Part shown: in pieces, positions 1 to 40,694 of the stretch
Numbering within the stretch: the first letter of the stretch is position 1
How the letters are laid out: the number at the start of each line of letters is the position of its first letter
Source: a virus
Taxonomy: Duplodnaviria > Heunggongvirae > Uroviricota > Caudoviricetes
Reading direction: 5' to 3' (one strand)
Virus record (IMG/VR): IMGVR_UViG_2874956758_000005
Length of the DNA: 40,694 nt
Notes under the pieces: generated by a model
What the model was told of the DNA's origin: nothing
The model's input: the letters and a program-made list of their open reading frames with translations, nothing else
The model's database searches: none
Position numbers and translations under genes: made by a program

Positions 1-582
1 TTACTCTGCAGGTGAAGTCGGCCACTCAATATCAGGTGCAGTTGATGTATCAACACGGTTCAGCAACACCCGATACTTCTTCCAGGCTTCCAGCAACAAG
101 GTTTCTTCCTCCGTTGCGATCTCCAGATCCACAGCATCCTGAAGCGGCGCTATATGCTCACTGGCTACCTGCATCAGGCTGTTTTTTGTTTCTTCCGCCT
201 CCCGGATCCGGAACAGTTTTTCTGCTTCCGTATCCTTCACCCAGACTGTACCGTTCCACTTCTGAAACTCCCCTTCCGGGGATAACCAGGTGACATTTTC
301 CGGTAATGAGCCGAGTTCAGAAATAAATAACGCGTCGCCGGAAGCCACGTCATAGACCGTTTTACCCCGATGGTCTTCAACGAGATGCCACGATGCCTCA
401 TCACTGTTGAAAACAGCCACAAAGCCAGCCGGAATATCTGGCGGTGCAATATCGGTACTGTTTGCTGGCAGACCTGTATGAGGCGGAATATATGCGTCAC
501 CTTCACCAATAAATTCATTAGTTCCGGCCAGCAGATTATAAATTGTTATGGTCCGTGGTTGTTCACTCATTCTGAATGCCAT
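1..582 (-). CDS. tfa: tail fibre assembly protein (Tfa)
   Basis: 193-aa ORF immediately downstream of side tail fibre gene; stop codon complement at 1-3; typical lambdoid Tfa size and position. Confidence 0.8.
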
Positions 583-3419
583 TATGCAAGCCTCACAATA
601 TAGTTAAATGCGATGTTTTTGACGGTGTTTTCCGCGTTACCAGCAGCGTTAACGGTGATGGTGTGTCCATGTGAACCAATCGCAACGGAGTGCGTATGAG
701 CACCAATACCGACAGTATGTGCATGTGCGCCTGCGCTTGCAGCAGTGCCGGACAGCGAGTGGGTATGAGCACCATCTGATGATGTCTTCCCTGCATTACG
801 AGTCTGGCCACTACCGCTTGTTGTGCTCATAATCCCCGCGCTTAGATTTGAAATCGCGGTATAACCATTAGGGAAAATGCTCGTGTTCGTGCCACCAAAT
901 GCACCGGAACTCTTGTGTTGGTGCGCACCGGCACTATTTGCAGTCCCGCTAATACTATGGGTATGCGCCCCGGTGTTATTCGTGGATTTGGTTCCGTAAT
1001 CAAACGACGATGTGTTTTTCGTCCCCAAATCCGTACTGGATGCGCTGGCGCTGTGGGTGTGCGATTTAATGCCGTCCTGTTCCTGAGATAATACGGCCCG
1101 ACCACTGGCGGGCTTGCCCTTAATCGTCCAGCCACGCATATCAGGGATCACGCCTGACGGATAAGCCGCTGCAAGTTTCGGGTATGCAGATTTGTCAAAA
1201 GCCTGCCCCTGCATCAGGGCATAGCCAGACGGAACGGTATCTGATGGCCACGGGATTGGTGCGCCAGGCGGATAAAACTGCTCTGATGGCGTATAGAGTG
1301 AATAAACTGTACCGTCCGTTAACCCTTCCGGCTTATTAGCAGAATATGCTGGTGACGTATGAATCGTCACGCTGGCATTACTGGTATAATCCCATTGAAT
1401 ATTTACACCAGTCGCATAATTTCCGATTGCAACGTAAATATCGTAAGTATCACCAGATGTATTAACCCAGGCAAAATTTGTAAACCCTGTCAATGTGCGC
1501 TGCCATAAAGCACCAGTAATCCCCTTCGGATTACCATTACCTGCACGTAAAACAAGTTCAGATATACCTGCCTGTTGAGGTGACCCCACGTTAAATCCAG
1601 CGCCACCAATCAACGTAATTGAAACAACAGAACTCGCCTGTGGCATGGTTACCGTTGCTAATTTGAACCAACCAGCACCACCGCTGAATGACATTGTTGT
1701 TGAGTTAAGCGTACCAATATCTTTCGGCGTCAGTGTTATATCCGCTGAAAGCGCCTTACCATTCACCTTACGGGCAGAAGGTACCCGACCATTCGCATTG
1801 TCATTAGCTGCTTTCACTGCTTTCGGTGTCGCAGCAAGCGTTTCAGATGTGCTGTTGGTTGCACTACTGAGCTGGACAATTCCTTTTTGTGCTGTCGTAG
1901 CGTCCTGTGCGGTGTATTTCCCGTTAGCCAGGTCATACGCGGCCTTAACGGCTTTTGGCGTTGCCGCCTGTGACTCGGAAGTGCTGTTGGTCGCACTGCT
2001 GAGCTGTACTATCCCCTTTTTCGTCGTGCTCGCATCCTCAAGCGCCACGGCGGATGCAATATCCTCTGCCCGTTTTGCTGCTGTCTCGGCGCGCGTTGCC
2101 GCGGATTCCGCCGTACTTTTGCTCTGTGCTGCCGCTGCCGCACTGCCAGCAGCCTCTGTCGCCTTCGTGGATGCCGTCGTGGCGCTGCCCCTCGCTGCTG
2201 ACGCCTGTCTGGTCGCCTCATCTTTTGAAGCAGACGCAGATGATGCCGATGACGCCGCCGAACTGGCGGACGATGCGGCAGCCGTTTTTGAGGATTCTGC
2301 GCTGGTTTCCGACGCTTTCGCGTTCGTTTCGGATGTCTTCGCTGCGGAAGCAGACCTCGCTGCTGCGCTGGCCTGTTCAGTGGCTTCGCCAGCCTTCGTT
2401 GTGGCTGTTGAAGCGGATGATGCGGCGCTTTCTGCCGATTTTCCGGCGGCGGTGGCACTGACTGCTGCCTCCTCTGCCTTAATGGACGCCTCACGGGCCG
2501 ATGATGCAGCTGCTGTCTCAGAGTCTGCCGCAGCTGAGGCGCTCTGTTCCGCTGCCGTTTCAGAAGACTTAGCATTCGTCTCGGACGTTTTTGCCGCCTT
2601 CACGGAATTTCCTGCCGCCGTTGCCGAGGAGGCTGCACTGCTGGCGCTTGTGGAGGCGTTCGTTTCTGATGATTTTGCCGCCTCTTTGGAGGCCGCCGCA
2701 TCTCTGGCTGAAGTGGCGGCTTCTGACGCTTTCGTCGTCGCAGTGGATGCAGAAGTGGCTGCTGATTTTTGTGACGCTGCAGCATTCGTTTCTGACGTTT
2801 TCGCCGCACCGGCACTGGTGGCCGCCGCGCTTTTTGAGGACTCTGCAGCGGCAGCACTTTTTTCCGCTTCAGTGGCCTTTGTTGATGCCGTTCCTGCGCT
2901 GGAAGACGCTGACTGAGCCGACGTCGCGGCCTGTCCGGCTGACGTGCTGGCTGCACGCGCTGAGCCTGCAGCATCAGTCGCATGGGTTGCCGCCTCACGG
3001 GCAGATGTGCCGGCATCACTGGCTGACTTCTTCGCGGCTGCCGTGTTCTGTGCCACCGCGGACGCGTTACGCGCCACCTCTTCCACCATCAGTTCAAAAC
3101 GGCGCAGAGCCTCCGGACGGGCATCATCCTCCGTCATGGCACCGAGAAAATCATTCAGCGTACCGGGTCGGGAATCTTCATACACGGTGATGGTCCCGGC
3201 ATGTGACGGCGGGAATCCTTCCACCAACAGAATAACGCTGTACTGACCGTACTCAACGTCCATGCTGTAACGCCCGGCTTCATCCGGATTTTCTGAGGCC
3301 AGCGTGTTCACCACCACCGTGGTGCTGTTACGTTTTGCTTTCAGCTGGATTGTGCAGTTCTGTACCGGTTTTCCTGTGCCGTCTTTCAGTACACCTGAAA
3401 TCTTTACTGCCATATTCAC
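582..3419 (-). CDS. stf: side tail fibre protein (Stf) with Ala/Ser/Thr-rich shaft and tail-fibre repeats
   Basis: 945-aa ORF; N-terminus [17 protein letters not shown] typical of lambdoid Stf; two tandem ~37-aa [14 protein letters not shown]...[10 protein letters not shown] repeats; His/Gly/Thr-rich C-terminus. Confidence 0.85.
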
Positions 3420-3422
3420 CCC

Positions 3423-3450
3423 ACAAAAAAGCCCGCCTGAACCGGCGGGC
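3423..3450 (-). terminator. rho-independent terminator between lom and stf
   Basis: 7-bp GC stem GCCCGCC/GGCGGGC (3431-3450) followed on the minus strand by a T6 run (plus A-run 3425-3430). Confidence 0.55.
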
Positions 3451-3477
3451 TGTCATAACACTGTGTTACCTGGCTAA

Positions 3478-4077
3478 TCAGAACTTATAACCGACACCCA
3501 CGATGAAATCGTCAGTGCGCCAGTCGCCACTGCCGGAGCCTTCATAAGCAATATCAATGGCCACGGATTCGGTCGGGTTAAACTGCACGCCAGCTCCCCA
3601 CGCCAGAGACGTGTTGCTGTGGCGACCGTCATCACTTCCGGTCAGCACGTCGTGCGTTTTCCCCTTGTTGTCAGTTACGCGGAGATAATCCCCGGAAAAA
3701 GTCGACACACGGCTGTAAGCCACGCCCGCCATCGCATACGCACTGAACCATTCATTCACGCGCACAGACGGCCCCGCCATCACGCTGAACCAGCGGTTAC
3801 GCACGGAATCTTCATGCCAGCGGGTATCGCTGTAACGGGTAAGCTGGCGATTCTTGTCTCCTGCATAGCTGAATGACGTCACCATCCCCAGCGTATCCGT
3901 AAACTCATAACGGTATTTCACGTTAATCCCGTTCAGATCATCGCTGCCGGGAACGTTGGTCGAGGCATGAAGATACCCCGCGCTCAGCGTGGACTGATGT
4001 TCAGACGCCCATGCAGGCGCACCGGATACGGCCAGACAAATGGCTGCGGACAAAATTGCTGCACAAACTTTACGCAT
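3478..4077 (-). CDS. lom: Lom/Ail-family outer membrane protein
   Basis: 199-aa ORF with signal peptide and C-terminal aromatic ...GVGYKF beta-barrel terminus; sits between J and stf as in lambda. Confidence 0.9.
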
Positions 4078-4146
4078 AATTACCTCTCGCTTTTCTGCAA
4101 TAAAAAAGGCACCATTTCTGGTGCCCTTATATGGGTTATAACAATT

Positions 4147-7100
4147 TCAACGAATACTGATGCCGGAAGCCGCTTTTTTGGTCACAATCACCGTACAGTC
4201 GGTGATATTGCCTGCCCCCTGATTGCCTTTCTGGAAAATCTTAAACTCCAGAGTGACGCTACCACCACCACTAGGCATATCAATAACTGCACTGTAACTA
4301 CCGGGAATGGCCCCTTTAGTTTCTCTGGATGCGATTAATACGCCGTTTTTGCGAACTTCAAAACCATAACCCGTGTATCGCGTGCCTCCTAGGTTATTTC
4401 CGCTCCCCGGATCGTCATACGCTATACCGTTAAAAATAATGGGCGGAATAATAATCTGGCGGTCAAAGTTATGATCATCGCTGATGGTGACTGTAACCGT
4501 ACCGTTTGGTGTTTCCGTGTTACCCCACGTACCGACTTTTTTCGGGAAGGCTTTTGATACAGCTTTAACGAAATCCCCTCTGACCTGGGTCGCCTCCAGC
4601 ATGCCCTTAATCGTACAGTTTTCATTTACCGTGACATTGTTGAGCGTCCCGGCGTTCGCATTCACACTGCCACTGATATCCGCATTTTTAGCGGTCAGCT
4701 TTCCGTCTGATGTCAGGGAAAATACCGGAGGACTGCCACCACTGGTAATGGTGGGGGCCGTCAGGCGCTTCAGGAACACGTCGTTCATGAATATCTGGTT
4801 GCCCTGCGCCACAAACATCGGCGTTTCATTCCCGTTTGCCGGGTCAATAAACGCGATACGGTTAGCGGCAACCAGAAACTGGCTCAGCTTGCCTTCCTCT
4901 GTGTCCTCCATGCTGAGGCCAATACCCGCGACATAATGTTTGCCGTCTTTGGTCTGCTCAATTTTGACGCCCCACATGGCATTCCATTTATCGTTAGCGT
5001 CCTTCCACTCTTTCGAAAACTCATCCAGTCTGCTGGCGTTATCCTCCGTCAGATCAACTTTTTCCAGCAGCTCTTTACCGAGATGGGATTCGGTTATCTT
5101 GCCTTTGAAAAAATCCAGGTAACCTTCCGCATCATCGCTCGCCCGACCGACGGCCTCCACGAATGCCGATTTGCCAACGGTGTTCACACTGCGGATATAA
5201 AAGTAATAATCATGGCCCGGTTTGATATTGATACTGGCGGCTATCCAGTACAGCCCCGTGCCAAGGTAGCGGGCTGTGGTTTCAACCTGCCTGATATCGG
5301 TAATCCGCGTTTCCGAGAACCAGAACTCAAACTGTACCGTCGGATCATAAACCGCAAGATGCGGCGTGGCAGTTATCTGAAAATAGCCCGGCGTCAGCTC
5401 AATCCGCGACGGCGCTGCCGGGGCGGCAATCCGGAACGATACCGACGCCGGATCGCCCTGCTGTCCCCGGGCATTTACCGCCCGGACCGTCAGCGTGTAA
5501 CGCCCCAGCGCCAGCTGCCTGAAGCGGTAAGTGGTTTCCGTCGTCCGGGCCGTGCTGACCAGCCGCTCACTGCCGTCATCGGCGGCCACGGTCAGGCGAA
5601 GCATAAAGCTCACACCCTTCACTACCTTCGGCGTGTCCCAGCGCGCCAGCACCTGATATTCCCCGCTGTCTGCGGTGACTTCGGCGGTCAGGTGCTGCAC
5701 CGCTGGCGGCGTGACACCATTCACCGTGCCGCTCTGGTCGCCGTCAAAGTACGCCCCGTTATCCACGATGGCCTCTTTTTCCGGTACATGCTGCACGGCG
5801 GTGATGGCATACGTGCCGTCGTCGTTCTCACGGATACTCACGCAGCGGAACAGGCGCTGGCGCAGCGTCGGCAGCTTCAGCCCCCACACGCTGTATTCAG
5901 CAACACCGTCAGGAACACGGCTCACTTTCACCTTCACGCCGTCGGTGACGGACTGAACCTCCACGCTGATCGGATTGCCACTTCCGTCAACCAGGCTTAT
6001 CAGCGTGGTACCGGAGGATGGCAGCGTGATTTCACGGTCGAGCGTCAGCGTCCGGGTCTGGCTGTTTACCGCCAGCACGCGCCCGCCGATGCTGATACCG
6101 GCATAGTCATCATCACAGATTTCAATGACATCGCCCGGCACATGGCGAAGCCCTTCTGCGCCCACGCTGAAGTCCACGGTCTGCGTTTCCAGCAGTTCTG
6201 TTTTAATCAGCCACAGCCCGGCGCGATGTGCCTGCCCCCGGCTGGTACAGCCAAAGGCATCCATTTTCGTGACGTTACGACCGTAACGGGCAATGGCCTG
6301 CGTATCCTCCACAAGCTCTGTCGCCGTCTCCCAGCCGTTATTCGGGTCAATCCAGTTCACCTCAACGGCATTATGGCGGTCCTTCAGGGCGCTGAAGCTG
6401 TAGCGGAACGGCGCACCATCATCCGGCATCACCACATTACTGCGGTTATAGGTCCACACCTTATCTGATGGCCGGTCCTGCACGAACGTCAGCGTCTGCC
6501 CGTTCCATACCGGCATACAGCGCATCGCCGAGCAGAAATCACTGAGCACATCCCACGCCTTGCGCTGTGTGGTCAGGTAAGCGTTACAGATGATGCGCGG
6601 CTCCGTGCCGCCAAAGCCATCCGGCACCGACTGGTCGCAGTACTGGCCGATGACATACAGCGCCCATTTATCCACATCTGCCGCACCAAGACGTTTCCCC
6701 ATGCCGTAGCGCGGGTGGGTCAGCATATCCCACAGACACCAGGCCATGTTGTTGCTGTATGCCGGTTTTAACGTTCCGTCCCAGATACCGCTGTATTGCC
6801 GCGTCTGCGGGTTATAATTCGACGGCACCTGCAGAATGCGCCCGCGAAGATGATAATTACGGCTCACCTGCTGGCTGCCGAACTGCTCCGAATCCACCTG
6901 CACGCCGACCAGTGCCGTGTTCGGGTAGCACTGTTTCACATCGATGATTTCGGTGTATGACGACCAGAGCGTTTTGTTCTGCAGCTGGTCTGTGGTGCTG
7001 TCCGGCGTCATTCTGCGCATCCGGATATTAAACGGGCGCGGCGGCAGGTTATCCACCACCACCGAGGCCAGATACTGCGAGGTGGTTTTGCCCTTAATGG

Positions 7101-7560
7101 TGATATCTTTTTCCGTCACCCAGCCACCATTACGCTGTATCTGAACCAGCAGGCGAACTTCCGACGGATTCCGGTCCCCCTTTGAGGTGGTTTCCACCAG
7201 TGCCTGCACACCGAAGGTAAAGCGCAGTCGGTCGATGTTTGCCGACGTGATGGCGCGGGTGATCGGCGTGTCGTATTTCACTTCCGTACCCAGCACCGTC
7301 TCGGAGCCGGAGGATTCAAATCCCTCCGGCGGTGTCTGCTCCTGCTCACCGGCCCGGAACACCACCGTGACGCCGGAGATGTTGGTATTCCCCTCACTGT
7401 CCAGCACTGGCGTACTGTTCAGCAGCACGCTTTTTAATCCATCCACCGGACCTTCAATCGGCCCTTCGCTGATGGCATCGATCACACTCAGCAACTGCGT
7501 GGACTTCAGGTTGTCCTTCGCTTCGCGCGGAGTATGCCCCTTACTGCTGCCTTTACCCAT
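4147..7560 (-). CDS. J: tail tip / host specificity protein J
   Basis: 1137-aa ORF beginning [24 protein letters not shown], the characteristic lambda J N-terminus; follows I. Confidence 0.9.
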
Positions 7561-7619
7561 TCCTCACGCTCCATAAACGACAAAACCGCCCGGAGGCGGT
7601 TTCACATAAACGTTTTTCA

Positions 7620-8267
7620 TCAGCGACCAATCACCACAACCTGACCACCATCCCCTTCGTCTGCCGTGCTGATCTCCTGAGAGACCACCCGCGACCCCAC
7701 GCGCATTTCACCGTACAGAACGGGCAGAACATTGCCCTGGGCAACCATGTTATCCAGTGAGGAGAAATAAGTGTTCTGTTTGCCGTTATCTGTACTGGCT
7801 GCCGTGGGCATCCTGGCTTTCGGTGCCAGCATCTGCGCCACACCACCCAGGATCATACTGGCCCCTGCTGCATACATACCCGATACAGCCGCGGCCCCCA
7901 GCCAGCCAACAGGGTTCCACCATGCCACCGCAATCAGCGCCGCACCCAGCACCGCCTGAAACACACCGCCACTTTTGGCACCCGCCAGACGCGGAACGAT
8001 GTGGATCACGGCACCATTTGCCAGCGGTTCATTAAGACGGGCAGATAATTCATTTTCGCCTGCATCACGCCCGGCAATGCGTACCTGATACCAGCCGTCG
8101 CTCAGCTTCTGACGAAACGCCGGGATCTGCATGGCCAGCGCCCGGATGGCTTCGGCCCCCGTTTTCACACGCAGATCGATGCGGCGGCCAAATCGTTGTA
8201 AATCCCCGTAAAGGCAGATGCGCGCCATGCCCGGTGACGCCAGAGGGAGTGTGTGCGTCGCTGCCAT
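7620..8267 (-). CDS. I: tail assembly protein I
   Basis: 215-aa ORF, MAATHTLPLASPGMARICLYGD... with Gly/Ala-rich hydrophobic middle and acidic C-terminus; between K and J. Confidence 0.85.
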   Translation of the reverse strand: MAATHTLPLASPGMARICLYGDLQRFGRRIDLRVKTGAEAIRALAMQIPAFRQKLSDGWYQVRIAGRDAGENELSARLNEPLANGAVIHIVPRLAGAKSGGVFQAVLGAALIAVAWWNPVGWLGAAAVSGMYAAGASMILGGVAQMLAPKARMPTAASTDNGKQNTYFSSLDNMVAQGNVLPVLYGEMRVGSRVVSQEISTADEGDGGQVVVIGR

Positions 8268-8908
8268 TTGTCGGTATACCTCTCTCGTTTGCTCAGTTGT
8301 TCAGGAATATGGTGCAGCAGCTCACCGTCACCACAGTAAATGGCGGCATGATTCGGCACCGATGAACCAAAGCAGCACAGCAGCACGTCGCCAGGCTGCG
8401 CCTCTGTCAGTGCGACACGGTAAAAACCAGTCGCCTCCATATTGTCAAGATAGAGATTCTGACCGTGACGCCACCAGTCATCCCCGCGATGAAAATCCGG
8501 CATCTCAATCCCCGCCAGATGATAAGCATCCCGGAACAGCGTGTAACAGTCCGTCACCCCGTGCTCAAAGCGCCGCCCGGTGAGATGCGGCACACAGCGG
8601 AACTTATGAATCGTCCCCCGGCAGACCAGCCACCACGGCAAATCACTCTGCACCTGCAGCCGCCGGTCGGCCTCACTCAGCCAGGGCAGACCACCGGGGT
8701 GGCTGTGGACCAGCGCCACAATCTCACCCTGCATCTCTGCCCGCAGCCAGTCCTCCGGCGACATCCGGAAATACGCCTCCGGCTCACCGGAGATATTCAC
8801 GCAGGGAAAATATCTTTCCCCTTCCGGCGTTCTCACCACGAAGCCGCACGACTCCGCTGGCGCACATCGCCGGGCGTGCGCCAGAATCGCTGATTCTGTC
8901 TCTGTCAT
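8165..8908 (-). CDS. K: tail assembly protein K (JAB/MPN plus NlpC/P60-type domains)
   Basis: 247-aa ORF MTETESAILAHARRCAPAESCGF... with HSHP metal-site motif; 3' end overlaps I start by ~100 nt in another frame. Confidence 0.8.
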   Translation of the reverse strand: MTETESAILAHARRCAPAESCGFVVRTPEGERYFPCVNISGEPEAYFRMSPEDWLRAEMQGEIVALVHSHPGGLPWLSEADRRLQVQSDLPWWLVCRGTIHKFRCVPHLTGRRFEHGVTDCYTLFRDAYHLAGIEMPDFHRGDDWWRHGQNLYLDNMEATGFYRVALTEAQPGDVLLCCFGSSVPNHAAIYCGDGELLHHIPEQLSKRERYTDKWQRRTHSLWRHRAWRASAFTGIYNDLAAASICV

Positions 8909-8913
8909 GGGAT

Positions 8914-9612
8914 TTACTGCGAAAGTTTGTTAATGGAAAGGTAGCCGCCAAAATTGCCGACGTTATTGCGGAACTTGCAACCACTCAGGCATTTGCTGCA
9001 CTTATCCTTCGTGATATCGGACGTCGGCTGGTCATATTCATCCGCGACTGCCGGACCGTGATAACCGCACTCATCACCGCGATAGGTCCAGGTGCAGGTG
9101 TTGGCCAGCATGATACGCCCCGGAAAAACAGCGCCATCCGTTTCCGTCGGCGTGGACAGTACAAAGGAGGCACTCACCGCGCTCAGTTCGCTGCACTGCT
9201 CGATGCGCCAGCGGCTGATCACCTCCTGCTCCGGATCGGCGTCTCTGTTTCCGTTGACGAAGTTCACCGCATCCAGAAAACGGGCGTAAACCTTACGCCG
9301 GACCACCGTTCCGCCGACCAGACTCTGCAGATCTTCCGCCATCCCGGTGACCATGCCGTACAGATTAGAGACTTTAAGCGTTGGCCTTGCACTGGCTCCT
9401 TTGCCGTTCATCTCAAATCCGCTTCCCTGAATGGGATAAGCCTGATACTGCCGCCCCTGCCAGGTGACTGGTTCACCTTTTTCGTTCTGCTCATTACAGA
9501 AGAAATAACGATCTCCGCCGACCTCTGTCAGATCAATTTCCCAGAGCACGACCAGCGCGGATTGCTCCGTTTTAGTGCACTCATTGAGTGTTTCCTGCTG
9601 TATATCCTGCAT
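8914..9612 (-). CDS. L: minor tail protein L
   Basis: 232-aa ORF with C-terminal Cys cluster (CSKCLSGCKF); between M and K. Confidence 0.8.
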   Translation of the reverse strand: MQDIQQETLNECTKTEQSALVVLWEIDLTEVGGDRYFFCNEQNEKGEPVTWQGRQYQAYPIQGSGFEMNGKGASARPTLKVSNLYGMVTGMAEDLQSLVGGTVVRRKVYARFLDAVNFVNGNRDADPEQEVISRWRIEQCSELSAVSASFVLSTPTETDGAVFPGRIMLANTCTWTYRGDECGYHGPAVADEYDQPTSDITKDKCSKCLSGCKFRNNVGNFGGYLSINKLSQ

Positions 9613-9968
9613 CAGTGAGTGACCTCTTCAAAGGTACAGTTAAAATCGGTATACATGGCATTATCCGAAATGCTCCACTCCCTGCAGACAACCCGGACAG
9701 TCCTGTTGTGTTTTGGCGGACGCCACAAAAAAGCACGAATCCCGGCATGACGGGATAAAAAACTGTCCAGCGCGGCACGGGAATATTCATCTGTGACACG
9801 AAATACCGGTTTAAACGTTTTCAGATCCGCATTCAGACCACCAGCCCGTCGCTGTTCATATCCGTCACCAAACTTTACCGTAATAACTGATGGCTTTCGT
9901 GTCGTCTCCATCCCCTCACGGGGGATCCAGTTAAAAACTTCAGGCTCAGGCACTGTACAATCCTCCAT
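9612..9968 (-). CDS. M: minor tail protein M
   Basis: ORF directly after tape measure gene; contains KFGDGYEQR motif; start taken at ATG 9968 (the track's 9998 start is TTG); start uncertain. Confidence 0.7.
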   Translation of the reverse strand: MEDCTVPEPEVFNWIPREGMETTRKPSVITVKFGDGYEQRRAGGLNADLKTFKPVFRVTDEYSRAALDSFLSRHAGIRAFLWRPPKHNRTVRVVCREWSISDNAMYTDFNCTFEEVTH

Positions 9969-12900
9969 CCCGACGCGATGACTGCATAATTGACACAACC
10001 CTGCTGTCGATCAGATCCACCAGTCCCCTGGCTGAGCGCGCATCTATCTCGCCATTGCTCCCTTGATTCTGAATGCTGATGTGATACACGGGAGAATAAA
10101 CAAATCCACCGCCACCATTCACATTTCCAATGGCCCTGACCCCAAGAGAGCCGTCCGCTGCCCGTGTCAGTGGCATGATTGCTTCAGGCCCGGCCTCGCC
10201 CATCAACCCGGCACCTTTCGCAAAAGCAAAATACGTCGGTGTATCCACAATAGTGTTACTGTAAGCACTCAGATTTGCCGATGTGTAAACACCACCTTTT
10301 GCGTTTGCCACTGCCCCCGAAATCCATCCGCCGACCGTACCAAGCCACCCTCCGGCACCGGAGAGTGATTTCAGTCCGTTAACAATGGCTGCATTCATCA
10401 GAATTTTTGAAACTTCCCGGAGAACTGAACTCCCCCAGTTCCTCCAGTCCACAACATTCCCGGCCAGTGCATCGGAAATATTTGATACCAGCCCGTCCAT
10501 CGTGGAAACGACAGCATCTGCCGCCTGTGAAGCATAATCGGTGGCACTGTCTGCCCAGTTGGTCAGTCCCTCCTGGAGTCCGGCATTCCAGTTATTACGT
10601 AAAGCATCGGCCTTTGCATAATAATTCTGCTGATCGCTGAGACGCTCTTCCAGATATTTTTTATTCAGTTCTTTCTCCTGTTTCCACAGGGCTTCTTCAA
10701 TTTCTCCGGCCTGATACTGTCTCAGCAGCTCGTTATTTTTCTGCTCAAACGCCTGCCGGATACTCCACATTTCCTGGAGTCGTTCACGCATCCGTGAGCC
10801 TTCACCATATCCCAACAACTGCGCTTCGTCAGATGCCCGGGCACTGGCATTACTGTCCGCCAGACTGCTCTCATACGCAGCAAGCTGCTCACGAATCTTT
10901 TTCTGGTCGATGAGTGCTGCATTCTGCAAAAGCGTTTTTTTCTGCGCTTCTGACAGGGTTGATAATTCGCCCTGACTGACCTGATATTTCATCTTAGCCA
11001 GTTCAGTATTCTGCCCTGCCAGTGCTATTTGTTCTTTTTGCTGTTTAATCAGCCGTTTATAAATATCTTCTGTTTTTTCCGCTTCGGTCTTTTTATGCGC
11101 TTTGGGTTTATTTGCCTGGTTATTTCGCCAGGCATCCAGTGAGTTATTGATATAATTCTGTCTGGCTGTCTGATATGCCTCTCCCACAAAGCCGAGATCA
11201 TCCGCAGCATAACCCAGGCGGGCACGCTCACGGGCTTCCCCCTTCAGGCGGGACAGAGCCAGTTCGCGCTCGCTGTTATTCAGTGCAGTCTGCTGTTTAT
11301 CATCCAGGGTTGCCTGTGGTAGCCGTAACGGTACATTCACCAGCCCCTGTCGCTGCTGAAGTAATTCATTACCGAGCCCGAGAAGACGATTAAACTCGGT
11401 ATGCTGCCCATTCATGATCAACAGGGACTGATACGCTTTGTTTTGTTCCGCGGCCTGTTGACGGATCAACGCCACCCGTCGCTCCTCCAGCCCGGCAAGC
11501 ACATCCTGAATGGATTGCGCTTTGCCCTGCATTTGTGTGAGACGGGACTGTTCAACTGCCAGTTGATTTGTTGCTTCTGCAAGCCCTTCTGTGACAGTTT
11601 TTACCGACGTCATGTGGTTAATCATAAAACCGTTATCGGTTGTCCAGCCCGAGTTTGCCAGCACATACTGATAGCCAGCAATTTTTTCCTGTAAGGATTT
11701 AATCTTACTTTTCTGCTCGTCAATTAACCTGTTTTGCTCATCAAGTGCCTGCCGCGTCTTTTCCTCATTATCTGACGCTTCAGGAAGCGACATTGCCGAC
11801 GTTTTCTGGCGAATTTCGTCGATTGTTGCGGCATACTGGCGTGCAGATTCTCTGGCCTGCTCCTGATTCTGATACATCGTGTACCAGGCCGTCGCCCCCA
11901 GCATGACGAGTCCCGGCACACCACCAACCAACCCCAGCGCACCACTTAACAGACGACTCCCCACTGACGTGACAGTATTCAGCGTTGTCTGTGCCGCTGT
12001 TCTGGCCGCAATATTACGGGTAAGTGACGCCTGGGCAGCTGTCAGCTTCGCTTCTGCTGCGGCCTGCCTTTCGGTACCGCGAGCAGCAACAACCGCCTGT
12101 TGCGCACGATAAACCGCCGCACGCGCCCTGGCGGTTGCTATCTGTGTCCCCCGAAGTTGCGCTTCAGCAAGAGCCACTTCGTTTCTGGCTGCAGTAATTA
12201 ATCCGGCAGTTGCAGATCCAGCAGACGACGCCATATTGCCAAAATATCGGGCTACCCCGACGGCAACCAGAGCACCGGCAGCGGTTGCCACGGTGTCAAT
12301 ATTGCCTGCAATACCATTCAGCACACCGGAGAGCGTCTTCGTCACTCCGCTTGCCTCGTTCGCACCACCAACCCAGGCCATAAAGGCGTTTTCAACTTTG
12401 GTTGCAGAGGATGAAACCGTATCAGGCATTGCCGCATATTCATCACGTAATGCCCCAAGCTGACTAATCAGTGCAGGAACAACCTTATCGGCGGTCAACT
12501 TTCCGTTATCCGCCATGGCCTTCAGATCCTTACGGGCAACTCCCATTCCCGCAGCCAGAGCACGAATAACACGATCGCCGTTCTCATTCACCGAGTTAAA
12601 CTCTTCACCGCGCAGCACTCCCTGCGCCAGAGCCTGACTGAACTGCGTGATCACCGAACTGGCTTCTGCTGTACTGGCACCGGATAATTTCAGGCCCGTG
12701 GAGATCGCCTCGGTGACTTTCAGTACCTCCTCAGAACTGTAACCATACTCCCGCATGGAAGCTGCAGAGCGGGCAAAAAGGCTGGCGTTATCAGAAAAAG
12801 CCGTCCCCGTTCTCTGGCTGATCGCCATTAATTCACGCTGTGATGACTGAAAATCATCACTGGACTGTGAGGCCTGCTTCAGACGGGCATTTACTGAATT

Positions 12901-13179
12901 CCACTCATCGGCGAGAGAAATAAGATGACCGGTAGCAAAAGCCCCGGCAAATGCCCCCGCCATGTTCAGTGCCGAAGATTTAGCTGTATTTATCTGATCC
13001 GTCACTTCTGCCAGTGCACGCCGCATTTCACGGGATGCAGCAGCGGACTGTCGGCCTCCGTTCTGCATGGTACGGTAGTAATCCTGCCCCATACGCGAAG
13101 CCCGGGAGATCTCTGACTGGAATGACCGGGAATTTGCCGAGATTTTAATAATCAGTTCACGTAATGTCGCCACACTCAT
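9946..13179 (-). CDS. H: tail tape measure protein
   Basis: 1077-aa ORF, Ala/Gln-rich coiled-coil-type sequence, located after the G/T chaperone pair and before M/L. Confidence 0.9.
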   Translation of the reverse strand: MSVATLRELIIKISANSRSFQSEISRASRMGQDYYRTMQNGGRQSAAASREMRRALAEVTDQINTAKSSALNMAGAFAGAFATGHLISLADEWNSVNARLKQASQSSDDFQSSQRELMAISQRTGTAFSDNASLFARSAASMREYGYSSEEVLKVTEAISTGLKLSGASTAEASSVITQFSQALAQGVLRGEEFNSVNENGDRVIRALAAGMGVARKDLKAMADNGKLTADKVVPALISQLGALRDEYAAMPDTVSSSATKVENAFMAWVGGANEASGVTKTLSGVLNGIAGNIDTVATAAGALVAVGVARYFGNMASSAGSATAGLITAARNEVALAEAQLRGTQIATARARAAVYRAQQAVVAARGTERQAAAEAKLTAAQASLTRNIAARTAAQTTLNTVTSVGSRLLSGALGLVGGVPGLVMLGATAWYTMYQNQEQARESARQYAATIDEIRQKTSAMSLPEASDNEEKTRQALDEQNRLIDEQKSKIKSLQEKIAGYQYVLANSGWTTDNGFMINHMTSVKTVTEGLAEATNQLAVEQSRLTQMQGKAQSIQDVLAGLEERRVALIRQQAAEQNKAYQSLLIMNGQHTEFNRLLGLGNELLQQRQGLVNVPLRLPQATLDDKQQTALNNSERELALSRLKGEARERARLGYAADDLGFVGEAYQTARQNYINNSLDAWRNNQANKPKAHKKTEAEKTEDIYKRLIKQQKEQIALAGQNTELAKMKYQVSQGELSTLSEAQKKTLLQNAALIDQKKIREQLAAYESSLADSNASARASDEAQLLGYGEGSRMRERLQEMWSIRQAFEQKNNELLRQYQAGEIEEALWKQEKELNKKYLEERLSDQQNYYAKADALRNNWNAGLQEGLTNWADSATDYASQAADAVVSTMDGLVSNISDALAGNVVDWRNWGSSVLREVSKILMNAAIVNGLKSLSGAGGWLGTVGGWISGAVANAKGGVYTSANLSAYSNTIVDTPTYFAFAKGAGLMGEAGPEAIMPLTRAADGSLGVRAIGNVNGGGGFVYSPVYHISIQNQGSNGEIDARSARGLVDLIDSRVVSIMQSSRRDGGLYSA

Positions 13180-13219
13180 TCTCCGGACGAAAAAAAACCG
13201 CCGAAGCGGTTATGTTGAC

Positions 13220-13510
13220 TCACTGAGACACTATTAAAAGCGCGTTTTCCAGTCCAGCAAATGGATCTGATACGCCTTCTGTCTGCTCCTTCTCCCACTG
13301 AAGAAGCGCATCATTCAGTGGCACTTTGACCCCCTGCGCACCGTAAACAGCTGAAACAATCTGGGCAGCCCGGATATCAGCCCGTTCGTCCCCCAGCGGG
13401 CTGAACCTGTCAAATTCTGCCCACATCATGATTTCTGATGCGGACATTTCCCGGCGTAACTCTGACAATGTGCGCCCCATCCTGAGCGCCAGCATCATCA
13501 GAAAACGCAT
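13220..13510 (-). CDS. T: T segment of tail assembly chaperone G-T (expressed by -1 frameshift from G)
   Basis: ORF in the -1 frame relative to G, open from the slippery site to 13220; no independent RBS. Confidence 0.7.
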   Translation of the reverse strand: MRFLMMLALRMGRTLSELRREMSASEIMMWAEFDRFSPLGDERADIRAAQIVSAVYGAQGVKVPLNDALLQWEKEQTEGVSDPFAGLENALLIVSQ

Positions 13511-13521
13511 CCCCGGAAGCG

Positions 13522-13908
13522 CTACTTTTTTTTAACCTCGCCAGCATCACTGATCAGTTCCAGAGACTGCCGAAGAAGCCGCGCATGCACCGGGCCATAC
13601 ACGGCAATCACCTGTTCACGATCATCCACTGAAAATACAGGTTGCAGTCCGGTATCACACAGAACATCGATGAACAGTTCAACATCCGCTTCCAGATTTC
13701 GGCGGGCGCGCTCCGCAACGGATAACGGTGTCTCATCATCTTTTGCTTTAACGATCTCCTGCCAGCGCAACCAGGCTTCTGCAGAAGGTTCCCGTAATAC
13801 AACCGTTGCCCCTTCCCATTCAGGCACATCAACAGTTTTATGGCGAAACCCCGACATCGTTGCCAGTGCCAGATTACGGATATTTTTAGTCATCACATCT
13901 ATCCTCAT
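13522..13908 (-). CDS. G: tail assembly chaperone G
   Basis: 128-aa acidic ORF ending ...EVKKK at the slippery A-run, between major tail and tape measure genes. Confidence 0.8.
   Translation of the reverse strand: MRIDVMTKNIRNLALATMSGFRHKTVDVPEWEGATVVLREPSAEAWLRWQEIVKAKDDETPLSVAERARRNLEADVELFIDVLCDTGLQPVFSVDDREQVIAVYGPVHARLLRQSLELISDAGEVKKK
13525..13534 (-). promoter_or_regulatory. programmed -1 ribosomal frameshift slippery site (A-run ending AAG) at the end of G
   Basis: Minus strand reads GAG GTT AAA AAA AAG TAG; the -1 frame continues GTA GCG CTT CCG GGG ATG... into the T ORF. Confidence 0.7.
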
Positions 13909-14612
13909 TAACTGACGGTAACAGTGCAGGAAGTAGAGGTCACCTTGTTAACAGGACTTGCTGAATCAGAAATCTCGCAGGTATACGCACCGGCATCACC
14001 GGATGCTGCTGATGCCTTACTGAACGTTGCCGCCGTCTGTCCGGAAACAGGAGAACCACCTTTTTTCCAAGCATAAGAATAAGGCGGCACACCACCCGCA
14101 GCCTCAACCGCCATTTCAAGTTTCGCTCCGGAAGAAACCCGCAGCGTGCTTTTTAAATCGACCTTCACTTTCAGCGGCTCTGTCGTCAGCACAGGTTTAC
14201 CTTTCAGGCGCAGAGAAAACGTTGCAGCCACAACACCATTGGTTCCTGCAGACCAGGTATGCTGACGCACCTCTGCCATAAAGGTAAATCCGTTGCCTGA
14301 CGGAAAAATAACTTTAAAGCCATACGTGGTGTCATTGTCATAGGCACTGCGCAACGCGTTCTGGGCAGCATTCAGATAAAAGTTGCCTGACATGGAAATC
14401 TCTGAAGCAGCCCCAAGGCCGTTAATATTTTCCTGCTCAACAGAACACAGCGTGGTGACATCAATATCCTGCTTTTGTCCTGCGGTAAACTGCACCTCTT
14501 TGATTGTACAGCTCAGGCCAAGATAGCTGGCAGAATCCAGGGTTTCTGCTGTTACCGGTGCAGACGAAATCATAATTTTCGTCAGTTGCGAACGCTCAAA
14601 ATTAGAGGACAT
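13908..14612 (-). CDS. major tail protein with C-terminal Ig-like domain
   Basis: 234-aa ORF immediately upstream of the chaperone genes; C-terminal ~80 aa resembles a Big_2-type Ig domain (...PYSYAWKKGGSPVSG...YTCEISD...). Confidence 0.75.
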   Translation of the reverse strand: MSSNFERSQLTKIMISSAPVTAETLDSASYLGLSCTIKEVQFTAGQKQDIDVTTLCSVEQENINGLGAASEISMSGNFYLNAAQNALRSAYDNDTTYGFKVIFPSGNGFTFMAEVRQHTWSAGTNGVVAATFSLRLKGKPVLTTEPLKVKVDLKSTLRVSSGAKLEMAVEAAGGVPPYSYAWKKGGSPVSGQTAATFSKASAASGDAGAYTCEISDSASPVNKVTSTSCTVTVS

Positions 14613-14672
14613 ACTCGTCTCCTGAAAATAAAAAAACCCGCCAGCGGCGGGTGGGTAAAATCATTAATGACC

Positions 14673-15017
14673 TCAGGCTATTACCTGGAATTCAAGCGTG
14701 GCTCTGCTCAGACGGGAGTCAGGATCATAACCCTGCGCTTTAGAAATAACGGAGGGTGCCAGTTTTCTTACCGCATCAAGCGCCTGCTCACGAATATTAT
14801 CTGCGTCATCAGGTACTGTCGCCCAGACATCGATCTGCACGGTAATTCTGGATTCAGCCTGCCCATCAAGCACATCAGATGCCGTGTCAGACACCACAGA
14901 AAACACCAGCCACGGCGGAGATACCGCAGGCTTTCCCTCCGTCAGCGGGACCACATAAGGATAAACCTGTCCTCCGGCCAGCTGAGACAACAGGGAATAC
15001 AGTGTGCCCTCCCTCAT
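14673..15017 (-). CDS. tail completion / tail terminator-type protein (putative)
   Basis: 114-aa ORF between HK97 gp10-like gene and major tail gene; assignment by position and size. Confidence 0.5.
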   Translation of the reverse strand: MREGTLYSLLSQLAGGQVYPYVVPLTEGKPAVSPPWLVFSVVSDTASDVLDGQAESRITVQIDVWATVPDDADNIREQALDAVRKLAPSVISKAQGYDPDSRLSRATLEFQVIA

Positions 15018-15463
15018 TTACTTAAGACCTCATCAATAGCCTGATTCATTCGCTGTATGGCAACCTGCGCCGCCAGCTCCTCTGTCGTATCGAAAGCCGG
15101 GCGAATGAATGGATGCGCGGGCATGTTTATCGTTCCCAGCTCCACAAAGCGCCAGTAAAATGCATTTCGGGGATCGCTGGCTTTCATGCTGTTATCACTG
15201 TTTCCGGTTCGCAGGTTCCGTCCGCGAATGTGGACACCCGAGATAATTTCCCCCCGACGCTTTGAACGCTGAGTGAGAACAACCACATTTTTCTTCAGTT
15301 TCCCGGTTCGCTCCGGCGCACGTTCAACAACTGCATCCCGCATAACTTCAGCACCGGCACGGGTGGCATCGCGCAGAACCTTATTGTTTTCTGCCCTGCT
15401 GAGCGTCTCCAAATCCCGTGCAATATCCGCCAGGCCGGAAAAATCAAGACTGAAATCCATCAC
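15014..15463 (-). CDS. HK97 gp10-family neck/tail component
   Basis: 149-aa ORF; position and sequence character consistent with HK97 gp10-like proteins. Confidence 0.6.
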   Translation of the reverse strand: MMDFSLDFSGLADIARDLETLSRAENNKVLRDATRAGAEVMRDAVVERAPERTGKLKKNVVVLTQRSKRRGEIISGVHIRGRNLRTGNSDNSMKASDPRNAFYWRFVELGTINMPAHPFIRPAFDTTEELAAQVAIQRMNQAIDEVLSK

Positions 15464-15798
15464 ACATTCCCCTTCAGGCTGCAGAGTATTTCAAGCCGGG
15501 TAGCGCGTGCATCCGGTATTGGTGGACCTTCTATACCCAGAATGGCCCCTTTAAATGCACCGGTCAGCACTTTCAGACGTGAAGTCGCTGTCACATCGCG
15601 CCGGAATCTCATCCAGACTCTGACCGTAGCCTGAGCGGTTTCTGCTCCGCCTGAGATTATCTCCCTCCCGCTGATACCCTTAACTTCTGCCCATACGGTA
15701 GCTCCCTCCGTCACCGTCTCCACCGGATGCCCTGACGGAGAGCGGGCGGTGGTGACATTCAGAATAATTACGCGATCACGTAATCTGCCCGCCTGCAT
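15460..15798 (-). CDS. head closure / head-tail adaptor protein
   Basis: 112-aa ORF following the gp6-like connector gene, overlapping neighbours by 4 nt. Confidence 0.6.
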   Translation of the reverse strand: MQAGRLRDRVIILNVTTARSPSGHPVETVTEGATVWAEVKGISGREIISGGAETAQATVRVWMRFRRDVTATSRLKVLTGAFKGAILGIEGPPIPDARATRLEILCSLKGNV

Positions 15799-15806
15799 GT
15801 CTCCTC

Positions 15807-16124
15807 CTACAAAGGAATAAAACGATAAGGCTCCAGCAGAGAAGAAAAACCAAACGGGACTGGTGCCTTGCTGACATCTGAGGAATTTTCCCGGTTTTCG
15901 TACCAGTGCCCGACCAGCAACATGAGCGCCAGCAAAACATCATCAGCTATAAGCACCCCTTCAGGATCACCTTCCGGCACCGTCTCCTCATAAAGCTTAC
16001 GGTTGATAAAATTTTCTGCCTTGCGGCAGGCAGCCCGGAAATACAGCATCAGTAACTCATCATCAGTTGCATCATCTGTATCAATACGGCACTGCGCCCT
16101 GAGTTTTTCCACTATTGCTGCCAT
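15807..16124 (-). CDS. gp6-like head-tail connector protein
   Basis: Start chosen at ATG 16124 with AGGAG 6 nt upstream (MAAIVEKLRAQCRIDTDDATDDELL...); the track's longer ORF begins upstream of the terminator. Confidence 0.6.
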   Translation of the reverse strand: MAAIVEKLRAQCRIDTDDATDDELLMLYFRAACRKAENFINRKLYEETVPEGDPEGVLIADDVLLALMLLVGHWYENRENSSDVSKAPVPFGFSSLLEPYRFIPL

Positions 16125-16157
16125 CAGAAACTCCTGCCCGCAACACTGTGCGGGCAT

Positions 16158-16180
16158 AAAAAAACCGCGTCGGCGCGGTC
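16158..16180 (-). terminator. intrinsic terminator after major capsid gene (likely partial)
   Basis: Stem ACCGCG/CGCGGT with 4-nt loop, followed on the minus strand by T7. Confidence 0.5.
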
Positions 16181-16200
16181 TGTAACTGAACAACGAGTGG

Positions 16201-17418
16201 TTATTTGCCAGTGAGCGCCTTGATGGCTGCCACATCTTCCAGCACACAGTCAAAACGATGGAAAGCCAGAAATGCCACCTGATCAAACTCAGCATAACGC
16301 TCAACCAGACGTTTCAGTTCCATATAAGTAACGCGGCGAATGATAAAGCGGTTGAAATCCCCCAGGAAAATGAATTTTTTTCCGGTACCAATCCCGTCAA
16401 TAGCCTGATCAATAACATAAGGGATCCCCAGCACAGTAGCCGGCGTACCGCCTGCAATATCCGGCAGCCATAACGGGCGTTTCTGCCCATCCTCCATCTC
16501 TTCAATAGTCTGCAATGTGGCATCATTGAATGCCCAGCGGTATTTCGGCCCACCACGATATGCCGGATCAATGGCATGTTTCAGGGCATTCATTTCTTTC
16601 CAGGTGAAAGCGGCAGAGGCTGCAGTCTGGATGGTTCCCGTCACCGACGCTGCCAGCCCTTTTGGCTGTAACGGTGATCCCGTTCCGGTCCCCTGAACCA
16701 GATATTTTGCCTCTCCACGACCAATACGCTGGGCAATACGGTTTGCCAGATAAGATTCAATATCCACCCCACTGTCCTGGAGCAGCTCATTGGACACACG
16801 AATTATTTTTGATGACAGCTTTTTAGCCCCCAGAATAGCGGTCCCGAACGTCACATCCTGTTCCGTTGCGGCTGTATTTTCCGCCAGCAGTTCGCCCTCT
16901 TCAGTCGTGCCATCAGACGTTGACCAGGTGATATCCTGCCCGGTTGATGTGGTCAGAAGTTGCGCCACACTGGCAATCCCGCCATAAGCCTTCATGGTGT
17001 CAATGATTTTGTTACGCATCTGCGTGGGCACCGTATATCCGCCCTGAGAATCCGTTGTTACACTCTGAGCCCGCAGTTCACGCATCAGATTACGCTCTTC
17101 AGCATTCAGTTCTGCAAATCCGGCACGCAGAAAACGGTTAAATGCCGCAGCGCGCTTCTCTTCCACCGCCTTTTTCCCGTTCTCCGCCTCATTATTCTGG
17201 CGCTCTTCCGGCCCGGACTCATCCACATATGCCTGATCCTGACGGCGCAACTCTTCTTCACGGGCGATTTGCTCATCCAGCGCATCCAGCTCAGCTTTCG
17301 CCCTGTTCCACTCTGCCCGTTGCTCATCAGTCCATGCGTTATCACCAATTTTTTCATGCAGTGCACGCATATCCTTTGCAATGGTGTTTCGTTTTTGCTT
17401 CATCTCATGAAGTTTCAT
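16201..17418 (-). CDS. HK97-family major capsid protein
   Basis: 405-aa ORF with N-terminal coiled-coil delta domain and capsid body, directly after prohead protease. Confidence 0.9.
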   Translation of the reverse strand: MKLHEMKQKRNTIAKDMRALHEKIGDNAWTDEQRAEWNRAKAELDALDEQIAREEELRRQDQAYVDESGPEERQNNEAENGKKAVEEKRAAAFNRFLRAGFAELNAEERNLMRELRAQSVTTDSQGGYTVPTQMRNKIIDTMKAYGGIASVAQLLTTSTGQDITWSTSDGTTEEGELLAENTAATEQDVTFGTAILGAKKLSSKIIRVSNELLQDSGVDIESYLANRIAQRIGRGEAKYLVQGTGTGSPLQPKGLAASVTGTIQTAASAAFTWKEMNALKHAIDPAYRGGPKYRWAFNDATLQTIEEMEDGQKRPLWLPDIAGGTPATVLGIPYVIDQAIDGIGTGKKFIFLGDFNRFIIRRVTYMELKRLVERYAEFDQVAFLAFHRFDCVLEDVAAIKALTGK

Positions 17419-17432
17419 CGTCAGTAGTATCC

Positions 17433-18032
17433 TTATGCATTAAGAAGAGTCAAAAGACGCTCACGCGCCATTCGTTCGTTAACAGCTTTCTTCAGCGCAC
17501 CACTCGCCCGCGCTTCCTGCCAGGCTTTCATTGAGCGGACACCAGAGTCTGCGTCCTGATAGGCCGGATATGTCACCGGGCTGACGTCATACAGACGAGA
17601 AATGCGCGTGATTTCCCGGATAACAATCCCCTCGTCGTCTTCATACCAGCTCTCTCCGTCACGGGCGACACGAAACGCGAACGAGGACTGATTAATGTCA
17701 CCACGCAACATTGGAGACAGCACCAGGTCACAAATAGTCGGAGTATCCGGTGCAACAATGTCATAACGTAAACCGCGTTCATCCACCGACAATGACAACG
17801 TGCCGGCAGAACTTCGTCCGAGAATGAAATTAGGATCATGATTAAACAAGCCACGTACATCATCATTCAGTACATCATCAAAAGCCCCCGGCTTGATGAT
17901 TTCACGAAATCCCCACAGAGGTTCTGAACGACTGTTAAATACCGAGCCATACCCCAGAATGTGGGTCGGGGCATTATCATATTGTTCCGCCCGCACCTCC
18001 CCGCTGTAACAGCGCGTTTCACGGTCATTCAT
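17433..18032 (-). CDS. HK97-family prohead protease
   Basis: 199-aa ORF between portal and capsid genes. Confidence 0.85.
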   Translation of the reverse strand: MNDRETRCYSGEVRAEQYDNAPTHILGYGSVFNSRSEPLWGFREIIKPGAFDDVLNDDVRGLFNHDPNFILGRSSAGTLSLSVDERGLRYDIVAPDTPTICDLVLSPMLRGDINQSSFAFRVARDGESWYEDDEGIVIREITRISRLYDVSPVTYPAYQDADSGVRSMKAWQEARASGALKKAVNERMARERLLTLLNA

Positions 18033-19251
18033 CGTTCTTTTCCTCTTTGCCTTTCGTATCTTTAAAGTTATTCAACGGATTTGCTGCATTTACGCTGACC
18101 AGCATTTCATCCAGACCGTCAACCGGGTTCATATCCTCAAATGCCCTGGCTTCATTCCGACTCATCCAGCCATCTGTAATGGCAAAGTGATAGAACTGCG
18201 CACGCTCCTGTGGGGTCCCACGGAGCAACCCCGTGAGGTTGAAACGAACGTAATACCCGGCAGCCCGTTCTGTACGGGTAAACAGGCGACGGTTAAGCTC
18301 CTGCTCCCAGTTCGCAACCCAGGGCATCATCGTGTAGCGAACAAACTGAATCGCCTGCTGCGTAATATTCGAAAATGTGGCTTTTTCCAGGTCATTAATC
18401 ATGTGCGCCGGGACATTAAAAATCCCGGCAATCATCGACCGGTTCAGCTTGGTCATATCAATGATCTGAGCATCCACCGGAGAAACTGTCAGAGCGCGGT
18501 AATCCAGTTGCGCAGGCAGCAACATGGTTTTATTTTCCTGGCTGCGAAGCGCTGTCACCGCCCGCTGCCACATATTTTTAAGCCTGCCCCAGCTTTGTTC
18601 GTTCAGTTCATTTTTCACAGAAATAATACCGGCAGGACGGGCATTACCGTTAAAAAAGGCGCTGGTATACTGCTGGCCACTCATTCCCATACCAATGGTT
18701 TCAGCATGCTGCATGATCGGGCTCAGTCCCATTTTCTGATTGTTTCCCAGCGCCCTGATATGGATCATGTCGTCCGGACTTACCGCAAATGCACCCTCTT
18801 CGTTATACACCCCGTAAGTATGACGCCCACCGGTGTTAAGTAACGTGGTTTCCCATGGCATACAGCATTCAAGGCTGGTAACCTCTCCACGACGATTACG
18901 TTTTACCCACGTATAACCATTGCCCCACCCCAGCACATGACGCTGCTTCAGTTCCCGCCACTTATAGCTGGTCTGCCAGGCATTAGGTTCATCATGAACG
19001 AGCCAGAACAACGGATGATCGCGTGCCGGCTGAACATGCTCATTCGTTTTTCGCATCACATGCAGGGGCATCTGAGCCACACTGGATGAAATAACATAAA
19101 TACAGGCATAGACAGCAGCCAGCTTCATGGATGTTTCCGGACTGACATACACATCCCGGGCAAAAATATTATCCGTCTCAGCGGCCTCTCCGGTTACCGG
19201 AACCGAGGGATTTTCCAGAGGCTCACTGCGAAACAGAGCATCAAGAAGCAT
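18025..19251 (-). CDS. HK97-family portal protein
   Basis: 408-aa ORF after terminase large subunit; RBS AGGAGAAAAC before ATG. Confidence 0.9.
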   Translation of the reverse strand: MLLDALFRSEPLENPSVPVTGEAAETDNIFARDVYVSPETSMKLAAVYACIYVISSSVAQMPLHVMRKTNEHVQPARDHPLFWLVHDEPNAWQTSYKWRELKQRHVLGWGNGYTWVKRNRRGEVTSLECCMPWETTLLNTGGRHTYGVYNEEGAFAVSPDDMIHIRALGNNQKMGLSPIMQHAETIGMGMSGQQYTSAFFNGNARPAGIISVKNELNEQSWGRLKNMWQRAVTALRSQENKTMLLPAQLDYRALTVSPVDAQIIDMTKLNRSMIAGIFNVPAHMINDLEKATFSNITQQAIQFVRYTMMPWVANWEQELNRRLFTRTERAAGYYVRFNLTGLLRGTPQERAQFYHFAITDGWMSRNEARAFEDMNPVDGLDEMLVSVNAANPLNNFKDTKGKEEKNDE

Positions 19252-19381
19252 GTTTTCTCCTCATGGACACCACCAGTGCATAAAGCAGCAACAAACAGCC
19301 CGACAGCATCAGAGACGCTGGCAGACCTGCATACAGATAAACGCCAGCAGTGAGCAAACCGAAACCGATCAGCCCGGTCAT
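19241..19381 (-). CDS. small hydrophobic protein (46 aa, putative)
   Basis: Unannotated ATG ORF MTGLIGFGLLTAGVYLYAGLPASLMLSGCLLLLYALVVSMRRKHAS filling the 147-bp terminase-portal gap; weak RBS. Confidence 0.3.
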   Translation of the reverse strand: MTGLIGFGLLTAGVYLYAGLPASLMLSGCLLLLYALVVSMRRKHAS

Positions 19382-19398
19382 ATCAGTAATAAGCTGTT

Positions 19399-21156
19399 TC
19401 ACAGAATTAACAGGTCCTCATCAGGATCAAGCGTGGACAGAAAGTCATTCACGCCCCCGCCATTTACCAGAAAGCGGCTCATGGCCGTAAAAAGCGCAAC
19501 AGGGCCGTCGATTTTGGCTTCAGGCGTGGATTTATTCGGGAAGATGTTGTCGTTTTTGTCCGGTTTTACCGTAACGTTAGACATCATCCAGTTCATGACC
19601 GGATGATTGCTGTGATGGAAACGCCCGGCATAAACCAGTGATTCCGTTTCCTTCATGGCCTCTGACAGATTGCGGACCGTCTGCGGAACCTCCACCAGCG
19701 GTATCCCTTCTTCAGCCAGTGCCAGGCTGAACTGCATTGCGCTCCACGGGTCAAATCCCAGTTCCCTGAGGTTTTCACCGCCAATCCATTCCAGTAAGTC
19801 ACTTTTTATCTGAGCATGATCGATAACATCACCATCCGTCAGGATGAGCTTATCCATCTCCGCCCACTTCCGGTAAAGTTCTGCCTGCTGCCGCGAGCAT
19901 CGCTCCAGCCGTCCTTCCGGAAGCCAGAATTTAAAATCAGCATGAACATGTCCGTTATCGGTTCGCCAGAGTTTTGCCGCCGCACAGATATCAATCTTAT
20001 GAGCAAGGTCTACGCCGACCCACATGGGATATGTTTTCAGCTCATGTTGTGGAGCAATGTATTCGCACTTCTCCCACTTAATCATATCCATCCAGGCAGA
20101 TTCGGCAGTGACCCACACATTCATGTGTTTGGTAAAAAAATTCACCCGCGCAGAGACCTGCTCCTTCGCTTTTTTCGCCAGACGACGCAGATCATCCCAG
20201 CGTTTACAGATGCCCAGGCCAGGATTCGCTTTCTGCCAGACCGTTTCATCAAACGGATCATCTCCCTCATCGAGCGTGTAAATGATCGCAAAGTAGGAGT
20301 CGTCTTTTACCGCGCCCTCCACGTCGCTGTTATAGCCTCGCAATACCTTAATGGCGTAATCGCGCTGCTCGTAGCAAATCCCTTCCTTGTTAAAGCCAGC
20401 CGTGGTGATGCCAAATAACAGAGACTGCAGACGGGCACCGGTTGCCGTTTCCAGAACGTCCCACACGTCACGGGTTTTATGAGCATGCAGCTCATCAATA
20501 ATGGCGCAGTGGATGTTCAGACCGTCCAGGTTGTTTGCATCCGAGGAAAGCGGTTCAAATTTTGATGCGCTCTGCTCCTGGTAAATCGCCAGCTTGTTGA
20601 AATCAAACAACCGCCCGAGTGTCGACCGGGCTTTTCTGACCATATTTTTGGCGTCTTCAAACACAATTCTGGCCTGGTCACGCGTGGTTGCGGCTGAATA
20701 CACCTCAGCACCGCCTTCACCATCTGCCCCCGTCATATACAGACCGATACCCGATGACAGGGTTGATTTTGCGTTTTTACGGGCAACTTCGTTGTATGCT
20801 GTCCGGAACCGGCGCACCATCACCGGGCGTCCACTGCCATCGCTGCGCATGACAACTTCCCCGGTTTCTTCATTCACCAGCGGAATGACAAAACCAAAAA
20901 TATTAATGAGGATAAACACATGCCAGTCCATCAACTCAATGGGCTGACCTGCCAGCGCCCCTTTCACATGGGGTACAAATTTGTAGAAATTAAGGATGTG
21001 CTGTGCACGAGGTTCACTGAAATAAATCCCCCGCTCTTCGCCGTACTTCAGATCATCAAGAAAACGCTGGCAGGCCAGACGGACAAATTCGCCAGCAACA
21101 ATTTCTCCTGCAACAACACGTTCGGCGTAGCGGATCCCGTCACCCACTTTTGCCAT
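19399..21156 (-). CDS. terminase large subunit
   Basis: 585-aa ORF with Walker A-like ARKNAKS segment, after small subunit. Confidence 0.9.
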   Translation of the reverse strand: MAKVGDGIRYAERVVAGEIVAGEFVRLACQRFLDDLKYGEERGIYFSEPRAQHILNFYKFVPHVKGALAGQPIELMDWHVFILINIFGFVIPLVNEETGEVVMRSDGSGRPVMVRRFRTAYNEVARKNAKSTLSSGIGLYMTGADGEGGAEVYSAATTRDQARIVFEDAKNMVRKARSTLGRLFDFNKLAIYQEQSASKFEPLSSDANNLDGLNIHCAIIDELHAHKTRDVWDVLETATGARLQSLLFGITTAGFNKEGICYEQRDYAIKVLRGYNSDVEGAVKDDSYFAIIYTLDEGDDPFDETVWQKANPGLGICKRWDDLRRLAKKAKEQVSARVNFFTKHMNVWVTAESAWMDMIKWEKCEYIAPQHELKTYPMWVGVDLAHKIDICAAAKLWRTDNGHVHADFKFWLPEGRLERCSRQQAELYRKWAEMDKLILTDGDVIDHAQIKSDLLEWIGGENLRELGFDPWSAMQFSLALAEEGIPLVEVPQTVRNLSEAMKETESLVYAGRFHHSNHPVMNWMMSNVTVKPDKNDNIFPNKSTPEAKIDGPVALFTAMSRFLVNGGGVNDFLSTLDPDEDLLIL

Positions 21157-21638
21157 CAGTCTCTCGCTTTTAAAAGCTCTGCCAGCGGATCAACATCATC
21201 CGGTCCGGCGGTATTTACTTTCGCCCGGCTTGCCGGTGACATACCAAACTCTGCAAGCATCGCCCGAATCCGCTTCCAGGCATCAGCCTTCATCGCAGCA
21301 GCCGGGTGTGCCTTGATCAGCACATCGCCATTCTGCGTTTCCGTGCGGTAGGTATAACCCTCAACATCGAGTATTTCGCAGTGATGCCGGTATTCGGTGT
21401 AGGCTTCCACCAGTAACTCGAGCGCACGTGCATCGAGCTGAGAAATGATCCCTTCCGCATTCAGCTCTTCCGCCATTCGCCTGAACCAGTACTTCCCCTG
21501 CGCCCCTAAATGTTGCGGAATTTTAGGGAGACCTTTTTCATCCTTTTTAGCGGTTTTTTTGGAGTCTTTAACTGGCCGCTTAGAGGGGTTACCTCGTATC
21601 AAATGCAGGCGTGGCGGGGTTTTCGGGGGTCCAGACAT
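21156..21638 (-). CDS. terminase small subunit (P27-type)
   Basis: 160-aa basic ORF MSGPPKTPPRLHLIRGNPSKRP... immediately upstream of large subunit. Confidence 0.8.
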   Translation of the reverse strand: MSGPPKTPPRLHLIRGNPSKRPVKDSKKTAKKDEKGLPKIPQHLGAQGKYWFRRMAEELNAEGIISQLDARALELLVEAYTEYRHHCEILDVEGYTYRTETQNGDVLIKAHPAAAMKADAWKRIRAMLAEFGMSPASRAKVNTAGPDDVDPLAELLKARD

Positions 21639-21785
21639 AATCGGTTTTACCTATCAATCATTTAATCACATTCCAAAAAAAAGTTTTCGAACCTGCGGCG
21701 ATGCGAGGAAAGGTCAGGCGGCGGTACTGAGCAGCCAGGGTTGCAGAGATTTGACCTGCCCCTCCCCTACAGATGGGAACTGTTA
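21639..21785. other. candidate cos / packaging-initiation region
   Basis: 147-bp non-coding gap between HNH endonuclease and terminase genes containing GC-rich AGGCGGCGG core; position is typical for cos. Confidence 0.3.
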
Positions 21786-22136
21786 TCAATTGATGCGTTC
21801 GCGCGCTGTTTTTGCTTTATGACAGGGCCAGCACAGACTCTGCAGGTTACTGTCTGCATCCGTGCCACCATGAGCTTTCGGAATGATGTGGTCCACAGTT
21901 CTGGCTTCAACGGCTCTCCCATTGCGCAGGCAGTTCTGACACAGATGATTATCACGCTTCAGTATGCGCGCACGTATGGCATCCCATTTCGAGCCATAGC
22001 CACGCTGGTGGCGGCTCAGTCCGCGTTGATGCTGTACCCATCCTTCGCCACGATGTTTATCGCAGTAACCAGAACTGTCTGTGGTTGTACCTGCACATCC
22101 ACGCTTACGGCAGGCGCGTGGGATTCGTGATGGCAT
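21786..22136 (-). CDS. HNH endonuclease (terminase-associated)
   Basis: 116-aa ORF with Cys pairs and ...DHIIPKAHGGTDADSNLQSLCWPCH... HNH motif, directly upstream of terminase. Confidence 0.85.
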   Translation of the reverse strand: MPSRIPRACRKRGCAGTTTDSSGYCDKHRGEGWVQHQRGLSRHQRGYGSKWDAIRARILKRDNHLCQNCLRNGRAVEARTVDHIIPKAHGGTDADSNLQSLCWPCHKAKTARERIN

Positions 22137-22178
22137 AAATACCTCATACCCTGCGAAATGTTTACCACGATAAAAAGG

Positions 22179-22643
22179 CTACTTAATGCACTGAGTGCGG
22201 ATATACTCCTGTGCCCCTTCCAGTTGCATCTGCATCGTCATCAGCCGCTCTCTGAGGGTGAAATAATCCCGTTCAGCGGTGTCTGCCAGTCGGGGGCTGG
22301 TTGCATTATCCACGCCGGAGGCGGTGGTGGCTTCACGCACTGACTGACAGACTGCTTTGATGTGCAACCGACGACGACCAGCGGCAACATCAGCGCGCAG
22401 AGTTTCATTTTCAGCTTTCGCATCAGCTAACTCCTTCGTGTATTTAGCATCGAGTGCATTAACATCACGCTGTCTCTGCTGCATGTCAGTAATGGTTGCG
22501 TTCGCCAGCTTCAGTTCTCTTGCGTTTTTGTCGCGCTGCTCTTTGTAGGTAATGGCGTTATCACGGTAATGATTAACAGCCCATGACAGGCGGACGATGA
22601 TGCAGATAACCAGAACGGAGATAATCGCGGTGACTCTGCTCAT
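22179..22643 (-). CDS. Rz: i-spanin Rz
   Basis: 154-aa [37 protein letters not shown]...; N-terminal TM helix plus coiled coil; start overlaps R stop (ATGA). Confidence 0.85.
22241..22423 (-). CDS. Rz1: o-spanin Rz1 (lipoprotein embedded in Rz, +1 frame)
   Basis: 60-aa [27 protein letters not shown]... with lipobox VVGC and proline run PPPPP. Confidence 0.8.
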
Positions 22644-23137
22644 TGCGGCCCCCACAAACAGACTTCACGCTCAATCTCACGACGGGTCATCAGCCCTTTC
22701 CATTGCTTACCGCCAGCATATGTCCAGCGACGTAGCTGGTCACATGCGCCTTTGATATCGCCCTGGTTTATTTTGCGAAGAAGCGTCGATGTTCTGAAAT
22801 TGCCAGCGCCCACGTTGTAAACGAACGAGTAAAGAGCGCCGCGCGTTGTTTCCGGTATATCGACTTTGATGTACGGGTTAATTTGTCTGGCGACAGTGGC
22901 AAGGTCTTTATTCAGGAGGGCTTTGCATTCTGCTTCGGTATACGTTTTACCGAGCATGATGTCTTTTCCGGTGTGTCCGTGGCATACAGTCCATACGCCA
23001 ACGATATCTTTGTATGGTATGTAGCTGACACCTTCCAGACCATCGTTACCACCTGGGCCAGTGATGAGCACAGACGCTATGGCAATAGCCCCACCACCAA
23101 TAGCAACTGCAACAGCCTTGCGTAATGATGGCGACAT
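22640..23137 (-). CDS. R: SAR endolysin (phage-21-type lysozyme R)
   Basis: 165-aa ORF; N-terminal Gly/Ala-rich signal-anchor-release segment [21 protein letters not shown], lysozyme body. Confidence 0.9.
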
Positions 23138-23352
23138 TATTCACCTCTCGCAGCCTTACGCTTGTCTTCTCTGATTTTGAAGTACAGATTTGTCAGATAA
23201 GTCAGGAAGCCCAGAACCAGACTCCCCAGTACACCAATCGCAGCCCACTGTGACGGACTGACCTGATCAAGCCACTGTAAAAACCAGTAGCCGGCACTGC
23301 CTGCGGAGGTGCCGTAGGCAATGCCCGTTGAAATTTTGTCCATGGATTTCAT
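23137..23352 (-). CDS. S: pinholin S (phage-21-type), dual-start MKSMDK
   Basis: 71-aa ORF with two TM segments; RBS GGAGGTGAGG; stop overlaps R start. Confidence 0.9.
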
Positions 23353-23644
23353 AGCCTCACCTCCGCAAATAACGGATGGCGTAGTTTTACACTGAGAAAT
23401 GAAAGGGATTTGAAAAGAAAAAACCGCAAAAGCGGGCGAAACGATATATACAGTAAGGAAAGCACTCTATCCAACAAACCACTCACAGTTAATCGGAATA
23501 AAAGCAGAGTGCTTATGAATGATCGCCTGCCCGAAGGTTAGTATTTCTGCACAGCAATTTTGCAAAAAAAAGCGATCATTCATAACTTAAACGTCTTTCA
23601 GTCACTCCGGGATTTCCCATCATCGCAGACTGAAAGACTCTAAC

Positions 23645-23720
<76 letters not shown>

Positions 23721-23723
23721 TAT

Positions 23724-23798
<75 letters not shown>

Positions 23799-23800
23799 CT

Positions 23801-23877
23801 GGACCGCCACCGGGGACTCGAACCTCGCACACTCAACTTAAAGGGTTGACGCTCTTTCCTGATGAGCTAGTGGCGGT
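23801..23877 (-). tRNA. tRNA-like gene, anticodon loop CCUUUAA (UUU, Lys-type?), atypical C33
   Basis: Perfect acceptor CCGCCAC/GTGGCGG, D arm GCTC...GAGC, anticodon stem TCAAC/GTTGA, T-loop TTCGAGT, CCA end; T-stem A-C mismatch. Confidence 0.5.
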
Positions 23878-23878
23878 T

Positions 23879-23954
23879 GGTGGCCCTTGCTGGATTTGAA
23901 CCAGCGACCTGGCGATTATGAGTCGCTCGCTCTCACCACTGAGCTAAAGGGCCG
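23879..23954 (-). tRNA. tRNA-Ile2/Met-type (anticodon CAU), ileZ-like
   Basis: 76-nt cloverleaf GGCCCTT...AAGGGCC acceptor, anticodon loop CTCATAA, T-loop TTCAAAT, CCA end. Confidence 0.7.
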
Positions 23955-24058
23955 GGCGCAGGATAATAACGTTACGAAATCAATGTTGCAAGCATTCAAA
24001 AATCACCCTTATCTCCTCCACCAGCGCATTCACCATGTCTATCCGAGATAAGTGGCAC

Positions 24059-24081
24059 AAAAAACCCGCTTGTGGGCGGGT
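24059..24081 (-). terminator. intrinsic terminator downstream of Q (tR'-like)
   Basis: Minus strand AAAACCCGCCCACAAGCGGGTTTTTT: GC stem plus T6. Confidence 0.5.
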
Positions 24082-24135
24082 TTTGTTTGCTTTTGCCATC
24101 ACGTACAAAATCGGCAAAATATCAGATTTGCATGA

Positions 24136-24164
24136 AATATATGCCTTTCAATCTACTTTTGCAA
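24136..24164 (-). promoter_or_regulatory. candidate late promoter (PR'-like)
   Basis: Minus strand TTGCAA -17 bp- TATATT overlapping the end of the Q ORF, ~50-70 nt upstream of the terminator. Confidence 0.35.
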
Positions 24165-24836
24165 CACTTTGCTTTGAAAATGCCGTCTTTTTTTTGAACG
24201 TGTTCTCATTACAAACAATAAAGCCTCACTATCCAGTCGGTGAAAAATGTGTTTCATTGCAACCCAGTGACGAGTAAATGTTTTGGACCAGTTTTTAGTT
24301 GTCACTCCCGCCAGTAATGCCAGCTCCTGGTATTCATAACCTTCCCCACCAAAAAGTTCTGCTTTTACTGCCTGCGCCGCCAGCCAGATTAATTTTTTCA
24401 GGCGTTCCTGCGTTTTCCCTGCAATTTTTCTGGTACCGGATTGAGCATTAAATTCATTCCACGCCCACTGTGTTATCGCGATCTGATATTCCCAACAAAT
24501 ACTCCCGCTGTAACACCACAACAACCAGGCTTTATGATGTTCTTCAAGAGACAGAACAGCCCGCCGCCACGATGATGTCGAAAACCCAACCGGACTGACC
24601 AGAGGAATTGACGTCCCCTTCGCCAGCGATTGCTTTCCCGGGATTGGTGGATTATCCCGCGTTATCATTTTTCCAGTCACTTCATCGCGGTACCGGATTT
24701 TTTTACGCCTGTAACGCCCTGTATCGAACATGGCATTCTCTTGCCAGGCTTCAAGCTGACCTTTTGTTGCCCCACTCAAATCAGCGGTGGCGATAATGAG
24801 CTGCTCACGCACAAACTGTAAATACTGGTTATTCAT
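24153..24836 (-). CDS. putative late antiterminator Q
   Basis: 227-aa ORF immediately upstream of late promoter/terminator, tRNAs and lysis genes; ATG overlaps rusA stop (ATGA). Assignment mainly positional. Confidence 0.5.
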   Translation of the reverse strand: MNNQYLQFVREQLIIATADLSGATKGQLEAWQENAMFDTGRYRRKKIRYRDEVTGKMITRDNPPIPGKQSLAKGTSIPLVSPVGFSTSSWRRAVLSLEEHHKAWLLWCYSGSICWEYQIAITQWAWNEFNAQSGTRKIAGKTQERLKKLIWLAAQAVKAELFGGEGYEYQELALLAGVTTKNWSKTFTRHWVAMKHIFHRLDSEALLFVMRTRSKKRRHFQSKVLQK

Positions 24837-25198
24837 GCGCACCCCAGTTCTGTGATTTTTATCCCCAGCCGCCCACCAGGAACGAGCTGACCGCGCACAA
24901 TATTGATTTCATCAAACTGCTCGTCGTCTATAAGTAGTCCAGCATGCGTCAGCGCATCCAGCGGTGCCTTCAGGATATTGTCCAGGTCACGACGGCGCTT
25001 ATCCGGTGGCTCTGCAATAATCTTTATCGCCAGCCTTCCGGACAGGTTTAATTTCAGTCGCTGCTGGCGAACAATTAGCGCCACATCACGGCGATAACGC
25101 TTTCCGGCTTCCGAGATGAAATACGTATTGCCATGACGTCGCCAGTAGGTATTCACCGTCGGCGGGTAAGGCAAAACAAATTCTATGCGTTCAGTCAT
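24833..25198 (-). CDS. rusA: Holliday junction resolvase RusA
   Basis: 121-aa ORF with ...PPDKRRRDLDNILKAPLDALTHAGLLIDDEQ... RusA catalytic Asp cluster. Confidence 0.85.
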   Translation of the reverse strand: MTERIEFVLPYPPTVNTYWRRHGNTYFISEAGKRYRRDVALIVRQQRLKLNLSGRLAIKIIAEPPDKRRRDLDNILKAPLDALTHAGLLIDDEQFDEINIVRGQLVPGGRLGIKITELGCA

Positions 25199-26257
25199 TC
25201 ATGCTTTCCACTTCAGGACACCCGAATTTCTCGCGTGCATTAAAAAACGAATCAGCAACAACAGCTGGCTGCCGTGTTTTTCTTCAAAATCTTTTACCCC
25301 GGCGTGCAGTTCGTTATGACATTTACGGCACAGCGGAATAACAAACAAATCATCAGCCTTTGTTCCCATCCCTCCCAGTCCATGACCAATGATGTGATGC
25401 GGATCATCTGCCTGATTGCCACACGTCATGCATTTCTGCGTTTTTACCCAGCGCGTGTATACGGGCATCTCTTCCCGTTGTGGTTTCTGGCGCTGGAGAT
25501 ACTGAGCCGGAGAATCCGGATCAACGGCAATGCTGACCACCGTCTTTTCCTGTGGTGGATTCTGTTGCTGGTGGGCGTGAGGCAACGGCGCAATATTTTT
25601 TGTGCGCTGCTTCAGTATGCTGGTGGCGGTCTGCGCTCCCGGTACGATATCGCTTTCGCGGTATACTGAGCGGATTTTTTCTACCGGTAATCCCAGCGAA
25701 CGACGTAATACTGCCTCCGGTAGCGCGTCCGCCACCTGATTGCAGAGCGCCCACCAGGATAATTCAGCCAGAGATAATTCACGCTCCTGCGTACCGCTTA
25801 TTGCGTGACCGATGACGTCAATCATCCATGCTGACAGGTTTTGATGAGCAAGTTGCCCGAGTGATTCGGATGTCTGGTCACGCAACTGGTTGTCGCAGTG
25901 CCAGCACAACACCATTGCGCCGGTACCATAACGGTGAATGACGGTTTCGCTGTGATGATAATCGCCGTGTGGCCACTGGCAGGATTTAACGTGGCGTAAC
26001 AGCCAGTCAGACAGTGCACCAGCACCGCCAGCAGCACGAATCACACGCTCATCGCTGAAAAATGGCAGTAATGATTTGTCCTCCGCCAGCGGCTGGCGAA
26101 CGGCAGGAACGACCCCGGACGGCAGATTACGCATGCTTTTCGGTTCCGGCTCCACCAGTACCCGGGTATTGTGGAATACCGGCATGGATTCACGGCCTGG
26201 CTTAAGGACCACCAGCCCGAGTTCCGGAACCAGAACAGGTCGAAGTAATACCCGCAC
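25199..26257 (-). CDS. DUF968-family prophage protein (YdfU-like) with C-terminal HNH-like Cys/His motif
   Basis: 352-aa ORF; C-terminal ...CMTCGNQADDPHHIIGHG...CRKCHNELH; typical nin-region position upstream of rusA/Q. Confidence 0.7.
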   Translation of the reverse strand: MRVLLRPVLVPELGLVVLKPGRESMPVFHNTRVLVEPEPKSMRNLPSGVVPAVRQPLAEDKSLLPFFSDERVIRAAGGAGALSDWLLRHVKSCQWPHGDYHHSETVIHRYGTGAMVLCWHCDNQLRDQTSESLGQLAHQNLSAWMIDVIGHAISGTQERELSLAELSWWALCNQVADALPEAVLRRSLGLPVEKIRSVYRESDIVPGAQTATSILKQRTKNIAPLPHAHQQQNPPQEKTVVSIAVDPDSPAQYLQRQKPQREEMPVYTRWVKTQKCMTCGNQADDPHHIIGHGLGGMGTKADDLFVIPLCRKCHNELHAGVKDFEEKHGSQLLLLIRFLMHARNSGVLKWKA

Positions 26258-26258
26258 A

Positions 26259-26537
26259 TTACCTCCAGATGCGTTGCTGGAATGTGCGGGACGGACGCGG
26301 TGGGCGTTCAGAGTAAGGAAGCCTGACGGAGATTATCCAGTGACGATAATCGAGGCTGAGGGCTTTCTTAATCTCGTATCCGTGTCTGCGGTAGCACTGA
26401 ATTAGCCACTCGGCCTGTTCTTCAGTGCATGGGTCATGCTGGAACCAGTCAGATTTGAAAGTGCGGGAACGCCGCCCGTGCCTGCTGGCAAAGACGGCAG
26501 AATCATCAGAATTGTGTAATTTGGTATCGTGCGCCAT
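26259..26537 (-). CDS. hypothetical small protein upstream of DUF968
   Basis: 92-aa ORF from ATG 26537 (MAHDTKLHNSDDS...); co-oriented and abutting DUF968 gene. Confidence 0.4.
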   Translation of the reverse strand: MAHDTKLHNSDDSAVFASRHGRRSRTFKSDWFQHDPCTEEQAEWLIQCYRRHGYEIKKALSLDYRHWIISVRLPYSERPPRPSRTFQQRIWR

Positions 26538-26672
26538 CGGTTGTCTCTGCTGGCGCAGCAGGTGCCAGTTGTTCAGGCTGGCGTGCGGCAATATTGTCTC
26601 TGATTTCTGTTGTCGTCAACAGGCAGCGTGCTATCATCGAATAGTGTTCTATCCTACTCCTTGAGGTTTACC

Positions 26673-26930
26673 ATGCGTACAACCCAACAATTCAGCATTA
26701 CATTAACTAACGAGATGGCTGACATGGTGCGCGCCCGTGTGGCTTCCGGTGCCTATGCTTCAGAAAGCGAGGTCATTCGTGAAGGGCTTCGCGCACTGAA
26801 TGAGCGCGATAAAGCAATCGAAGCGTGGTTAACGCATTCAGCCGCCCCCTCTCTTGATTCTATCCGCGAAAATCCAAACAACGGACGCTCCATTTCACAG
26901 GTTCGCGCCGCGATTCGATCCGGAAAGTAA
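26673..26930 (+). CDS. ParD/CopG-type ribbon-helix-helix antitoxin
   Basis: 85-aa ORF MRTTQQFSITLTNEMADMVRARVASGAYASESEVIREGLRAL...; GAGG RBS; 5 bp upstream of toxin gene. Confidence 0.7.
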   Translation: MRTTQQFSITLTNEMADMVRARVASGAYASESEVIREGLRALNERDKAIEAWLTHSAAPSLDSIRENPNNGRSISQVRAAIRSGK

Positions 26931-26935
26931 TCTGC

Positions 26936-27247
26936 ATGACATATGAAGTCATCATTACTCCTGAGGCCGAACAACAAATAATCAACCTGCACAGATATAT
27001 AACTGAGAAAGCAGGGAACGTCATTGCTGACAATTATGCCAATGCACTTCTTGATTATCTTGATGGGTTTTCTACATTCCCGCATCGGGGCAATAAACGC
27101 GATGATATTCGCCAGGGGATGCGGGTAACTCATTTCCGCCACAGAACGATTATTGCTTTTGCCGTTGATGACAATAAAGTTTTTATCGCAGGCGTATACC
27201 ACGGTGGGCAAATCTATGAAACCGATTTTTTATCCAGTGCACCGTAA
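26936..27247 (+). CDS. ParE/RelE-family toxin
   Basis: 103-aa ORF directly following antitoxin; family-typical layout (N-terminal helices, C-terminal beta region ...FAVDDNKVFIAGVYHGGQ). Confidence 0.7.
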   Translation: MTYEVIITPEAEQQIINLHRYITEKAGNVIADNYANALLDYLDGFSTFPHRGNKRDDIRQGMRVTHFRHRTIIAFAVDDNKVFIAGVYHGGQIYETDFLSSAP

Positions 27248-27287
27248 AACCCCCATCCTTCAGGGCGTGGCGGATATCAAACTTTGG

Positions 27288-28370
27288 TCATTTTCTCTGG
27301 CTGATCTTTACCGGATAACCATCCCGAAGATCAATTAAGTGCTCCGGTTCAGAAGCAAACCATGCATAAGATCCCCACGCCAATTCTGGTATTGCCTTTT
27401 TAAAAGGCAGAGCACTTCTGTCCATAAATGCCGTAAGGAATGCAAGATTTTTCTCGCTGAACCCAGCGTCAATAGCCAAATGAGTGAGAGTAACTTTTCG
27501 TTCCCTGTTTATAGGCCCATCTGTCGCAACTACTTCAGTGAAAACTACAAGCATGTCCGAACCCGTTCGGTCCTCTCCCAAATCAATCAAAATAATATCT
27601 GGAAGTGCTTTTGAGGCATCAATATTCAGCCCCAATGCTTTTGCCAATACATCATCCTGAGCAACAACTTTATTCCCGGATTCAGACAACCAGAGCACAG
27701 TTGGATTCTTAAGAAAATTAGGAGCAAAAACTTCGATGACGGCCTTAGCTATTGTACTTGACGGGCCCGGAGCTAAAGTTCTCTTCTCTCCATTTGGGAA
27801 AGTGACGACTACGGCATCAGCAGCAATCACTGCCCCTGATTTCAATAAACGCAACCTGGCAAGAGCGGCTTTGTTCAAATGATTTTCTTGCCAGGAACTT
27901 ATTGCACTCAGCAGCGAATCTCCTTCAAGCCCGGCATCAAAGAGTGCTGCAAAAGAGCGATTCAAACTGTAACGAGGACGAGAGGATGTGGTGGGTATAC
28001 CTTTACGCTCAACAATTGCATTGCAAGGTATTAGGCCATTTTTTATAGTTTCATCACGTATTGGCTCACGCGTATTTTCCGCATACCATGCATCAGCAGG
28101 CCTTATCTTTTGTTTAGAGAAAGTCATCTTTACCCAGCTTTCTCTGGACGCATCATCAGTAAGAGCAGCCTGCGAATCTCCCATACTTACAACCTGGCTG
28201 GGCCTTATCCATCGCCCCAGCCCCTCAACCGCACCAGCATAAAACATGACAAAAATTGTTTTTGCAGCTATTTCCCGAATTAAATATCCACGATTCTCAG
28301 TCCCTTCAGGGAAAATTAATTGTAATCTTTCCCGGATAACATTCAATGGGGGAACAACAGGCAGATTCAT
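27288..28370 (-). CDS. type II restriction endonuclease, BsuBI/PstI family (putative)
   Basis: 360-aa ORF translationally coupled (ATGA overlap) to upstream N6-adenine methyltransferase; AT-richer than flanking phage genes. Confidence 0.6.
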   Translation of the reverse strand: MNLPVVPPLNVIRERLQLIFPEGTENRGYLIREIAAKTIFVMFYAGAVEGLGRWIRPSQVVSMGDSQAALTDDASRESWVKMTFSKQKIRPADAWYAENTREPIRDETIKNGLIPCNAIVERKGIPTTSSRPRYSLNRSFAALFDAGLEGDSLLSAISSWQENHLNKAALARLRLLKSGAVIAADAVVVTFPNGEKRTLAPGPSSTIAKAVIEVFAPNFLKNPTVLWLSESGNKVVAQDDVLAKALGLNIDASKALPDIILIDLGEDRTGSDMLVVFTEVVATDGPINRERKVTLTHLAIDAGFSEKNLAFLTAFMDRSALPFKKAIPELAWGSYAWFASEPEHLIDLRDGYPVKISQRK

Positions 28371-30199
28371 GCAATCATCACTCCATAGAAACCAGCGATA
28401 GTTCTCTCAATAATCCGTCTGTGGACGCCAGCATCAATTAACGATTGAATCTCCATCACCTGCTCCAGAGAAGGCAACGGGATTGAATTCAATTCATAGG
28501 CCGAAACAGCAACACTTCCGCTTATACACCTGAACGCCCGATCGACAACATGCGAATTAAGTAGCATATCAATAACATCAGGGCGAACCGCAGAGAACAA
28601 TCCGTTTGAATATACAATATTAATATGGTTTTCAACTACTACGCCACCAGTTTCATCTATAAATCCCTGAGGTAAAATTGCCGCTAAAATCCTTCTGTCC
28701 TGTTCCTTCGATGTTGTCCGCTGAACAAGCACACATTCAGATTTTGTCACAAGGAAACCCTGTTGTGGGGTTATATCGATATAGGGAACATGATTTTTTC
28801 TGTCTGCACTAAAACGAAAACCAGCTGAAGTTATTGATTCCGCCCAGACTAATGGGTAGCTATTTTTTCCTTTCGTCGTACGCAACTGCGACTTAAATCG
28901 ATTCCAGACTAACTGACCTGTAGAGACTGAGTATCCCAGATCAGCTAAACGCGTAGACATCTGTTTTAATACATTAAGAAAACAGGCATCATCTTTAACG
29001 CGTGGCAAAAGCCACGTTGCTCCACCTTTTTCTATATCAACATTACCTATTTTCTCAATTTTTGCTTTGTTCAACCCCTTAGGGACAAGTGAGGATACCT
29101 GGGCCCGAACTTTATGTTCTCCCGCCTTGAATGCTGTCAACATTGTTTCCTGGAGAACATCGTCAAAGACCCCATCCCTGTCAGCGACGAAATCAAGGGC
29201 ATACGGAGTAGTTTTTTCGGTCAAAAGGGTTCGCAGCGCGGTGAAATACTGCCCACCAAGAAAAGAAGTTGGCGTAAGAAATGCAATAACTCCTGTTTTC
29301 TCTTTAACCATGCGAACAGCTAAGTCGGTGAACAATCCATATAGATTTGCATGACCAAATAACGAACGAGAATATTTTTCTCTCGTTTTAATATCGAGAG
29401 TGACACGTCCGTAAGGCGGATTCCCTACCACAAGATCATAACCAGAAAATTTATCTTGCTGAAGCGCATCAGCAACAATAATTGTATCTTCAGGCAATCT
29501 ACGTTTTACCTTTACACATAGTGGCATTAGTACAGATTCGAGCAATACCAAACTCATCCAAGCCGCAAATGGATCGATTTCTATCCCCTTTAAACGACGA
29601 CTGATTCTCCTCAACATCCATTCAGGGGAAGACCCCTTGTCTTTTTTTAACATTCGAATGGCTACTGGTGCCAAAAATGCACCGCCACCACACGCAGGAT
29701 CAATAACCGATGCATGAGAAAAATCAACACCAGACTTTTCAGCCAGGTCCAAGAGACGCGCTACCAAAGGTGGGGGGGTATAGTAAGCCCCCAATTCCGA
29801 ACGGTAAGCGGATGGCAGCATTACCGTATAAATTGACCCAATCAGATATCCAGCGTCCTCCGCCGGAAATTGAGCAATAAGCTCACCTGTTCGTTCAGCG
29901 AGCTCGCGTGCATCACATGGAATGTCTTCTATGTAAACAGTGTGCGGTACTGCCCTCATTTTAATGCTGCTTTTTTGCTTTTTTGCAAGGGTATCCCAAT
30001 ATGCAGCTACGATGCTGAAGCAGTATGAGCGGGCATGCATCAACCTTGACTGCCCGGTTTTGTAATTGCCCGCATAACCTTTGGCCATGGCTTTACAAGT
30101 TTGATATCTTTCCAGATTAGAAAACTCATTATCTGTAAAAAAATCAAAATGTTGCACATTCATAATGTAAAATCCTAATGTATCAAACATGCGGGCCAT
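28367..30199 (-). CDS. N6-adenine DNA methyltransferase (Eco57I/PstI-type, gamma-class)
   Basis: 610-aa ORF with AdoMet motif I VIDPACGGGAFL followed by catalytic motif IV VVGNPPYGR; start could be ATG 30199 or 30163. Confidence 0.8.
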   Translation of the reverse strand: MARMFDTLGFYIMNVQHFDFFTDNEFSNLERYQTCKAMAKGYAGNYKTGQSRLMHARSYCFSIVAAYWDTLAKKQKSSIKMRAVPHTVYIEDIPCDARELAERTGELIAQFPAEDAGYLIGSIYTVMLPSAYRSELGAYYTPPPLVARLLDLAEKSGVDFSHASVIDPACGGGAFLAPVAIRMLKKDKGSSPEWMLRRISRRLKGIEIDPFAAWMSLVLLESVLMPLCVKVKRRLPEDTIIVADALQQDKFSGYDLVVGNPPYGRVTLDIKTREKYSRSLFGHANLYGLFTDLAVRMVKEKTGVIAFLTPTSFLGGQYFTALRTLLTEKTTPYALDFVADRDGVFDDVLQETMLTAFKAGEHKVRAQVSSLVPKGLNKAKIEKIGNVDIEKGGATWLLPRVKDDACFLNVLKQMSTRLADLGYSVSTGQLVWNRFKSQLRTTKGKNSYPLVWAESITSAGFRFSADRKNHVPYIDITPQQGFLVTKSECVLVQRTTSKEQDRRILAAILPQGFIDETGGVVVENHINIVYSNGLFSAVRPDVIDMLLNSHVVDRAFRCISGSVAVSAYELNSIPLPSLEQVMEIQSLIDAGVHRRIIERTIAGFYGVMIA

Positions 30200-30413
30200 A
30201 ACATCTCATGGTGGCGCATAGCAAACTGGCCCGAAGAATATCACGCACCAAGTCGATCTCATAACCCGTTATGACAATAAATCTTTGTAGCTGAACTCAC
30301 TTGGTGATTTGTCAATCATTCCTGGCCTCCAGTTCGTCCTGAATCTCTTTATCGAGTTCACCGTATTTGTTAGTCCTCATCACTCACGACTTGACTTCCA
30401 GAAATAACCTTGA

Positions 30414-30770
30414 TTATTCGGGGCTATATTTTGTCACCCTGCGTATCCGCGCTTTCGCATTACGCTCAATCTGGATTAGCTTTTCTATATTTTTTCGCCT
30501 TTCCCGCTCCTCCTGGCGCAAGAGCCTTACATCATCTGCCAGTCTGGTTTCTCTTTTCGCCACAGAGAGCATCCAGTCAAACGGCTCCACAACCGCACCG
30601 CAGATTTTACAGCGGACCTGACGCTCTTTTTCGTCAACCCGGACAGAAGCGTGATGGCAATATGGTCTTTCCGATGGCTCATAAAGAAAATTAACCTGAT
30701 TACGAGGGTTATCCTCTTTTACCGGAAATAAAACGATATTGCTTAACTCATCTTCTGGTTTTATTTCCAT
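30414..30770 (-). CDS. hypothetical protein with Cys/His cluster
   Basis: Start chosen at ATG 30770 (AAGGAG 6 nt upstream; MEIKPEDELSN...); contains CHH...CKIC; an in-frame ATG at 30827 is an alternative. Confidence 0.4.
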   Translation of the reverse strand: MEIKPEDELSNIVLFPVKEDNPRNQVNFLYEPSERPYCHHASVRVDEKERQVRCKICGAVVEPFDWMLSVAKRETRLADDVRLLRQEERERRKNIEKLIQIERNAKARIRRVTKYSPE

Positions 30771-30827
30771 GCTCCTCTCCTTTGATGCGAATGCCAGCGG
30801 TAATTGAAGCCTGATAGCTAATTTCAT

Positions 30828-31250
30828 TCACAGTATCGCCTCCTGAAAATTACCCTGATAGAAAGCCAGTACACGCTGCATAGCTTCGCTTTTACGACAC
30901 TCAGTACAGATTATATTCAGGCGCCTGTCGTAGCGGCGTATTTCTCCGTCAGGTAATGACCAGATAAGGTCCGGATCAACGACAACCGGTTTCCTCACCT
31001 TTACTCTCGAGAGTTTTTTGCGGGCGCTTTGCCAGTCCTTGCGAGCCTGTTCAGACGGGAATAAGCCGTAGCCAGAATTATATACATCACCACTTGCGAC
31101 CAGTTCCATGCATAAGCGACCGACAGACGCACGACTGATACCTGTTTCATCTGACAACTGCCGAATCGTGACCCGACCGTCCTGATGCACGAGTTCCACA
31201 ATTCGCGTCTTCAGTTCCTCCCGCTGTTCGGGAGTAAAAGGTTTCGCCAT
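30828..31250 (-). CDS. hypothetical winged-helix DNA-binding protein
   Basis: 140-aa ORF after DnaC-like gene; HTH-like segment ...TIRQLSDETGISRASVGRLCMEL... Confidence 0.4.
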   Translation of the reverse strand: MAKPFTPEQREELKTRIVELVHQDGRVTIRQLSDETGISRASVGRLCMELVASGDVYNSGYGLFPSEQARKDWQSARKKLSRVKVRKPVVVDPDLIWSLPDGEIRRYDRRLNIICTECRKSEAMQRVLAFYQGNFQEAIL

Positions 31251-31264
31251 AAATCCTCCTGAAA

Positions 31265-32011
31265 CTACTTAACAACCCTCGAATGGCTAACATTCGGACG
31301 CCAGCTCTCCCAGTTAAAATTCACCCAGCGCCCGCCGTTCATGACCATGCGATCCATCACCCGCTCGCCGAGAAGTGTATTCATCGCTGCATGGTTAATA
31401 TTTGTCAGCATCCCCACACCGCGTAACGATGCCGTCCGGCGATCAACAATCTGGTTCAGTACCACCTGCTCGTTTTTCGTATCCCGCTGCATGCCAATTT
31501 CATCCAGGACCAGCAGGTCAACACCACAAAGCTCCTGTAAAAATTTTTCACCGGATTTGCCGTTGTCGTAGCTCTCATGCAACACGCTCATGACATCGGA
31601 CACGGTGACGATAATCACGCTACGCCCCTTCGCCATCAGCCGGTTGCCAATCGCGGCTGCAAGATGATTTTTTCCGGTGCCGGGCTTACCGCTGAACACA
31701 AAATTCGTACAGCCTGTCATCAGTTCGTCAGCGATGGATTTCGCCTGACTCAGTGCATGTCGCTGACCGTCGTTCTGCGCCCGGTAATTCGCAAACGAAC
31801 ACTTCCGGTGCAACGGCTGGATGCCGGAGCGGTTCAGGATTTTTTCTACCCGCAACTGACGATTCTGACGGTTAATCTCCCTGCAACGCTTCCGACCTTC
31901 AGCAAGCTGCCACTCCTGCCATTCTTCCGCCGTCCGGAACAATGGTGTCACGTGCTGCGGTACCAGCCTGCGAATACGTTCCAGAGCGCCCCCTGACGCA
32001 ATGTTTTTCAT
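31265..32011 (-). CDS. DnaC-like helicase loader / replication protein (IstB-type ATPase)
   Basis: 248-aa ORF with Walker A FSGKPGTGKNHLAAAIG and Walker B DLLVLDEIG. Confidence 0.85.
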   Translation of the reverse strand: MKNIASGGALERIRRLVPQHVTPLFRTAEEWQEWQLAEGRKRCREINRQNRQLRVEKILNRSGIQPLHRKCSFANYRAQNDGQRHALSQAKSIADELMTGCTNFVFSGKPGTGKNHLAAAIGNRLMAKGRSVIIVTVSDVMSVLHESYDNGKSGEKFLQELCGVDLLVLDEIGMQRDTKNEQVVLNQIVDRRTASLRGVGMLTNINHAAMNTLLGERVMDRMVMNGGRWVNFNWESWRPNVSHSRVVK

Positions 32012-32017
32012 GGTACG

Positions 32018-33088
32018 CTACCCCCTGAACCCCGGCGGTATTTCAGTATCCGGTTCAGAAATTTGATTCACACAACGCTGGTTGTTCGTACCGCTTATCG
32101 GGAGCAACCAGGGGTTTTCAAAATTCCGGTCCGGTCCAAAAAACGTCGTCGCTCGCTGAACAAATTCCGTTCCCGTTTTCCCGGTAGCCGCCAGATATCT
32201 TGCGTAACGCCTCACGCCATCCAGCATGGCCTCTGGTGGCACCCCCTCGCGTAATCTGGCCTTCCAGGCACTGAAAGCGGATTTCTTCGGGTTTGCCCCG
32301 GCACGCAACGGGTACTCCCGCCAGACCTGTTCGAACACATCCGGATAATCCACTCGTCCCACAGACTGCCCGGTGTTTTCCGGGACTACCCGATCGGCTT
32401 CCCGCTGAATGGCGGAATCGGCTTCAGGCTGCTGCAGTTGGTGTGATTGCTCCGGACTTGCGGTCATCACCTGCTGCACAGCGCCCGAATCGGCTTTCAG
32501 CGCATACGCTGAATCGGCTTCCGGTGTCGTGCCTGCTGGCTGACCAGGATTGACGGTCTGAACATCCCCTGCCTGGTTCGTGGCGTTTTTTACGCCATGG
32601 ACCATAGTGTTTTGATCTTCTTGATCTGTATCTTTATCTGTATCTTTATCTGTCGTGACTCGTCGTGACATGTGCGTGACATATCGTGACGCGCCGTGAC
32701 AATCGCCATTTTGTTCCCGCTTTCTTTCCCTCTCTCGCTGCGCCCTCTTGCGCTCTGCAGGAGATTTTGCGGTTTGCGAAATATTGCCGTTGTCCTCTTT
32801 CAGCACCTGGCGTTTTTCCCATCCAGTGATTAAATCACCATCAAGTACCCGCCCCTGCATCGTCTGCAAAATTGAATCAATTACCTCTTCTGTCACGTCG
32901 AGCGCACTTGCCAAATCTTCTGTCGTGACATCAATGTGACCTCGCGTGACATTTCGTGACGCGCTCACCAGGAGGTGGATATACACTGCCATCACTGTTG
33001 CAATTGGCTGCCCTGACACCCTGGCAATTGTTCGCCACTTAGGGTCATTTGGCATGTCATGCCATAATCTGAGCCAGGCGTTAGCCAT
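32018..33088 (-). CDS. replication initiator (lambda O position; YdaU-like)
   Basis: Start at ATG 33088 with GAGGTG RBS; contains two iteron clusters within its coding sequence; precedes DnaC-like gene. Confidence 0.6.
   Translation of the reverse strand: MANAWLRLWHDMPNDPKWRTIARVSGQPIATVMAVYIHLLVSASRNVTRGHIDVTTEDLASALDVTEEVIDSILQTMQGRVLDGDLITGWEKRQVLKEDNGNISQTAKSPAERKRAQRERERKREQNGDCHGASRYVTHMSRRVTTDKDTDKDTDQEDQNTMVHGVKNATNQAGDVQTVNPGQPAGTTPEADSAYALKADSGAVQQVMTASPEQSHQLQQPEADSAIQREADRVVPENTGQSVGRVDYPDVFEQVWREYPLRAGANPKKSAFSAWKARLREGVPPEAMLDGVRRYARYLAATGKTGTEFVQRATTFFGPDRNFENPWLLPISGTNNQRCVNQISEPDTEIPPGFRG
32653..32700. repeat. iteron array: five CGTGAC hexamers phased every 10-11 bp (putative ori)
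   Basis: CGTGAC at 32654, 32664, 32675, 32685, 32695; preceded by tandem 12-mer ATCTGTATCTTT x2.5 (32622-32650). Confidence 0.6.
32893..32960. repeat. second iteron cluster (CGTGAC/TGTGAC) with inverted copy
   Basis: GTCACG at 32893; CGTGAC at 32924, 32945, 32955 and TGTGAC at 32935, spaced ~10 bp. Confidence 0.5.
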
Positions 33089-33159
33089 ACTCACCTCTTT
33101 TGATACCGAATCTTTTTACTCACAAATTGCCGGAAGTGATCCGGTATGAATATTGCGAG

Positions 33160-33585
33160 TCAATGCACAGCCACAATATTTCCTGCAGGGCCACCACGAT
33201 TCATCTGGTTGAAACCAGCGATCGCCACTGCGACAAAATCATCAGCGTCTCTCACCAGTCGTTCCCGCGTCTCCACTAGTTCCCGAAAATAGGCTGAGCT
33301 ATGGCTGCGCATTCGGGCCACCAGCAGAGGTGGCATTGCTTTTTCGATAGCTGGTAACAACGCCTGAATTTTTTTAAGCGCATCAGGGGTGTCTTTCTCC
33401 ACCCAGCGGAAAATTTTCTGAGTATTGCGAGCCAGGGCTTCCGGATGGCTGTCGTCATACAGTTCCGGGAACGTCATTCCCAGCTCGAAATACGCTTTGG
33501 TAATTTTCGCAGCCGGTACTTTTTCGCCGTCCGGATGCGCCCAGGCATTCATCGCCATGCGGATGTGTTCATGCTTGATTTTCAT
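33160..33585 (-). CDS. YdaT-like protein (cII position)
   Basis: 141-aa ORF starting MKIKHEHI...; ATG overlaps cro stop (ATGA); position between cro and replication genes. Confidence 0.5.
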   Translation of the reverse strand: MKIKHEHIRMAMNAWAHPDGEKVPAAKITKAYFELGMTFPELYDDSHPEALARNTQKIFRWVEKDTPDALKKIQALLPAIEKAMPPLLVARMRSHSSAYFRELVETRERLVRDADDFVAVAIAGFNQMNRGGPAGNIVAVH

Positions 33586-33836
33586 GAATCAACTCCCATC
33601 AGCTTTTTCGTAGTAGTTTTATTCCTGCCAATAGTTAAAATTGCATCGGCAGAAAATAATCCGTTTGATGCAAGAGCGATTTTTTCAGCGTAATTTGTTT
33701 CGCCGGTATATTCTGTGCGAGGCAATTTTCCGTTATCCATCCATTTATAGATTGCTCTTTGGCTGACACCACAAACGTCGGCCACAACAGCAACGCGAAC
33801 AGTTTTGATTACATCTTCAAGTGTTTTCTGGTTCAT
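33582..33836 (-). CDS. Cro-like HTH regulator
   Basis: 84-aa ORF from ATG 33836 (GAGGGTGAT RBS); HTH ...VCGVSQRAIYKW...; divergent from repressor gene. Confidence 0.7.
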   Translation of the reverse strand: MNQKTLEDVIKTVRVAVVADVCGVSQRAIYKWMDNGKLPRTEYTGETNYAEKIALASNGLFSADAILTIGRNKTTTKKLMGVDS

Positions 33837-33915
33837 ATCACCCTCACAATGTGAACTTTGAGTACATGCTATAACAGAACTGACAGTACATTCAAGAGCG
33901 AATATCATTGAACTT
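33837..33915. promoter_or_regulatory. divergent cro/cI promoter-operator region (OR-like)
   Basis: 79-bp gap; two AGTACAT 7-mers (33861, 33885); minus-strand TTGAAT -16/17- TGTTATAGC extended -10 pointing at cro. Confidence 0.5.
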
Positions 33916-34335
33916 ATGGTTCATGAAGATAAAGCGCGTAAAGAGTTCGCCAGTAGGCTTGCGCTAGCCTGTGAAAACGCTGGTTATGAACAACATGGAA
34001 GGCAGGCAGAAATTGCCCGTCGAATGAAATTAACACCAAAAGCGGTTAGCAAATGGTTTAATGGCGAAACAATTCCTCGCCGGGAGAAATTAAGGGAATT
34101 AGCAACACTAATAGGAACAACACCAACCTATCTTTTGGGAGAGGATACAGAAGAAAGTGGACAGGTACGTTTCTATCAGGAGTTAAATCCAAGACAAAAA
34201 ATCATCATTGACCTTCTGGACGAGCTCCCTGACAGTGAGACAGATGAACTTTTAAAAACTCTTGAAGAGAAAAAACAGAAGTACAATGCAATTTACGAAG
34301 AGTTAGCACGAAAGAAAAAACAAAAAGCCTCTTAA
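33916..34335 (+). CDS. cI-like repressor, HTH_XRE only (no LexA-type peptidase domain)
   Basis: 139-aa ORF; HTH ...EIARRMKLTPKAVSKWFNGETIP...; C-terminus is a Glu/Lys-rich helix, no Ser/Lys protease motifs; no SD (leaderless-like). Confidence 0.65.
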   Translation: MVHEDKARKEFASRLALACENAGYEQHGRQAEIARRMKLTPKAVSKWFNGETIPRREKLRELATLIGTTPTYLLGEDTEESGQVRFYQELNPRQKIIIDLLDELPDSETDELLKTLEEKKQKYNAIYEELARKKKQKAS

Positions 34336-34403
34336 ACCAGCATAAATCCGGTAGCGCCTTCCTCCGGGTTTGTGCTTCACTTTATCCCATCTCATTTTTT
34401 TAC

Positions 34404-34460
34404 ACACAAAATGTACTATAAGTACTTTACAACAATGAACGCAAAGTACATTATATACCT
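34404..34460 (+). promoter_or_regulatory. putative leftward promoter/operator (OL/PL-like)
   Basis: ATGTACT (34411), AGTACT (34421), AGTACAT (34445) repeats with TTTACA -17- CATTAT promoter-like spacing. Confidence 0.35.
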
Positions 34461-34632
34461 GCCACCCACCCCGCCCCACAGAATGCAGGGCAATACTTCG
34501 AGTTACCAGGCAGTGGTCAGGGGTTAAGTAGCCAGCCCGAGGCGTAAGAACATGACGGCAGGGTTCAACTTTAATAACTATGCAGCAGGTTTTTGTTCCG
34601 CTACCCCGGCGTTAAGGGGAAATGAGGTCAGC

Positions 34633-34788
34633 ATGGATACTATCGATCTTGGCAACAACGAATCTCTGGTGTACGGCGTGTTTCCCAACCAGGACGGCAC
34701 ATTCACCGCGATGACGTATACCAAAAGCAAAACGTTTAAAACCGAAAATGGTGCCCGTCGCTGGCTGGAAAGAAACTCAGGTGAGTGA
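34633..34788 (+). CDS. small protein (51 aa), YdaF-like
   Basis: ATG 34633 with GAGG 5 nt upstream; MDTIDLGNNESLVYGVFPNQDGTF...; an upstream in-frame ATG at 34552 is possible. Confidence 0.45.
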   Translation: MDTIDLGNNESLVYGVFPNQDGTFTAMTYTKSKTFKTENGARRWLERNSGE

Positions 34789-34789
34789 T

Positions 34790-34918
34790 ATGGATTTCGA
34801 CACAATCATGGAAAAGGCTTACGAAGAATACTTCGAAGGCCTTGCCGAAGGCGAAGAAGCTCTCAGCTTCAGTGAGTTTAAACAGGCGCTTTCCAGCTCG
34901 GCAAAATCTAACGGCTGA
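34790..34918 (+). CDS. small acidic protein (42 aa), YdaG-like
   Basis: Unannotated ATG ORF MDFDTIMEKAYEEYFEGLAEGEEALSFSEFKQALSSSAKSNG; GGTGAG RBS; starts 2 nt after previous stop. Confidence 0.45.
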   Translation: MDFDTIMEKAYEEYFEGLAEGEEALSFSEFKQALSSSAKSNG

Positions 34919-34947
34919 TAAGCGAAGCAGCACCGCGAGGAATCAGT

Positions 34948-35166
34948 ATGCAGAAACGAGAACCCGTCATCATCGCGCCAGACTATACCGATGATGAACT
35001 TTATGAGTGGATGCACCAGAAAATTAAGGCTGCGCAGGACCTGAAATGGGCCAATGAAGCCAGGGCTAAGCAGGCTGAAAATCTGTCCGCTCTGGAGCAG
35101 GATATCACCAATCTGGAAAAAGCAGCGGCATTAAGCATTGCCAGAATGATTACATACCCACGTTAA
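34948..35166 (+). CDS. hypothetical protein (72 aa)
   Basis: ATG with AGGAAT upstream; helical charged sequence. Confidence 0.45.
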   Translation: MQKREPVIIAPDYTDDELYEWMHQKIKAAQDLKWANEARAKQAENLSALEQDITNLEKAAALSIARMITYPR

Positions 35167-35188
35167 TGGTTAACCAACGAGGCTAATA

Positions 35189-35596
35189 ATGGAATTTAAA
35201 GATTTACCAAAAGAAATCCAGACAATTGCTGCAACGACTCTCGGTGATAGTCTGGTGAAAATTGACCCGGCATACACCAAAAAAGAAACCATCGATAATA
35301 TGGTTCGTAATGTGCGCAATGCTTTTTCTGGGCTATATGGTTCTGATAATCAAAAGCAGGAAAGCGATGTTAATGAACGGGTAATTTCTGTTTGCGTGAA
35401 TGGCCATGTTCTTTCATCAATCAAAACAGAAACAGCGACAGTCTTCGATTGCCTTTGCATTGTACAGAGCCTTGTTGATGCCCTGTTTCGTTCAGTGAAT
35501 TTAGAAAATGATGCAAATCTGCGAGGGCGCACAATAGCACATCCATATGCACATACTTTAGGCTCTGTGGATATCAAAGATCCCACAAATCTTTAA
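35189..35596 (+). CDS. hypothetical protein (135 aa)
   Basis: ATG with GAGG upstream; no recognisable motif. Confidence 0.5.
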   Translation: MEFKDLPKEIQTIAATTLGDSLVKIDPAYTKKETIDNMVRNVRNAFSGLYGSDNQKQESDVNERVISVCVNGHVLSSIKTETATVFDCLCIVQSLVDALFRSVNLENDANLRGRTIAHPYAHTLGSVDIKDPTNL

Positions 35597-35807
35597 TGAA
35601 ATAGTTAACGCGAATTGTACTTGCTCTTTCAGTTGCTTTCAGAATACGCGTTGAAACTGCTGGCGGTAATTTGGTATTCCATTTATTAAAATCATGCCCG
35701 GGAAAGTACTCTTCGAAAATACTTTTAACTGCAGACTCGCCTATTGAAATGCTGCTTACCATGCGATTTTGATAAAGGCATTTAGCAATAAGAGTTGATT
35801 TTAACAT
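35574..35807 (-). CDS. hypothetical protein (77 aa), opposite strand to the surrounding operon
   Basis: ATG 35807 preceded by strong RBS AGGAGGG; 3' end overlaps the 135-aa gene by 23 nt convergently. Confidence 0.45.
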   Translation of the reverse strand: MLKSTLIAKCLYQNRMVSSISIGESAVKSIFEEYFPGHDFNKWNTKLPPAVSTRILKATERASTIRVNYFIKDLWDL

Positions 35808-36155
35808 TCACCCTCCTGAGGGTTGGTAATTAAGGAGTTCTCCACGGGTGAGGTGGAGTGCGTGCGCCGGACACGGGTGAGCATCCGGCACTGACAGTTT
35901 ACTGAAAGGATATGTCCCTGAAAAGTCAGGGCATAACGCGAAAGCGCACGGCGAGGCTGTTAGTTCATAAATGGTCTGTCGTTAAATTTTCGTCGACCGT
36001 GCGCTTCCGGTTGTGGCAATCCGCGAAATGGCGCGGCGGTAAGTATGGCGGGGTTATTCCTTCCCCGTTGAGGACACCGGGTTGTCAGGTTGACCATACG
36101 CTTAAGTGACAACCCCGCTGCAACGCCCTCTGTTATCAATTTTCTGGTGACGTTT

Positions 36156-36200
36156 GGCGGTATCAGTTTTACTCCGTGACTGCTCTGCCGCCCTTTTTAA
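36156..36200 (+). terminator. candidate intrinsic terminator
   Basis: GGCGG...CCGCC imperfect hairpin followed by CTTTTTAAA. Confidence 0.4.
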
Positions 36201-36367
36201 AGTGAATTTTGTGATGTGGTGAATGCGGCTGAGCGCACGCGGAACAGTTAAAACCGAAAACAGTGTTATGGGTGGATTCTCTGTATCCGGCGTTAATTGT
36301 TAACTGGTTAACGTCACCTGGAAGCACCAGGCACCGCATCACAAAACTCATTGTTGAGGGCGCGATA

Positions 36368-36556
36368 ATGAAAACGTTATTACCAAACGTTAATACGTCT
36401 GAAGGTTGTTTTGAAATTGGTGTCACTATCAGTAATCCTGTATTCACTGAAGAGGCCATTAACAAAAGAAAACACGAACGGGAGTTATTAAATAAAGTAT
36501 GCATTGTTTCAATGCTGGCCCGTTTACGTCTGATGCCAAAAGGATGTGCACAATGA
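36368..36556 (+). CDS. hypothetical small protein (62 aa)
   Basis: ATG 36368 with GAGGG RBS; stop overlaps next start (ATGA). Confidence 0.4.
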   Translation: MKTLLPNVNTSEGCFEIGVTISNPVFTEEAINKRKHERELLNKVCIVSMLARLRLMPKGCAQ

Positions 36557-36741
36557 ATCCAGTATTTGCACTTATTCTGACGGTTTTTCTTGTTTCCGGA
36601 GAGCCAGTTGATATTGCAGTCAGTGTTCACAGAACAATGCAGGAATGTATGGCCGCAGCAACCGAACAGAAAATTCCAGGCAACTGTTATCCGGTCGATA
36701 AAGTTATTCACCAGGATAACGAAATCCCGGCAGGATTTTAA
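36553..36741 (+). CDS. small protein with signal-peptide-like N-terminus (62 aa)
   Basis: ATG 36553 with AAGGA 8 nt upstream; MNPVFALILTVFLVSGEPVD..., two Cys. Confidence 0.45.
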   Translation: MNPVFALILTVFLVSGEPVDIAVSVHRTMQECMAAATEQKIPGNCYPVDKVIHQDNEIPAGF

Positions 36742-36834
36742 AACAGCACCGTAATAAATATCCAGTTTCATTCTTATATGTCAGCAATGGCAGAGATTTG
36801 TTCACCCTTAAATCTGTGATGAGGTTTATCAATA

Positions 36835-39276
36835 ATGAGCACTGATAAAGAAGAATTTGCACTATATTGCGAAGCAAAAAATGACAAAGTAAGAAAACGC
36901 CTGGGAATTAAAGGTGGTTTTTACTGGACTACAGCAAAAAAATTATCTGTTGCAATCTCCCGCTGCATTACCGCAATGGATGACAACGATTATGATGAAG
37001 ACGACTTTAAAAAACCCGTCCGCGTCAATTTGCCCGTTGTTGACGACCTTCCGCCAGAAGGCGTGTTTGATACTGAATTCTGCAACCGCTATGAAAAAGG
37101 CGGGAAAGATGGCATCACAATGACATTTATCGGCCCTTCCCCCTCTGTTCAGGACAAACCAGCCAGCACTGACAATACCAACATCAACGGCGAAGACATG
37201 ACTGAGATTGAGGAGAGCATGCTTCTGCCTGTCTCCGGTCAGGAACTGCCCATTCGTTGGCTTGCTCAACACGGCAGCGAAAAACCAGTAACGCACGTTT
37301 CACGCGACGAACTCCAGGCATTACACATTGCACGGGCTGAAGAACTACCGGCTGTTACTGCCCTGGCTATTTCGCATAAAACCAGTCTGCTCGACTCGCT
37401 GGAGATTCGCGACCTCCACAAACTGGTTCGTGACACTGACAAAGTTTTCCCTAATCCTGGTAATTCAGACCTGGGACTAATAACTGCTTTTTTCGAAGCA
37501 TACCTGGACGCTGACTACACTGATCGGGGTCTGCTGACAAAAGAGTGGATGAAAGGAAATCGTGTTTCACGCATCACCCGCACGGCTTCCGGTGCTAATG
37601 CTGGCGGTGGGAACAAAACCGATCGCAATCCGAATTTAGTACACACCCTCGACACACTGGATGTGGAGATTGCAGCAGCCACACTTCCGATGGATTTTAA
37701 TATTTATGAAATTCCGGGCAGCGTTTATCGTCGCGCAAAAGAAGTAGTTCTGAACAAAGAAAGTCCGTTCAAAGAATGGTCCGCAGCACTTCGTGCAACC
37801 CCGGGTATTCTGGACTATTCCCGCGCCGCTATTTTTGCACTTATCCGAAGCGCACACCCTGAATTCTATCACTACCCGGGACGCCTTCAGGGGTATATCA
37901 ACGCCTATTTGACGGAAACTGATCACGAGAACCCCAGCAAGGAAACTCTCACAGCTGCCCGGCATACGCCGGAAAAAGATATCCTGGAAGAAATTAACCG
38001 CGAGGTGGTTACTGAGCGTGAAACAGAAGAAGAAAAACCACAACCATCTGACGCAATGGCAGGTGAACAGGCAACAACTGAAACAATGGAACCGGATACA
38101 ACTGAACATGGCCAGAACGCGCAGTCGCTGGATGCTCAGTCGCAGGTGAGTTCCGCTAACCAAGTAAAAGTCACCGCTGACGAAGTAAACAAAATTATGC
38201 AGGCAGCCAATATCAGCCAGCCTGACGCCGATAAGTTACTTGCTGTATCGCGTGGTGAATTTGTTGAGGGGATTAGCGACCCTAATGATCCGAAATGGGT
38301 TAAGGGGATCCAGACCCGCGATTCTGTGAACCAGAACCAGCAAGAAACGGAACAGAACGACCAGAAAGCGGAACAAAACAGCCCAAATACACAACAAAAC
38401 GAGCCAGAAACGAAACAACCTGAACCAGTAGTGCAACAGGAACCGGAAAAGATCTGCACCGCCTGCGGTCAGAGCGGTGGCGGCAACTGCCCTGATTGTG
38501 GTGCGGTGATGGGTGACGCAACATACCAGGAAATATTCGATGGAGAGAATCAGCCTGAAGTTCAGGAAAATGATCCGGAGGAAATGGAAGGCACTGCGCA
38601 TCAGCACAAGGAGAACACTGGCGGCAATCAGCATCATGCCAGCGATAGTGAAACTGGCGAGGCGTCAGATCCCTTAATTAAGGCGAACGGTCATCATAAT
38701 CTCACATCCACCAGCAGAGCGGGGATTCATCTGATGATCGACCTTGAAACCATGGGAAAAAATCCCGATGCCCCGATTATCTCAATAGGTGCAATATTTT
38801 TCGATCCGCAAACCGGAGATATGGGACCGGAATTTAGTAAGACTATCGATCTGGAAACTGCTGGCGGAGTCATTGATCGGGACACCATTAAATGGTGGCT
38901 TAAACAATCACGCGAAGCGCAATCTGCCATTATGACCGATGAAATCCCGTTAGATGATGCACTGTTACAATTGCGGGAATTTATCGACGAAAACTCCGGT
39001 GAATTTTTTGTTCAGGTCTGGGGAAATGGAGCCAACTTCGACAACACGATTTTGCGCCGTTCATACGAACGGCAGGGGATCCCCTGCCCGTGGCGTTACT
39101 ACAACGATCGCGATGTACGCACAATCGTTGAGCTGGGGAAAGCCATAGACTTCGATGCCAGAACGGCTATTCCATTCGAAGGTGAGCGCCATAATGCACT
39201 TGATGACGCCCGTTACCAGGCAAAATACGTTTCAGTTATCTGGCAAAAACTGATCCCGAGTCAGGCTGATTTTTAA
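36835..39276 (+). CDS. exodeoxyribonuclease VIII (RecE)-like protein with C-terminal DEDDh 3'-5' exonuclease domain
   Basis: 813-aa ORF; N-terminal half RecE-like (…NGEDMTEIEESMLLPVSGQELPIRWLAQHGSEKPVTHVSRDELQALHIARAEELPAV…); central CxxC-x7-CxxC; C-terminus has MIDLET..., GNGANFDNT..., HNALDDARYQ. Confidence 0.75.
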   Translation: MSTDKEEFALYCEAKNDKVRKRLGIKGGFYWTTAKKLSVAISRCITAMDDNDYDEDDFKKPVRVNLPVVDDLPPEGVFDTEFCNRYEKGGKDGITMTFIGPSPSVQDKPASTDNTNINGEDMTEIEESMLLPVSGQELPIRWLAQHGSEKPVTHVSRDELQALHIARAEELPAVTALAISHKTSLLDSLEIRDLHKLVRDTDKVFPNPGNSDLGLITAFFEAYLDADYTDRGLLTKEWMKGNRVSRITRTASGANAGGGNKTDRNPNLVHTLDTLDVEIAAATLPMDFNIYEIPGSVYRRAKEVVLNKESPFKEWSAALRATPGILDYSRAAIFALIRSAHPEFYHYPGRLQGYINAYLTETDHENPSKETLTAARHTPEKDILEEINREVVTERETEEEKPQPSDAMAGEQATTETMEPDTTEHGQNAQSLDAQSQVSSANQVKVTADEVNKIMQAANISQPDADKLLAVSRGEFVEGISDPNDPKWVKGIQTRDSVNQNQQETEQNDQKAEQNSPNTQQNEPETKQPEPVVQQEPEKICTACGQSGGGNCPDCGAVMGDATYQEIFDGENQPEVQENDPEEMEGTAHQHKENTGGNQHHASDSETGEASDPLIKANGHHNLTSTSRAGIHLMIDLETMGKNPDAPIISIGAIFFDPQTGDMGPEFSKTIDLETAGGVIDRDTIKWWLKQSREAQSAIMTDEIPLDDALLQLREFIDENSGEFFVQVWGNGANFDNTILRRSYERQGIPCPWRYYNDRDVRTIVELGKAIDFDARTAIPFEGERHNALDDARYQAKYVSVIWQKLIPSQADF

Positions 39277-39337
39277 TGTTCAACCGTCGCCAGTTGTCGT
39301 TGATATTCTGCAACTGGCGCGTTCCGGAGTGATAGCC

Positions 39338-39607
39338 ATGAGCGAACAGTACCTGATAACGCTCGACGAGTGGAAACCAAAACGGTTCAGTCTCCCAATA
39401 ACAAACACTACCCTGGTGAAATACGGAAAACTAGGATACATCGTTCCAAGGCCACAAAAAATTCGTGGGCGTTGGCTGATAGATCGCCGAGCAGTATTTG
39501 TTGGGCCTGGTGAAACGGGAATTGCGCCGGAAATTCATACTGGCGATGATGATGCACTGAAGGAGATTTTAACTCATGTCACCGAGGCCACGAAAAAACA
39601 GCACTGA
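39338..39607 (+). CDS. xis: putative excisionase
   Basis: 89-aa ORF from ATG 39338 (GGAG RBS) immediately upstream of and overlapping the integrase gene. Confidence 0.5.
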   Translation: MSEQYLITLDEWKPKRFSLPITNTTLVKYGKLGYIVPRPQKIRGRWLIDRRAVFVGPGETGIAPEIHTGDDDALKEILTHVTEATKKQH

Positions 39608-40694
39608 CGTAGCCGGTCTTTACGAAAAGTTTGATCGCAGAACTGGCAGAGTTTACTACCAGTATAAAAATCCTGTGACTGGAAAATTTCACGGACTCGG
39701 AACAGACAAAGGTAAGGCAGAAAAAATCGCTTCCACAGCCAATCAGCGAATAGCTGCAGCAGAAGCTGAATATTTCATGCGCAAAATTGATGAAAGTCCG
39801 TCAGCAACAAAACGTCGGGGTATCAGATTAAAGGCATGGGTTGATCGATATCTGAAAATACAGGACACGCGACTGAAAAATGGAGATATTGCAGCTACAA
39901 CTCACAAAGAAAAAACTCGAATGGCTGCATACCTGGTTTCCCGTCTGGGAAACCACCCATTGAAAGAACTGGAAGTAAGAGACTTTGCATTAATACTGGA
40001 TGAGTGGCTGGATAAAGACATGGTCAGCACAGCGAGAGTAAATCGTGGATTATGGGTTGATATTTATAAAGAAGCACAGCATGCAGGGGAAGTTCCTCCT
40101 GGATGGAATCCTCCGGAGGCTACCCGTAAACCGATCCCTAAAGTAACCAGAGCCAGGCTCACCATGGAAGACTGGCAAAAAATTTACAATGCAACGCCTG
40201 AAAAACACTTTATCCGTAACGCAATGCTTCTTGCGATTGTTACTGGTCAGCGCCGTGATGACATTTGCCACATGCGTTTTTCAGATGTGTGGAACGAACA
40301 CTTGCATATCACCCAGGGAAAAACCGGAATGCGTCTGGCGTTACCGCTTACACTACGCTGTGATGCCATTGGGATAACGTTAAAAGAAGTTATTGATGGG
40401 TGCCGAGACAGAATATTAAGTCCATATCTAATCCATAGTCGGCACCAGAAACAACCGAAGCCGATGAGTAAAGACAACCTGAGCGACTACTTTGCCAAAG
40501 CACGGGATCTGGCTGGGATAATTCCACCAGCAGGAAAAACTCCGCCAACATTTCATGAACAACGCTCTCTATCAGAACGGCTGTACCGTGCACAGGGTAT
40601 CGATACAAAAACATTACTAGGACATAAAGTCCAGGCAACCACCGATCGCTATAACGATACTCGAGGTCAGGAATGGGTTAAGTTGGTTATTTAA
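39576..40694 (+). CDS. int: lambda-family tyrosine integrase
   Basis: 372-aa ORF; catalytic region ...LAIVTGQRRDDICHMRFSDV...HEQRSLSERLYRAQ...LLGHKVQATTDRYNDTRGQEWVKL with R, H-x-x-R and Tyr; stop at window end. Confidence 0.9.
   Translation: MSPRPRKNSTDVAGLYEKFDRRTGRVYYQYKNPVTGKFHGLGTDKGKAEKIASTANQRIAAAEAEYFMRKIDESPSATKRRGIRLKAWVDRYLKIQDTRLKNGDIAATTHKEKTRMAAYLVSRLGNHPLKELEVRDFALILDEWLDKDMVSTARVNRGLWVDIYKEAQHAGEVPPGWNPPEATRKPIPKVTRARLTMEDWQKIYNATPEKHFIRNAMLLAIVTGQRRDDICHMRFSDVWNEHLHITQGKTGMRLALPLTLRCDAIGITLKEVIDGCRDRILSPYLIHSRHQKQPKPMSKDNLSDYFAKARDLAGIIPPAGKTPPTFHEQRSLSERLYRAQGIDTKTLLGHKVQATTDRYNDTRGQEWVKLVI

Follow-up and report, generated by a model that had tools for sequence, protein, structure and literature searches.

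A probable ParD/ParE addiction module carried as an inverted cargo cassette in the nin region of a Qin-like prophage

The DNA considered here is a stretch of 40,694 nucleotides from a Caudoviricetes virus (IMG/VR record IMGVR_UViG_2874956758_000005), called the window below. It probably carries an intact type II ParD/ParE operon that serves as an addiction module and sits, as an autonomous and inverted cargo cassette, in the nin-region slot of a Qin-like prophage. This reading is built on gene identity, fold class, gene pairing, purifying selection, cassette borders and the recurrence of the slot. As a discovery the parDE pair matters little, being a textbook type II module and an ordinary member of a well-known family that annotation pipelines have already named. 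In the near-identical locus of E. coli FDAARGOS_943, RefSeq lists the antitoxin as 'type II toxin-antitoxin system ParD family antitoxin' (WP_001260977.1, to which the ParD of the window is identical) and the toxin as 'RelE/ParE family toxin' (WP_197939990.1), and both families are present in PHROGs. The slot upstream of DUF968-RusA-Q, on the other hand, is a clean example of exchange between unrelated toxin modules. If it is true that ParE poisons gyrase and triggers the SOS response, the module could also bear on Stx prophage stability and Shiga toxin induction. No experiments on this parDE pair or its lineage, or on toxin-antitoxin modules of the nin region, were found in the searchable literature.

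An earlier note on this DNA had described an RHH-antitoxin/ParE-toxin pair on the plus strand of an otherwise minus-strand operon, and this arrangement is borne out: both open reading frames are present, and every neighbouring gene from Q through Cro/YdaT (~33900) lies on the minus strand. The main features are as follows.

26673-26930, plus strand: parD, from ATG to stop, an RHH antitoxin of 85 aa
26936-27247, plus strand: parE, from ATG to stop, a 103-aa toxin allele
24153-24842, minus strand: Q
24833-25198, minus strand: RusA
25199-26257, minus strand: DUF968
26259-26537, minus strand: small conserved backbone gene (phrog_1212), the left border of the cargo slot
30414-30827, minus strand: conserved backbone ORF (phrog_1621, E 1.8e-54)
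To the right of the restriction-modification pair, minus strand: DUF977, a DnaC-like protein, a replisome organiser, YdaT and Cro
23648-23953, minus strand: four tRNA genes upstream of the lysis genes (Rfam)
36142-36193, plus strand: DicF sRNA (Rfam, 76.7 bits)
41-239, minus strand: IS009 RNA family (Rfam, 222 bits)

The prophage is considered Qin-like because DicF is present and because homologues of ydfA, ydfB and ydfC are found in the FDAARGOS_943 locus; its repressor is annotated as a LexA-family protein. The placement of the pair 'just upstream of DUF968-RusA-Q' holds to within one gene, as the backbone gene at 26259-26537 intervenes. That gene was considered as a Rem homologue and rejected, since it gives no alignment to Rem. 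On the far side, the ORF at 30414-30827 marks the point to the right of the restriction-modification (R-M) island at which homology to other prophages resumes; it also has a weak zinc-ribbon match (PF08271, 21.1 bits, below the cut-off of 29). The start of parD is preceded by GAGG 6 nt upstream of the ATG at 26673. An alternative TTG start at 26610 was discarded, as the longer form did not improve the profile match, and with the ATG start the phrog_6494 profile is aligned over positions 1-85 of 85. An antisense ORF of 152 aa at 26753-27211 has neither a Pfam match nor a RefSeq annotation and is therefore taken to be a shadow ORF.

In profile searches, both proteins score above the curated cut-offs of their families. 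ParD reaches 32.1 bits against PF03693 (ParD_antitoxin; cut-off 21) and 53.8 bits against TIGR02606 (cut-off 46.2), with both matches covering N-terminal residues 6-51, the same residues that align to Caulobacter ParD1 in the ParD-ParE complex 3kxe. It falls in phrog_6494 (E 1.7e-56), which PHROGs describes as 'antitoxin from a toxin-antitoxin system'. ParE reaches 41.1 bits against PF05016 (ParE_toxin; cut-off 23), matching profile positions 1-89 of 89, and falls in phrog_5232 (E 1.7e-41), described as 'toxin'. PF05016 alone cannot tell ParE from RelE, and the structure of the toxin was therefore predicted with AF2 from a 20-sequence alignment (pLDDT 82, pTM 0.73). The predicted fold is made up of one strand, a long α-hairpin and three further strands (E4-7, H9-26, H28-46, E61-67, E71-78 and E81-89). 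When the model was compared with the PDB by Foldseek, ranks 1 to 23 were all ParE chains (TM 0.63-0.76), among them Mesorhizobium ParE3, PfiT (9w3a), P. aeruginosa ParE, PrpT, M. tuberculosis ParE1 and ParE2, Vibrio ParE2, O157 ParE2 and Caulobacter ParE1. The RNase toxins RelE, YoeB and YafQ came lower in the ranking (TM 0.42-0.50), and because they are outranked by ParE chains, the model places the toxin in the ParE branch of the RelE/ParE superfamily. Its sequence identity to any solved ParE is 14-22%. A RelBE identity was ruled out, as RelE-type structures rank under all ParE structures and the antitoxin matches ParD and no RelB model. A three-component PaaR-PaaA-ParE system was likewise ruled out, as the antitoxin contains an RHH domain and the cassette has no third plus-strand gene.

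The two genes are separated by 5 nt on the same strand, a spacing that, together with a promoter-like site upstream, would fit a single operon.

26607-26637, plus strand: candidate promoter and inverted repeat, from a consensus scan and direct sequence reading

The consensus scan gives a sigma-70-like site, TTGTCG-16 nt-TATCAT with an upstream TG, at 26610-26637. A perfect inverted repeat, CTGTTG-N4-CAACAG, lies at 26607-26622 and encloses the -35 hexamer. By a rough estimate, a 6-bp repeat with a 4-nt spacer is not significant by itself, since chance alone would yield about 0.2 of them over this length of DNA; the repeat is retained as a candidate ParD operator because it is conserved in diverged loci, the promoter stretch being shared by five diverged parDE loci, Salmonella among them. 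Both genes are under purifying selection, with Nei-Gojobori dN/dS values of 0.06 for parD (against the Salmonella allele) and 0.09-0.14 for parE. Pairing is also conserved over long distances. Among 17 loci with relatives of the toxin (39-82% identity, one genome per species), taken from Salmonella, Yersinia, Pantoea, Scandinavium, Paraburkholderia, Polynucleobacter, Dyella, Desulfovibrio and others, 16 have a ParD homologue directly upstream of ParE on the same strand. Profiles, fold and this conserved pairing together back the RHH-antitoxin/ParE-toxin identity that had been suggested, and pairing, purifying selection and operon geometry indicate a functional type II module. The downstream end of the operon is different from that of the common allele. 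A scan of the window found no terminator downstream of parE, whereas the common parDE allele has a terminator-like hairpin with a T-run after the toxin gene. In the common loci (L003 7637-7850 and L002 4894-5100), the toxin gene is followed by ~200 nt that are common to different prophages and hold this hairpin, GATCCCGGC...GTCGGGATCTTTTTT. As the window lacks this stretch, transcription of parE may enter the downstream endonuclease gene antisense.

The operon and its promoter region travel as one unit, the borders of which can be drawn from breaks in homology.

~26588-27233, plus strand: mobile parDE cassette (promoter region, parD and parE)

Homology to hokD-type prophages runs without a break from RusA/DUF968 to 26587, where it stops, and homology to the parDE loci of E. 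coli RM10466, phage ArgO145 and Salmonella extends from 26590 to 27233 (to 27270 in Salmonella). Of 5426 complete E. coli genomes, 365 carry cassette DNA, in every case on the chromosome; it also occurs in phage records, with some Stx phages carrying it (e.g., Stx2a phage ArgO145). It lies in the nin slot of RM10466 and 2014C-3051, in an int-proximal region of ArgO145 and in a Salmonella prophage. The location in ArgO145, close to int and an antirepressor, indicates that the cassette is not bound to the nin slot.

The earlier note had proposed that this is a recurrent cargo site, the one that carries relBE and hokD in Qin, and the comparison of loci upholds this. K-12 Qin is 82% identical to window positions 25305-26554 and then continues with rem-hokD-relE-relB, and its YdfU is 80% identical to the DUF968 protein of the window; relBE has been reported as integrated into hokD in Qin (PMC6379469). 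The DNA of the backbone gene at 26259-26537 is found at 6123 places in 3128 of 5426 genomes, and is joined to hokD in 3311 genomes and to parDE in 328. In all three parDE-less prophages sampled (ST131 strain 5392, O157:H7 F6667 and JJ1886), hokD fills the slot. Put as shares of complete E. coli genomes, the occupants are hok/sok in ~61% and parDE in ~6%, with relBE plus hokD in K-12 Qin; the slot of the window additionally holds a restriction-modification pair. Eight slot loci were inspected by annotation (three of hokD type, four of parDE type and one of relBE type). Toxin modules are thus swapped at a homologous place in related prophages, but the orientation is not shared: parDE is inverted in 5/5 contexts examined, whereas hokD and relBE in the slot are co-oriented with the Q operon. 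In Salmonella enterica CP191473.1 (L018 2883-5312), a lambdoid nin region contains parDE with a 103-aa toxin, ORF6N, Hok/Gef and Rem in a row, from which it follows that type I and type II toxin modules can coexist in the slot.

The 3' end of parE departs from that of the common allele. The common toxin allele encodes 99 aa (WP_000220600.1) and the allele of the window 103 aa. Over the 633-nt cassette there are 20 nucleotide differences from the common allele, and because 15 of these cluster within 27171-27229, the 3' end of the gene is judged to be recombinant; its last 25 codons form a mosaic, and the original stop has been replaced.

27231-27280, no strand assigned: ~50-nt IS609-like remnant (IS200/IS605 family) that resembles both IS609 ends

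Homology to the common allele breaks off immediately 3' of the TTAT that overlaps the usual stop of parE, so that TTA TAA becomes TTA TCC AGT GCA CCG TAA and four residues, SSAP, are added. With the IS609 copy at ydcL-ydcO of E. coli BE104 as reference, the remnant is 92.7% identical to the tnpA-side end over 41 nt and 92% identical to the insQ-side end over 25 nt. The end-like sequence of the BE104 copy likewise starts directly after TTTTTAT. A Salmonella parE has an identical junction; there, 50 nt match the tnpA-side end at 98% identity, and the protein ends in SDAP. These shared junctions suggest an insertion targeted 3' of TTAT. As the remnant supplies both the codons and the new stop, the SSAP residues can be regarded as a side effect of an IS that long ago inserted at the stop codon; the tail is modelled at pLDDT below 50. 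It was also considered whether the adjoining R-M island is the cargo of an IS609-like transposon, and this was ruled out. Both end-like matches lie within 27227-27280, and no second IS609 end was found at the far side of the island (~30200-30420). The position of the two ends marks the remnant as an internally deleted mini-element and not as a bracket of the R-M genes.

The R-M pair begins just beyond this remnant.

27288-28370, minus strand: type II endonuclease of the BsuBI/PstI family (PF06616, PF17728; PADLOC REase_II, E 2.8e-128)
28367-30199, minus strand: cognate N6-adenine DNA methyltransferase (PF07669, PF02384; PADLOC MTase_II, E 6.7e-300)

The endonuclease gene is convergent with parE and its end lies 8 nt past the IS remnant; it is a neighbouring cargo gene, outside the toxin-antitoxin module. 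The island spans ~3.1 kb, from 27281 to ~30398, and backbone homology returns at 30399. Just 2 of the 5426 complete E. coli genomes contain its DNA, and in both it adjoins the 103-aa toxin allele. In the assembly collection, by contrast, the exact endonuclease protein is very common, being found in 4192 blocks. Nine of the 10 places listed (loci L006-L015) have the R-M genes next to ydfI, ydfZ, ydfH, ydfG and dcp in IS1-rich chromosomes of 4.8-5.0 Mb, which are probably Shigella. Two of these nine were aligned, and in both an IS1 lies within parE at ~27134, with parD and the whole late region to the left deleted. The toxin-antitoxin module is thus dispensable in the IS1-rich lineage, as IS1 has removed parD and most of parE.

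Several characterized systems resemble the module of the window. Canonical ParDE pairs, such as those of RK2, Caulobacter (ParD1-ParE1, 3KXE), Mesorhizobium (ParD3-ParE3, 5CEG/6X0A) and Vibrio (ParD2-ParE2, 7R5A), have the same order of an RHH ParD followed by ParE, and their structures give the best fold match for the toxin. The window copy differs in residing in a lambdoid prophage and not on a plasmid or superintegron, and its toxin bears a four-residue IS-derived tail. The homologous slot, which lies upstream of the DUF968 (YdfU)-Q block, is filled by relBE-hokD in K-12 Qin and by hokD in most lambdoid prophages. These genes run in the direction of the Q operon and belong to other toxin families, RelE being a ribosome-dependent RNase and Hok a membrane peptide whose antitoxin is an RNA. 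The PaaR2-PaaA2-ParE2 system of CP-933P in E. coli O157:H7 (PMC8630535; 5CW7) likewise places a ParE-family toxin in a lambdoid prophage. Its paaA2-parE2 pair has been shown to be addictive, and no ParE2 activity, assessed through the SOS response, was detected at steady state (PMC8630535). The CP-933P system lies in the immunity region and is made up of three components, among them a CI-like regulator and an antitoxin, PaaA2, that has no DNA-binding domain, whereas the module here has two genes, an RHH ParD antitoxin and a nin-region site. O157 ParE2 matches the window toxin in fold (TM 0.68-0.76), with no sequence match at E below 1. Other prophage-borne toxins of the ParE/RelE superfamily are PfiT/PfiA of Pf4 and ParESO/CopASO of CP4So, both of which have an experimental effect on prophage maintenance or phage production (PMC7264888, PMC13048266, PMC8706911); ParESO-CopASO maintains the excised CP4So prophage (PMC8706911). 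Their hosts and phage types are different ones, Pf4 being a filamentous phage and CP4So a P4-like element, and the ParESO antitoxin is CopA-like, unlike the RHH ParD of the window.

From these comparisons, the most likely role for the pair would be that of an addictive module in which ParE poisons gyrase. The gyrase target, the lability of the antitoxin, autoregulation and the stabilising effect are all what knowledge of the family would predict. In the lysogen, parDE would be transcribed from its own promoter. ParD, with an N-terminal RHH domain and a C-terminal toxin-binding tail, would neutralise ParE and would most likely act as repressor of the operon at the inverted repeat that covers the -35 hexamer. 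Upon loss of the DNA or a stop in expression, labile ParD would decay, and free ParE would poison DNA gyrase; the cell would suffer double-strand breaks, induce the SOS response and stop growing or die. Addiction would be the net result, with the module stabilising itself and the surrounding prophage segment. The addiction step is proposed from family knowledge and from the related prophage systems of CP-933P and CP4So. Points against this explanation are the mosaic 3' end with its four-residue extension, the lack of a terminator after parE in the window, the steady-state result for ParE2 of CP-933P (PMC8630535) and the abundance of IS1-deleted relatives, from which it is clear that the module can be lost.

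The same parE end could be read as a sign that the toxin is attenuated or inactive. The SSAP tail and the recombinant C-terminal segment may weaken ParE, which would leave the operon as a decaying relic or as a source of antitoxin and repressor with an anti-addiction role. The mosaic of 25 codons with its replaced stop fits such a reading, as do frameshifted or truncated ParE variants in the databases (P0011, P0012, P0026-P0030) and the destruction of the pair by IS1 in many related chromosomes. Attenuation is nonetheless quite improbable. The ParE frame of the window is intact, with all 29 invariant and 19 nearly invariant family positions kept; the 103-aa form ending in SDAP is also maintained in Salmonella; and some ParE toxins have stayed toxic despite large C-terminal fusions (PMC6813445). 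A role in abortive infection or defence against superinfection is unlikely too, although it has the neighbourhood in its favour. An incoming phage that halts host transcription or degrades ParD would free ParE to kill the cell first, and parDE might act with the adjacent R-M genes as a two-layer defence island. The pair does adjoin a type II R-M system recognised by PADLOC, in a slot that collects toxin modules, and orphan ParD genes under purifying selection in Stx phages could be counter-defence. Against this, no PADLOC model matches ParD or ParE, with only the R-M genes matched, and the R-M linkage is rare (2 of 365 genomes with parDE DNA) and appears to stem from one late insertion. No report was found of phage defence by this ParDE lineage.

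The orientation of the cassette raises another explanation, in which the module is a device for lytic commitment. Upon induction, the pR operon would be transcribed antisense to parDE and silence it, ParD would decay, and damage by ParE would reinforce SOS and repressor cleavage. The inversion kept in every context examined, set against the co-oriented hokD and relBE, is in line with this, as is the LexA-family annotation of the repressor. The argument is one from orientation, and inversion is the usual route by which cargo genes are expressed independently in a lysogen. A lytic-commitment role is very improbable. It is also conceivable, but very doubtful, that the inverted parDE is a weapon in conflicts between phages, with ParE freed by superinfection or antisense shut-off and with the orphan ParD genes of Stx1 and Stx2a phages as counter-measures. 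If this were true, an orphan ParD could neutralise the ParE of a resident prophage or repress its operon.

The orphan genes themselves encode ParD without ParE and were seen at 4072-4329 of locus L004 (Stx1a phage Stx1_2409) and at 3598-3855 of locus L022 (E. coli 2013C-4282). Their DNA is ~87% identical to parD of the window. In the protein, the N-terminal DNA-binding half is identical and the C-terminal, toxin-binding half has diverged, with dN/dS of 0.13-0.20. Their role may be to counter a toxin or an addiction module. A small lipoprotein-like ORF and an orphan HigA-like antitoxin come after each of them, and orphan ParD is present in ~45 Stx-phage records and ~37 E. coli genomes.

Follow-up and report, generated by a model that had tools for sequence, protein, structure and literature searches.

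Several Type II restriction-modification (R-M) systems of the BsuBI/PstI/SdaI family have been described. EcoGIII, carried by Stx2a prophages of E. coli O104:H4, O145 and O111, methylates CTGCAG to CTGC(m6A)G, cleaves the same sequence and restricts lambda-like phages (PMC6602927; PMC3893438); it is the published precedent for a phage-borne PstI-like system, and in E. coli O104:H4 its methylation was reported to alter the expression of ~1,950 genes (PMC6602927). M.PstI belongs to the M.TaqI-like gamma class of methyltransferases, which is monomeric with a C-terminal recognition domain (PMC3874165). In the SdaI subfamily of endonucleases, the catalytic lysine has migrated from its position in the (D/E)XK motif (PMC2441816).

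Here, we describe a methyltransferase (M) and endonuclease (R) pair located in a 40,694-nt stretch of viral DNA, referred to below as the window. The pair is already known: RefSeq annotates both proteins, M as WP_000113425.1 and R as WP_001053102.1, and PADLOC has dedicated profiles for them. Given this, and given so well studied a relative as EcoGIII, the locus matters little as a discovery. We argue that the pair is very probably an orthodox Type II R-M system, with R of the PstI/SdaI family, that a lambdoid prophage carries as cargo.

Organization of the Locus

Both genes are on the minus strand. The R gene (27288..28370) encodes 360 aa, and its start overlaps the M stop at 28367-28370 in the sequence ATGA. 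The junction (28367..28384, minus strand) was read directly and consists of GGAG (28384-28381), 10 nt and ATGA (28370-28367), an arrangement that in its sequence has the architecture of translational coupling. The same GGAG-N10-ATGA junction is kept in seven related loci (L007-L013) and also in an EcoGIII-type operon (L004). In 80 of 80 related loci, drawn from different species, M immediately precedes R; separate, adjacent M and R genes, here with a 4-nt overlap, together with the PADLOC classes assigned to them, correspond to the Type II (IIP) layout. The order of M followed by R with an ATGA overlap, as given in the original prediction, is thus directly visible in the ORF coordinates.

The M gene was first read as 28367..30199, with a start at an upstream ATG (30199) that is also the RefSeq choice and yields 610 aa. 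Alignment of the upstream regions of relatives points to the ATG at 30163 (Met13) as the conserved start. This ATG and the TAGGA upstream of it are invariant among the aligned relatives, and in L010-L013 ATA stands in place of the first ATG, with a 1-nt deletion shifting the second out of frame. We therefore set the M start at 30163, so that the gene spans 28367..30163 and encodes 598 aa, which is the length of nearly all M homologues.

The non-coding part of the cargo upstream of M (30164..30409, minus strand) contains a Shine-Dalgarno sequence, AGGA (30176-30173), and an inverted repeat, CATAAC-GG-GTTATG (30273-30260). Its proximal ~110 nt (30164-30273) are kept among prophage-borne homologues, and TGATATTCT (30243-30235, minus strand) is invariant in the upstream-region alignment; judged by its sequence, this element could be an extended -10 element. 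A consensus scan of the coding strand upstream of M revealed no match to the σ70 consensus, and expression in a lysogen is for this reason unproven. In this position, read-through from the early rightward promoter in lytic growth could account for most transcription of the pair.

The GC content is 0.436 in the pair and 0.513 in the remainder of the window. The contrast on which the original prediction remarked is therefore real, though the region at 33.5-37 kb is as AT-rich as the pair, so that low GC is not specific to the R-M genes.

Directly upstream of the cargo and adjoining a DUF977 gene lies a hypothetical ORF of 118 aa (30414..30770, minus strand; its length is also given as 137 aa). 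An ORF of this kind is present beside DUF977 also in prophages without the R-M pair, and it had no Pfam match above the cut-off and no PADLOC match. A controller-protein role was considered for it and rejected, since it is phage backbone without a family match.

The Endonuclease

R was matched by both Pfam domains of the family, the N-terminal HTH domain PF17728 (106.6 bits, E 1.2e-30) and the C-terminal nuclease domain PF06616 (152.2 bits, E 9.3e-45; gathering cut-off 27 for each), and by the PADLOC REase_II profile PDLC03589 (E 2.8e-128). A sequence search of the PDB retrieved SdaI (2ixs, E 1.8e-16), and Foldseek returned the same entry as the sole PDB match at E <= 0.001 (7.5e-15, 361 aligned columns). 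The TM-score between R and 2ixs is low (0.39-0.44) because the orientation of the domains differs and the structural model of R is of moderate confidence (pLDDT 74.9). Relative to both SdaI and the EcoGIII-type enzyme, R has ~40 extra N-terminal residues and insertions at ~140-160 and 264-270.

Residues K234, P257-D258, E279, V281, G285-P286 and R291 of R are common to the EcoGIII-type R and SdaI and are invariant in 41 homologues. P257-D258/E279 align with SdaI D233/E248 and EcoGIII-type D226/E241. The E+3 position is occupied by A, T and K in the set of three compared proteins (R, SdaI and the EcoGIII-type R), while K234 is present in all three. We considered that R, having no lysine at the (D/E)XK position, might be a dead nuclease; this was rejected, since the EcoGIII-type enzyme lacks the same lysine and since lysine migration is described for the subfamily (PMC2441816).

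With both Pfam domains, a PD...E core with a displaced lysine and an SdaI-like fold, R is, as judged from sequence and model, a BsuBI/PstI/SdaI-family Type II endonuclease in which a predicted N-terminal winged helix is followed by a C-terminal nuclease domain of the PD-(D/E)XK type. The original prediction had R as a putative BsuBI/PstI-family enzyme and proposed homology and structure searches with the 360-aa protein; these found the family domains and both the sequence and the fold of SdaI, and Pfam, the PDB sequence search, Foldseek, PADLOC and RefSeq all agree on the assignment.

The Methyltransferase

Two Pfam families matched M, Eco57I at 51.4 bits (cut-off 25.3) and N6_Mtase at 37.7 bits (cut-off 20.4), and the PADLOC MTase_II profile PDLC03338 matched it end to end (E 1e-298). 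Motif I, DPACGGGAFL, is located at aa 167 and motif IV, NPPY, at aa 260 in the 610-aa numbering (aa 155 and 248 in the 598-aa numbering); DPACGGGAF and NPPY are invariant in 39 M homologues. The AF2 model (pLDDT 87.9) matched, over its full length, CamA, M.BseCI and M.TaqI as the best PDB folds (E 1e-18 to 4e-20). The C-terminal ~250 aa are homologous to the C-terminal domain of M.EcoGIII. As can be seen, motif I lies N-terminal to motif IV, and the recognition domain is at the C-terminus of the same polypeptide. On sequence and model, M is classed as a monomeric gamma-class N6-adenine DNA methyltransferase; the gamma class had been predicted from the same two motifs.

Recognition Sequence

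The original prediction suggested that a PstI-like pair would recognize CTGCAG, several copies of which were listed in the window (at 6-11, 15476 and 21841). The sites exist and number 22, though the last two of those listed start at 15479 and 21840. Against a Markov expectation of 25.8, CTGCAG is neither enriched nor depleted in the window. A palindromic-hexamer avoidance test on 62 non-redundant M-R cassettes and their flanks gave unremarkable observed/expected ratios of 1.12 and 0.90 for CTGCAG and of 0.89 and 0.98 for ATGCAT; the words that were avoided, CTCGAG and CAGCTG, were equally avoided in the flanks.

R is 26-28% identical to the EcoGIII-type enzyme (CTGCAG) and to SdaI (CCTGCAGG), and these two are 41% identical to each other, which places the R lineage, by sequence, as an outgroup or distant sister to both PstI-type and SdaI enzymes. 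Since PstI-type and SdaI enzymes differ in specificity at 41% identity and R is more distant still, family membership does not fix the target. R matches the EcoGIII-type R at 26% identity (E 4e-22), and M matches M.EcoGIII at 25% over the part extending from motif IV to the recognition domain (E 7e-27); this is not close enough to a characterized CTGCAG enzyme for its specificity to be transferred. Literature searches for a methylome or characterized enzyme turned up only the EcoGIII, Psy9853I and XorKII systems, and no methylome or cleavage data for this R-M lineage.

Every characterized relative that we met (EcoGIII, Psy9853I, XorKII and SdaI) cuts a site that contains CTGCAG. In three loci (L037, L039 and L087), an R of the present lineage is paired with an M whose identity to the PstI/EcoGIII-type M (31-36%, E to 4e-81) exceeds its identity to the present M (25-28%), so that both lineages of M serve this lineage of R. 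These comparisons suggest CTGCAG or a close relative with a TGCA core as the target, and they tip the balance slightly toward CTGCAG exactly.

The best-surviving alternative, to which we give a little less than an even chance, is a functional Type II pair of the PstI/SdaI family with another target, for example ATGCAT (which has the TGCA core), an 8-bp SdaI-like site or an unrelated sequence. The low identities of R and M to their characterized relatives are what this alternative would predict, as are the extra segments of R and the fact that PDLC03589 and PDLC03338 are separate from the PstI-type and SdaI-type PADLOC profiles. The CTGCAG core common to all characterized members and the pairing of Rs of this lineage with PstI-type Ms speak against it, and nothing points positively to another motif. 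A more specific version is that the widespread ~360/598-aa lineage has a target other than CTGCAG, a further specificity of the PstI/SdaI superfamily, and that, being located in the nin region and not beside cI, it may be expressed mainly in lytic growth, acting against competing DNA rather than protecting the lysogen; we regard this as a rather doubtful conjecture.

The Cargo Segment and the ParDE Neighbor

The pair is part of an inserted cargo of ~3.2 kb (27234..30409, GC 0.439) that is absent from otherwise homologous prophages. Homology to two prophages without R-M genes (L005 and L006) stops at 27233 and resumes at 30410-30428. Neither end of the cargo is marked by a convincing direct or inverted repeat or by a target duplication.

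Downstream of R, on the plus strand, are parD (26673-26930) and parE (26936-27247), a type II toxin-antitoxin module identified by Pfam and NCBIfam matches to ParD and ParE. The pair indeed converges on them at the predicted distance: the spacer between the parE stop, which ends at 27247, and the R stop, at 27288, is 40 bp (27248..27287), and a consensus scan revealed no terminator-like hairpin in it. Comparison of ParE C-termini showed that the insertion replaced the parE stop, adding four residues (…DFLSSAP).

This adjacency underlay the proposal of a "defence/addiction island". The adjacency is real; what does not stand is the joint unit, for ParDE, as judged from sequence comparison, is phage backbone, outside the R-M cargo. 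That ParDE and the R-M pair form one co-inherited island moving as a unit is quite improbable. The two modules are convergent and 40 bp apart in the window, occur together in both complete E. coli genomes that carry the pair and in L101, and a remnant of the type found in S. sonnei keeps the last 112 nt of parE beside R, all of which is consistent with one island. Against this, an identical ParD (WP_001260977.1) is found in prophages without the R-M pair; ParD/ParE with the same flanks are present in many E. coli prophages whose cargo is DUF551 or of the Ea22 type, not the R-M pair; the parE stop is exactly where homology ends; R-M pairs 81-89% identical to the present one in Kluyvera- and Citrobacter-type prophages have DinI, not ParDE, downstream; and in S. 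sonnei-type chromosomes ParDE is destroyed while the R-M pair persists. Joint inheritance of the two modules as a unit was thus not what these comparisons showed.

Distribution and Retention of the Pair

The pair is present in 2 of 5,426 complete E. coli genomes, and these two genomes were the only matches of nucleotide searches, near and distant, which retrieved nothing from phage and plasmid collections. E. coli FDAARGOS_943 (GCF_016026335.1) is a carrier. An assembly collection indexes the exact endonuclease in 4,192 of its blocks, with source names that are mostly Shigella sonnei. The closest homologues occupy the same nin-region slot in other prophages, without ParDE. A Vibrio mimicus methyltransferase (P0198) is 60% identical to M, and Xanthomonas species carry ~362-aa members of the R lineage (L035, L053 and P0391-P0394).

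Prophage-borne methyltransferases are often orphans, and R may likewise have decayed or fallen silent, in which case M would in effect be an orphan whose role is purely epigenetic. The lack of a consensus promoter upstream of M is compatible with such a fate, and so is a single assembly (L099) in which a frameshifted M stands beside an intact R; such a frameshift, if real, would point to a weak or silent R at that locus. It amounts to a 1-nt indel, seen in this assembly alone, and a sequencing error may account for it. R itself is full length, with all the residues invariant in the 41 homologues and the PD...E core common to SdaI and EcoGIII-type enzymes; its exact sequence is kept across the carriers read, and purifying selection on it is strong across phyla (52-89% identity). 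Chromosomes named by their sources as Shigella sonnei retain an identical R even after the loss, through IS1, of the remainder of the prophage with its ParDE, and we count this retention as evidence for function. We consequently hold a silent R to be quite improbable, marginally more so than the single island.

Least credible of all, and in our judgment very remote, is that M is a Type I HsdM-like subunit that needs separate specificity and restriction subunits, for, despite its PGAP name ("HsdM family class I SAM-dependent methyltransferase") and weak PDB sequence matches to Type I M subunits, no hsdS or hsdR is located within 19 kb around the pair, M has its own ~250-aa C-terminal domain of the M.EcoGIII kind, its full-length model matches DNA-bound monomeric gamma methyltransferases, and PADLOC files it as MTase_II, with Type I profiles matching weakly and in part.

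A Type II system carried as prophage cargo is supported by the family membership of both proteins, the order of M then R, the kept catalytic residues and the homology to EcoGIII. Such a system would be a ~3.2-kb "moron" in the nin-like region, placed between the replication/DUF977 genes and DUF968-RusA-Q. The C-terminal domain of M would read the target, and M would methylate both strands of a palindromic site, which R, translationally coupled to M, would cut when unmethylated. If both enzymes are active, as seems probable, the lysogen would be protected from unmodified phage and plasmid DNA, and loss of the pair would be penalized by post-segregational cutting. The exact endonuclease survives in a prophage remnant that has lost nearly all its other content; if active, it would form a barrier to incoming phages and plasmids throughout the lineage and be a genome-wide source of m6A in Shigella sonnei, an important pathogen.

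Comparison with Known Systems

EcoGIII resembles the present pair in its location in a lambdoid prophage, the order of M then R, the GGAG-N10-ATGA junction, a gamma-class M and a two-domain BsuBI/PstI-family R. It differs in the sizes of M (489 aa) and R (317 aa), is 25-26% identical to the present pair with no nucleotide similarity, and adjoins cI in the immunity region, whereas the present pair is located in the nin-like region downstream of replication genes.

PstI and BsuBI, the prototype CTGCAG Type IIP systems after which the Pfam family is named, share with the present pair both Pfam domains of the endonuclease and a partner methyltransferase of the monomeric gamma class whose recognition domain is C-terminal (PMC3874165). 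The present lineage has separate REBASE-derived PADLOC profiles, of 364 + 604 positions compared to 317 + 494 for the PstI type, and the PstI type is 26% identical to R when the EcoGIII-type enzyme is taken as its proxy. Psy9853I, which spans 2,423 bp, fits the short PstI type and not the present lineage. Among solved structures, SdaI (CCTGCA^GG, 2ixs) alone matches R, by sequence and by fold and over both domains, and the PD...E...GP...R core is common to the two; it differs in being 28% identical to R, in recognizing an 8-bp site and in being nearer to the PstI type (41%) than either is to R.

Outside prophages, SGI1-family integrative mobilizable elements (IMEs), as in AGI1 (A025-A026), Vibrio mimicus, E. 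coli and Shewanella, carry what is by annotation the same pair, a BsuBI/PstI-type endonuclease and an N6-methylase (PMC9035990). As the V. mimicus M on such an element is 60% identical to ours, the lineage evidently travels on several kinds of mobile elements. XorKII of Xanthomonas oryzae pv. oryzae KACC10331 is a PstI isoschizomer, a CTGCAG-cutting Type IIP system on a transposon-like unit with inverted repeats (PMC2853133), whereas the pv. oryzicola member of the present lineage (L096) is carried by a MobA/integrase element, unlike the unit described for XorKII.

Gene Structure and Family Assignment

Two overlapping open reading frames on the minus strand encode a methyltransferase (M; 28367–30199 as read, 610 amino acids) and, 3′ of it, an endonuclease (R; 27288–28370, 360 amino acids). 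The M stop and R start codons share an ATGA at 28367–28370. The motifs DPACGGGAFL and NPPY are located at M residues 167 and 260, the R stop codon lies 40 bp from that of the convergent parE gene, and the G+C content of the pair is 43.6% versus 51.3% elsewhere in the window.

In an alignment of regions upstream of M in prophage-borne homologues, one group has ATA in place of the first ATG (30199) and, through a 1-nt deletion, its second ATG out of frame. Since this alignment shows no variation in the ATG at 30163 or in the TAGGA sequence 8–10 nt 5′ of it, and nearly all M homologues are 598 amino acids long, M most probably starts at 30163. A consensus scan found no promoter 5′ of M; the sequence TGATATTCT at 30243–30235 is invariant and is a candidate extended −10 element. 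The pair may be transcribed in the lysogen from such a promoter of its own, or mostly through read-through in the lytic phase. The conserved region 5′ of M also contains a perfect inverted repeat, CATAAC-GG-GTTATG (30260–30273), and a longer imperfect palindrome, ATGCGCCACCAT…ATGGCCCGCAT (30191–30219), the latter between this candidate element and the M start codon. Each of the two may act as an operator or form a 5′-UTR hairpin.

R matches both domains of the BsuBI/PstI family, PF17728 (106.6 bits) and PF06616 (152.2 bits), with a cut-off of 27 for each. Its sole relative of solved structure is the 8-bp cutter SdaI (PDB 2ixs; sequence match E 1.8e-16). SdaI was likewise the sole significant Foldseek match (E 7.5e-15, both domains aligned) of the R AlphaFold model, which is of moderate confidence (pLDDT 74.9); the TM-score was low because the orientation of the domains differs. 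The core residues P257-D258 … E279-x-V … G285-P286 … R291 are invariant in 41 homologues and are common to SdaI and the EcoGIII-type enzyme of Stx2a prophages. R lacks the lysine of the classical (D/E)XK motif, which could be taken for decay. We reject this reading, since the EcoGIII-type enzyme, shown to be active, lacks the lysine too, and its migration has been described in the SdaI subfamily by Orlowski and Bujnicki (PMC2441816).

M scores above the Pfam cut-offs for Eco57I and N6_Mtase, carries motif I before motif IV, both invariant, and has a long C-terminal domain. Its confident model (pLDDT 87.9, pTM 0.86) matched, over its full length, CamA, M.BseCI and M.TaqI, which are monomeric gamma-class adenine methyltransferases; M.PstI has been placed in the same class (PMC3874165). 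The RefSeq name of M, “HsdM family”, would suggest a Type I enzyme. This name is generic, since there are no hsdS or hsdR genes near the pair and PADLOC, a library of defence-system profiles, classes M as a Type II methyltransferase. Thus, the original prediction of a gamma-class N6-adenine methyltransferase overlapping a BsuBI/PstI-family endonuclease, AT-richer than its surroundings and converging on parE, agrees with our analysis in gene order, motifs, composition, spacing and family.

Prophage Context and Cargo Boundaries

The window is a lambdoid prophage with integrase and excisionase genes at its right end, adjoining potC. It also holds the DicB/YdfC region, replication genes, DUF977, DUF968, RusA, Q, a tRNA cluster, lysis genes and HK97-type head and tail genes. 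The four tRNA genes (23645–23953), 3′ of the Q antiterminator, were called by ARAGORN as Gly-TCC, Thr-TGT, Lys-TTT and one with a CAT anticodon; RefSeq gives the last as tRNA-Ile. Clusters at this position are found in many lambdoid and Stx phages.

The prophage is a cleaner sibling of the E. coli FDAARGOS_943 copy, which, unlike the window, is interrupted by IS66, IS110 and IS21 and contains several frameshifts. At 7432–7439 and 15439–15442, the window is free of the IS66+IS110 block and the IS21 that interrupt tail and head genes there; otherwise, the FDAARGOS_943 prophage is 99.3–99.97% identical. The window has an intact DnaC-like ORF (31265–32011), which the FDAARGOS_943 record has in frameshifted form, and window positions 33590–34467 (cro/cI region) have no match in that record.

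The backbone DUF968–small ORF–ParD–ParE … 118-aa ORF–DUF977 is common to many E. coli prophages, whose ParD protein is identical to that of the window and which carry DUF551 or Ea22-like cargo at the position of the pair. Because homology to prophages lacking the pair ends at 27233, 14 nt 5′ of the parE stop codon, and resumes at about 30410, the cargo spans about 27234–30409. It brings its own upstream region of ~245 nt, of which about 110 nt are conserved among relatives. The insertion replaced the parE stop codon, so that ParE (26936–27247) has 103 amino acids (…ETDFLSSAP) versus 99 (…DFL) in sibling prophages; four residues were added and the toxin is otherwise unchanged.

The nearest relatives of the pair (81–89% identical) occupy the same slot in other lambdoid prophages, on contigs from Kluyvera and other Enterobacteriaceae, and their downstream neighbour is DinI, not ParDE. 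More distant members are carried by plasmids, by integrase/MobA elements or by SGI1-type islands. The pair and ParDE had been predicted to form one defence/addiction island. Their adjacency stands; since ParDE occurs with other cargo in sibling prophages, and the pair occurs with DinI or on other elements, they are neighbours in a cargo hotspot rather than a single mobile unit. In Xanthomonas oryzae pv. oryzicola (L096:797–7721), an M–R pair of the same lineage has a MobA/MobL relaxase gene on one side and an Abi_2 abortive-infection gene with an integrase on the other, together a compact group of defence genes within an integrative element.

Distribution and the Shigella sonnei Remnant

The pair is present in 2 of 5,426 complete E. 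coli genomes, and no record of it was found in phage and plasmid collections. The exact R protein occurs in 4,192 indexed blocks of an assembly collection, with source names mostly of Shigella sonnei, including strain 53G. In most of the 4.8–5.0-Mb chromosomes with identical R that were read (L097–L104), only a prophage remnant persists. Homology to the window covers the DUF977 gene, M, R, the 40-bp spacer and the 3′-terminal 112 nt of parE (window 27136–27247), a gene that IS1 cuts at this point; host genes (mannitol dehydrogenase, ydfZ, GntR regulator) come next. The persistence of intact M and R where ParDE and the whole late region are gone fits selection for the pair or the pair's own resistance to loss. 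In one assembly (GCA_040189005.1; L099:3172–5004), a 1-nt indel frameshifts M next to an intact R; this may be a sequencing error, or else R is tolerated there without M.

Target Sequence and Proposed Working

As a reference for CHARACTERISED systems, we used an intact EcoGIII-type operon (L004) from an Stx2a phage record, with an M of 489 and an R of 317 amino acids and the same 4-nt overlap. The R proteins are 26% identical (E 4e-22) and the M proteins 25%, from motif IV through the entire recognition domain (E 7e-27). Since both proteins and the GGAG-N10-ATGA junction match, the two operons are homologous throughout, though distantly. Identity between the EcoGIII-type R and SdaI is 41%, yet their specificities differ (6 bp versus 8 bp); at 26–28% to either, the window R is an outgroup to both.

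CTGCAG, the target originally proposed should R be PstI-like, is plausible, but family membership does not imply it. A different target would accord with the distance of R from the EcoGIII-type R and SdaI, and of M from the EcoGIII-type M. In favour of CTGCAG, every characterised relative met (EcoGIII, Psy9853I, XorKII and SdaI) cuts a CTGCAG-containing site. The most telling of the indirect evidence is from three loci (L037:4410–7071, L039:4407–7059 and L087:767–3995), where an R of our lineage (the group with R of ~360 and M of 598 amino acids), 53–60% identical to the window R, is paired with a 511–537-aa M that is 31–36% identical to PstI/EcoGIII-type M (E down to 4e-81) and 25–28% to the window M. 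These pairings indicate partner swapping; the simplest explanation for both M lineages serving one R lineage is that their targets are the same or very similar. We consider the odds of the target being exactly CTGCAG to be slightly better than even.

CTGCAG occurs 22 times in the window versus a Markov expectation of 25.8 and is therefore neither enriched nor avoided. The prediction of several sites holds, including that at 6, with two positions corrected to 15479 and 21840 (from 15476 and 21841). A 10.6-kb stretch (21846–32431) comprising the lysis, Q and nin regions with the pair, and replication genes, is devoid of sites, the window average being one per 1.85 kb (P about 0.03, uniform placement); its partial AT-richness may explain this. 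Palindrome avoidance across 62 diverged cassettes gave no information on the target. Classical PstI isoschizomers occur in genera carrying our lineage; one example is XphI of Xanthomonas phaseoli, and a member of our lineage (L053) lies on a plasmid of that species' type strain. No named enzyme tied to our lineage was found in the literature or at the Xanthomonas loci.

In the working we propose, M would be translated first, and ribosomes would couple across the conserved GGAG-N10-ATGA junction to translate R. M would methylate the adenine in each strand of its palindromic target, and R, presumably dimeric as are other Type IIP enzymes in the family, would cut unmethylated copies in incoming DNA. 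Upon gene loss, methylation would be diluted out and the chromosome exposed, as is established for several Type II systems.

Comparison with Known Systems

In keeping with the outgroup position, PADLOC, whose profiles are REBASE-derived, has two profiles dedicated to our lineage, each matched end to end. R matches REase_II PDLC03589 (364 positions) at E 3e-128, and M matches MTase_II PDLC03338 (604 positions) at E 1e-298. Separate profiles of 317, 324 and 840 positions have lengths that fit EcoGIII/PstI-type, SdaI-type and fused M–R proteins. The R family forms 1,004 clusters at 50% identity, about 180 of them close to our lineage (E ≤ 1e-30), which has thousands of members at 52–89% identity in several bacterial phyla.

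The Pfam, SdaI-fold and PADLOC matches and the lambdoid backbone together bear out a Type II pair in a prophage: a catalogued member of the PstI/SdaI superfamily carried as cargo, correctly recognised and ordinary. Nor is it new, as prophage-borne PstI-like systems are already well known and a phage-borne precedent is published: EcoGIII, carried by Stx2a prophages, both cleaves and methylates CTGCAG, has restriction activity against lambda-like phages and influences how about 1,950 genes are expressed (PMC6602927; PMC3893438).

Follow-up and report, generated by a model that had tools for sequence, protein, structure and literature searches.

Two arrays of phased CGTGAC hexamers and an AT-rich tract, all located inside a single minus-strand gene, appear to constitute the replication origin of a lambdoid prophage, embedded in the gene for its own initiator; judging from the sequence evidence, we put the probability of this assignment at roughly 0.8. 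The window analyzed here is the whole 40,694-nucleotide (40.7-kb) stretch of viral DNA, to which all coordinates refer. An earlier note on this DNA had proposed a likely replication origin at this place, and this proposal is supported, given that all the sequence features to be expected of an iteron origin embedded in an initiator gene were found. The design of the putative origin is familiar, in that iterons and an AT-rich tract within an initiator gene are already known elsewhere; what is unusual is the presence of a second, co-evolving array in the sequence coding for a winged-helix domain, together with the existence of several natural specificity classes.

The replication initiator gene (32018..33094, minus strand) encodes a protein of 358 amino acids (aa) when read from the GTG at 33094 and of 356 aa (MANAW...) when read from the ATG at 33088. 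Given that the homologues start with MAN-W and that a Shine-Dalgarno sequence, AGAGGTGA, is located 5 nt upstream, the ATG at 33088 is probably the true start. The protein consists of a winged-helix N-terminal domain (hereafter N-domain, approximately residues 1-100), a basic helix (AERKRAQRERER, AERKRAQRER, encoded at 32723..32758 on the minus strand) in which K114 and Q117 (MANAW numbering) vary with the iteron class, a linker encoded by the iterons and the AT tract, and a C-terminal domain, the probable site of contact with the helicase loader. It matches phrog_3729, 'replication initiation protein' (E 1e-254), and close relatives bear the NCBI name 'phage replisome organizer'. In the Pfam search no family scored above the threshold: Phage_rep_O gave no match even at E <= 10, and PF09681 (Phage_rep_org_N) aligned end-to-end (residues 7-124 against positions 1-118 of 121) at 12.7 bits, below the cut-off of 23.3. 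Comparison of the N-domain with the replisome organizer of the Enterococcus phage phiEf11 using hhalign yielded an E-value of 1.8e-4 with a probability of only 48%, so that the sequence relatedness of the initiator to the SPP1 organizer family PF09681 is only marginal. The structure of the N-domain, modelled from a 76-sequence alignment (the single-sequence AlphaFold model, with a pLDDT of 43, was unusable), is predicted to be a winged helix closest to DnaD-NTD and to the winged-helix domains of initiators.

The next gene (31265..32011, minus strand) encodes a DnaC-like helicase loader (Pfam IstB_IS21, E 9e-19; NCBIfam PRK12377, E 2e-150; phrog_50 'DnaC-like helicase loader'), which is the presumed partner of the C-terminal domain of the initiator, and genes for YdaT/CII-like, Cro-like and CI-like proteins are located upstream of the initiator gene. 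The region is the early-right operon of a lambdoid prophage and is 98% identical to the Escherichia phages Tritos, Evi and vB_EcoS-689R5. The C-terminal half of the initiator contains (P)EADSA repeats, encoded by four copies of ATCGGCTT (32393, 32417, 32489 and 32513, spanning 32393-32524), and these repeats are also present in the allele of the Stx phage 75/02. The C-terminal tail of the protein (EPDTEIPPGFRG, residues 335-358, encoded at 32018-32092) shows a weak match to the C-terminus of the primosomal protein DnaT (NF002770, E 1e-3), and its recurrence on homologues with unrelated middle parts suggests a short docking motif. Farther along, on the other side of the DUF977 and zinc-ribbon open reading frames (ORFs) and approximately 1 kb from the replication module, a 610-aa ORF (28367-30199, minus strand) encodes methylase domains of the Eco57I type (Pfam E 2e-13) and of the N6-adenine type (Pfam E 2e-9).

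Array 1 (32654..32700) comprises five exact copies of CGTGAC on the plus strand, which start at 32654, 32664, 32675, 32685 and 32695, that is, at spacings of 10, 11, 10 and 10 bp; on the gene (minus) strand, these are five GTCACG cores that encode CH, SR and VT. Array 2 (32924..32960), which starts 270 bp from the start of array 1, comprises four cores on the gene strand at spacings of 10, 10 and 11 bp, namely three GTCACG (exact CGTGAC on the plus strand at 32924, 32945 and 32955) and one GTCACA (the imperfect TGTGAC at 32935-32940). It reads SRNVTRGHIDVT and codes for SRNVTRGHxDVT, an invariant loop that separates two of the helices in the winged-helix domain. An inverted copy of the core, with GTCACG on the plus strand, is located at 32892-32897, about 30 bp from array 2, and codes for part of LDVTE. 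The anatomy described in the earlier note, with five hexamers 10-11 bp apart, a second cluster with an inverted copy some 270 bp away and both clusters inside the initiator ORF, was therefore borne out. The cores are 6 bp long, lack dyad symmetry and are separated by variable spacers of 4-5 nt; because the spacing is either 10 or 11 bp, the cores between them use all three reading frames.

Nine of the 26 CGTGAC sites of the window fall within 307 bp, and CGTGAC is the sole hexamer in the window that forms a chain of at least four copies at a spacing of 9-12 bp. When codons were shuffled synonymously with the protein kept fixed (20,000 shuffles), GTCACG occurred 1.7 times on average and six times at most, compared to the eight occurrences observed, and a phased chain of five cores arose only once. 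Thus, both the phasing and the enrichment far exceed chance, even with the protein sequence held constant.

The AT-rich tract, the proposed DNA unwinding element (32607..32653, minus strand), comes immediately after array 1 as the gene is read; it is purine-rich on the gene strand, contains GATAAAGATACA 12-mers and encodes the DKDTDKDTDQEDQ linker. The tandem 12-mer that had been noted beside the first array, as the source of a DKDTDKDTD linker, was confirmed as three copies at 32619-32654, encoding TTDKDTDKDTDQ. No 40-bp segment of the gene forms a less stable duplex than 32610-32650, whose dG of -44.7 compares with an average of -57.2 over the window and places it at the window's 99.97th percentile. 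Across 35 loci, the 40 nt following the last iteron have a mean AT content of 68%, compared with 45% for the respective loci, and are AT-richer than their locus in 34 of these, also in hosts with only 30-38% AT. Purines make up 73% of this stretch on the coding strand, and (C/T)AGATAAAGATA-type repeats are retained after the iterons even in hosts with only 30-38% AT. Among E. coli alleles that are 96-98% identical (including L005 and L006), the GATAAAGATACA 12-mer is present in approximately 2.5, 3.5 or 4 copies, so that the DKDT linker and the putative unwinding element both vary in length.

Directly beyond the AT tract, there is an inverted repeat with a 13-bp stem (32574..32604), which is only tentatively included in the origin. 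Read on the plus strand, this repeat looks like an intrinsic terminator that would be antisense to the initiator gene; in the allele of the Stx phage 75/02 it is kept with one two-sided change (GCGT..ACGC to GCGA..TCGC). Promoter and terminator scans yielded only chance-level hits, and no match to a DnaA box was detected within 1.4 kb of the initiator gene. A DnaA-trio-like reading of the GAT-periodic tract was rejected, given that neither its orientation nor its sequence fits the motif.

From these features, we infer that the initiator itself is the core-binding protein, that the DNA is unwound at the AT-rich tract and that the C-terminal domain of the initiator recruits the loader. Under this scheme, the N-terminal winged helix, probably together with the basic helix, would bind the GTCACG cores head-to-tail, and with the cores one helical turn apart, the initiator would form an oligomer along one face of the DNA on both arrays. 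The resulting nucleoprotein complex, possibly including a loop of the approximately 230 bp between the arrays, would melt the AT-rich, strand-asymmetric tract at 32607-32653, whereupon the C-terminal domain would bring the DnaC-like loader and the host DnaB to the opened DNA, leading to theta replication.

The earlier note likened this arrangement to ori-lambda; the likeness stands for the layout of an origin inside the initiator gene but does not extend to the initiator and the iterons themselves. The iterons of lambda are approximately 19 bp long and possess internal dyad symmetry, whereas in the window no such 19-bp dyad iterons are present and 6-bp direct cores occur every 10-11 bp in two separate arrays; furthermore, the N-domain of the window initiator has no homology to lambda O, as indicated by the lack of a Phage_rep_O match, and its partner is DnaC/IstB-like rather than lambda P. 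The features in common are the position midway in the initiator gene and the order of the elements, with the iterons first and an AT-rich tract after them, as in gene O of lambda and the Stx phages (PMC7466680), the classic division of labour of lambda O, in which the N-terminal half is tied to the origin and the C-terminal half to the loader, and the addition or removal of initiator residues by changes in iteron number (PMC7466680), in the family of the window by a 21-bp insertion.

The system in the window seems to be of the replisome-organizer (SPP1-like) kind and not a lambda O homologue. The oriL of SPP1 is likewise located within the initiator gene (gene 38), at the boundary between the N-terminal DNA-binding and C-terminal domains, and consists of about five direct repeats at approximately 11 bp (GAAACGAC/AAAGACAC, gene nt 360-405), beyond which, on the same side, lies an AT-rich tandem tract with GATAA; a helicase-loader gene is located downstream, as is the DnaC-like gene in the window. 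In SPP1, the function of oriL as an origin has been demonstrated by experiment: gp38 (G38P) binds the direct repeats and the AT-rich region is the unwinding element (PMC6316719), and theta replication has been established in vitro (PMC6316719, PMC5615212). The two systems differ in that the second origin of SPP1, oriR, is about 13 kb from oriL, whereas the second array of the window is 230 bp away, in the winged-helix coding sequence, and in that SPP1 encodes its own helicase, whereas the window encodes only a DnaC-like loader. The replisome organizer of phiEf11 is a clear member of PF09681 (E 1e-31), and its gene contains, at the same position, five GTAACG cores at a spacing of 10-12 bp and then tandem repeats of the 12-mer GATAAAGA. 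[quoted passage not shown] This iteron/12-mer stretch shows 80% DNA identity to window positions 32618-32680, although phiEf11 has a Gram-positive host and lacks a second array in the winged-helix coding part; no experimental characterization of the phiEf11 origin was found in the literature.

Short (6-8 bp) cores in two groups, as in the window, are also characteristic of the SaPI ori and of the phage P4 ori/crr, where they are bound by the element's own initiator. However, the SaPI and P4 initiators are helicase or primase fusions, the iterons are located outside the sequence coding for the DNA-binding domain of the initiator and, in SaPI, the AT-rich region lies between the two iteron sets. 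Iteron plasmids (Rep/pi/RepA) are recognized by 17-22-bp iterons and one or more DnaA boxes beside an AT-rich region, compared to the 6-bp cores of the window and the absence of such a box within 1.4 kb of the gene.

The N-domain/origin segment has matches in 2256 of 5426 complete E. coli genomes (~40%), including O157:H7 prophages, and is also present in phages and prophages of Pseudomonas, Aeromonas, Bordetella, Ralstonia and others, with the N-domain homologues amounting to at least 912 cluster representatives. This initiator N-domain was found in none of the model phages, and a literature search returned nothing on the origin, motif or specificity of the family. Both arrays occupy the same gene positions in about 27 genome loci from hosts with 34-70% GC, which include Shigella, E. 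albertii, Serratia, Rahnella, Aquitalea, Bordetella, Acidovorax, Pseudomonas, Stenotrophomonas, Castellaniella, Pseudothauera (70% GC) and Entomomonas (34% GC); in these loci, 88 of the core-to-core spacings measure 10 bp and 25 measure 11 bp. The copy number ranges from 2 to 6 in array 1 (E. coli, Pseudomonas, Aeromonas, Bordetella and other relatives) and from 3 to 6 in array 2, with an in-frame 21-bp insertion accounting for two extra array 2 iterons in the ABU 83972 and O157 alleles. In E. coli O157:H7 17B6-2 (L007, positions 837-893, compared with L002), a sixth array 1 iteron (+10 bp) shifts the frame of the initiator gene, which is annotated as a pseudogene; thus, slippage in the iteron array can inactivate a prophage replication gene. 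Two further loci, L047 (a Serratia MAG) and L049 (Pantoea), contain a gene (from position 1501) that encodes the same N-terminal 100 residues and an inserted domain of about 100 aa (YVYxV...GIS.NPWAR) without a match to any Pfam family; these loci possess phased CTACG repeats and no GTCACG-type arrays.

Comparison of the alleles from ABU 83972, O157:H7 and the phage 75/02 implies that the N-domain and the origin form one exchangeable unit. The ABU 83972 and O157:H7 alleles have the N-domain, both arrays and the AT tract in common with the window and diverge thereafter, and the gene that follows is lambda-P-like ('replication protein P'), not DnaC-like. The Stx phage 75/02 has no more than the C-terminal 160 residues in common with the window, and dnaC is its next gene, as in the window. 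The C-terminal half of the initiator goes with the type of loader, DnaC-like in the window and 75/02 and lambda-P-like in ABU 83972 and O157. The possibility that the 75/02 allele carries the same iterons was rejected on account of its different N-domain and the absence of a GTCACG array. At the equivalent position, this Shigella phage gene (L011, gene nt ~375-420) contains repeats of its own (ATCATCCTTTTATGATAGATATAAGGATGAT; inverted repeat of 9 bp) and then a (GAACAA/GAACAG)n tract, and may represent an origin of another type that is attached to a shared C-terminal module.

Both arrays could bind the initiator without both being part of the origin core. It is possible, although on the whole rather unlikely, that array 2 at least is regulatory, serving in autoregulation of the initiator, as a roadblock inside the gene or in the pairing of origins (handcuffing) that limits copy number, so that the origin core would consist of array 1 and the AT tract only. 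The distance of about 230 bp from array 2 to the AT tract, the lack of an adjacent AT-rich element of its own, the inverted copy some 30 bp away and the absence of a counterpart in phiEf11 and in SPP1 gene 38, where only the array on the side of the AT tract is found, are all compatible with such a division; yet the conservation of array 2 is no less strict than that of array 1, the two arrays have the same motif in every case, and lambda-type Stx phages need additional distal iterons for replication (PMC7466680).

The assignment of both arrays to one origin gains from the concerted change of the motif. In distant homologues, a different hexamer is found in both arrays, at the same gene positions and with the layout kept: GTAACG in loci L033, L035, L043 and L045, CGAACG(C) in L040, L042, L044, L048 and L052, and GCAACG in the Ralstonia phage Firinga. 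In L035, the inverted copy is also altered (GTTAC), together with the direct copies. Motifs were then identified de novo in 90 distinct N-domain genes, a set that includes IMG/VR contigs (a first scan of IMG/VR gave only copies that are 97-99% identical, and the collection was rescanned with a query of the CGAACG class); in 80 of these genes, one and the same non-purine hexamer was present two or more times in both arrays. Among these 90 distinct N-domains, K114/Q117 is associated with GTCACG in 27 of 28 sequences and A114/W117 with (C)GAACG(C) in 36 of 39, and the combination of V or A at position 114 with Y or F at 117 is associated with GTAACG. The two residues are located on the basic helix, which the iterons do not encode, and this co-variation makes them candidate specificity determinants. 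Treatment of the iteron classes as separate N-domain clades was dropped, with identity between classes reaching up to 83% over the remainder of the domain. Given that the classes are not cleanly monophyletic there and that one locus (L037) combines GTAACG-type residues with mostly GTCACG cores, the link between residues and motif is a suggestive correlation rather than a rule; moreover, co-variation of the iterons and the N-domain is partly expected because the two are physically linked.

A more elaborate joint reading, which we regard as doubtful, is that the region is a self-encoded, switchable recognition system. About nine cores in the two arrays would change together with residues 114 and 117 of the basic helix, and four or more origin specificities that are incompatible with one another would result (GTCACG, GTAACG, CGAACG and GCAACG); the DNA-binding domain would recognize an array that, in three frames, codes for one of its own loops; array 2 would serve a separate control function (through looping, handcuffing or replication-coupled autoregulation) and not simply supply further iterons; and the conserved GATAAAGA tract would act in loading through its specific sequence rather than through its AT content only.

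The AT tract coincides with the mosaic boundary between alleles, so that a role as a linker for module exchange is possible alongside the origin function. This coincidence would also fit a scenario in which some other protein (a host factor or a further regulator of the phage, for instance the DUF977 or YdaT/CII-like protein encoded nearby) binds the cores, perhaps for a function other than initiation, such as transcription control or recombination at mosaic joints. That scenario appears very unlikely, however, given that the neighbouring genes differ by locus (DnaC-like, lambda-P-like or DnaB helicase; YdaT present or absent) while the arrays always accompany the N-domain, that phages of related hosts bear different motif classes, and that the motif class tracks residues of the initiator itself.

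The arrays are selected as DNA. In 21 distinct, diverged genes from hosts of widely differing GC content, Val within the cores is encoded by GTC in 42 of 42 positions (23% elsewhere in the same genes), Thr by ACG in 42 of 42 (24%), Gly by GGT in 21 of 21 (20%) and Ser by TCA in 20 of 21 (14%), whereas the third positions in the spacers are free, with Arg encoded by CGA 7, CGT 6, CGC 7 and CGG 1 times. Because third codon positions are fixed in the cores and vary in the spacers, a purely protein-level repeat is ruled out, and selection at the DNA level explains the near-invariance of an apparently unstructured loop and linker in the protein. The opposite view, that the repeats matter as protein only, being a flexible linker and loop made by slippage with the DNA motif as a by-product that has no function in cis, could appeal to the near-invariance of the peptides SRNVTRGHxDVT and CHxxSRxVT in the family and to the alteration of copy number by slippage (the sixth iteron in L007 and the variable number of 12-mers), but is already largely refuted by the codon test and retains a minimal probability, given that the GTC, ACG, GGT and TCA codons are frozen in the cores (20-42 of 21-42 positions, against a background of 14-24%) next to free spacers, that one hexamer is read in three frames, that the change from GTC-ACG to GTA-ACG is synonymous and yet concerted across copies, and that AT-rich codons are retained in hosts with 62-70% GC.

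The initiator region is a clean example of DNA-level selection that outweighs codon choice within a gene. With respect to replication of this family of lambdoid prophages, the result is a precise map of a putative origin, comprising the cores, the unwinding tract and the partner loader, along with the identification of four natural specificity classes and two candidate specificity residues. The map, the classes and the residues together make origin function, the recognition of iterons by the initiator and the replicon incompatibility of co-resident prophages directly testable.

Follow-up and report, generated by a model that had tools for sequence, protein, structure and literature searches.

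The gene at positions 33916..34335 of the plus strand most probably encodes the lysogeny-maintenance (CI-type) repressor of a prophage, a member of the DicA/GtgR family that does not undergo RecA-driven self-cleavage, that would be blind to the SOS response in cis, and that would be derepressed stochastically and/or by an antirepressor acting in trans. Judged from its sequence, the repressor is a mosaic in which the RecA-sensing domain of an HK022-type switch has been replaced by a helical hairpin of the DicA/Gifsy type. Lemire (2011) and Ragunathan (2023) have already described repressors of this kind. What this case adds is the HK022/DicA mosaic, together with the apparent absence of an SOS input in cis from a prophage that looks intact.

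The stretch of DNA that we analyzed (the window) is 40,694 bases long. Outside an 878-bp cassette, it is 99.4-100% identical to one prophage of E. coli FDAARGOS_943 with its IS elements removed, which is located between potB and potC and extends from a tail-fibre assembly gene to an integrase. The window therefore represents a whole lambdoid prophage, and absence from the window means absence from the prophage. The early-right operon, on the minus strand, contains cro-like, ydaT-like, replisome organiser and DnaC-like genes, and the plus strand carries the repressor gene, ydfA/B/C-like genes, DicF, dicB, ydfD, a RecE-like exonuclease gene, xis and int. The repressor gene and the Cro-like gene are divergent, with 79 bp separating their starts. 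The immunity region and its surroundings contain the following features:

33160..33585, minus strand: YdaT-family gene, 141 aa, Pfam YdaT_toxin 1.2e-09, functional analogue of CII (PMC9986795)
33575..33592, unstranded: YdaT operator, exact TTGATT-N6-AATCAA, at the cro/ydaT junction; likely PRE-type establishment control site
33582..33836, minus strand: Cro-like gene, 84 aa, Shine-Dalgarno sequence GAGGG, product 60% identical to HK022 Cro
33852..33866, unstranded: OR1-equivalent operator TGAACTTTGAGTACA, exact TGWAC-N5-GTWCA, around the predicted PR start; aligns with annotated HK022 oR
33868..33895, minus strand: PR-like promoter, -35 TTGAAT (33895-33890), 16 nt, -10 TATAGC (33873-33868), which would drive the cro-like gene
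33876..33890, unstranded: OR2-equivalent operator AGAACTGACAGTACA, 24 bp from OR1; shares positions with the PR spacer and the PRM -35
33880..33908, plus strand: PRM-like promoter CTGACA-17 nt-TATCAT, 10 of 12 consensus matches
33909..33923, unstranded: OR3-equivalent operator TGAACTTATGGTTCA, 33 bp from OR2; lies across the repressor ATG and the predicted PRM start
33916..34335, plus strand: immunity repressor gene; HTH 1-74 (nt 33916-34137), linker 75-91, helical hairpin 92-138 (nt 34189-34329)
34412..34426, unstranded: OL2-equivalent operator TGTACTATAAGTACT, with the geometry of the annotated HK022 oL sites
34426..34454, plus strand: PL-like promoter TTTACA-17-CATTAT, overlapped by both OL sites; position relative to oL as for HK022 pL
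34436..34450, unstranded: OL1-equivalent operator TGAACGCAAAGTACA, 24 bp from OL2
34552..36741, plus strand: repressed left operon, with DUF1391/ydfA-like, ydfB-like, ydfC, a gene for a 135-aa product of no assigned function, DicF sRNA (36142-36193), dicB (36368-36556) and ydfD-like (36553-36741)

In place of positions 33590-34467, FDAARGOS_943 has an unrelated 212-aa cI with HTH and S24 domains and a different cro, such that the exchanged unit corresponds exactly to cro, OR, cI and OL. The backbone that the two prophages share has no feature tied to a non-cleavable repressor.

The open reading frame begins with ATG and encodes 139 aa. An in-frame stop codon is present upstream at 33859-33861, and no ATG, GTG or TTG occurs between it and 33916. 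The N-termini of relatives, including the long S24-bearing ones, read MVHE(D/E)KARKEF or MVQEEKAR, indicating that the start is conserved, and the PGAP annotation of E. coli APEC O18 contains this 139-aa product (WP_000233320.1, on which a literature search gave nothing useful). Together, therefore, the closed frame, the shared start and the PGAP call exclude a longer repressor translated from an upstream start in the window sequence, and the length reported in the initial annotation is correct.

The self-cleaving domain of lambda repressor is its DNA-damage sensor. The initial annotation proposed that the protein at the cI position of this prophage lacks such a domain, and profile searches, structure prediction, motif alignment and a six-frame search all agree with that proposal. 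The only Pfam families matched by the repressor were HTH families (HTH_3, 1.8e-09, residues 29-73, and HTH_31, with weak matches to YdaS_toxin and P22_Cro), and Peptidase_S24 (PF00717) was not among the matches at E<=0.1. Alignment with S24-bearing relatives revealed no counterparts in the repressor of the Ala-Gly site (SAGPG), the GDSM serine motif or the VKRL lysine motif; its sole Ala-Gly is formed by residues 22-23, within the HTH domain. Five S24 C-terminal domains, those of two Klebsiella/Raoultella-type repressors, HK022 CI, the FDAARGOS_943 cI and lambda CI, served as tblastn and phmmer queries and matched nothing in the window in any frame (best E 0.22). Because the repressor has neither the Ala-Gly site nor the Ser/Lys dyad, DNA damage would not be expected to inactivate it directly.

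An AlphaFold2 model of the repressor, built with 35 homologues and with DicA and GtgR left out of the alignment, is all-helical (mean pLDDT 89.5) and contains no beta structure. Five HTH helices (2-74) are followed by a low-confidence linker of 17 residues (about 75-91) that is predicted to be disordered, and then by a hairpin of two helices (92-103 and 106-138) with pLDDT of about 95. The protein had been described as an XRE-type HTH followed by a Glu/Lys-rich helix. Both the HTH and the Glu/Lys-rich character of the helical part are evident (residues 88-139 include 8 E, 9 K, 4 D and 2 R), but the latter is a conserved, well-folded hairpin domain and not a low-complexity tail. A PDB sequence search with the repressor returned matches to the HTH domain only (P22 C2 and 434 repressor), with no solved structure among them for the C-terminal module.

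By sequence comparison, the repressor is a member of the family of short, non-cleavable prophage repressors that includes DicA and GtgR. It has the features of that family (120-160 aa, an XRE HTH, the cI position, a divergent Cro analogue and a conserved C-terminal helical module), is 29% identical to DicA over 112 aa that include the C-terminal module (BLASTP, E 5e-15; 23% in a multiple alignment), and can be aligned with GtgR along its whole length at about 20% identity. An alignment of 31 sequences, comprising the query, DicA, Gifsy-2 GtgR and 28 short full-length homologues from two protein searches, yielded the consensus LTxRxxxLLxLFxxLPxSExDxLxxxLEEKKxxYDxLxEEL. PHROG 5736 matches residues 27-139 (9.5e-20), and an exhaustive library search returned 983 hits, many of which are full-length proteins of 120-160 aa. 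Identity to DicA and GtgR, the members studied in experiments, is low, and the 29% for DicA is a local value. Two full-length Salmonella homologues, P0012 (65% identity) and P0015 (62%), were considered as GfoR/GfhR, a suspicion that arose from an upstream in-frame ATG in P0015 resembling GfhR*. That identity was not confirmed; both have P22/lambda-like neighbours, no dinI and no LexA box.

Characterised relatives are controlled by small antirepressors (GfoA/GftA and Rem) that bind the repressor and strip it from DNA (PMC3121763, PMC10448788). The Gifsy repressors are dimers that remain intact on induction and are taken off DNA by antirepressors encoded in a LexA-controlled dinI-antirepressor-irsA operon, and Lemire et al. 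name DicA and RacR as members of the class, with homologues in most E. coli genomes (PMC3121763). Rem of Qin causes 165-fold derepression of the DicA-controlled dicBp, and spontaneous switching, which requires DicC but not Rem, is seen in about 1% of cells (PMC10448788). Non-cleavage and antirepressor binding were shown for GfoR/GfhR/GtgR (PMC3121763), and the evidence for DicA and Rem is genetic (PMC10448788). Since the repressor shares a family with the Gifsy and DicA repressors by alignment and BLASTP, its earlier placement in the Gifsy-type class, induced through a separately encoded antirepressor, is supported.

The DNA-binding half of the repressor resembles a different group of proteins. 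Its N-terminal 75-100 residues are 62-72% identical to those of Klebsiella/Raoultella S24 repressors of 235-240 aa, and its N-terminal domain is about 40-50% identical to that of HK022 CI. The recognition helix falls within the segment PKA(V/I)SKWFNGE, which hardly varies between the repressor and its S24-bearing relatives; the latter run on into SAGPG, GDSM and VKRL where the repressor of the window has the hairpin. The operators follow the same pattern. All three exact matches to TGWAC-N5-GTWCA that the window contains lie beside the repressor gene, and two sites with one mismatch complete a set of five within 600 bp (at <=1 mismatch, the whole window contains 18 sites vs 3.35 expected). Aligning the cI-cro intergenic region with its counterparts in HK022, Klebsiella phage 2 LV-2017 and Citrobacter phage Omnitron gives a mean column identity of 79% and brings the three operators into register, and OR3 is nearly invariant among the window and three relatives, with one substitution, in the 5-nt spacer. 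The operator spacings (24 and 33 bp in OR; 24 bp in OL) and the promoter positions are those annotated for HK022 and HK75. The PR-like promoter was missed by a consensus scan and is our reading of the sequence, placed by the annotated -35 and -10 of HK022 pR, and the PL-like promoter heads the ydfA/B/C-dicF-dicB-ydfD operon. For the Cro-like gene, we prefer the 84-aa start at 33836, with GAGGG, to the 108-aa start at 33908 used in the annotation of phage Tritos, which has no Shine-Dalgarno sequence (-1.0 kcal/mol) and would overlap the operators. The HK022-type operators and promoters around the gene and the divergent Cro-like gene sustain the earlier assignment of the protein as the cI-position repressor. 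As it is without the S24-type cooperativity/cleavage domain, we term it a mosaic rather than an HK022 CI orthologue.

The PRM-like site is one of only two consensus promoter matches in the region, and its -35, -10 and spacing are kept in the HK022, Klebsiella and Citrobacter relatives. Seven nucleotides separate its -10 from the repressor ATG, and the predicted transcription start is 33915/33916, at the A of the ATG; an mRNA starting there would have no leader, or one of a single nucleotide. In the 20 nt 5' of the ATG, the best anti-SD duplex (-1.9 kcal/mol) is at the window background (mean -2.0). Anti-SD pairing is about -6 to -10.7 kcal/mol for the majority of the other starts that we tested in the window. 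This confirms the initial observation that the gene lacks a Shine-Dalgarno sequence. A PRM-type repressor message that is leaderless, or nearly so, is a plausible prediction. A leaderless PRM transcript was established by 5' RACE and N-terminal sequencing for PaaR2, the positional analogue in CP-933P (PMC8630535), and the literature offered nothing useful on a leaderless HK022 cI message.

The putative establishment function is of yet another type. The YdaT operator pattern has a single match in the window at <=2 mismatches, and this match is exact. It occupies the same position as the footprinted O_M site of CP-933P (PMC9986795).

The initial annotation stated that no antirepressor is evident in the window, and this statement holds for the known families. 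Using tblastn and phmmer against the 749 six-frame ORFs of at least 30 aa, we found no match to Rem, Gifsy-2 GftA or the GftA partners DinI and IrsA below E = 0.05, and an HMM of 44 Rem homologues matched none of these ORFs at that threshold. The PGAP annotation of the near-identical backbone contains no antirepressor, KilA or Bro protein. A LexA position weight matrix, trained on 20 SOS boxes of E. coli and scoring the published Gifsy-2 dinI box, our control, at 24.0 bits, gave a best score in the window of 10.6 bits, below both the weakest training site (12.8) and the mean shuffle maximum (11.7), indicating no credible LexA box. CTGT-N8-ACAG occurs at 15 sites in the window at <=1 mismatch vs 12.4 expected. 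The exact intergenic occurrence at 26607 is a 6+6 palindrome over the parD -35 that falls outside the top 15 matrix hits, and we read it as a ParD operator rather than a LexA box. The 92-aa gene adjoining the DUF968 gene (26259-26537), roughly where rem stands in Qin, was considered as a Rem homologue and rejected; it belongs to PHROG 1212 vs PHROG 340 for Rem and has no similarity to Rem. Other conserved small genes with no assigned function are the 118-aa PHROG 1621, 135-aa PHROG 1363 and 77-aa PHROG 10348 genes and ydfA/B/C. Antirepressors are small, fast-evolving proteins of several unrelated families, and the lack of a Rem- or GftA-type match is therefore not proof of absence. We therefore consider the prophage, in which neither a known antirepressor gene nor a credible LexA box was detected, most likely to be SOS-blind in cis.

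The annotated CI repressor of phage Tritos, which is prophage 3 of the adherent-invasive E. coli LF82, is 100% identical to the protein described here, and the two prophages have the same immunity region, including the neighbouring cro and ydaT genes. In the Tritos lysogen, expression of cI exceeds the prophage background 24-fold, virions are visible by electron microscopy and a plaque was isolated, the spontaneous yield is 2.8e6 genomes/mL, and trimethoprim lowers the yield 3.4-fold; only Gally and Cyrano are reported as ciprofloxacin-induced phages of LF82, Tritos not being among them, and the text consulted states no explicit ciprofloxacin value for Tritos (PMC9928086). Tritos has no strong LexA box, the best matrix score being 14.6 bits, inside a gene. 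It differs from the prophage in the window in its structural, lysis and nin-region genes, and in having an ImmA/IrrE-like protein and hokD, both of which the window lacks. The Tritos data fit a repressor that allows stochastic induction and is by itself unresponsive to SOS.

We propose the following model. Dimers of the repressor, formed via the helical hairpin, would bind the operators, with cooperative pairing at the sites spaced by 24 bp. Bound repressor would shut PR (cro, ydaT and replication) and PL (ydfABC-dicF-dicB), and occupancy of OR3, over the repressor's own start, would limit repressor synthesis. Transcription of the repressor gene from the PRM-like promoter would yield an mRNA with little or no leader, and YdaT acting at the cro/ydaT operator may provide CII-like establishment. 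Derepression would occur by stochastic switching between repressor and Cro, through an antirepressor that a co-resident prophage provides in trans, or by both routes. Much more tentatively, the prophage might have no DNA-damage input of its own, induction depending either on the antirepressors of other prophages, in which case a dependency on prophage crosstalk would be built in, or on an unrecognised, non-SOS antirepressor family among its small genes. On this tentative reading, with a recognition helix and operators of HK022 type, the repressor might also confer SOS-proof immunity against HK022-type phages.

That the prophage encodes its own antirepressor, of an unrecognised family among the small genes of the PL operon or the nin-like region and responding to a signal other than LexA, seems unlikely to us. 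Several conserved small ORFs without assigned function are available for such a role, among them the PHROG 1212 gene, which Tritos and the APEC O18 prophage, both carriers of this repressor, have in common with the window, and FsoA of Fels-1 provides a precedent, being encoded in the left operon under the control of the phage repressor and not LexA (PMC3121763). However, none of these genes resembles Rem, GftA, DinI or IrsA, and the near-identical FDAARGOS_943 backbone works with an S24-type cI, indicating that the shared small genes are not specifically tied to the non-cleavable cassette. Moreover, an antirepressor in the PL operon would itself be repressed, and could reinforce induction but not start it. 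Direct inactivation of the repressor, either by a host protease (Lon or ClpXP) or through instability under stress (heat or urea), would dispense with an antirepressor altogether. The predicted disorder of the linker suits such a route, but no evidence for it was found in the sequence, and we regard it as quite improbable, although it is compatible with our model and does not exclude it.

Two further explanations would deny the protein its role in immunity or its distinct induction logic. The weak YdaS_toxin and P22_Cro matches, and a HigB/HTH pair that follows the Salmonella homologues, could mean that the protein regulates a toxin-antitoxin-like accessory module nearby, a role once proposed for ydaS/ydaT and for PaaR2, and is not an immunity repressor. 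This is very improbable, as the gene is flanked by PR- and PL-like promoters overlain with HK022-type OR and OL operators, no toxin gene follows it in the window, and the protein is an expressed CI repressor in Tritos. It is scarcely credible that the protein is the decayed remnant of an S24-type cI, cut short by a deletion or frameshift, and that the prophage is defective and lacks any special induction logic. Its nearest N-terminal relatives are indeed S24 repressors, and the database contains many truncated or frameshifted copies of these genes. However, the C-terminal 50 residues are conserved, confidently modelled, and common to DicA, GtgR and dozens of diverse proteins of 120-160 aa; neither the downstream sequence nor any other frame contains an S24 remnant; Tritos, which forms plaques, uses the identical protein; and the 1.1-kb immunity region is found, at >=80% coverage, in 1046 of 5426 complete E. 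coli genomes.

A non-cleavable, antirepressor-controlled repressor, the reading that we prefer, would place a very common E. coli immunity cassette, present in about one in five complete genomes, in the antirepressor-controlled class and not in the lambda class. Induction assays with mitomycin or fluoroquinolones may under-report such prophages, whose activation may depend on the co-resident prophages in the cell. The mosaic also shows that the DNA-binding/operator half and the induction/oligomerisation half of a phage repressor are swapped as separate modules. As the class has been described since 2011, current understanding of it is unchanged.

Among known systems, DicA of Qin is similar in size (135 vs 139 aa) and likewise combines an XRE HTH with an LPxSE helical module, has no Ala-Gly site or S24 domain, occupies the cI position divergent from a Cro analogue, and lies upstream of a ydfABC-dicF-dicB-ydfD operon. 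In contrast to DicA, the repressor described here has an HK022-type DNA-binding domain and operators, and its Cro analogue is unrelated to DicC. Qin has rem, whereas this prophage has none; 5' of the DUF968 gene, Qin carries rem-hokD-relBE and this prophage carries parDE and a BsuBI/PstI-type restriction-modification system. GtgR, GfoR and GfhR (with antirepressors GftA, GfoA and GfhA) are also non-cleavable CI analogues of ~140 aa, and GtgR shares the C-terminal motif. Their LexA-controlled dinI-antirepressor-irsA operon, 3' of the replication genes, was not found in the window, and neither was its LexA box. Because the LexA box, this operon and a rem-like gene are all missing, we do not class the prophage as a complete Gifsy-type system. 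Compared by description, PaaR2 of CP-933P and RacR of Rac are also short CI analogues without a peptidase motif and with YdaS/YdaT-type partners, and PaaR2 is unresponsive to mitomycin C (PMC8630535). Unlike the repressor gene described here, that of PaaR2 heads a toxin-antitoxin operon.

SinR/SinI of Bacillus and the arbitrium-phage repressor/AimX pair also feature an XRE HTH and a helical C-terminal oligomerisation domain that is targeted by a small antagonist. Full-length Foldseek matches, including 1b0n, 9iaq and 9sf2, are weak (E about 0.02), with an rmsd of 9-12 A across the entire length, and the resemblance is an analogy of design rather than demonstrated homology of the C-terminal domains. 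HK022, HK75, Klebsiella phage 2 LV-2017 and Omnitron are alike in operator sequence, number and spacing, in promoter positions, and in having the repressor ATG inside OR3. Their CI proteins, however, are 208-240 aa long, with the Ala-Gly site and the S24 Ser/Lys domain in place of the DicA-type hairpin, and the CII analogue of the prophage described here differs from that of HK022 in being of the YdaT type. Thus, the immunity region of this prophage combines an HK022-like switch, a RecA-sensing/cooperativity domain of DicA/Gifsy-like type, and an establishment regulator like those of Rac and CP-933P.

IS elements aside, the cassette comprising cro, OR, cI and OL (33590-34467, against 40580-41659 in L002, the FDAARGOS_943 prophage of E. 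coli) is the only substantial difference between the window and the FDAARGOS_943 prophage. There, cI is a 212-aa protein with HTH and S24 domains, of which the PGAP annotation gives merely a 112-aa "LexA family protein". One predicted operator lies at the cro/ydaT junction:

33575-33592, predicted YdaT operator, TTGATT-N6-AATCAA, an exact copy of the footprinted site

The pattern has a single match in the whole window at up to two mismatches, the exact one, and this copy marks a predicted PRE-type establishment site adjoining the HK022-type switch.

The PL operon of this intact-looking prophage contains both DicF and dicB; they are listed here with genes around them:

35189-35596, + strand, conserved gene, PHROG 1363, 135 aa
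35574-35807, - strand, conserved gene, PHROG 10348, 77 aa
36142-36193, + strand, full-length DicF sRNA (Rfam RF00039, 76.7 bits)
36368-36556, + strand, dicB
36553-36741, + strand, ydfD-like gene beside dicB
36835-39276, + strand, exonuclease, 813 aa

Cryptic prophages are therefore not the sole carriers of the Qin-type cell-division-inhibitor operon, and phage Tritos of E. coli LF82 (L004) carries it as the window does. The window differs from Qin in having the PHROG 1363 and PHROG 10348 genes, which are convergent with a 23-nt overlap, inserted between ydfC and dicF. The N-terminal two-thirds of the exonuclease are probably RecE-like; its PGAP names vary (exonuclease, 3'-5' exonuclease, 3'-5' exoribonuclease domain protein), which points to a possible fusion of a RecE N-terminus with a nuclease domain of another kind.

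At the position of rem-hokD-relBE in Qin, upstream of the DUF968 gene, the window (26607-30199) has parD/parE and restriction-modification genes:

26607-26622, palindrome CTGTTGTCGTCAACAG, overlapping the parD promoter -35
26674-27247, parD/parE toxin-antitoxin pair
27288-30199, BsuBI/PstI-type restriction endonuclease and HsdM-like methyltransferase

The Rem-family HMM (rem itself lies at 1652-1903 of L003) matches the C-terminal ~75 residues of the Tritos Q antiterminator (L004 39480-40289; E 1.1e-07), and in one database homologue an antitermination domain accompanies the Rem Pfam family (PF27490). A C-terminal fragment of a Q protein may have been the origin of Rem. L001, the prophage of E. 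coli APEC O18 that shares the window's immunity cassette, has a DNA methyltransferase gene downstream of Q, and the 5' end of this gene as annotated is overlapped by AACTGGATATTTTTACAGTA (12318-12337), a strong LexA-box-like site scoring 23.8 bits; the window lacks the region bearing both.

Two Salmonella prophages (L011 and L012) encode a 266-aa KilA-N protein in the nin-like region. In both, a HigB-toxin/HTH pair directly follows the repressor gene, a full-length homologue 62-65% identical to that of the window, an order that recalls the paaR2-paaA2-parE2 arrangement.

Follow-up and report, generated by a model that had tools for sequence, protein, structure and literature searches.

The dicBF untranslated region and DicF

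The window, i.e. the whole 40,694-nucleotide stretch of DNA that was analysed, comes from a virus of the class Caudoviricetes (IMG/VR record IMGVR_UViG_2874956758_000005). Within it, 35808-36367 is a gene-free stretch of ∼560 nt that lies between a minus-strand ORF of 77 aa (35574-35807) and dicB (36368-36556, plus strand; RefSeq annotation, ORF translation), which encodes a cell-division inhibitor and is the first translated gene past this untranslated region (UTR). The genes ydfA, ydfB and ydfC precede the UTR in this order on the plus strand, with ydfC (34948-35166, plus strand; ORF list, annotation) being the last upstream gene of the K-12 type, and a 135-aa ORF (35189-35596, plus strand) is convergent with the 77-aa one. 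On the 3' side of dicB, a DUF1482/ydfD-type gene and the gene for an 813-aa exonuclease are followed by xis and int. The segment 35500-36700 is 100% identical to Escherichia coli FDAARGOS_943, where the flanking genes are annotated as ydfB, ydfC, dicB and DUF1482 (RefSeq annotation), and is found in 4739 of the 5426 complete E. coli genomes; the spacer is carried by 4429 of the 5426 and is annotated in none.

The ydfC–dicF–dicB interval is ∼95% identical to that of the K-12 Qin prophage, with the alignment beginning at ∼35820. The two dicBF loci share an identical DicF, with ydfC upstream and dicB downstream, and a 340-nt spacer plus leader that are ∼95% identical. They differ in that the window adds the 135-aa (plus strand) and 77-aa (minus strand) genes between ydfC and the spacer, and in that its prophage is a complete PPompW-type element with the exonuclease, xis and int downstream.

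The small RNA in this interval was identified by covariance search, the check that the initial annotation had proposed, as DicF, which is among the earliest bacterial small RNAs known. The Rfam scan (34800-37200, E<=10) produced two meaningful matches, DicF and STnc100, and no match at E<=10 anywhere in 35808-36141. DicF (36142-36198, plus strand; RF00039 and K-12 identity) consists of the seed, a Rho-independent terminator hairpin (36156-36193) and a U-run (36194-98), and its sequence is identical to K-12 dicF. The RF00039 match at 36142-36193 covers model positions 1-52 of 52 with 76.7 bits (E = 1.4e-16) and thus exceeds the gathering score of 48, which places the RNA in the DicF family; the setting agrees, between ydfC and dicB in a DicA-type-repressed operon, with a Rho-independent terminator at the end. 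The Rfam model recognises only the K-12 type of DicF and, weakly, the phiSTEC1589 and Rac-SA53 versions. From the letters alone, a terminator-like hairpin with a T-run had been noticed at 36156-36200 and an antisense regulator had been suggested; the hairpin is present, at 36156-36198, and is indeed the terminator of an antisense-regulator sRNA, DicF, so that this rediscovery of dicF shows that the hairpin-plus-T-run cue works. The interval had also been likened to the one that holds kil/sieB-type genes in Rac-type prophages. It does lie upstream of a kil-type gene (dicB, 36368), but the arrangement is that of Qin/dicBF and not of Rac kil/sieB.

[quoted passage not shown] The dicF locus is already known, and the core of the interval is, accordingly, not new.

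The 5' end of DicF is RNase E-dependent, and its 3' end is formed at the terminator or by RNase III, which makes a 72-nt form that extends ∼19 nt past the terminator (PMC5069750). In the mechanism described in the literature, loss of the DicA-type repressor leads to transcription of the dicBF operon, a fraction of the polymerases halt at the DicF terminator, and an RNase E cut at the DicF 5' end yields a 53-nt RNA that binds Hfq and represses ftsZ along with other mRNAs; the read-through RNA is cut by RNase III to give the 72-nt DicF, with transcription continuing into dicB. No strong intrinsic terminator other than that of DicF is found further downstream in the window. An A/U-rich linker (GCCCUCUGUUAUCAA; 36125-36141, plus strand) ends at the DicF 5' end and is presumed to be the RNase E entry region, at which cleavage would occur here as well. 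Enrichment of Hfq upstream of dicF has also been reported, as has, according to a secondary citation, a DicF precursor of 190 nt. A species of this length that ends at 36198 would begin at ∼36009, the start of helix P0 of the domain that we denote module B (see below), so that module B plus DicF matches the precursor. No convincing sigma-70 promoter from which this RNA could start internally was seen: the scan was negative, and there is only a weak -10-like TTAAAT at 35982-87 with no decent -35 element.

Between DicF and dicB, the dicF-dicB leader (36199-36367, plus strand) has a predicted STnc100/PasD-like multi-branch fold, with a 15-bp closing stem (36207-21/36332-46) and a final hairpin over the dicB Shine-Dalgarno sequence and AUG (36348-36371). 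The segment 36194-36372 folds with z = -4.30, and none of the 200 shuffles is as stable. STnc100 (RF02076) matches 36205-36345 with 36.5 bits, compared with a gathering score of 47 (E = 9.4e-6), and the alignment spans model positions 21-154, outer helix included. Similar matches are found upstream of kil (pPE4, phiSTEC1589 and Rac-SA53) and of tciA (P1). Kinship of PasD and STnc100 has been reported (bioRxiv 10.64898/2026.05.13.724894), and among the Pas RNAs, only PasD/STnc100 relates to the dicB leader. The STnc100, PasD and EcOnc13 prophage RNAs are stand-alone sRNAs, whereas the dicF-dicB leader is internal to the operon and ends in the dicB ribosome-binding site. The 15-bp stem fits an RNase III site for the 72-nt DicF; the cut would fall within this stem given that the 72-nt form ends ∼19 nt past the terminator.

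The nested GC-rich hairpins that had been taken as a sign of structured RNA belong to module A (35820-36008, plus strand), a GC-rich spacer that is ∼95% identical to the K-12 ydfC–dicF spacer and in which the hairpins CUCCAC/GUGGAG (35840-58), GCCGGA/UCCGGC (35867-72/35884-89), CCCUGA/UCAGGG (35916-31) and CGC-GAAA-GCG (35938-47) can be drawn. As described in the initial annotation, the GCCGGA..TCCGGC hairpin is present and CGTGCGC lies at 35860-35866; GCGCACG and CCCTGA-AAAG-TCAGGG exist too, albeit at 35944-35950 (not 35945-35951) and 35916-35931 (not 35919-35936), respectively. The structural reading of these motifs is not supported. Module A folds with z = -1.63, with 14 of 200 shuffles as stable, and the proposed long-range pairing of CGTGCGC with GCGCACG faces a second, equal partner, CGTGCGC at 35999-36005, which is preferred in the minimum free energy (MFE) fold of the whole region. 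No compensatory changes occur in these hairpins among the 34 distinct module A variants, which are too alike for covariation, with one hairpin mostly broken: CCCTGA/TCAGGG is intact in only ∼10-12 of the 34 distinct homologues, and K-12 and the majority read TCAGAC. Furthermore, a complete module A is found in only 46 of the 122 module B loci, the others having a truncated one or none. The module A hairpins are the least supported part of the interval, and the strongly supported module B had escaped notice; the well-structured elements are module B, DicF and the dicB leader, not module A.

Fold and comparative analysis of module B

Module B (36010-36124, plus strand) is modelled as a closed multi-helix domain with a pseudoknot, and the window matches its covariance model with 136.5 bits. 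The closing helix P0 (36010-17/36117-24), found in lambdoid lineages only, encloses H1 (CCGCG/CGCGG; 36021-25/36032-36), P2 (CGGU/ACCG; 36037-40/36076-79), the variable H2 with its U/C-rich loop (36049-53/36063-67) and H3 (GGUUGUCA/UGACAACC; 36080-87/36107-14), which carries a 19-nt near-invariant loop. In the pseudoknot, GUAUGG at the P2/H2 junction (36043-36048) pairs with CCAUAC (36094-36099) inside the H3 loop, GGUUGA-CCAUAC-GCUUAAG. The unpaired bases of this loop are invariant across the lambdoid and P1 groups and almost invariant overall. The H2 loops vary, always with tracts of the UCCUU, CUCC or UCUUU type. The MFE fold of module B reproduces the helices; the thermodynamic signal of module B alone is weak (z = -1.28).

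The comparative evidence comes from 70 distinct sequences, collected from 122 viral contigs and named phages. In the MAFFT alignment, 95.1% of the cells are paired, compared with 32-52% when the partners are slid, and six pairs have changed on both sides. With 72 distinct sequences, 96.4% of the cells are paired and seven pairs are double-changed, compared with 2.5±1.2 in shuffled alignments, none of 500 of which reach this number. In a wider test, a structure-blind alignment of 20 representatives that included distant homologues, 93% of the cells are paired (26-46% when slid), 34 cells are double-changed (10.6±2.4 in shuffles, with 0 of 500 reaching this value) and the covariation score is 0.305, compared with 0.121±0.015 in shuffled and at most 0.085 in slid alignments.

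Individual helices illustrate these changes. The 3' strand of P0 occurs in the variants GCUGCAAC, GCUACAAC, GCCACAAC and ACCACAAC, with the pairing kept in all, and in the distant homologues, the H3 stem is wholly replaced, by GCGGCCA/UGGCCGC or GCGGACA/UGUCCGC. The strands of the pseudoknot are UAUGG/CCAUA in the window, CAUGG/CCAUG in P1, ACUGG/CCAGU in the homologue L256, UCUGG/CCAGA in L258 and L265, and UUUGG/CCAAU, with one U·U, in L263 from Citrobacter; pair 31-91 is seen as A-U, C-G and U-A, and pair 30-92 as U-A, C-G, A-U and U·G. The frequent G·U pairs assign the structure to the plus strand. No pair of H1 has changed on both sides in any alignment, P2 is down to 2-3 pairs in the distant group, and each of the compensatory changes traces to few lineages. 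As judged by sequence comparison, module B is well supported as a real structured RNA, pseudoknot included, with few independent events behind this support.

Several known RNAs were compared with this fold. A tRNA-like element was ruled out with ARAGORN, which found no tRNA gene in 35500-36500, and with the Rfam tRNA model, which had no match at E<=10. PasA was rejected as a relative, being 85 nt long, encoded on the opposite strand and different in sequence. A resemblance to 5S rRNA can be perceived by eye only, and Rfam gave no 5S match. A full-text literature search found no paper that prints the module B core sequences, and none that joins DicF with a pseudoknot, antitermination or covariation and describes module B. 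It seems that module B was not described previously, although the 1990 and 1994 Bouché papers or the P1 genome paper may contain an earlier description.

Spread and genomic neighbourhood of module B

As revealed by BLAST, the spacer is modular. The segment 36010-36132 recurs alone in Stx2c phages, cdtI, 2H10, pPE4 and F1055, a Salmonella phage with a module B homologue, and 36021-36117 recurs in P1, P7 and related phage-plasmids. Distant homologues (L256-L262) were found by pattern scans that barred the common base at the pseudoknot positions, and BLAST locates distant homologues on non-mobilizable P1-like plasmids, 87-99 kb in size, from Citrobacter, Enterobacter and Pantoea. A 596 Gb scan with the 14-base pattern AGGTTGACCATNCGC gave a locus in E. 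albertii (L167) as the sole real one among the matches listed, the rest being chance hits to a pattern that is too short for so large a collection. Module B is present in ∼80% of the complete E. coli genomes, unannotated in all, and its conservation, which reaches individual unpaired bases, extends from lambdoid prophages of E. coli to phage-plasmids of Pantoea.

In the phage groups examined, genes for small RNAs or tRNAs come after module B. A variable seed and an intrinsic terminator follow it in every one of the 54 distinct downstream versions of the lambdoid and P1 types, with at least 10 different seed/terminator versions; the spacer between module B and the terminator is 15-60 nt long, lineage-specific and contains a U-rich stretch. 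On the upstream side, module B directly follows the repressor gene in the Stx2c phage and dicA in pPE4. In the Citrobacter and Pantoea phage-plasmids, a tRNA starts 25-35 nt past module B, and in L257, an RprA-like RNA is found 185 nt downstream; in the Citrobacter, Enterobacter and Pantoea homologues, there is no obvious intrinsic terminator directly after module B.

In P1, module B starts ∼45 nt past the annotated P1ban -10 element and the C1 operators, and is followed, in this order, by a terminator, tRNA-Asn, tRNA-Thr, tciABC, a third tRNA annotated as tRNA-Ile(CAU), and ban. This stretch past the C1-controlled ban promoter, which the P1 record annotates as a ‘dicF-like region’ (NC_005856: 68791-68892), shares with the window H1, P2, the pseudoknot, H2 and H3, with compensatory changes, and the hairpin and intrinsic terminator that come next. 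In contrast to the window, P0 is absent, there is almost no single-stranded seed, such that the P1 version is not an obvious DicF-type base-pairing RNA, and tRNA genes and ban, not dicB, lie downstream.

Versions of the locus that lack the domain are informative as well. Both phiSTEC1589 and POCJ13 encode N and keep the sRNA and terminator without an intact module B, of which POCJ13 retains only a 3' remnant. Rac-SA53 has a DicF-like RNA and terminator upstream of kilR-recE but lacks both module B and an annotated N. In phiSTEC1589 and Rac-SA53, the two with intact module-less versions, a plain hairpin, GGUUGU-GAAUA-ACAAC, occupies the site of P0. Given that DicF-like RNAs exist without module B, production of the small RNA does not require this domain. 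The idea that module B replaces N was dropped: two N-encoding phages do lack module B, but Rac-SA53 lacks both, so that the pattern is a hint only.

Possible roles of module B

In position, module B resembles HK022 putL and putR, cis-acting processive antiterminator RNAs of ∼70 nt that consist of two stem-loops and a triplex. Like module B, they are compact multi-stem RNAs that, in phages lacking a functional N, come after early promoters and before terminators (PMC9378689), a likeness that amounts to functional analogy only; the put-like position, past an early promoter and ahead of the first terminators, is found in P1, the Stx2c phage and pPE4. Unlike put, module B is ∼100-115 nt long and has four or five helices plus the pseudoknot. 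The module B model (R1) has no match at E<=10 in the whole HK022 genome, and with this search empty and the architecture different, homology with put was rejected.

By analogy, we tentatively suggest that module B might keep RNA polymerase elongating in cis past the small-RNA terminator and through Rho-prone untranslated RNA genes, a possible role that would make it functionally analogous to HK022 put or the rrn leader, with the polymerase that transcribes it as its target. Module B does not overlap the terminators and is positioned like put, and two N-encoding phages lack an intact copy; the variable spacer between module B and the terminator argues for action via the polymerase and against an overlapping riboswitch platform. 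Pointing the other way are the distant homologues without a terminator after module B, the lack of further strong intrinsic terminators downstream in the window, and Rac-SA53, where both module B and N are missing, so that read-through is not strictly dependent on module B. It is quite possible, if still short of probable, that more generally module B represents an undescribed class of phage RNA, a pseudoknotted leader in lambdoid phages and P1-like phage-plasmids of Enterobacterales that precedes untranslated RNA-gene units (DicF-family sRNAs with interchangeable seeds, an RprA-like RNA and tRNA arrays) and would serve as a protein-independent cis antiterminator/anti-Rho element or as a host-factor decoy.

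Other roles can be envisaged for the same domain. Module B could be a maturation or stability domain of the sRNA precursor that shields the transcript and positions RNase E or RNase P. The RNase E-dependent 5' end of DicF sits 17 nt past P0, stable RNA genes are always found downstream, and both the reported precursor of 190 nt and the enrichment of Hfq ahead of dicF agree with such a domain; nevertheless, it appears somewhat unlikely, considering that phiSTEC1589, POCJ13 and Rac-SA53 have DicF-like RNAs with terminators in the absence of module B, that a protective fold alone would require neither a conserved pseudoknot nor unpaired bases that are near-invariant from E. coli to Pantoea, and that ARAGORN and the Rfam tRNA model detect nothing tRNA-like. 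An autonomous trans-acting RNA (a protein sponge or decoy, an anti-defence RNA or a regulator acting through the H2 loop) that is merely co-transcribed with its neighbours is, in our estimate, unlikely. P0 closes module B into a self-contained unit, the simple hairpin at its site in module-less phages looks as if the domain were a cassette, the pyrimidine-rich, anti-Shine-Dalgarno-like tracts of the H2 loop are always present and the location in early, accessory phage regions would suit such an RNA, but every copy seen lies within a longer sense transcript, and none stands alone with a promoter and terminator of its own. Still less can be said for a riboswitch-type sensor, in which a ligand would set termination (DicF release) against read-through (dicB). 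The compact pseudoknotted fold, the invariant unpaired bases and the terminator that comes next in the lambdoid and P1 groups are features that such a sensor would have; what makes it improbable is that the spacers to the terminator (15-60 nt) are unrelated and lineage-specific, that no conserved alternative pairing with the terminators was found, the latter (GGCGGUAUCAG, GCCCAUC, GUCGGCGUC and others) differing while module B stays constant, that the distant homologues precede a tRNA and not a terminator, and that no Rfam riboswitch matches. A transcriptional riboswitch with an overlapping expression platform was, specifically, discarded, the terminators and spacers being unrelated next to a constant module B.

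The proposal that the interval is a decayed protein gene, made in the initial annotation along with the observation that there is no convincing ORF, can be weighed jointly with the possibility that it is mainly the promoter or leader of the minus-strand 77-aa gene, or an antisense RNA. The observation holds, in that open frames in the 70 distinct homologues are anywhere between 34 and 263 aa long, with no frame conserved across the region, and the local ORFs have no Pfam match. The absence of a conserved frame argues against a decayed gene, and a protein-coding reading was excluded by the same result, together with the negative Pfam search on four ORFs (two local ones included) and indels that are not multiples of three (module B lengths vary between 107 and 115 nt among homologues), notwithstanding the ‘hypothetical protein’ annotated across the region in some phage records. 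The minus strand folds with z = -3.56, and the 77-aa ORF, which begins at 35807, is equipped with a strong Shine-Dalgarno sequence, so that its promoter must sit in module A or farther; however, the spacer is kept without the 77-aa gene in K-12 and most homologues, the G·U pairs of module B would become A·C mismatches in a minus-strand RNA, and there are no minus-strand promoter matches within 35808-36200. All these variants are extremely improbable.

The value added by this locus is the domain upstream of DicF, apparently uncatalogued and widespread in phages and phage-plasmids. Should module B control elongation or processing, this would explain how N-less early operons pass the DicF terminator to reach dicB, the exonuclease, xis and int, how P1 reads a 2.6 kb largely untranslated leader from the ban promoter, and how seeds are swapped among DicF-type RNAs with a constant 5' module; module B would also offer synthetic biology a compact and portable RNA part. 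With regard to the other analogue named above, the rrn leader (boxB-boxA-boxC), which like module B heads a long untranslated RNA-gene transcription unit, the likeness is a lead only and makes no claim to homology in sequence or structure. By eye, the H2 loop tracts (ACUCUUU, CUCCUU and UCUUUA) resemble CUCUUU, the core of boxA.

Small RNAs and leader elements around module B

The position occupied by DicF, directly 3' of module B (the pseudoknotted RNA domain just upstream of this small RNA) or of its site, is filled by diverse RNAs in the homologous loci. At least 10 distinct DicF-like small RNAs, differing in their seeds and terminator stems, were found in this one slot (loci L005, L006, L008, L029, L034, L040, L063, L099, L009 and L252), and most of them are missed by the Rfam DicF model. 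Taken together, they resemble one family of small RNAs whose seeds can be swapped while the leader ahead of them stays constant. In several lambdoid lineages, the motif CAGGCAYACAACRNNGARRGCA, often preceded on its 5' side by CCACC..GCCU..GUGG, recurs 5' of either module B or the small RNA (L252, 3395-3450; L008, about 2380-2440; and upstream of module B in L040, L005 and L063), and may represent a further conserved leader module. Within module B itself, the mini-ORF AUG GCG CGG CGG UAA (window 36029-36043) lies in the helices H1/P2; it is kept in the lambdoid copies but not in P1, which has ACAGGCG, and because of this absence, the mini-ORF is probably incidental.

P1 and the distant phage-plasmids

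The lambdoid order, in which module B is followed by a terminator, an STnc100-like leader and a division-inhibitor-type gene, is mirrored in the P1 ban-operon leader, with tRNAs inserted, because an STnc100-like element (L004, 3842-3961, plus strand; 33.4 bits) sits upstream of tciA. The surroundings of the module B homologues in P1-like phage-plasmid contigs contain additional RNAs. RprA-like matches, with scores of 63.4 bits (L257, 1163-1265, minus strand) and 46.9 bits (L256, 2944-3046, plus strand) against a gathering score of 70, follow the module B homologue at a distance of 185-600 nt; they could represent copies of a core-genome small RNA carried by the phage-plasmids, or mimics of it. 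Two contigs encode, some 830 nt 3' of module B, a tRNA with a UUA anticodon (L258, 6031-6114, plus strand; L261, 4792-4875, minus strand), reported by ARAGORN as ‘tRNA-Stop’, which looks like an ochre suppressor. L261 also has, directly after module B, a 61-nt match to the tRNA model (5592-5652, minus strand), seemingly without a full anticodon arm. On the other side of module B, the gene directly upstream in the Pantoea-type phage-plasmids (L265, 1421-2710; L258, 3520-4809; both plus strand) encodes a protein of roughly 429 amino acids annotated as containing an RNA polymerase alpha C-terminal domain, which may bear on a transcription-related role of the module B RNA.

A convergent ORF pair and other RNA matches

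Comparison with K-12 Qin shows that the window carries an insertion between ydfC and the dicF spacer, consisting of a 135-aa ORF (35189-35596, plus strand; phrog_1363) and a 77-aa ORF (35574-35807, minus strand; phrog_10348) with a strong Shine-Dalgarno sequence. The two ORFs are convergent, with a 23-nt overlap, and neither had a match in the Pfam search. The same pair is present in the O157 PPompW prophage. In Rac-SA53, a prophage with a DicF-like RNA and without module B, the corresponding position is occupied by rac10, an unrelated minus-strand gene, also of 77 aa. The insertion in the window may represent an accessory gene (‘moron’) expressed in the lysogen.

The record of Aeromonas phage AP1 (MT713136.1; 254 kb) includes 70 nt (249906-249975) with 98.6% identity to E. 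coli DicF, reflecting either an odd transfer or contamination. Close to the immunity region of an Stx2c phage (L005, 39-227, minus strand), a C4 antisense RNA (80.1 bits) is found next to isrK (60.1 bits).

Follow-up and report, generated by a model that had tools for sequence, protein, structure and literature searches.

The gene at positions 36,835 to 39,276 of a 40,694-nucleotide stretch of Caudoviricetes DNA (IMG/VR record IMGVR_UViG_2874956758_000005; the whole stretch is referred to as the window) encodes an 813-aa protein that runs from RecE-type N-terminal modules through an acidic linker with a zinc ribbon to a DEDDh exonuclease domain. Such a mosaic early gene would have arisen by module exchange, in which the RecE N-terminal modules, linker, and zinc ribbon were kept while the 5′–3′ PD-(D/E)xK nuclease of RecE and the RecT partner gene were replaced by a DexA-family DEDDh exonuclease. 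Our preferred reading, to which we assign a probability of roughly 0.5, is that the RecE N-terminal module delivers a 3′-end DNA exonuclease that works independently of an annealase. It starts from the architecture of the protein, an exact swap junction, the position of the gene in its operon, and the consistent absence of an annealase. The product is 100% identical to WP_128880721.1, annotated as "exonuclease" in E. coli FDAARGOS_943, and the parts of the gene are as follows.

36835..39276 (+): whole coding sequence, ATG start, 813 aa (open reading frame listing; Pfam PF06630 and PF16473)
36835..37641 (+): module N1, aa 1–269, RecE type, Pfam Exonuc_VIII (PF06630 at aa 57–189; 92% nucleotide identity to K-12 recE)
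37642..38034 (+): module N2, aa 270–400, core of the RecE-N family and its most broadly conserved part, folded, no fold assigned
38035..38679 (+): acidic Q/E/T-rich linker, aa 401–615, common to RecE (composition; BLASTP; blastn)
38455..38499 (+): zinc ribbon C541-x2-C544-x7-C552-x2-C555 (sequence; invariant in 60 alleles)
38728..39243 (+): DEDDh 3′–5′ exonuclease domain, aa 632–803, PF16473, DexA-like (Pfam, AF2, Foldseek)
38740..38748 (+): codons D636-L-E638, Exo I, DxE (aligned with DexA D7 and E9; invariant)
39040..39042 (+): codon D736, Exo II (aligned with DexA D119; invariant)
39190..39207 (+): codons H786...D791, Exo III, H-x4-D (aligned with DexA H186 and D191; invariant)

An earlier, sequence-only reading of this DNA had proposed an 813-aa open reading frame at this place, with a RecE-like N-terminal half and DEDDh motifs near the C-terminus; the frame is present, and both assignments are borne out by profile searches and, for the nuclease, by the predicted fold. 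PF16473 (Rv2179c-like) matches aa 632–803 with an E value of 2.4e-67 and a score of 226.5 bits against a cutoff of 27, covering positions 2–177 of the 177 in the profile. The PD-(D/E)xK family PF12684, which matches the K-12 RecE control at E 4.1e-28 (RecE aa ∼606–866), is not found in the 813-aa protein by Pfam search, and the C domain of RecE gives no tblastn match within the window. The residues D636 and E638 (in MIDLET), D736 (FDNT), and H786 and D791 (HNALDD) align with D7, E9, D119, H186, and D191 of T4 DexA, and all five are invariant in 60 distinct alleles. The AF2 model of the domain (pLDDT 86.6, pTM 0.83) predicts an RNase H-like DEDDh fold; its best Foldseek matches are DexA (8KEN/8KEL, E 1e-10, TM 0.73), then RNase T and Orn, with REXO2 and DnaQ also among the matches. 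The dN/dS ratio of the C-terminal nuclease domain is 0.19, and together with the invariant residues this points to purifying selection on the domain, whose catalytic residues appear intact and selected. The corresponding N-terminal values of 0.43–0.60 should not be relied on, since the alignment behind them mixed unrelated N1 modules.

The N-terminal part is as clearly of RecE type. Pfam Exonuc_VIII (PF06630) matches aa 57–189 with an E value of 3.7e-36, and BLASTP aligns aa 58–615 with residues 50–591 of K-12 RecE at 58% identity. The NCBIfam model for exodeoxyribonuclease VIII, PRK09709, matches aa 1–616 only, which corresponds to positions 1–603 of its 877, and the protein falls short of the equivalog cutoff of that model (940 vs 1269). 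At the DNA level, blastn finds 92% identity to K-12 recE across nucleotides 37173–37626 and 74% across 38026–38678, and no homology to K-12 recE past 38678, which marks the module-swap junction. The homology thus stops exactly where the PD-(D/E)xK nuclease of RecE begins, and the BLASTP alignment ends at aa 615. The sequence-only reading had also singled out a CxxC-x7-CxxC element in the middle of the protein; the element is there (C541–C555), but it is not peculiar to this protein, as K-12 RecE has it in the same place. Its cysteines are invariant in 60 distinct alleles, Pfam DZR matches it weakly, and in other lineages just 5 of the 58 long representatives of the family have a comparable motif.

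Structure prediction gives a confidently folded N-terminal module, for which our searches detected no structural or functional neighbors. In nature, the RecE-N module occurs with a PD-(D/E)xK nuclease, with a DEDDh nuclease, or with no recognizable nuclease. This diversity was taken from a 50%-cluster search, as a direct protein search with the N-terminal region returned near-identical 813-aa entries only. A third nuclease type on the module was considered for 10 long-tailed homologues that BLASTP left unclassified, but these contained no Pfam nuclease, and some may be partial genes. From this modularity, we infer that the RecE-type N-terminal module is an autonomous delivery or scaffold module with a targeting role. 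In RecE itself, the N-terminal domain is dispensable for RecET recombination, yet it improves linear–linear recombination, and it has no assigned function (PMC11611040).

The surroundings of the gene are those of a Qin/Rac-like lambdoid prophage, in which it is the last gene before xis and int in a DicA/CI-repressed dicBF-type early operon. Its neighbors on the plus strand are listed here.

36142-36193 (+): DicF sRNA (Rfam, 76.7 bits)
36368-36556 (+): dicB (RefSeq annotation of the identical segment)
36553-36741 (+): ydfD/DUF1482 (RefSeq annotation of the identical segment)
39338-39607 (+): xis, directly 3′ of the exonuclease gene
39576-40694 (+): int, after xis

The end of the prophage adjoins potC, and no annealase gene lies between the exonuclease gene and that end. 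The K-12 dicBF operon has been described as a ydfABC-dicF-dicB-ydfDE polycistron with DicA as its repressor, but no K-12 transcript reaching into ydfE was detected by Murashko and Vanderpool (PMC10448788), which makes co-transcription of the exonuclease gene putative. Between ydfD and the exonuclease gene, our scan found no promoter-like or strong terminator-like site on the plus strand, which is weak negative evidence given that the scan counts overall were not above those of shuffled sequence.

The same early-left position is occupied by recE in Rac, a related lambdoid prophage, and the two proteins have the Exonuc_VIII module, the conserved core, the acidic linker, and the zinc ribbon in common. 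They differ in the nuclease, which is a 5′–3′ PD-(D/E)xK enzyme (PF12684) in RecE and a DEDDh domain here, and in what follows the gene: recT, ralR, and rcbA lie downstream of recE and are absent downstream of the gene for the 813-aa protein. By tblastn, there is no RecT, Bet, lambda Exo, Gam, or RecE-type nuclease within the window, and no annealase PHROG was found among its 10 otherwise unnamed open reading frames; Erf, Sak, Sak4, and Gp2.5 were covered by the PHROG scan and annotation rather than by direct queries. Annealase genes are likewise absent from the RefSeq annotation of a near-identical prophage and from the viable phage mEp460. Across related loci, an annealase or recT was found in 0 of 80, vs recT directly downstream in 80 of 80 true recE loci. 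The suggestions that the protein lacks a RecT partner, that xis is the next gene, and that the locus is not a classical RecET recombinase, all made before any database search, thus stand on a DEDDh nuclease and on an annealase search that found none nearby.

The fusion is neither rare nor unannotated; it is common, catalogued, and annotated. Of the 5426 complete E. coli genomes, 4069 (∼75%) carry DNA of the C domain, often in several copies, and PGAP names the product "3′–5′ exonuclease". A literature search on PF16473, ydfE, RecE with DEDDh, and HREX found no functional study of the RecE-N/DEDDh fusion. The chief pointer to function is that its C domain falls within the T4 DexA/E. coli EcD group, which Kang et al. 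examined in 2025 (PMC12153337). A sister form of 823 aa, found in mEp460 and Qin-like prophages, occupies the identical slot (dicB-ydfD-exo-xis-int). It aligns with the 813-aa form only from aa 270 to the end, at 73.5% identity (95–99% in the DEDDh domain), whereas its first ∼245–270 residues are an unrelated, YdfE-type N1 module in place of the RecE-type Exonuc_VIII module. In an IMG/VR sample, the RecE-type N1 form is the rarer one (14 vs 46 of YdfE type). K-12 ydfE, a pseudogene truncated by IS2, is the remnant of this sister form. The same layout, again with no annealase, is seen in a distant homologue from another assembly, which is 42% identical in the N-terminal part and 58% in the C-terminal part.

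On the preferred reading, the protein would be made once the CI/DicA-repressed early-left operon is switched on. Its folded N-terminal module would bring it to RecE's own target, probably DNA ends or a host factor, and the C-terminal domain, probably a dimer like other DEDDh enzymes, would use two-metal catalysis to trim free 3′ ends, most likely those of DNA. With targeting and 3′-end trimming of this kind, it would work alone, as a nuclease that trims or degrades 3′ ends and not as the resection half of a two-component annealing recombinase. The purpose would most likely be the processing or destruction of linear DNA ends in the early program of the phage. This might be break processing of its own or dependent on host RecA, as for T4 DexA in intron homing; alternatively, the DNA of co-infecting phages might be the target. 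A copy of the gene has stayed intact in a defective, IS-riddled prophage, which suits a role that benefits the host no less well than an early phage function.

That last observation leads to the alternative that survives best, although we think it unlikely to be the correct one: a lysogen-protecting defense nuclease of the HREX type, expressed at a low level from the prophage, which degrades superinfecting phage DNA and possibly reads 5hmC. EcD, the HREX nuclease described by Kang et al. in 2025, belongs to the same family and is also prophage-borne; it degrades T4 (5hmC) DNA but leaves dsDNA without modification intact, and leaky expression is enough for it to protect E. coli against T4 (PMC12153337). 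The primers used to clone EcD match a 189-aa protein that shares 37–39% identity with the C domain (E ∼1e-37); this protein and the C domain both match phrog_255. The near-ubiquity of the gene, its frequent multiple copies, and its integrity in a defective prophage are consistent with such a role, as is the neighborhood, since the same operon already encodes DicB, which is reported to be an anti-phage protein (PMC6832061). In Salmonella, a stand-alone version has a DndB-like gene as its neighbor and lies beside xis/int, where accessory genes are typically found, and this too fits defense. Against this, the operon is repressed in lysogens, a separate promoter-like site for the gene was not found, and the case for HREX comes from one study, with the sequence of EcD inferred from primers. 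EcD is a stand-alone protein of ∼189 aa, and its diagnostic change of D90 to Ala is absent here. The tetramer-forming Asp, D90 in DexA and lost in EcD, is retained as D708, whereas stand-alone relatives from Salmonella, Klebsiella, and Kluyvera have Ala. The residues proposed to read 5hmC also appear to differ, with DexA W152 aligned to Y756 and D169 to A770 by MAFFT in a region where the alignment is uncertain. The protein matches no family (0 at E ≤ 0.001) in PADLOC-DB 2.0, a 2023 library that predates HREX and TONDO.

Less probable still is a 3′–5′ exoribonuclease of the kind represented by Rv2179c and by the ISG20-like TONDO enzymes, one that trims phage or host transcripts, sRNAs such as DicF from the same operon, or the genomes of RNA phages. 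Rv2179c of M. tuberculosis, the founding member and namesake of PF16473, is a stand-alone exoribonuclease, and RNA is for this reason a possible substrate of the fusion. NCBI calls many members of the family "3′–5′ exoribonuclease", and RNase T, Orn, and REXO2 are among the structural neighbors. However, Rv2179c is so distant that both phmmer and a profile search miss it, and the only solved relative found by sequence in the PDB is the 3′–5′ DNA exonuclease DexA (E 1.7e-6 with a single sequence, 5e-14 with a profile). DexA has the same Pfam family and fold, with just ∼28% identity across 68% of the C domain; it differs in standing alone, as a 227-aa protein from a virulent phage, and in having extra loops but no RecE module. 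The N-terminal partner module in the fusion comes from a DNA recombination nuclease, which also speaks for a DNA substrate. The TONDO enzymes, DEDDh exonucleases with variable auxiliary domains and often prophage-borne, defend against the RNA phages MS2 and Qbeta (preprint PMC13344964), but on the description given there they are ISG20-like RNA exonucleases shorter than 500 aa that form a group of their own by sequence.

We regard as very improbable a role in recombination, in which the protein would be a RecE analogue of reversed polarity that processes ends together with a host or unrecognized annealase or with RecA, through intermediates with 5′ overhangs or trimmed 3′ ends. The single-strand annealing systems known from phages, Red and RecET among them, require 3′ ssDNA tails, which a 3′–5′ exonuclease would remove. 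Neither the window nor mEp460 nor any of the 80 related loci yielded an annealase. RecT binding is said to have been mapped, by Muyrers and co-workers in 2000, to the nuclease domain of RecE, a domain that is absent from the 813-aa protein. What favors a recombination role is the recE/exo position in the early-left operon together with the RecE N-terminal modules, the RusA resolvase encoded by the phage, and T4 DexA, which is reported to take part in intron homing coupled to break repair (PMC12153337). Lambdoid prophages are mosaics, and ∼10 of the 80 related ORFs, like K-12 ydfE, are truncated, yet a mere relic of this mosaicism with no selected activity is scarcely credible given the dN/dS of 0.19, the catalytic and zinc residues invariant in 60 alleles, the 70 of 80 loci with full-length ORFs, the presence of the gene in the same slot of viable phages (mEp460 and others), and the architecture kept in the distant homologue.

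RecE is a workhorse of recombineering, and the large N-terminal region of the protein has no assigned function. In this natural swap, the region stayed while a nuclease of opposite polarity took the place of the original one and the annealase was lost, which implies that the region has a role of its own, independent of RecT or of 5′–3′ resection. It is a doubtful but consequential proposition that the region is a portable nuclease-delivery module to which lambdoid phages join interchangeable nucleases, the DEDDh form of which is an annealase-independent 3′–5′ exonuclease that serves either as a widespread HREX-like anti-phage nuclease, possibly one that reads DNA modifications, or in break processing with reversed polarity. 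The former, if true, would rank the protein with the most common anti-phage nucleases that E. coli prophages encode, and the latter would be a route used by no known phage recombination system. Should the protein prove to be a nuclease of defense or end processing, a very common factor in phage–phage and phage–host conflict would have been overlooked, and the fusion would also give experiments access to the function of the RecE N-terminus. Lastly, the 183-aa E. coli protein P0074, considered as a stand-alone homologue of the C domain, is actually the final piece of a fusion gene that has been broken up; true stand-alone DEDDh forms exist in Salmonella.

The protein encoded just before xis is a three-fold mosaic, the parts of which are as follows.

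Parts of the RecE-DEDDh fusion
36835-39276, + strand: RecE-DEDDh fusion, 813 codons in the ORF listing
aa 1-269: N1, RecE-type here, an unrelated YdfE-type module in the 823-aa sister form (phage mEp460, K-12 ydfE)
aa 270-400: N2, widely conserved core
aa 401-615: linker and zinc ribbon, common to the window protein and RecE
aa 632-803: C domain, nuclease; either DEDDh (here) or PD-(D/E)xK (RecE)

In Pfam, the protein matches Exonuc_VIII (PF06630) at aa 57-189 (E 3.7e-36) and the full profile length of the Rv2179c-like 3'-5' exonuclease domain (PF16473) at aa 632-803 (E 2.4e-67), the latter overlapped by a weaker RNase_T match. In BLASTP against E. coli K-12 RecE, aa 58-615 correspond to RecE 50-591 with 58% identity. 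The CxxC-x7-CxxC element that the sequence-only reading had placed mid-protein was confirmed there, and because it falls inside the aligned stretch, the zinc ribbon is a feature common to K-12 RecE. The PD-(D/E)xK domain of RecE (PF12684, RecE aa 615-850) has no counterpart in the window protein. Likeness to K-12 recE at the DNA level ends at nucleotide 38678, the last of codon 615, with none beyond, and therefore the swap junction lies exactly at the domain boundary. The protein fails the NCBI equivalog model for exodeoxyribonuclease VIII (940 bits versus a cut-off of 1269) because only aa 1-616 align, with the first 603 of 877 profile positions. These comparisons show that a module swap made the RecE scaffold the carrier of a DexA-family DEDDh exonuclease.

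Alignment with T4 DexA and its homologues pairs D636/E638, D736, and H786/D791 with DexA D7/E9, D119, and H186/D191. None of 60 distinct alleles varies at these five catalytic positions or at the four cysteines of the zinc ribbon, and over 60 alleles the C domain has a dN/dS of 0.19 (Nei-Gojobori). When aa 616-813 are modelled with AlphaFold2 (pLDDT 86.6, pTM 0.83), the best PDB match is T4 DexA (8KEN/8KEL, E 1e-10, TM 0.73), followed by RNase T, REXO2/Orn, DnaQ domains, and Cap18, with no PD-(D/E)xK protein among the 50 best structural matches listed. DexA is also the only sequence relative of solved structure (E 1.7e-6 from one sequence, 5e-14 from a profile); neither query detected Rv2179c itself. 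The proposed RecE-like N-terminal part joined to a DEDDh nuclease is thus borne out by BLASTP, Pfam, the catalytic residues, and the fold, and the domain search and structure match agree that the canonical PD-(D/E)xK nuclease is missing. Invariant residues, a DexA-like fold, and the low dN/dS indicate that the C domain is under selection and presumably active as a DEDDh exonuclease.

The window segment has a 100% identical counterpart in E. coli FDAARGOS_943, WP_128880721.1 ("exonuclease"), encoded in a lambdoid prophage integrated beside potC. The two prophages share 99.4-99.97% identity and differ in the immunity (cro/cI) segment (33590-34467) and the left end (1-4180); the window prophage is an IS-free relative that lacks the IS66, IS110, and IS21 elements of that strain. 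Both carry an intact exonuclease gene. The gene order, cI-like repressor, ydfA/B/C, DicF sRNA, dicB, ydfD, exonuclease, xis, int, is that of the dicBF operon of Qin-type prophages.

Operon genes upstream of the exonuclease
36142-36193, + strand: DicF sRNA (Rfam RF00039, 76.7 bits), upstream of dicB
36368-36556, + strand: dicB
36553-36741, + strand: ydfD

This order puts the exonuclease at the distal end of a dicBF-type operon, and a sequence scan of the ydfD-exonuclease interval gave no + strand promoter-like site and no convincing terminator. In K-12, ydfABC-dicF-dicB-ydfDE is described as a polycistron repressed by the CI-like DicA, and the same source lists only DicF, DicB, and YdfD among its products as characterised (PMC10448788). 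K-12 ydfE (L205, the Qin prophage, 4579-5499) matches the first 256 aa of the 823-aa form at 98% identity and is a pseudogene cut off by IS2E (IS2), so the laboratory strain lacks the enzyme.

That xis, rather than a RecT/Bet partner, comes next also held. No tblastn match to RecT, lambda Bet, Exo, Gam, or the RecE nuclease domain was found in the window, nor in the whole genome of mEp460, a viable phage that shares the dicB-ydfD-exonuclease-xis-int order. Ten window ORFs that otherwise had no name were scanned against PHROG and matched regulators, replication proteins, a Ren-like exclusion protein, and an HNH endonuclease, but no annealase. In IMG/VR, 80 loci whose C domain is 95% identical or more all lack RecT, Bet, Exo, and Gam within 6 kb, and in most of them the prophage ends 1.1-2.3 kb downstream, past xis and int. 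As a control, recT overlaps the stop codon of the RecE-type gene in 80/80 loci retrieved with the RecE PD-(D/E)xK domain; because these are nearly identical Rac prophages, they do not count as independent. The repressor-to-exonuclease-xis-int order recurs in another assembly, around a distant homologue that is 42% identical over the N region and 58% over the C domain.

Our results show a nuclease under selection, without an annealase partner, in a repressor-controlled early operon. It would most likely work by itself at free 3' ends, with DNA as the most probable substrate and the N-terminal module most likely directing it; we give this generic mechanism a probability of about 0.5. The evidence fits both end processing in the early programme and exclusion of other phages as its purpose. 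A role specifically in defence of the lysogen is possible but less likely. In solving the structure of DexA, Kang et al. 2025 (PMC12153337) reported that EcD, a stand-alone E. coli DexA homologue, degrades T4 5hmC-DNA, spares unmodified dsDNA, and shields cells from T4, hence "HREX". The EcD candidate that we retrieved through the cloning primers in their supplement is a 189-aa prophage protein (MIDTET...) with 37-39% identity to the window C domain. In an alignment that is uncertain in this region, the proposed 5hmC-recognition residues of DexA do not appear conserved (W152 pairs with Y756, D169 with A770), whereas the Asp missing from EcD appears to be kept as D708. A 2026 preprint describes ISG20-like DEDDh enzymes, encoded on prophages and joined to auxiliary domains, that block RNA phages (PMC13344964). 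An RNA substrate is unlikely for the window protein, whose nearest characterised relative, DexA, acts on DNA. Reverse-polarity recombination is more doubtful still, and the earlier view that this is no classical RecET recombinase and has another role is upheld by the DEDDh C domain and the missing annealase. The ORF is full length in 70 of the 80 loci, and a dead relic is very improbable.

The RecE-N family comprises 263 representatives at 50% clustering. Of these, 81 reach 450 aa or more, and by BLASTP they end in DEDDh (15), in a RecE-type nuclease (22), or in neither (44); ten long-tailed members of the 44 have no Pfam nuclease. Many proteins of 600-800 aa have the RecE-N core yet no nuclease that Pfam recognises, namely P0249, P0314, P0318, P0320, P0324, P0342, P0350, P0385, and P0389. 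The module may thus serve some purpose without a nuclease, or the C-terminal domains of these proteins may have escaped recognition. The first 400 aa of the window protein give a confident structure prediction (pLDDT 88.9), and a structural search with the model gave no informative neighbour. In the IMG/VR sample, the 823-aa form is the commoner (46 versus 14 of the 813-aa form). In Salmonella prophages, the corresponding position directly ahead of xis/int is taken by a genuine stand-alone 189-aa exonuclease (P0113, 59% identical), which suggests that a small phage exonuclease gene existed first and was then fused to the RecE scaffold. At one such locus (L121, 5743-9217) it is flanked by xis/int and a DndB-like (PF14072, DNA-modification-associated) gene, a neighbour that may hint at a defence context. 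A separately deposited 183-aa protein of E. coli, P0074, named "3'-5' exoribonuclease", proved to be the last piece of a fusion gene (L004, 737-3127) broken into ORFs of 456, 157, and 183 aa; a short entry of this family in the databases can thus be a fragment and not a stand-alone enzyme.

The fusion is already catalogued and very common, and so is no new entity. RecE and the DexA-type exonucleases are known kinds, of which the fusion is an uncharacterised variant, and it is a candidate widespread prophage nuclease. Of 5426 complete E. coli genomes, 4744 match the whole gene and 4069 match the DEDDh-coding part taken by itself, mostly at 95-99% identity and in up to 7 copies; the C domain is present in 1623 phage records. 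PGAP names it "exonuclease" or "3'-5' exonuclease", other pipelines "exodeoxyribonuclease VIII", and we found no study of the fusion in the literature. A 2023 review describes the RecE N-terminal domain as of unknown function and dispensable for recombination, with linear-linear recombination better with full-length RecE (PMC11611040). The main value of the fusion is an experimental route to the function of this N-terminus.

Elsewhere in the window, a BsuBI/PstI-family endonuclease (360 aa) and a 610-aa methyltransferase (27288-30199, - strand; PADLOC E 2.8e-128 and 6.7e-300) form a type II restriction-modification pair, adjoined by a ParD/ParE toxin-antitoxin pair (~26673-27247, + strand, mapped from the FDAARGOS_943 annotation). 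Four tRNA genes (23648-23953, - strand), annotated Gly, Thr, Lys, and Ile in a related RefSeq prophage, lie between the Q antiterminator and lysis genes. Near the left end, in or beside the tail-fibre region, is a full-length Rfam IS009 match (RF02111, 41-239, - strand, 222 bits). Beside RusA, a 352-aa DUF968 protein (25199-26257, - strand) matches PHROG 96 "HNH endonuclease" over its full length (E 2.9e-164), and a second HNH endonuclease is annotated by the terminase genes of the near-identical FDAARGOS_943 prophage.
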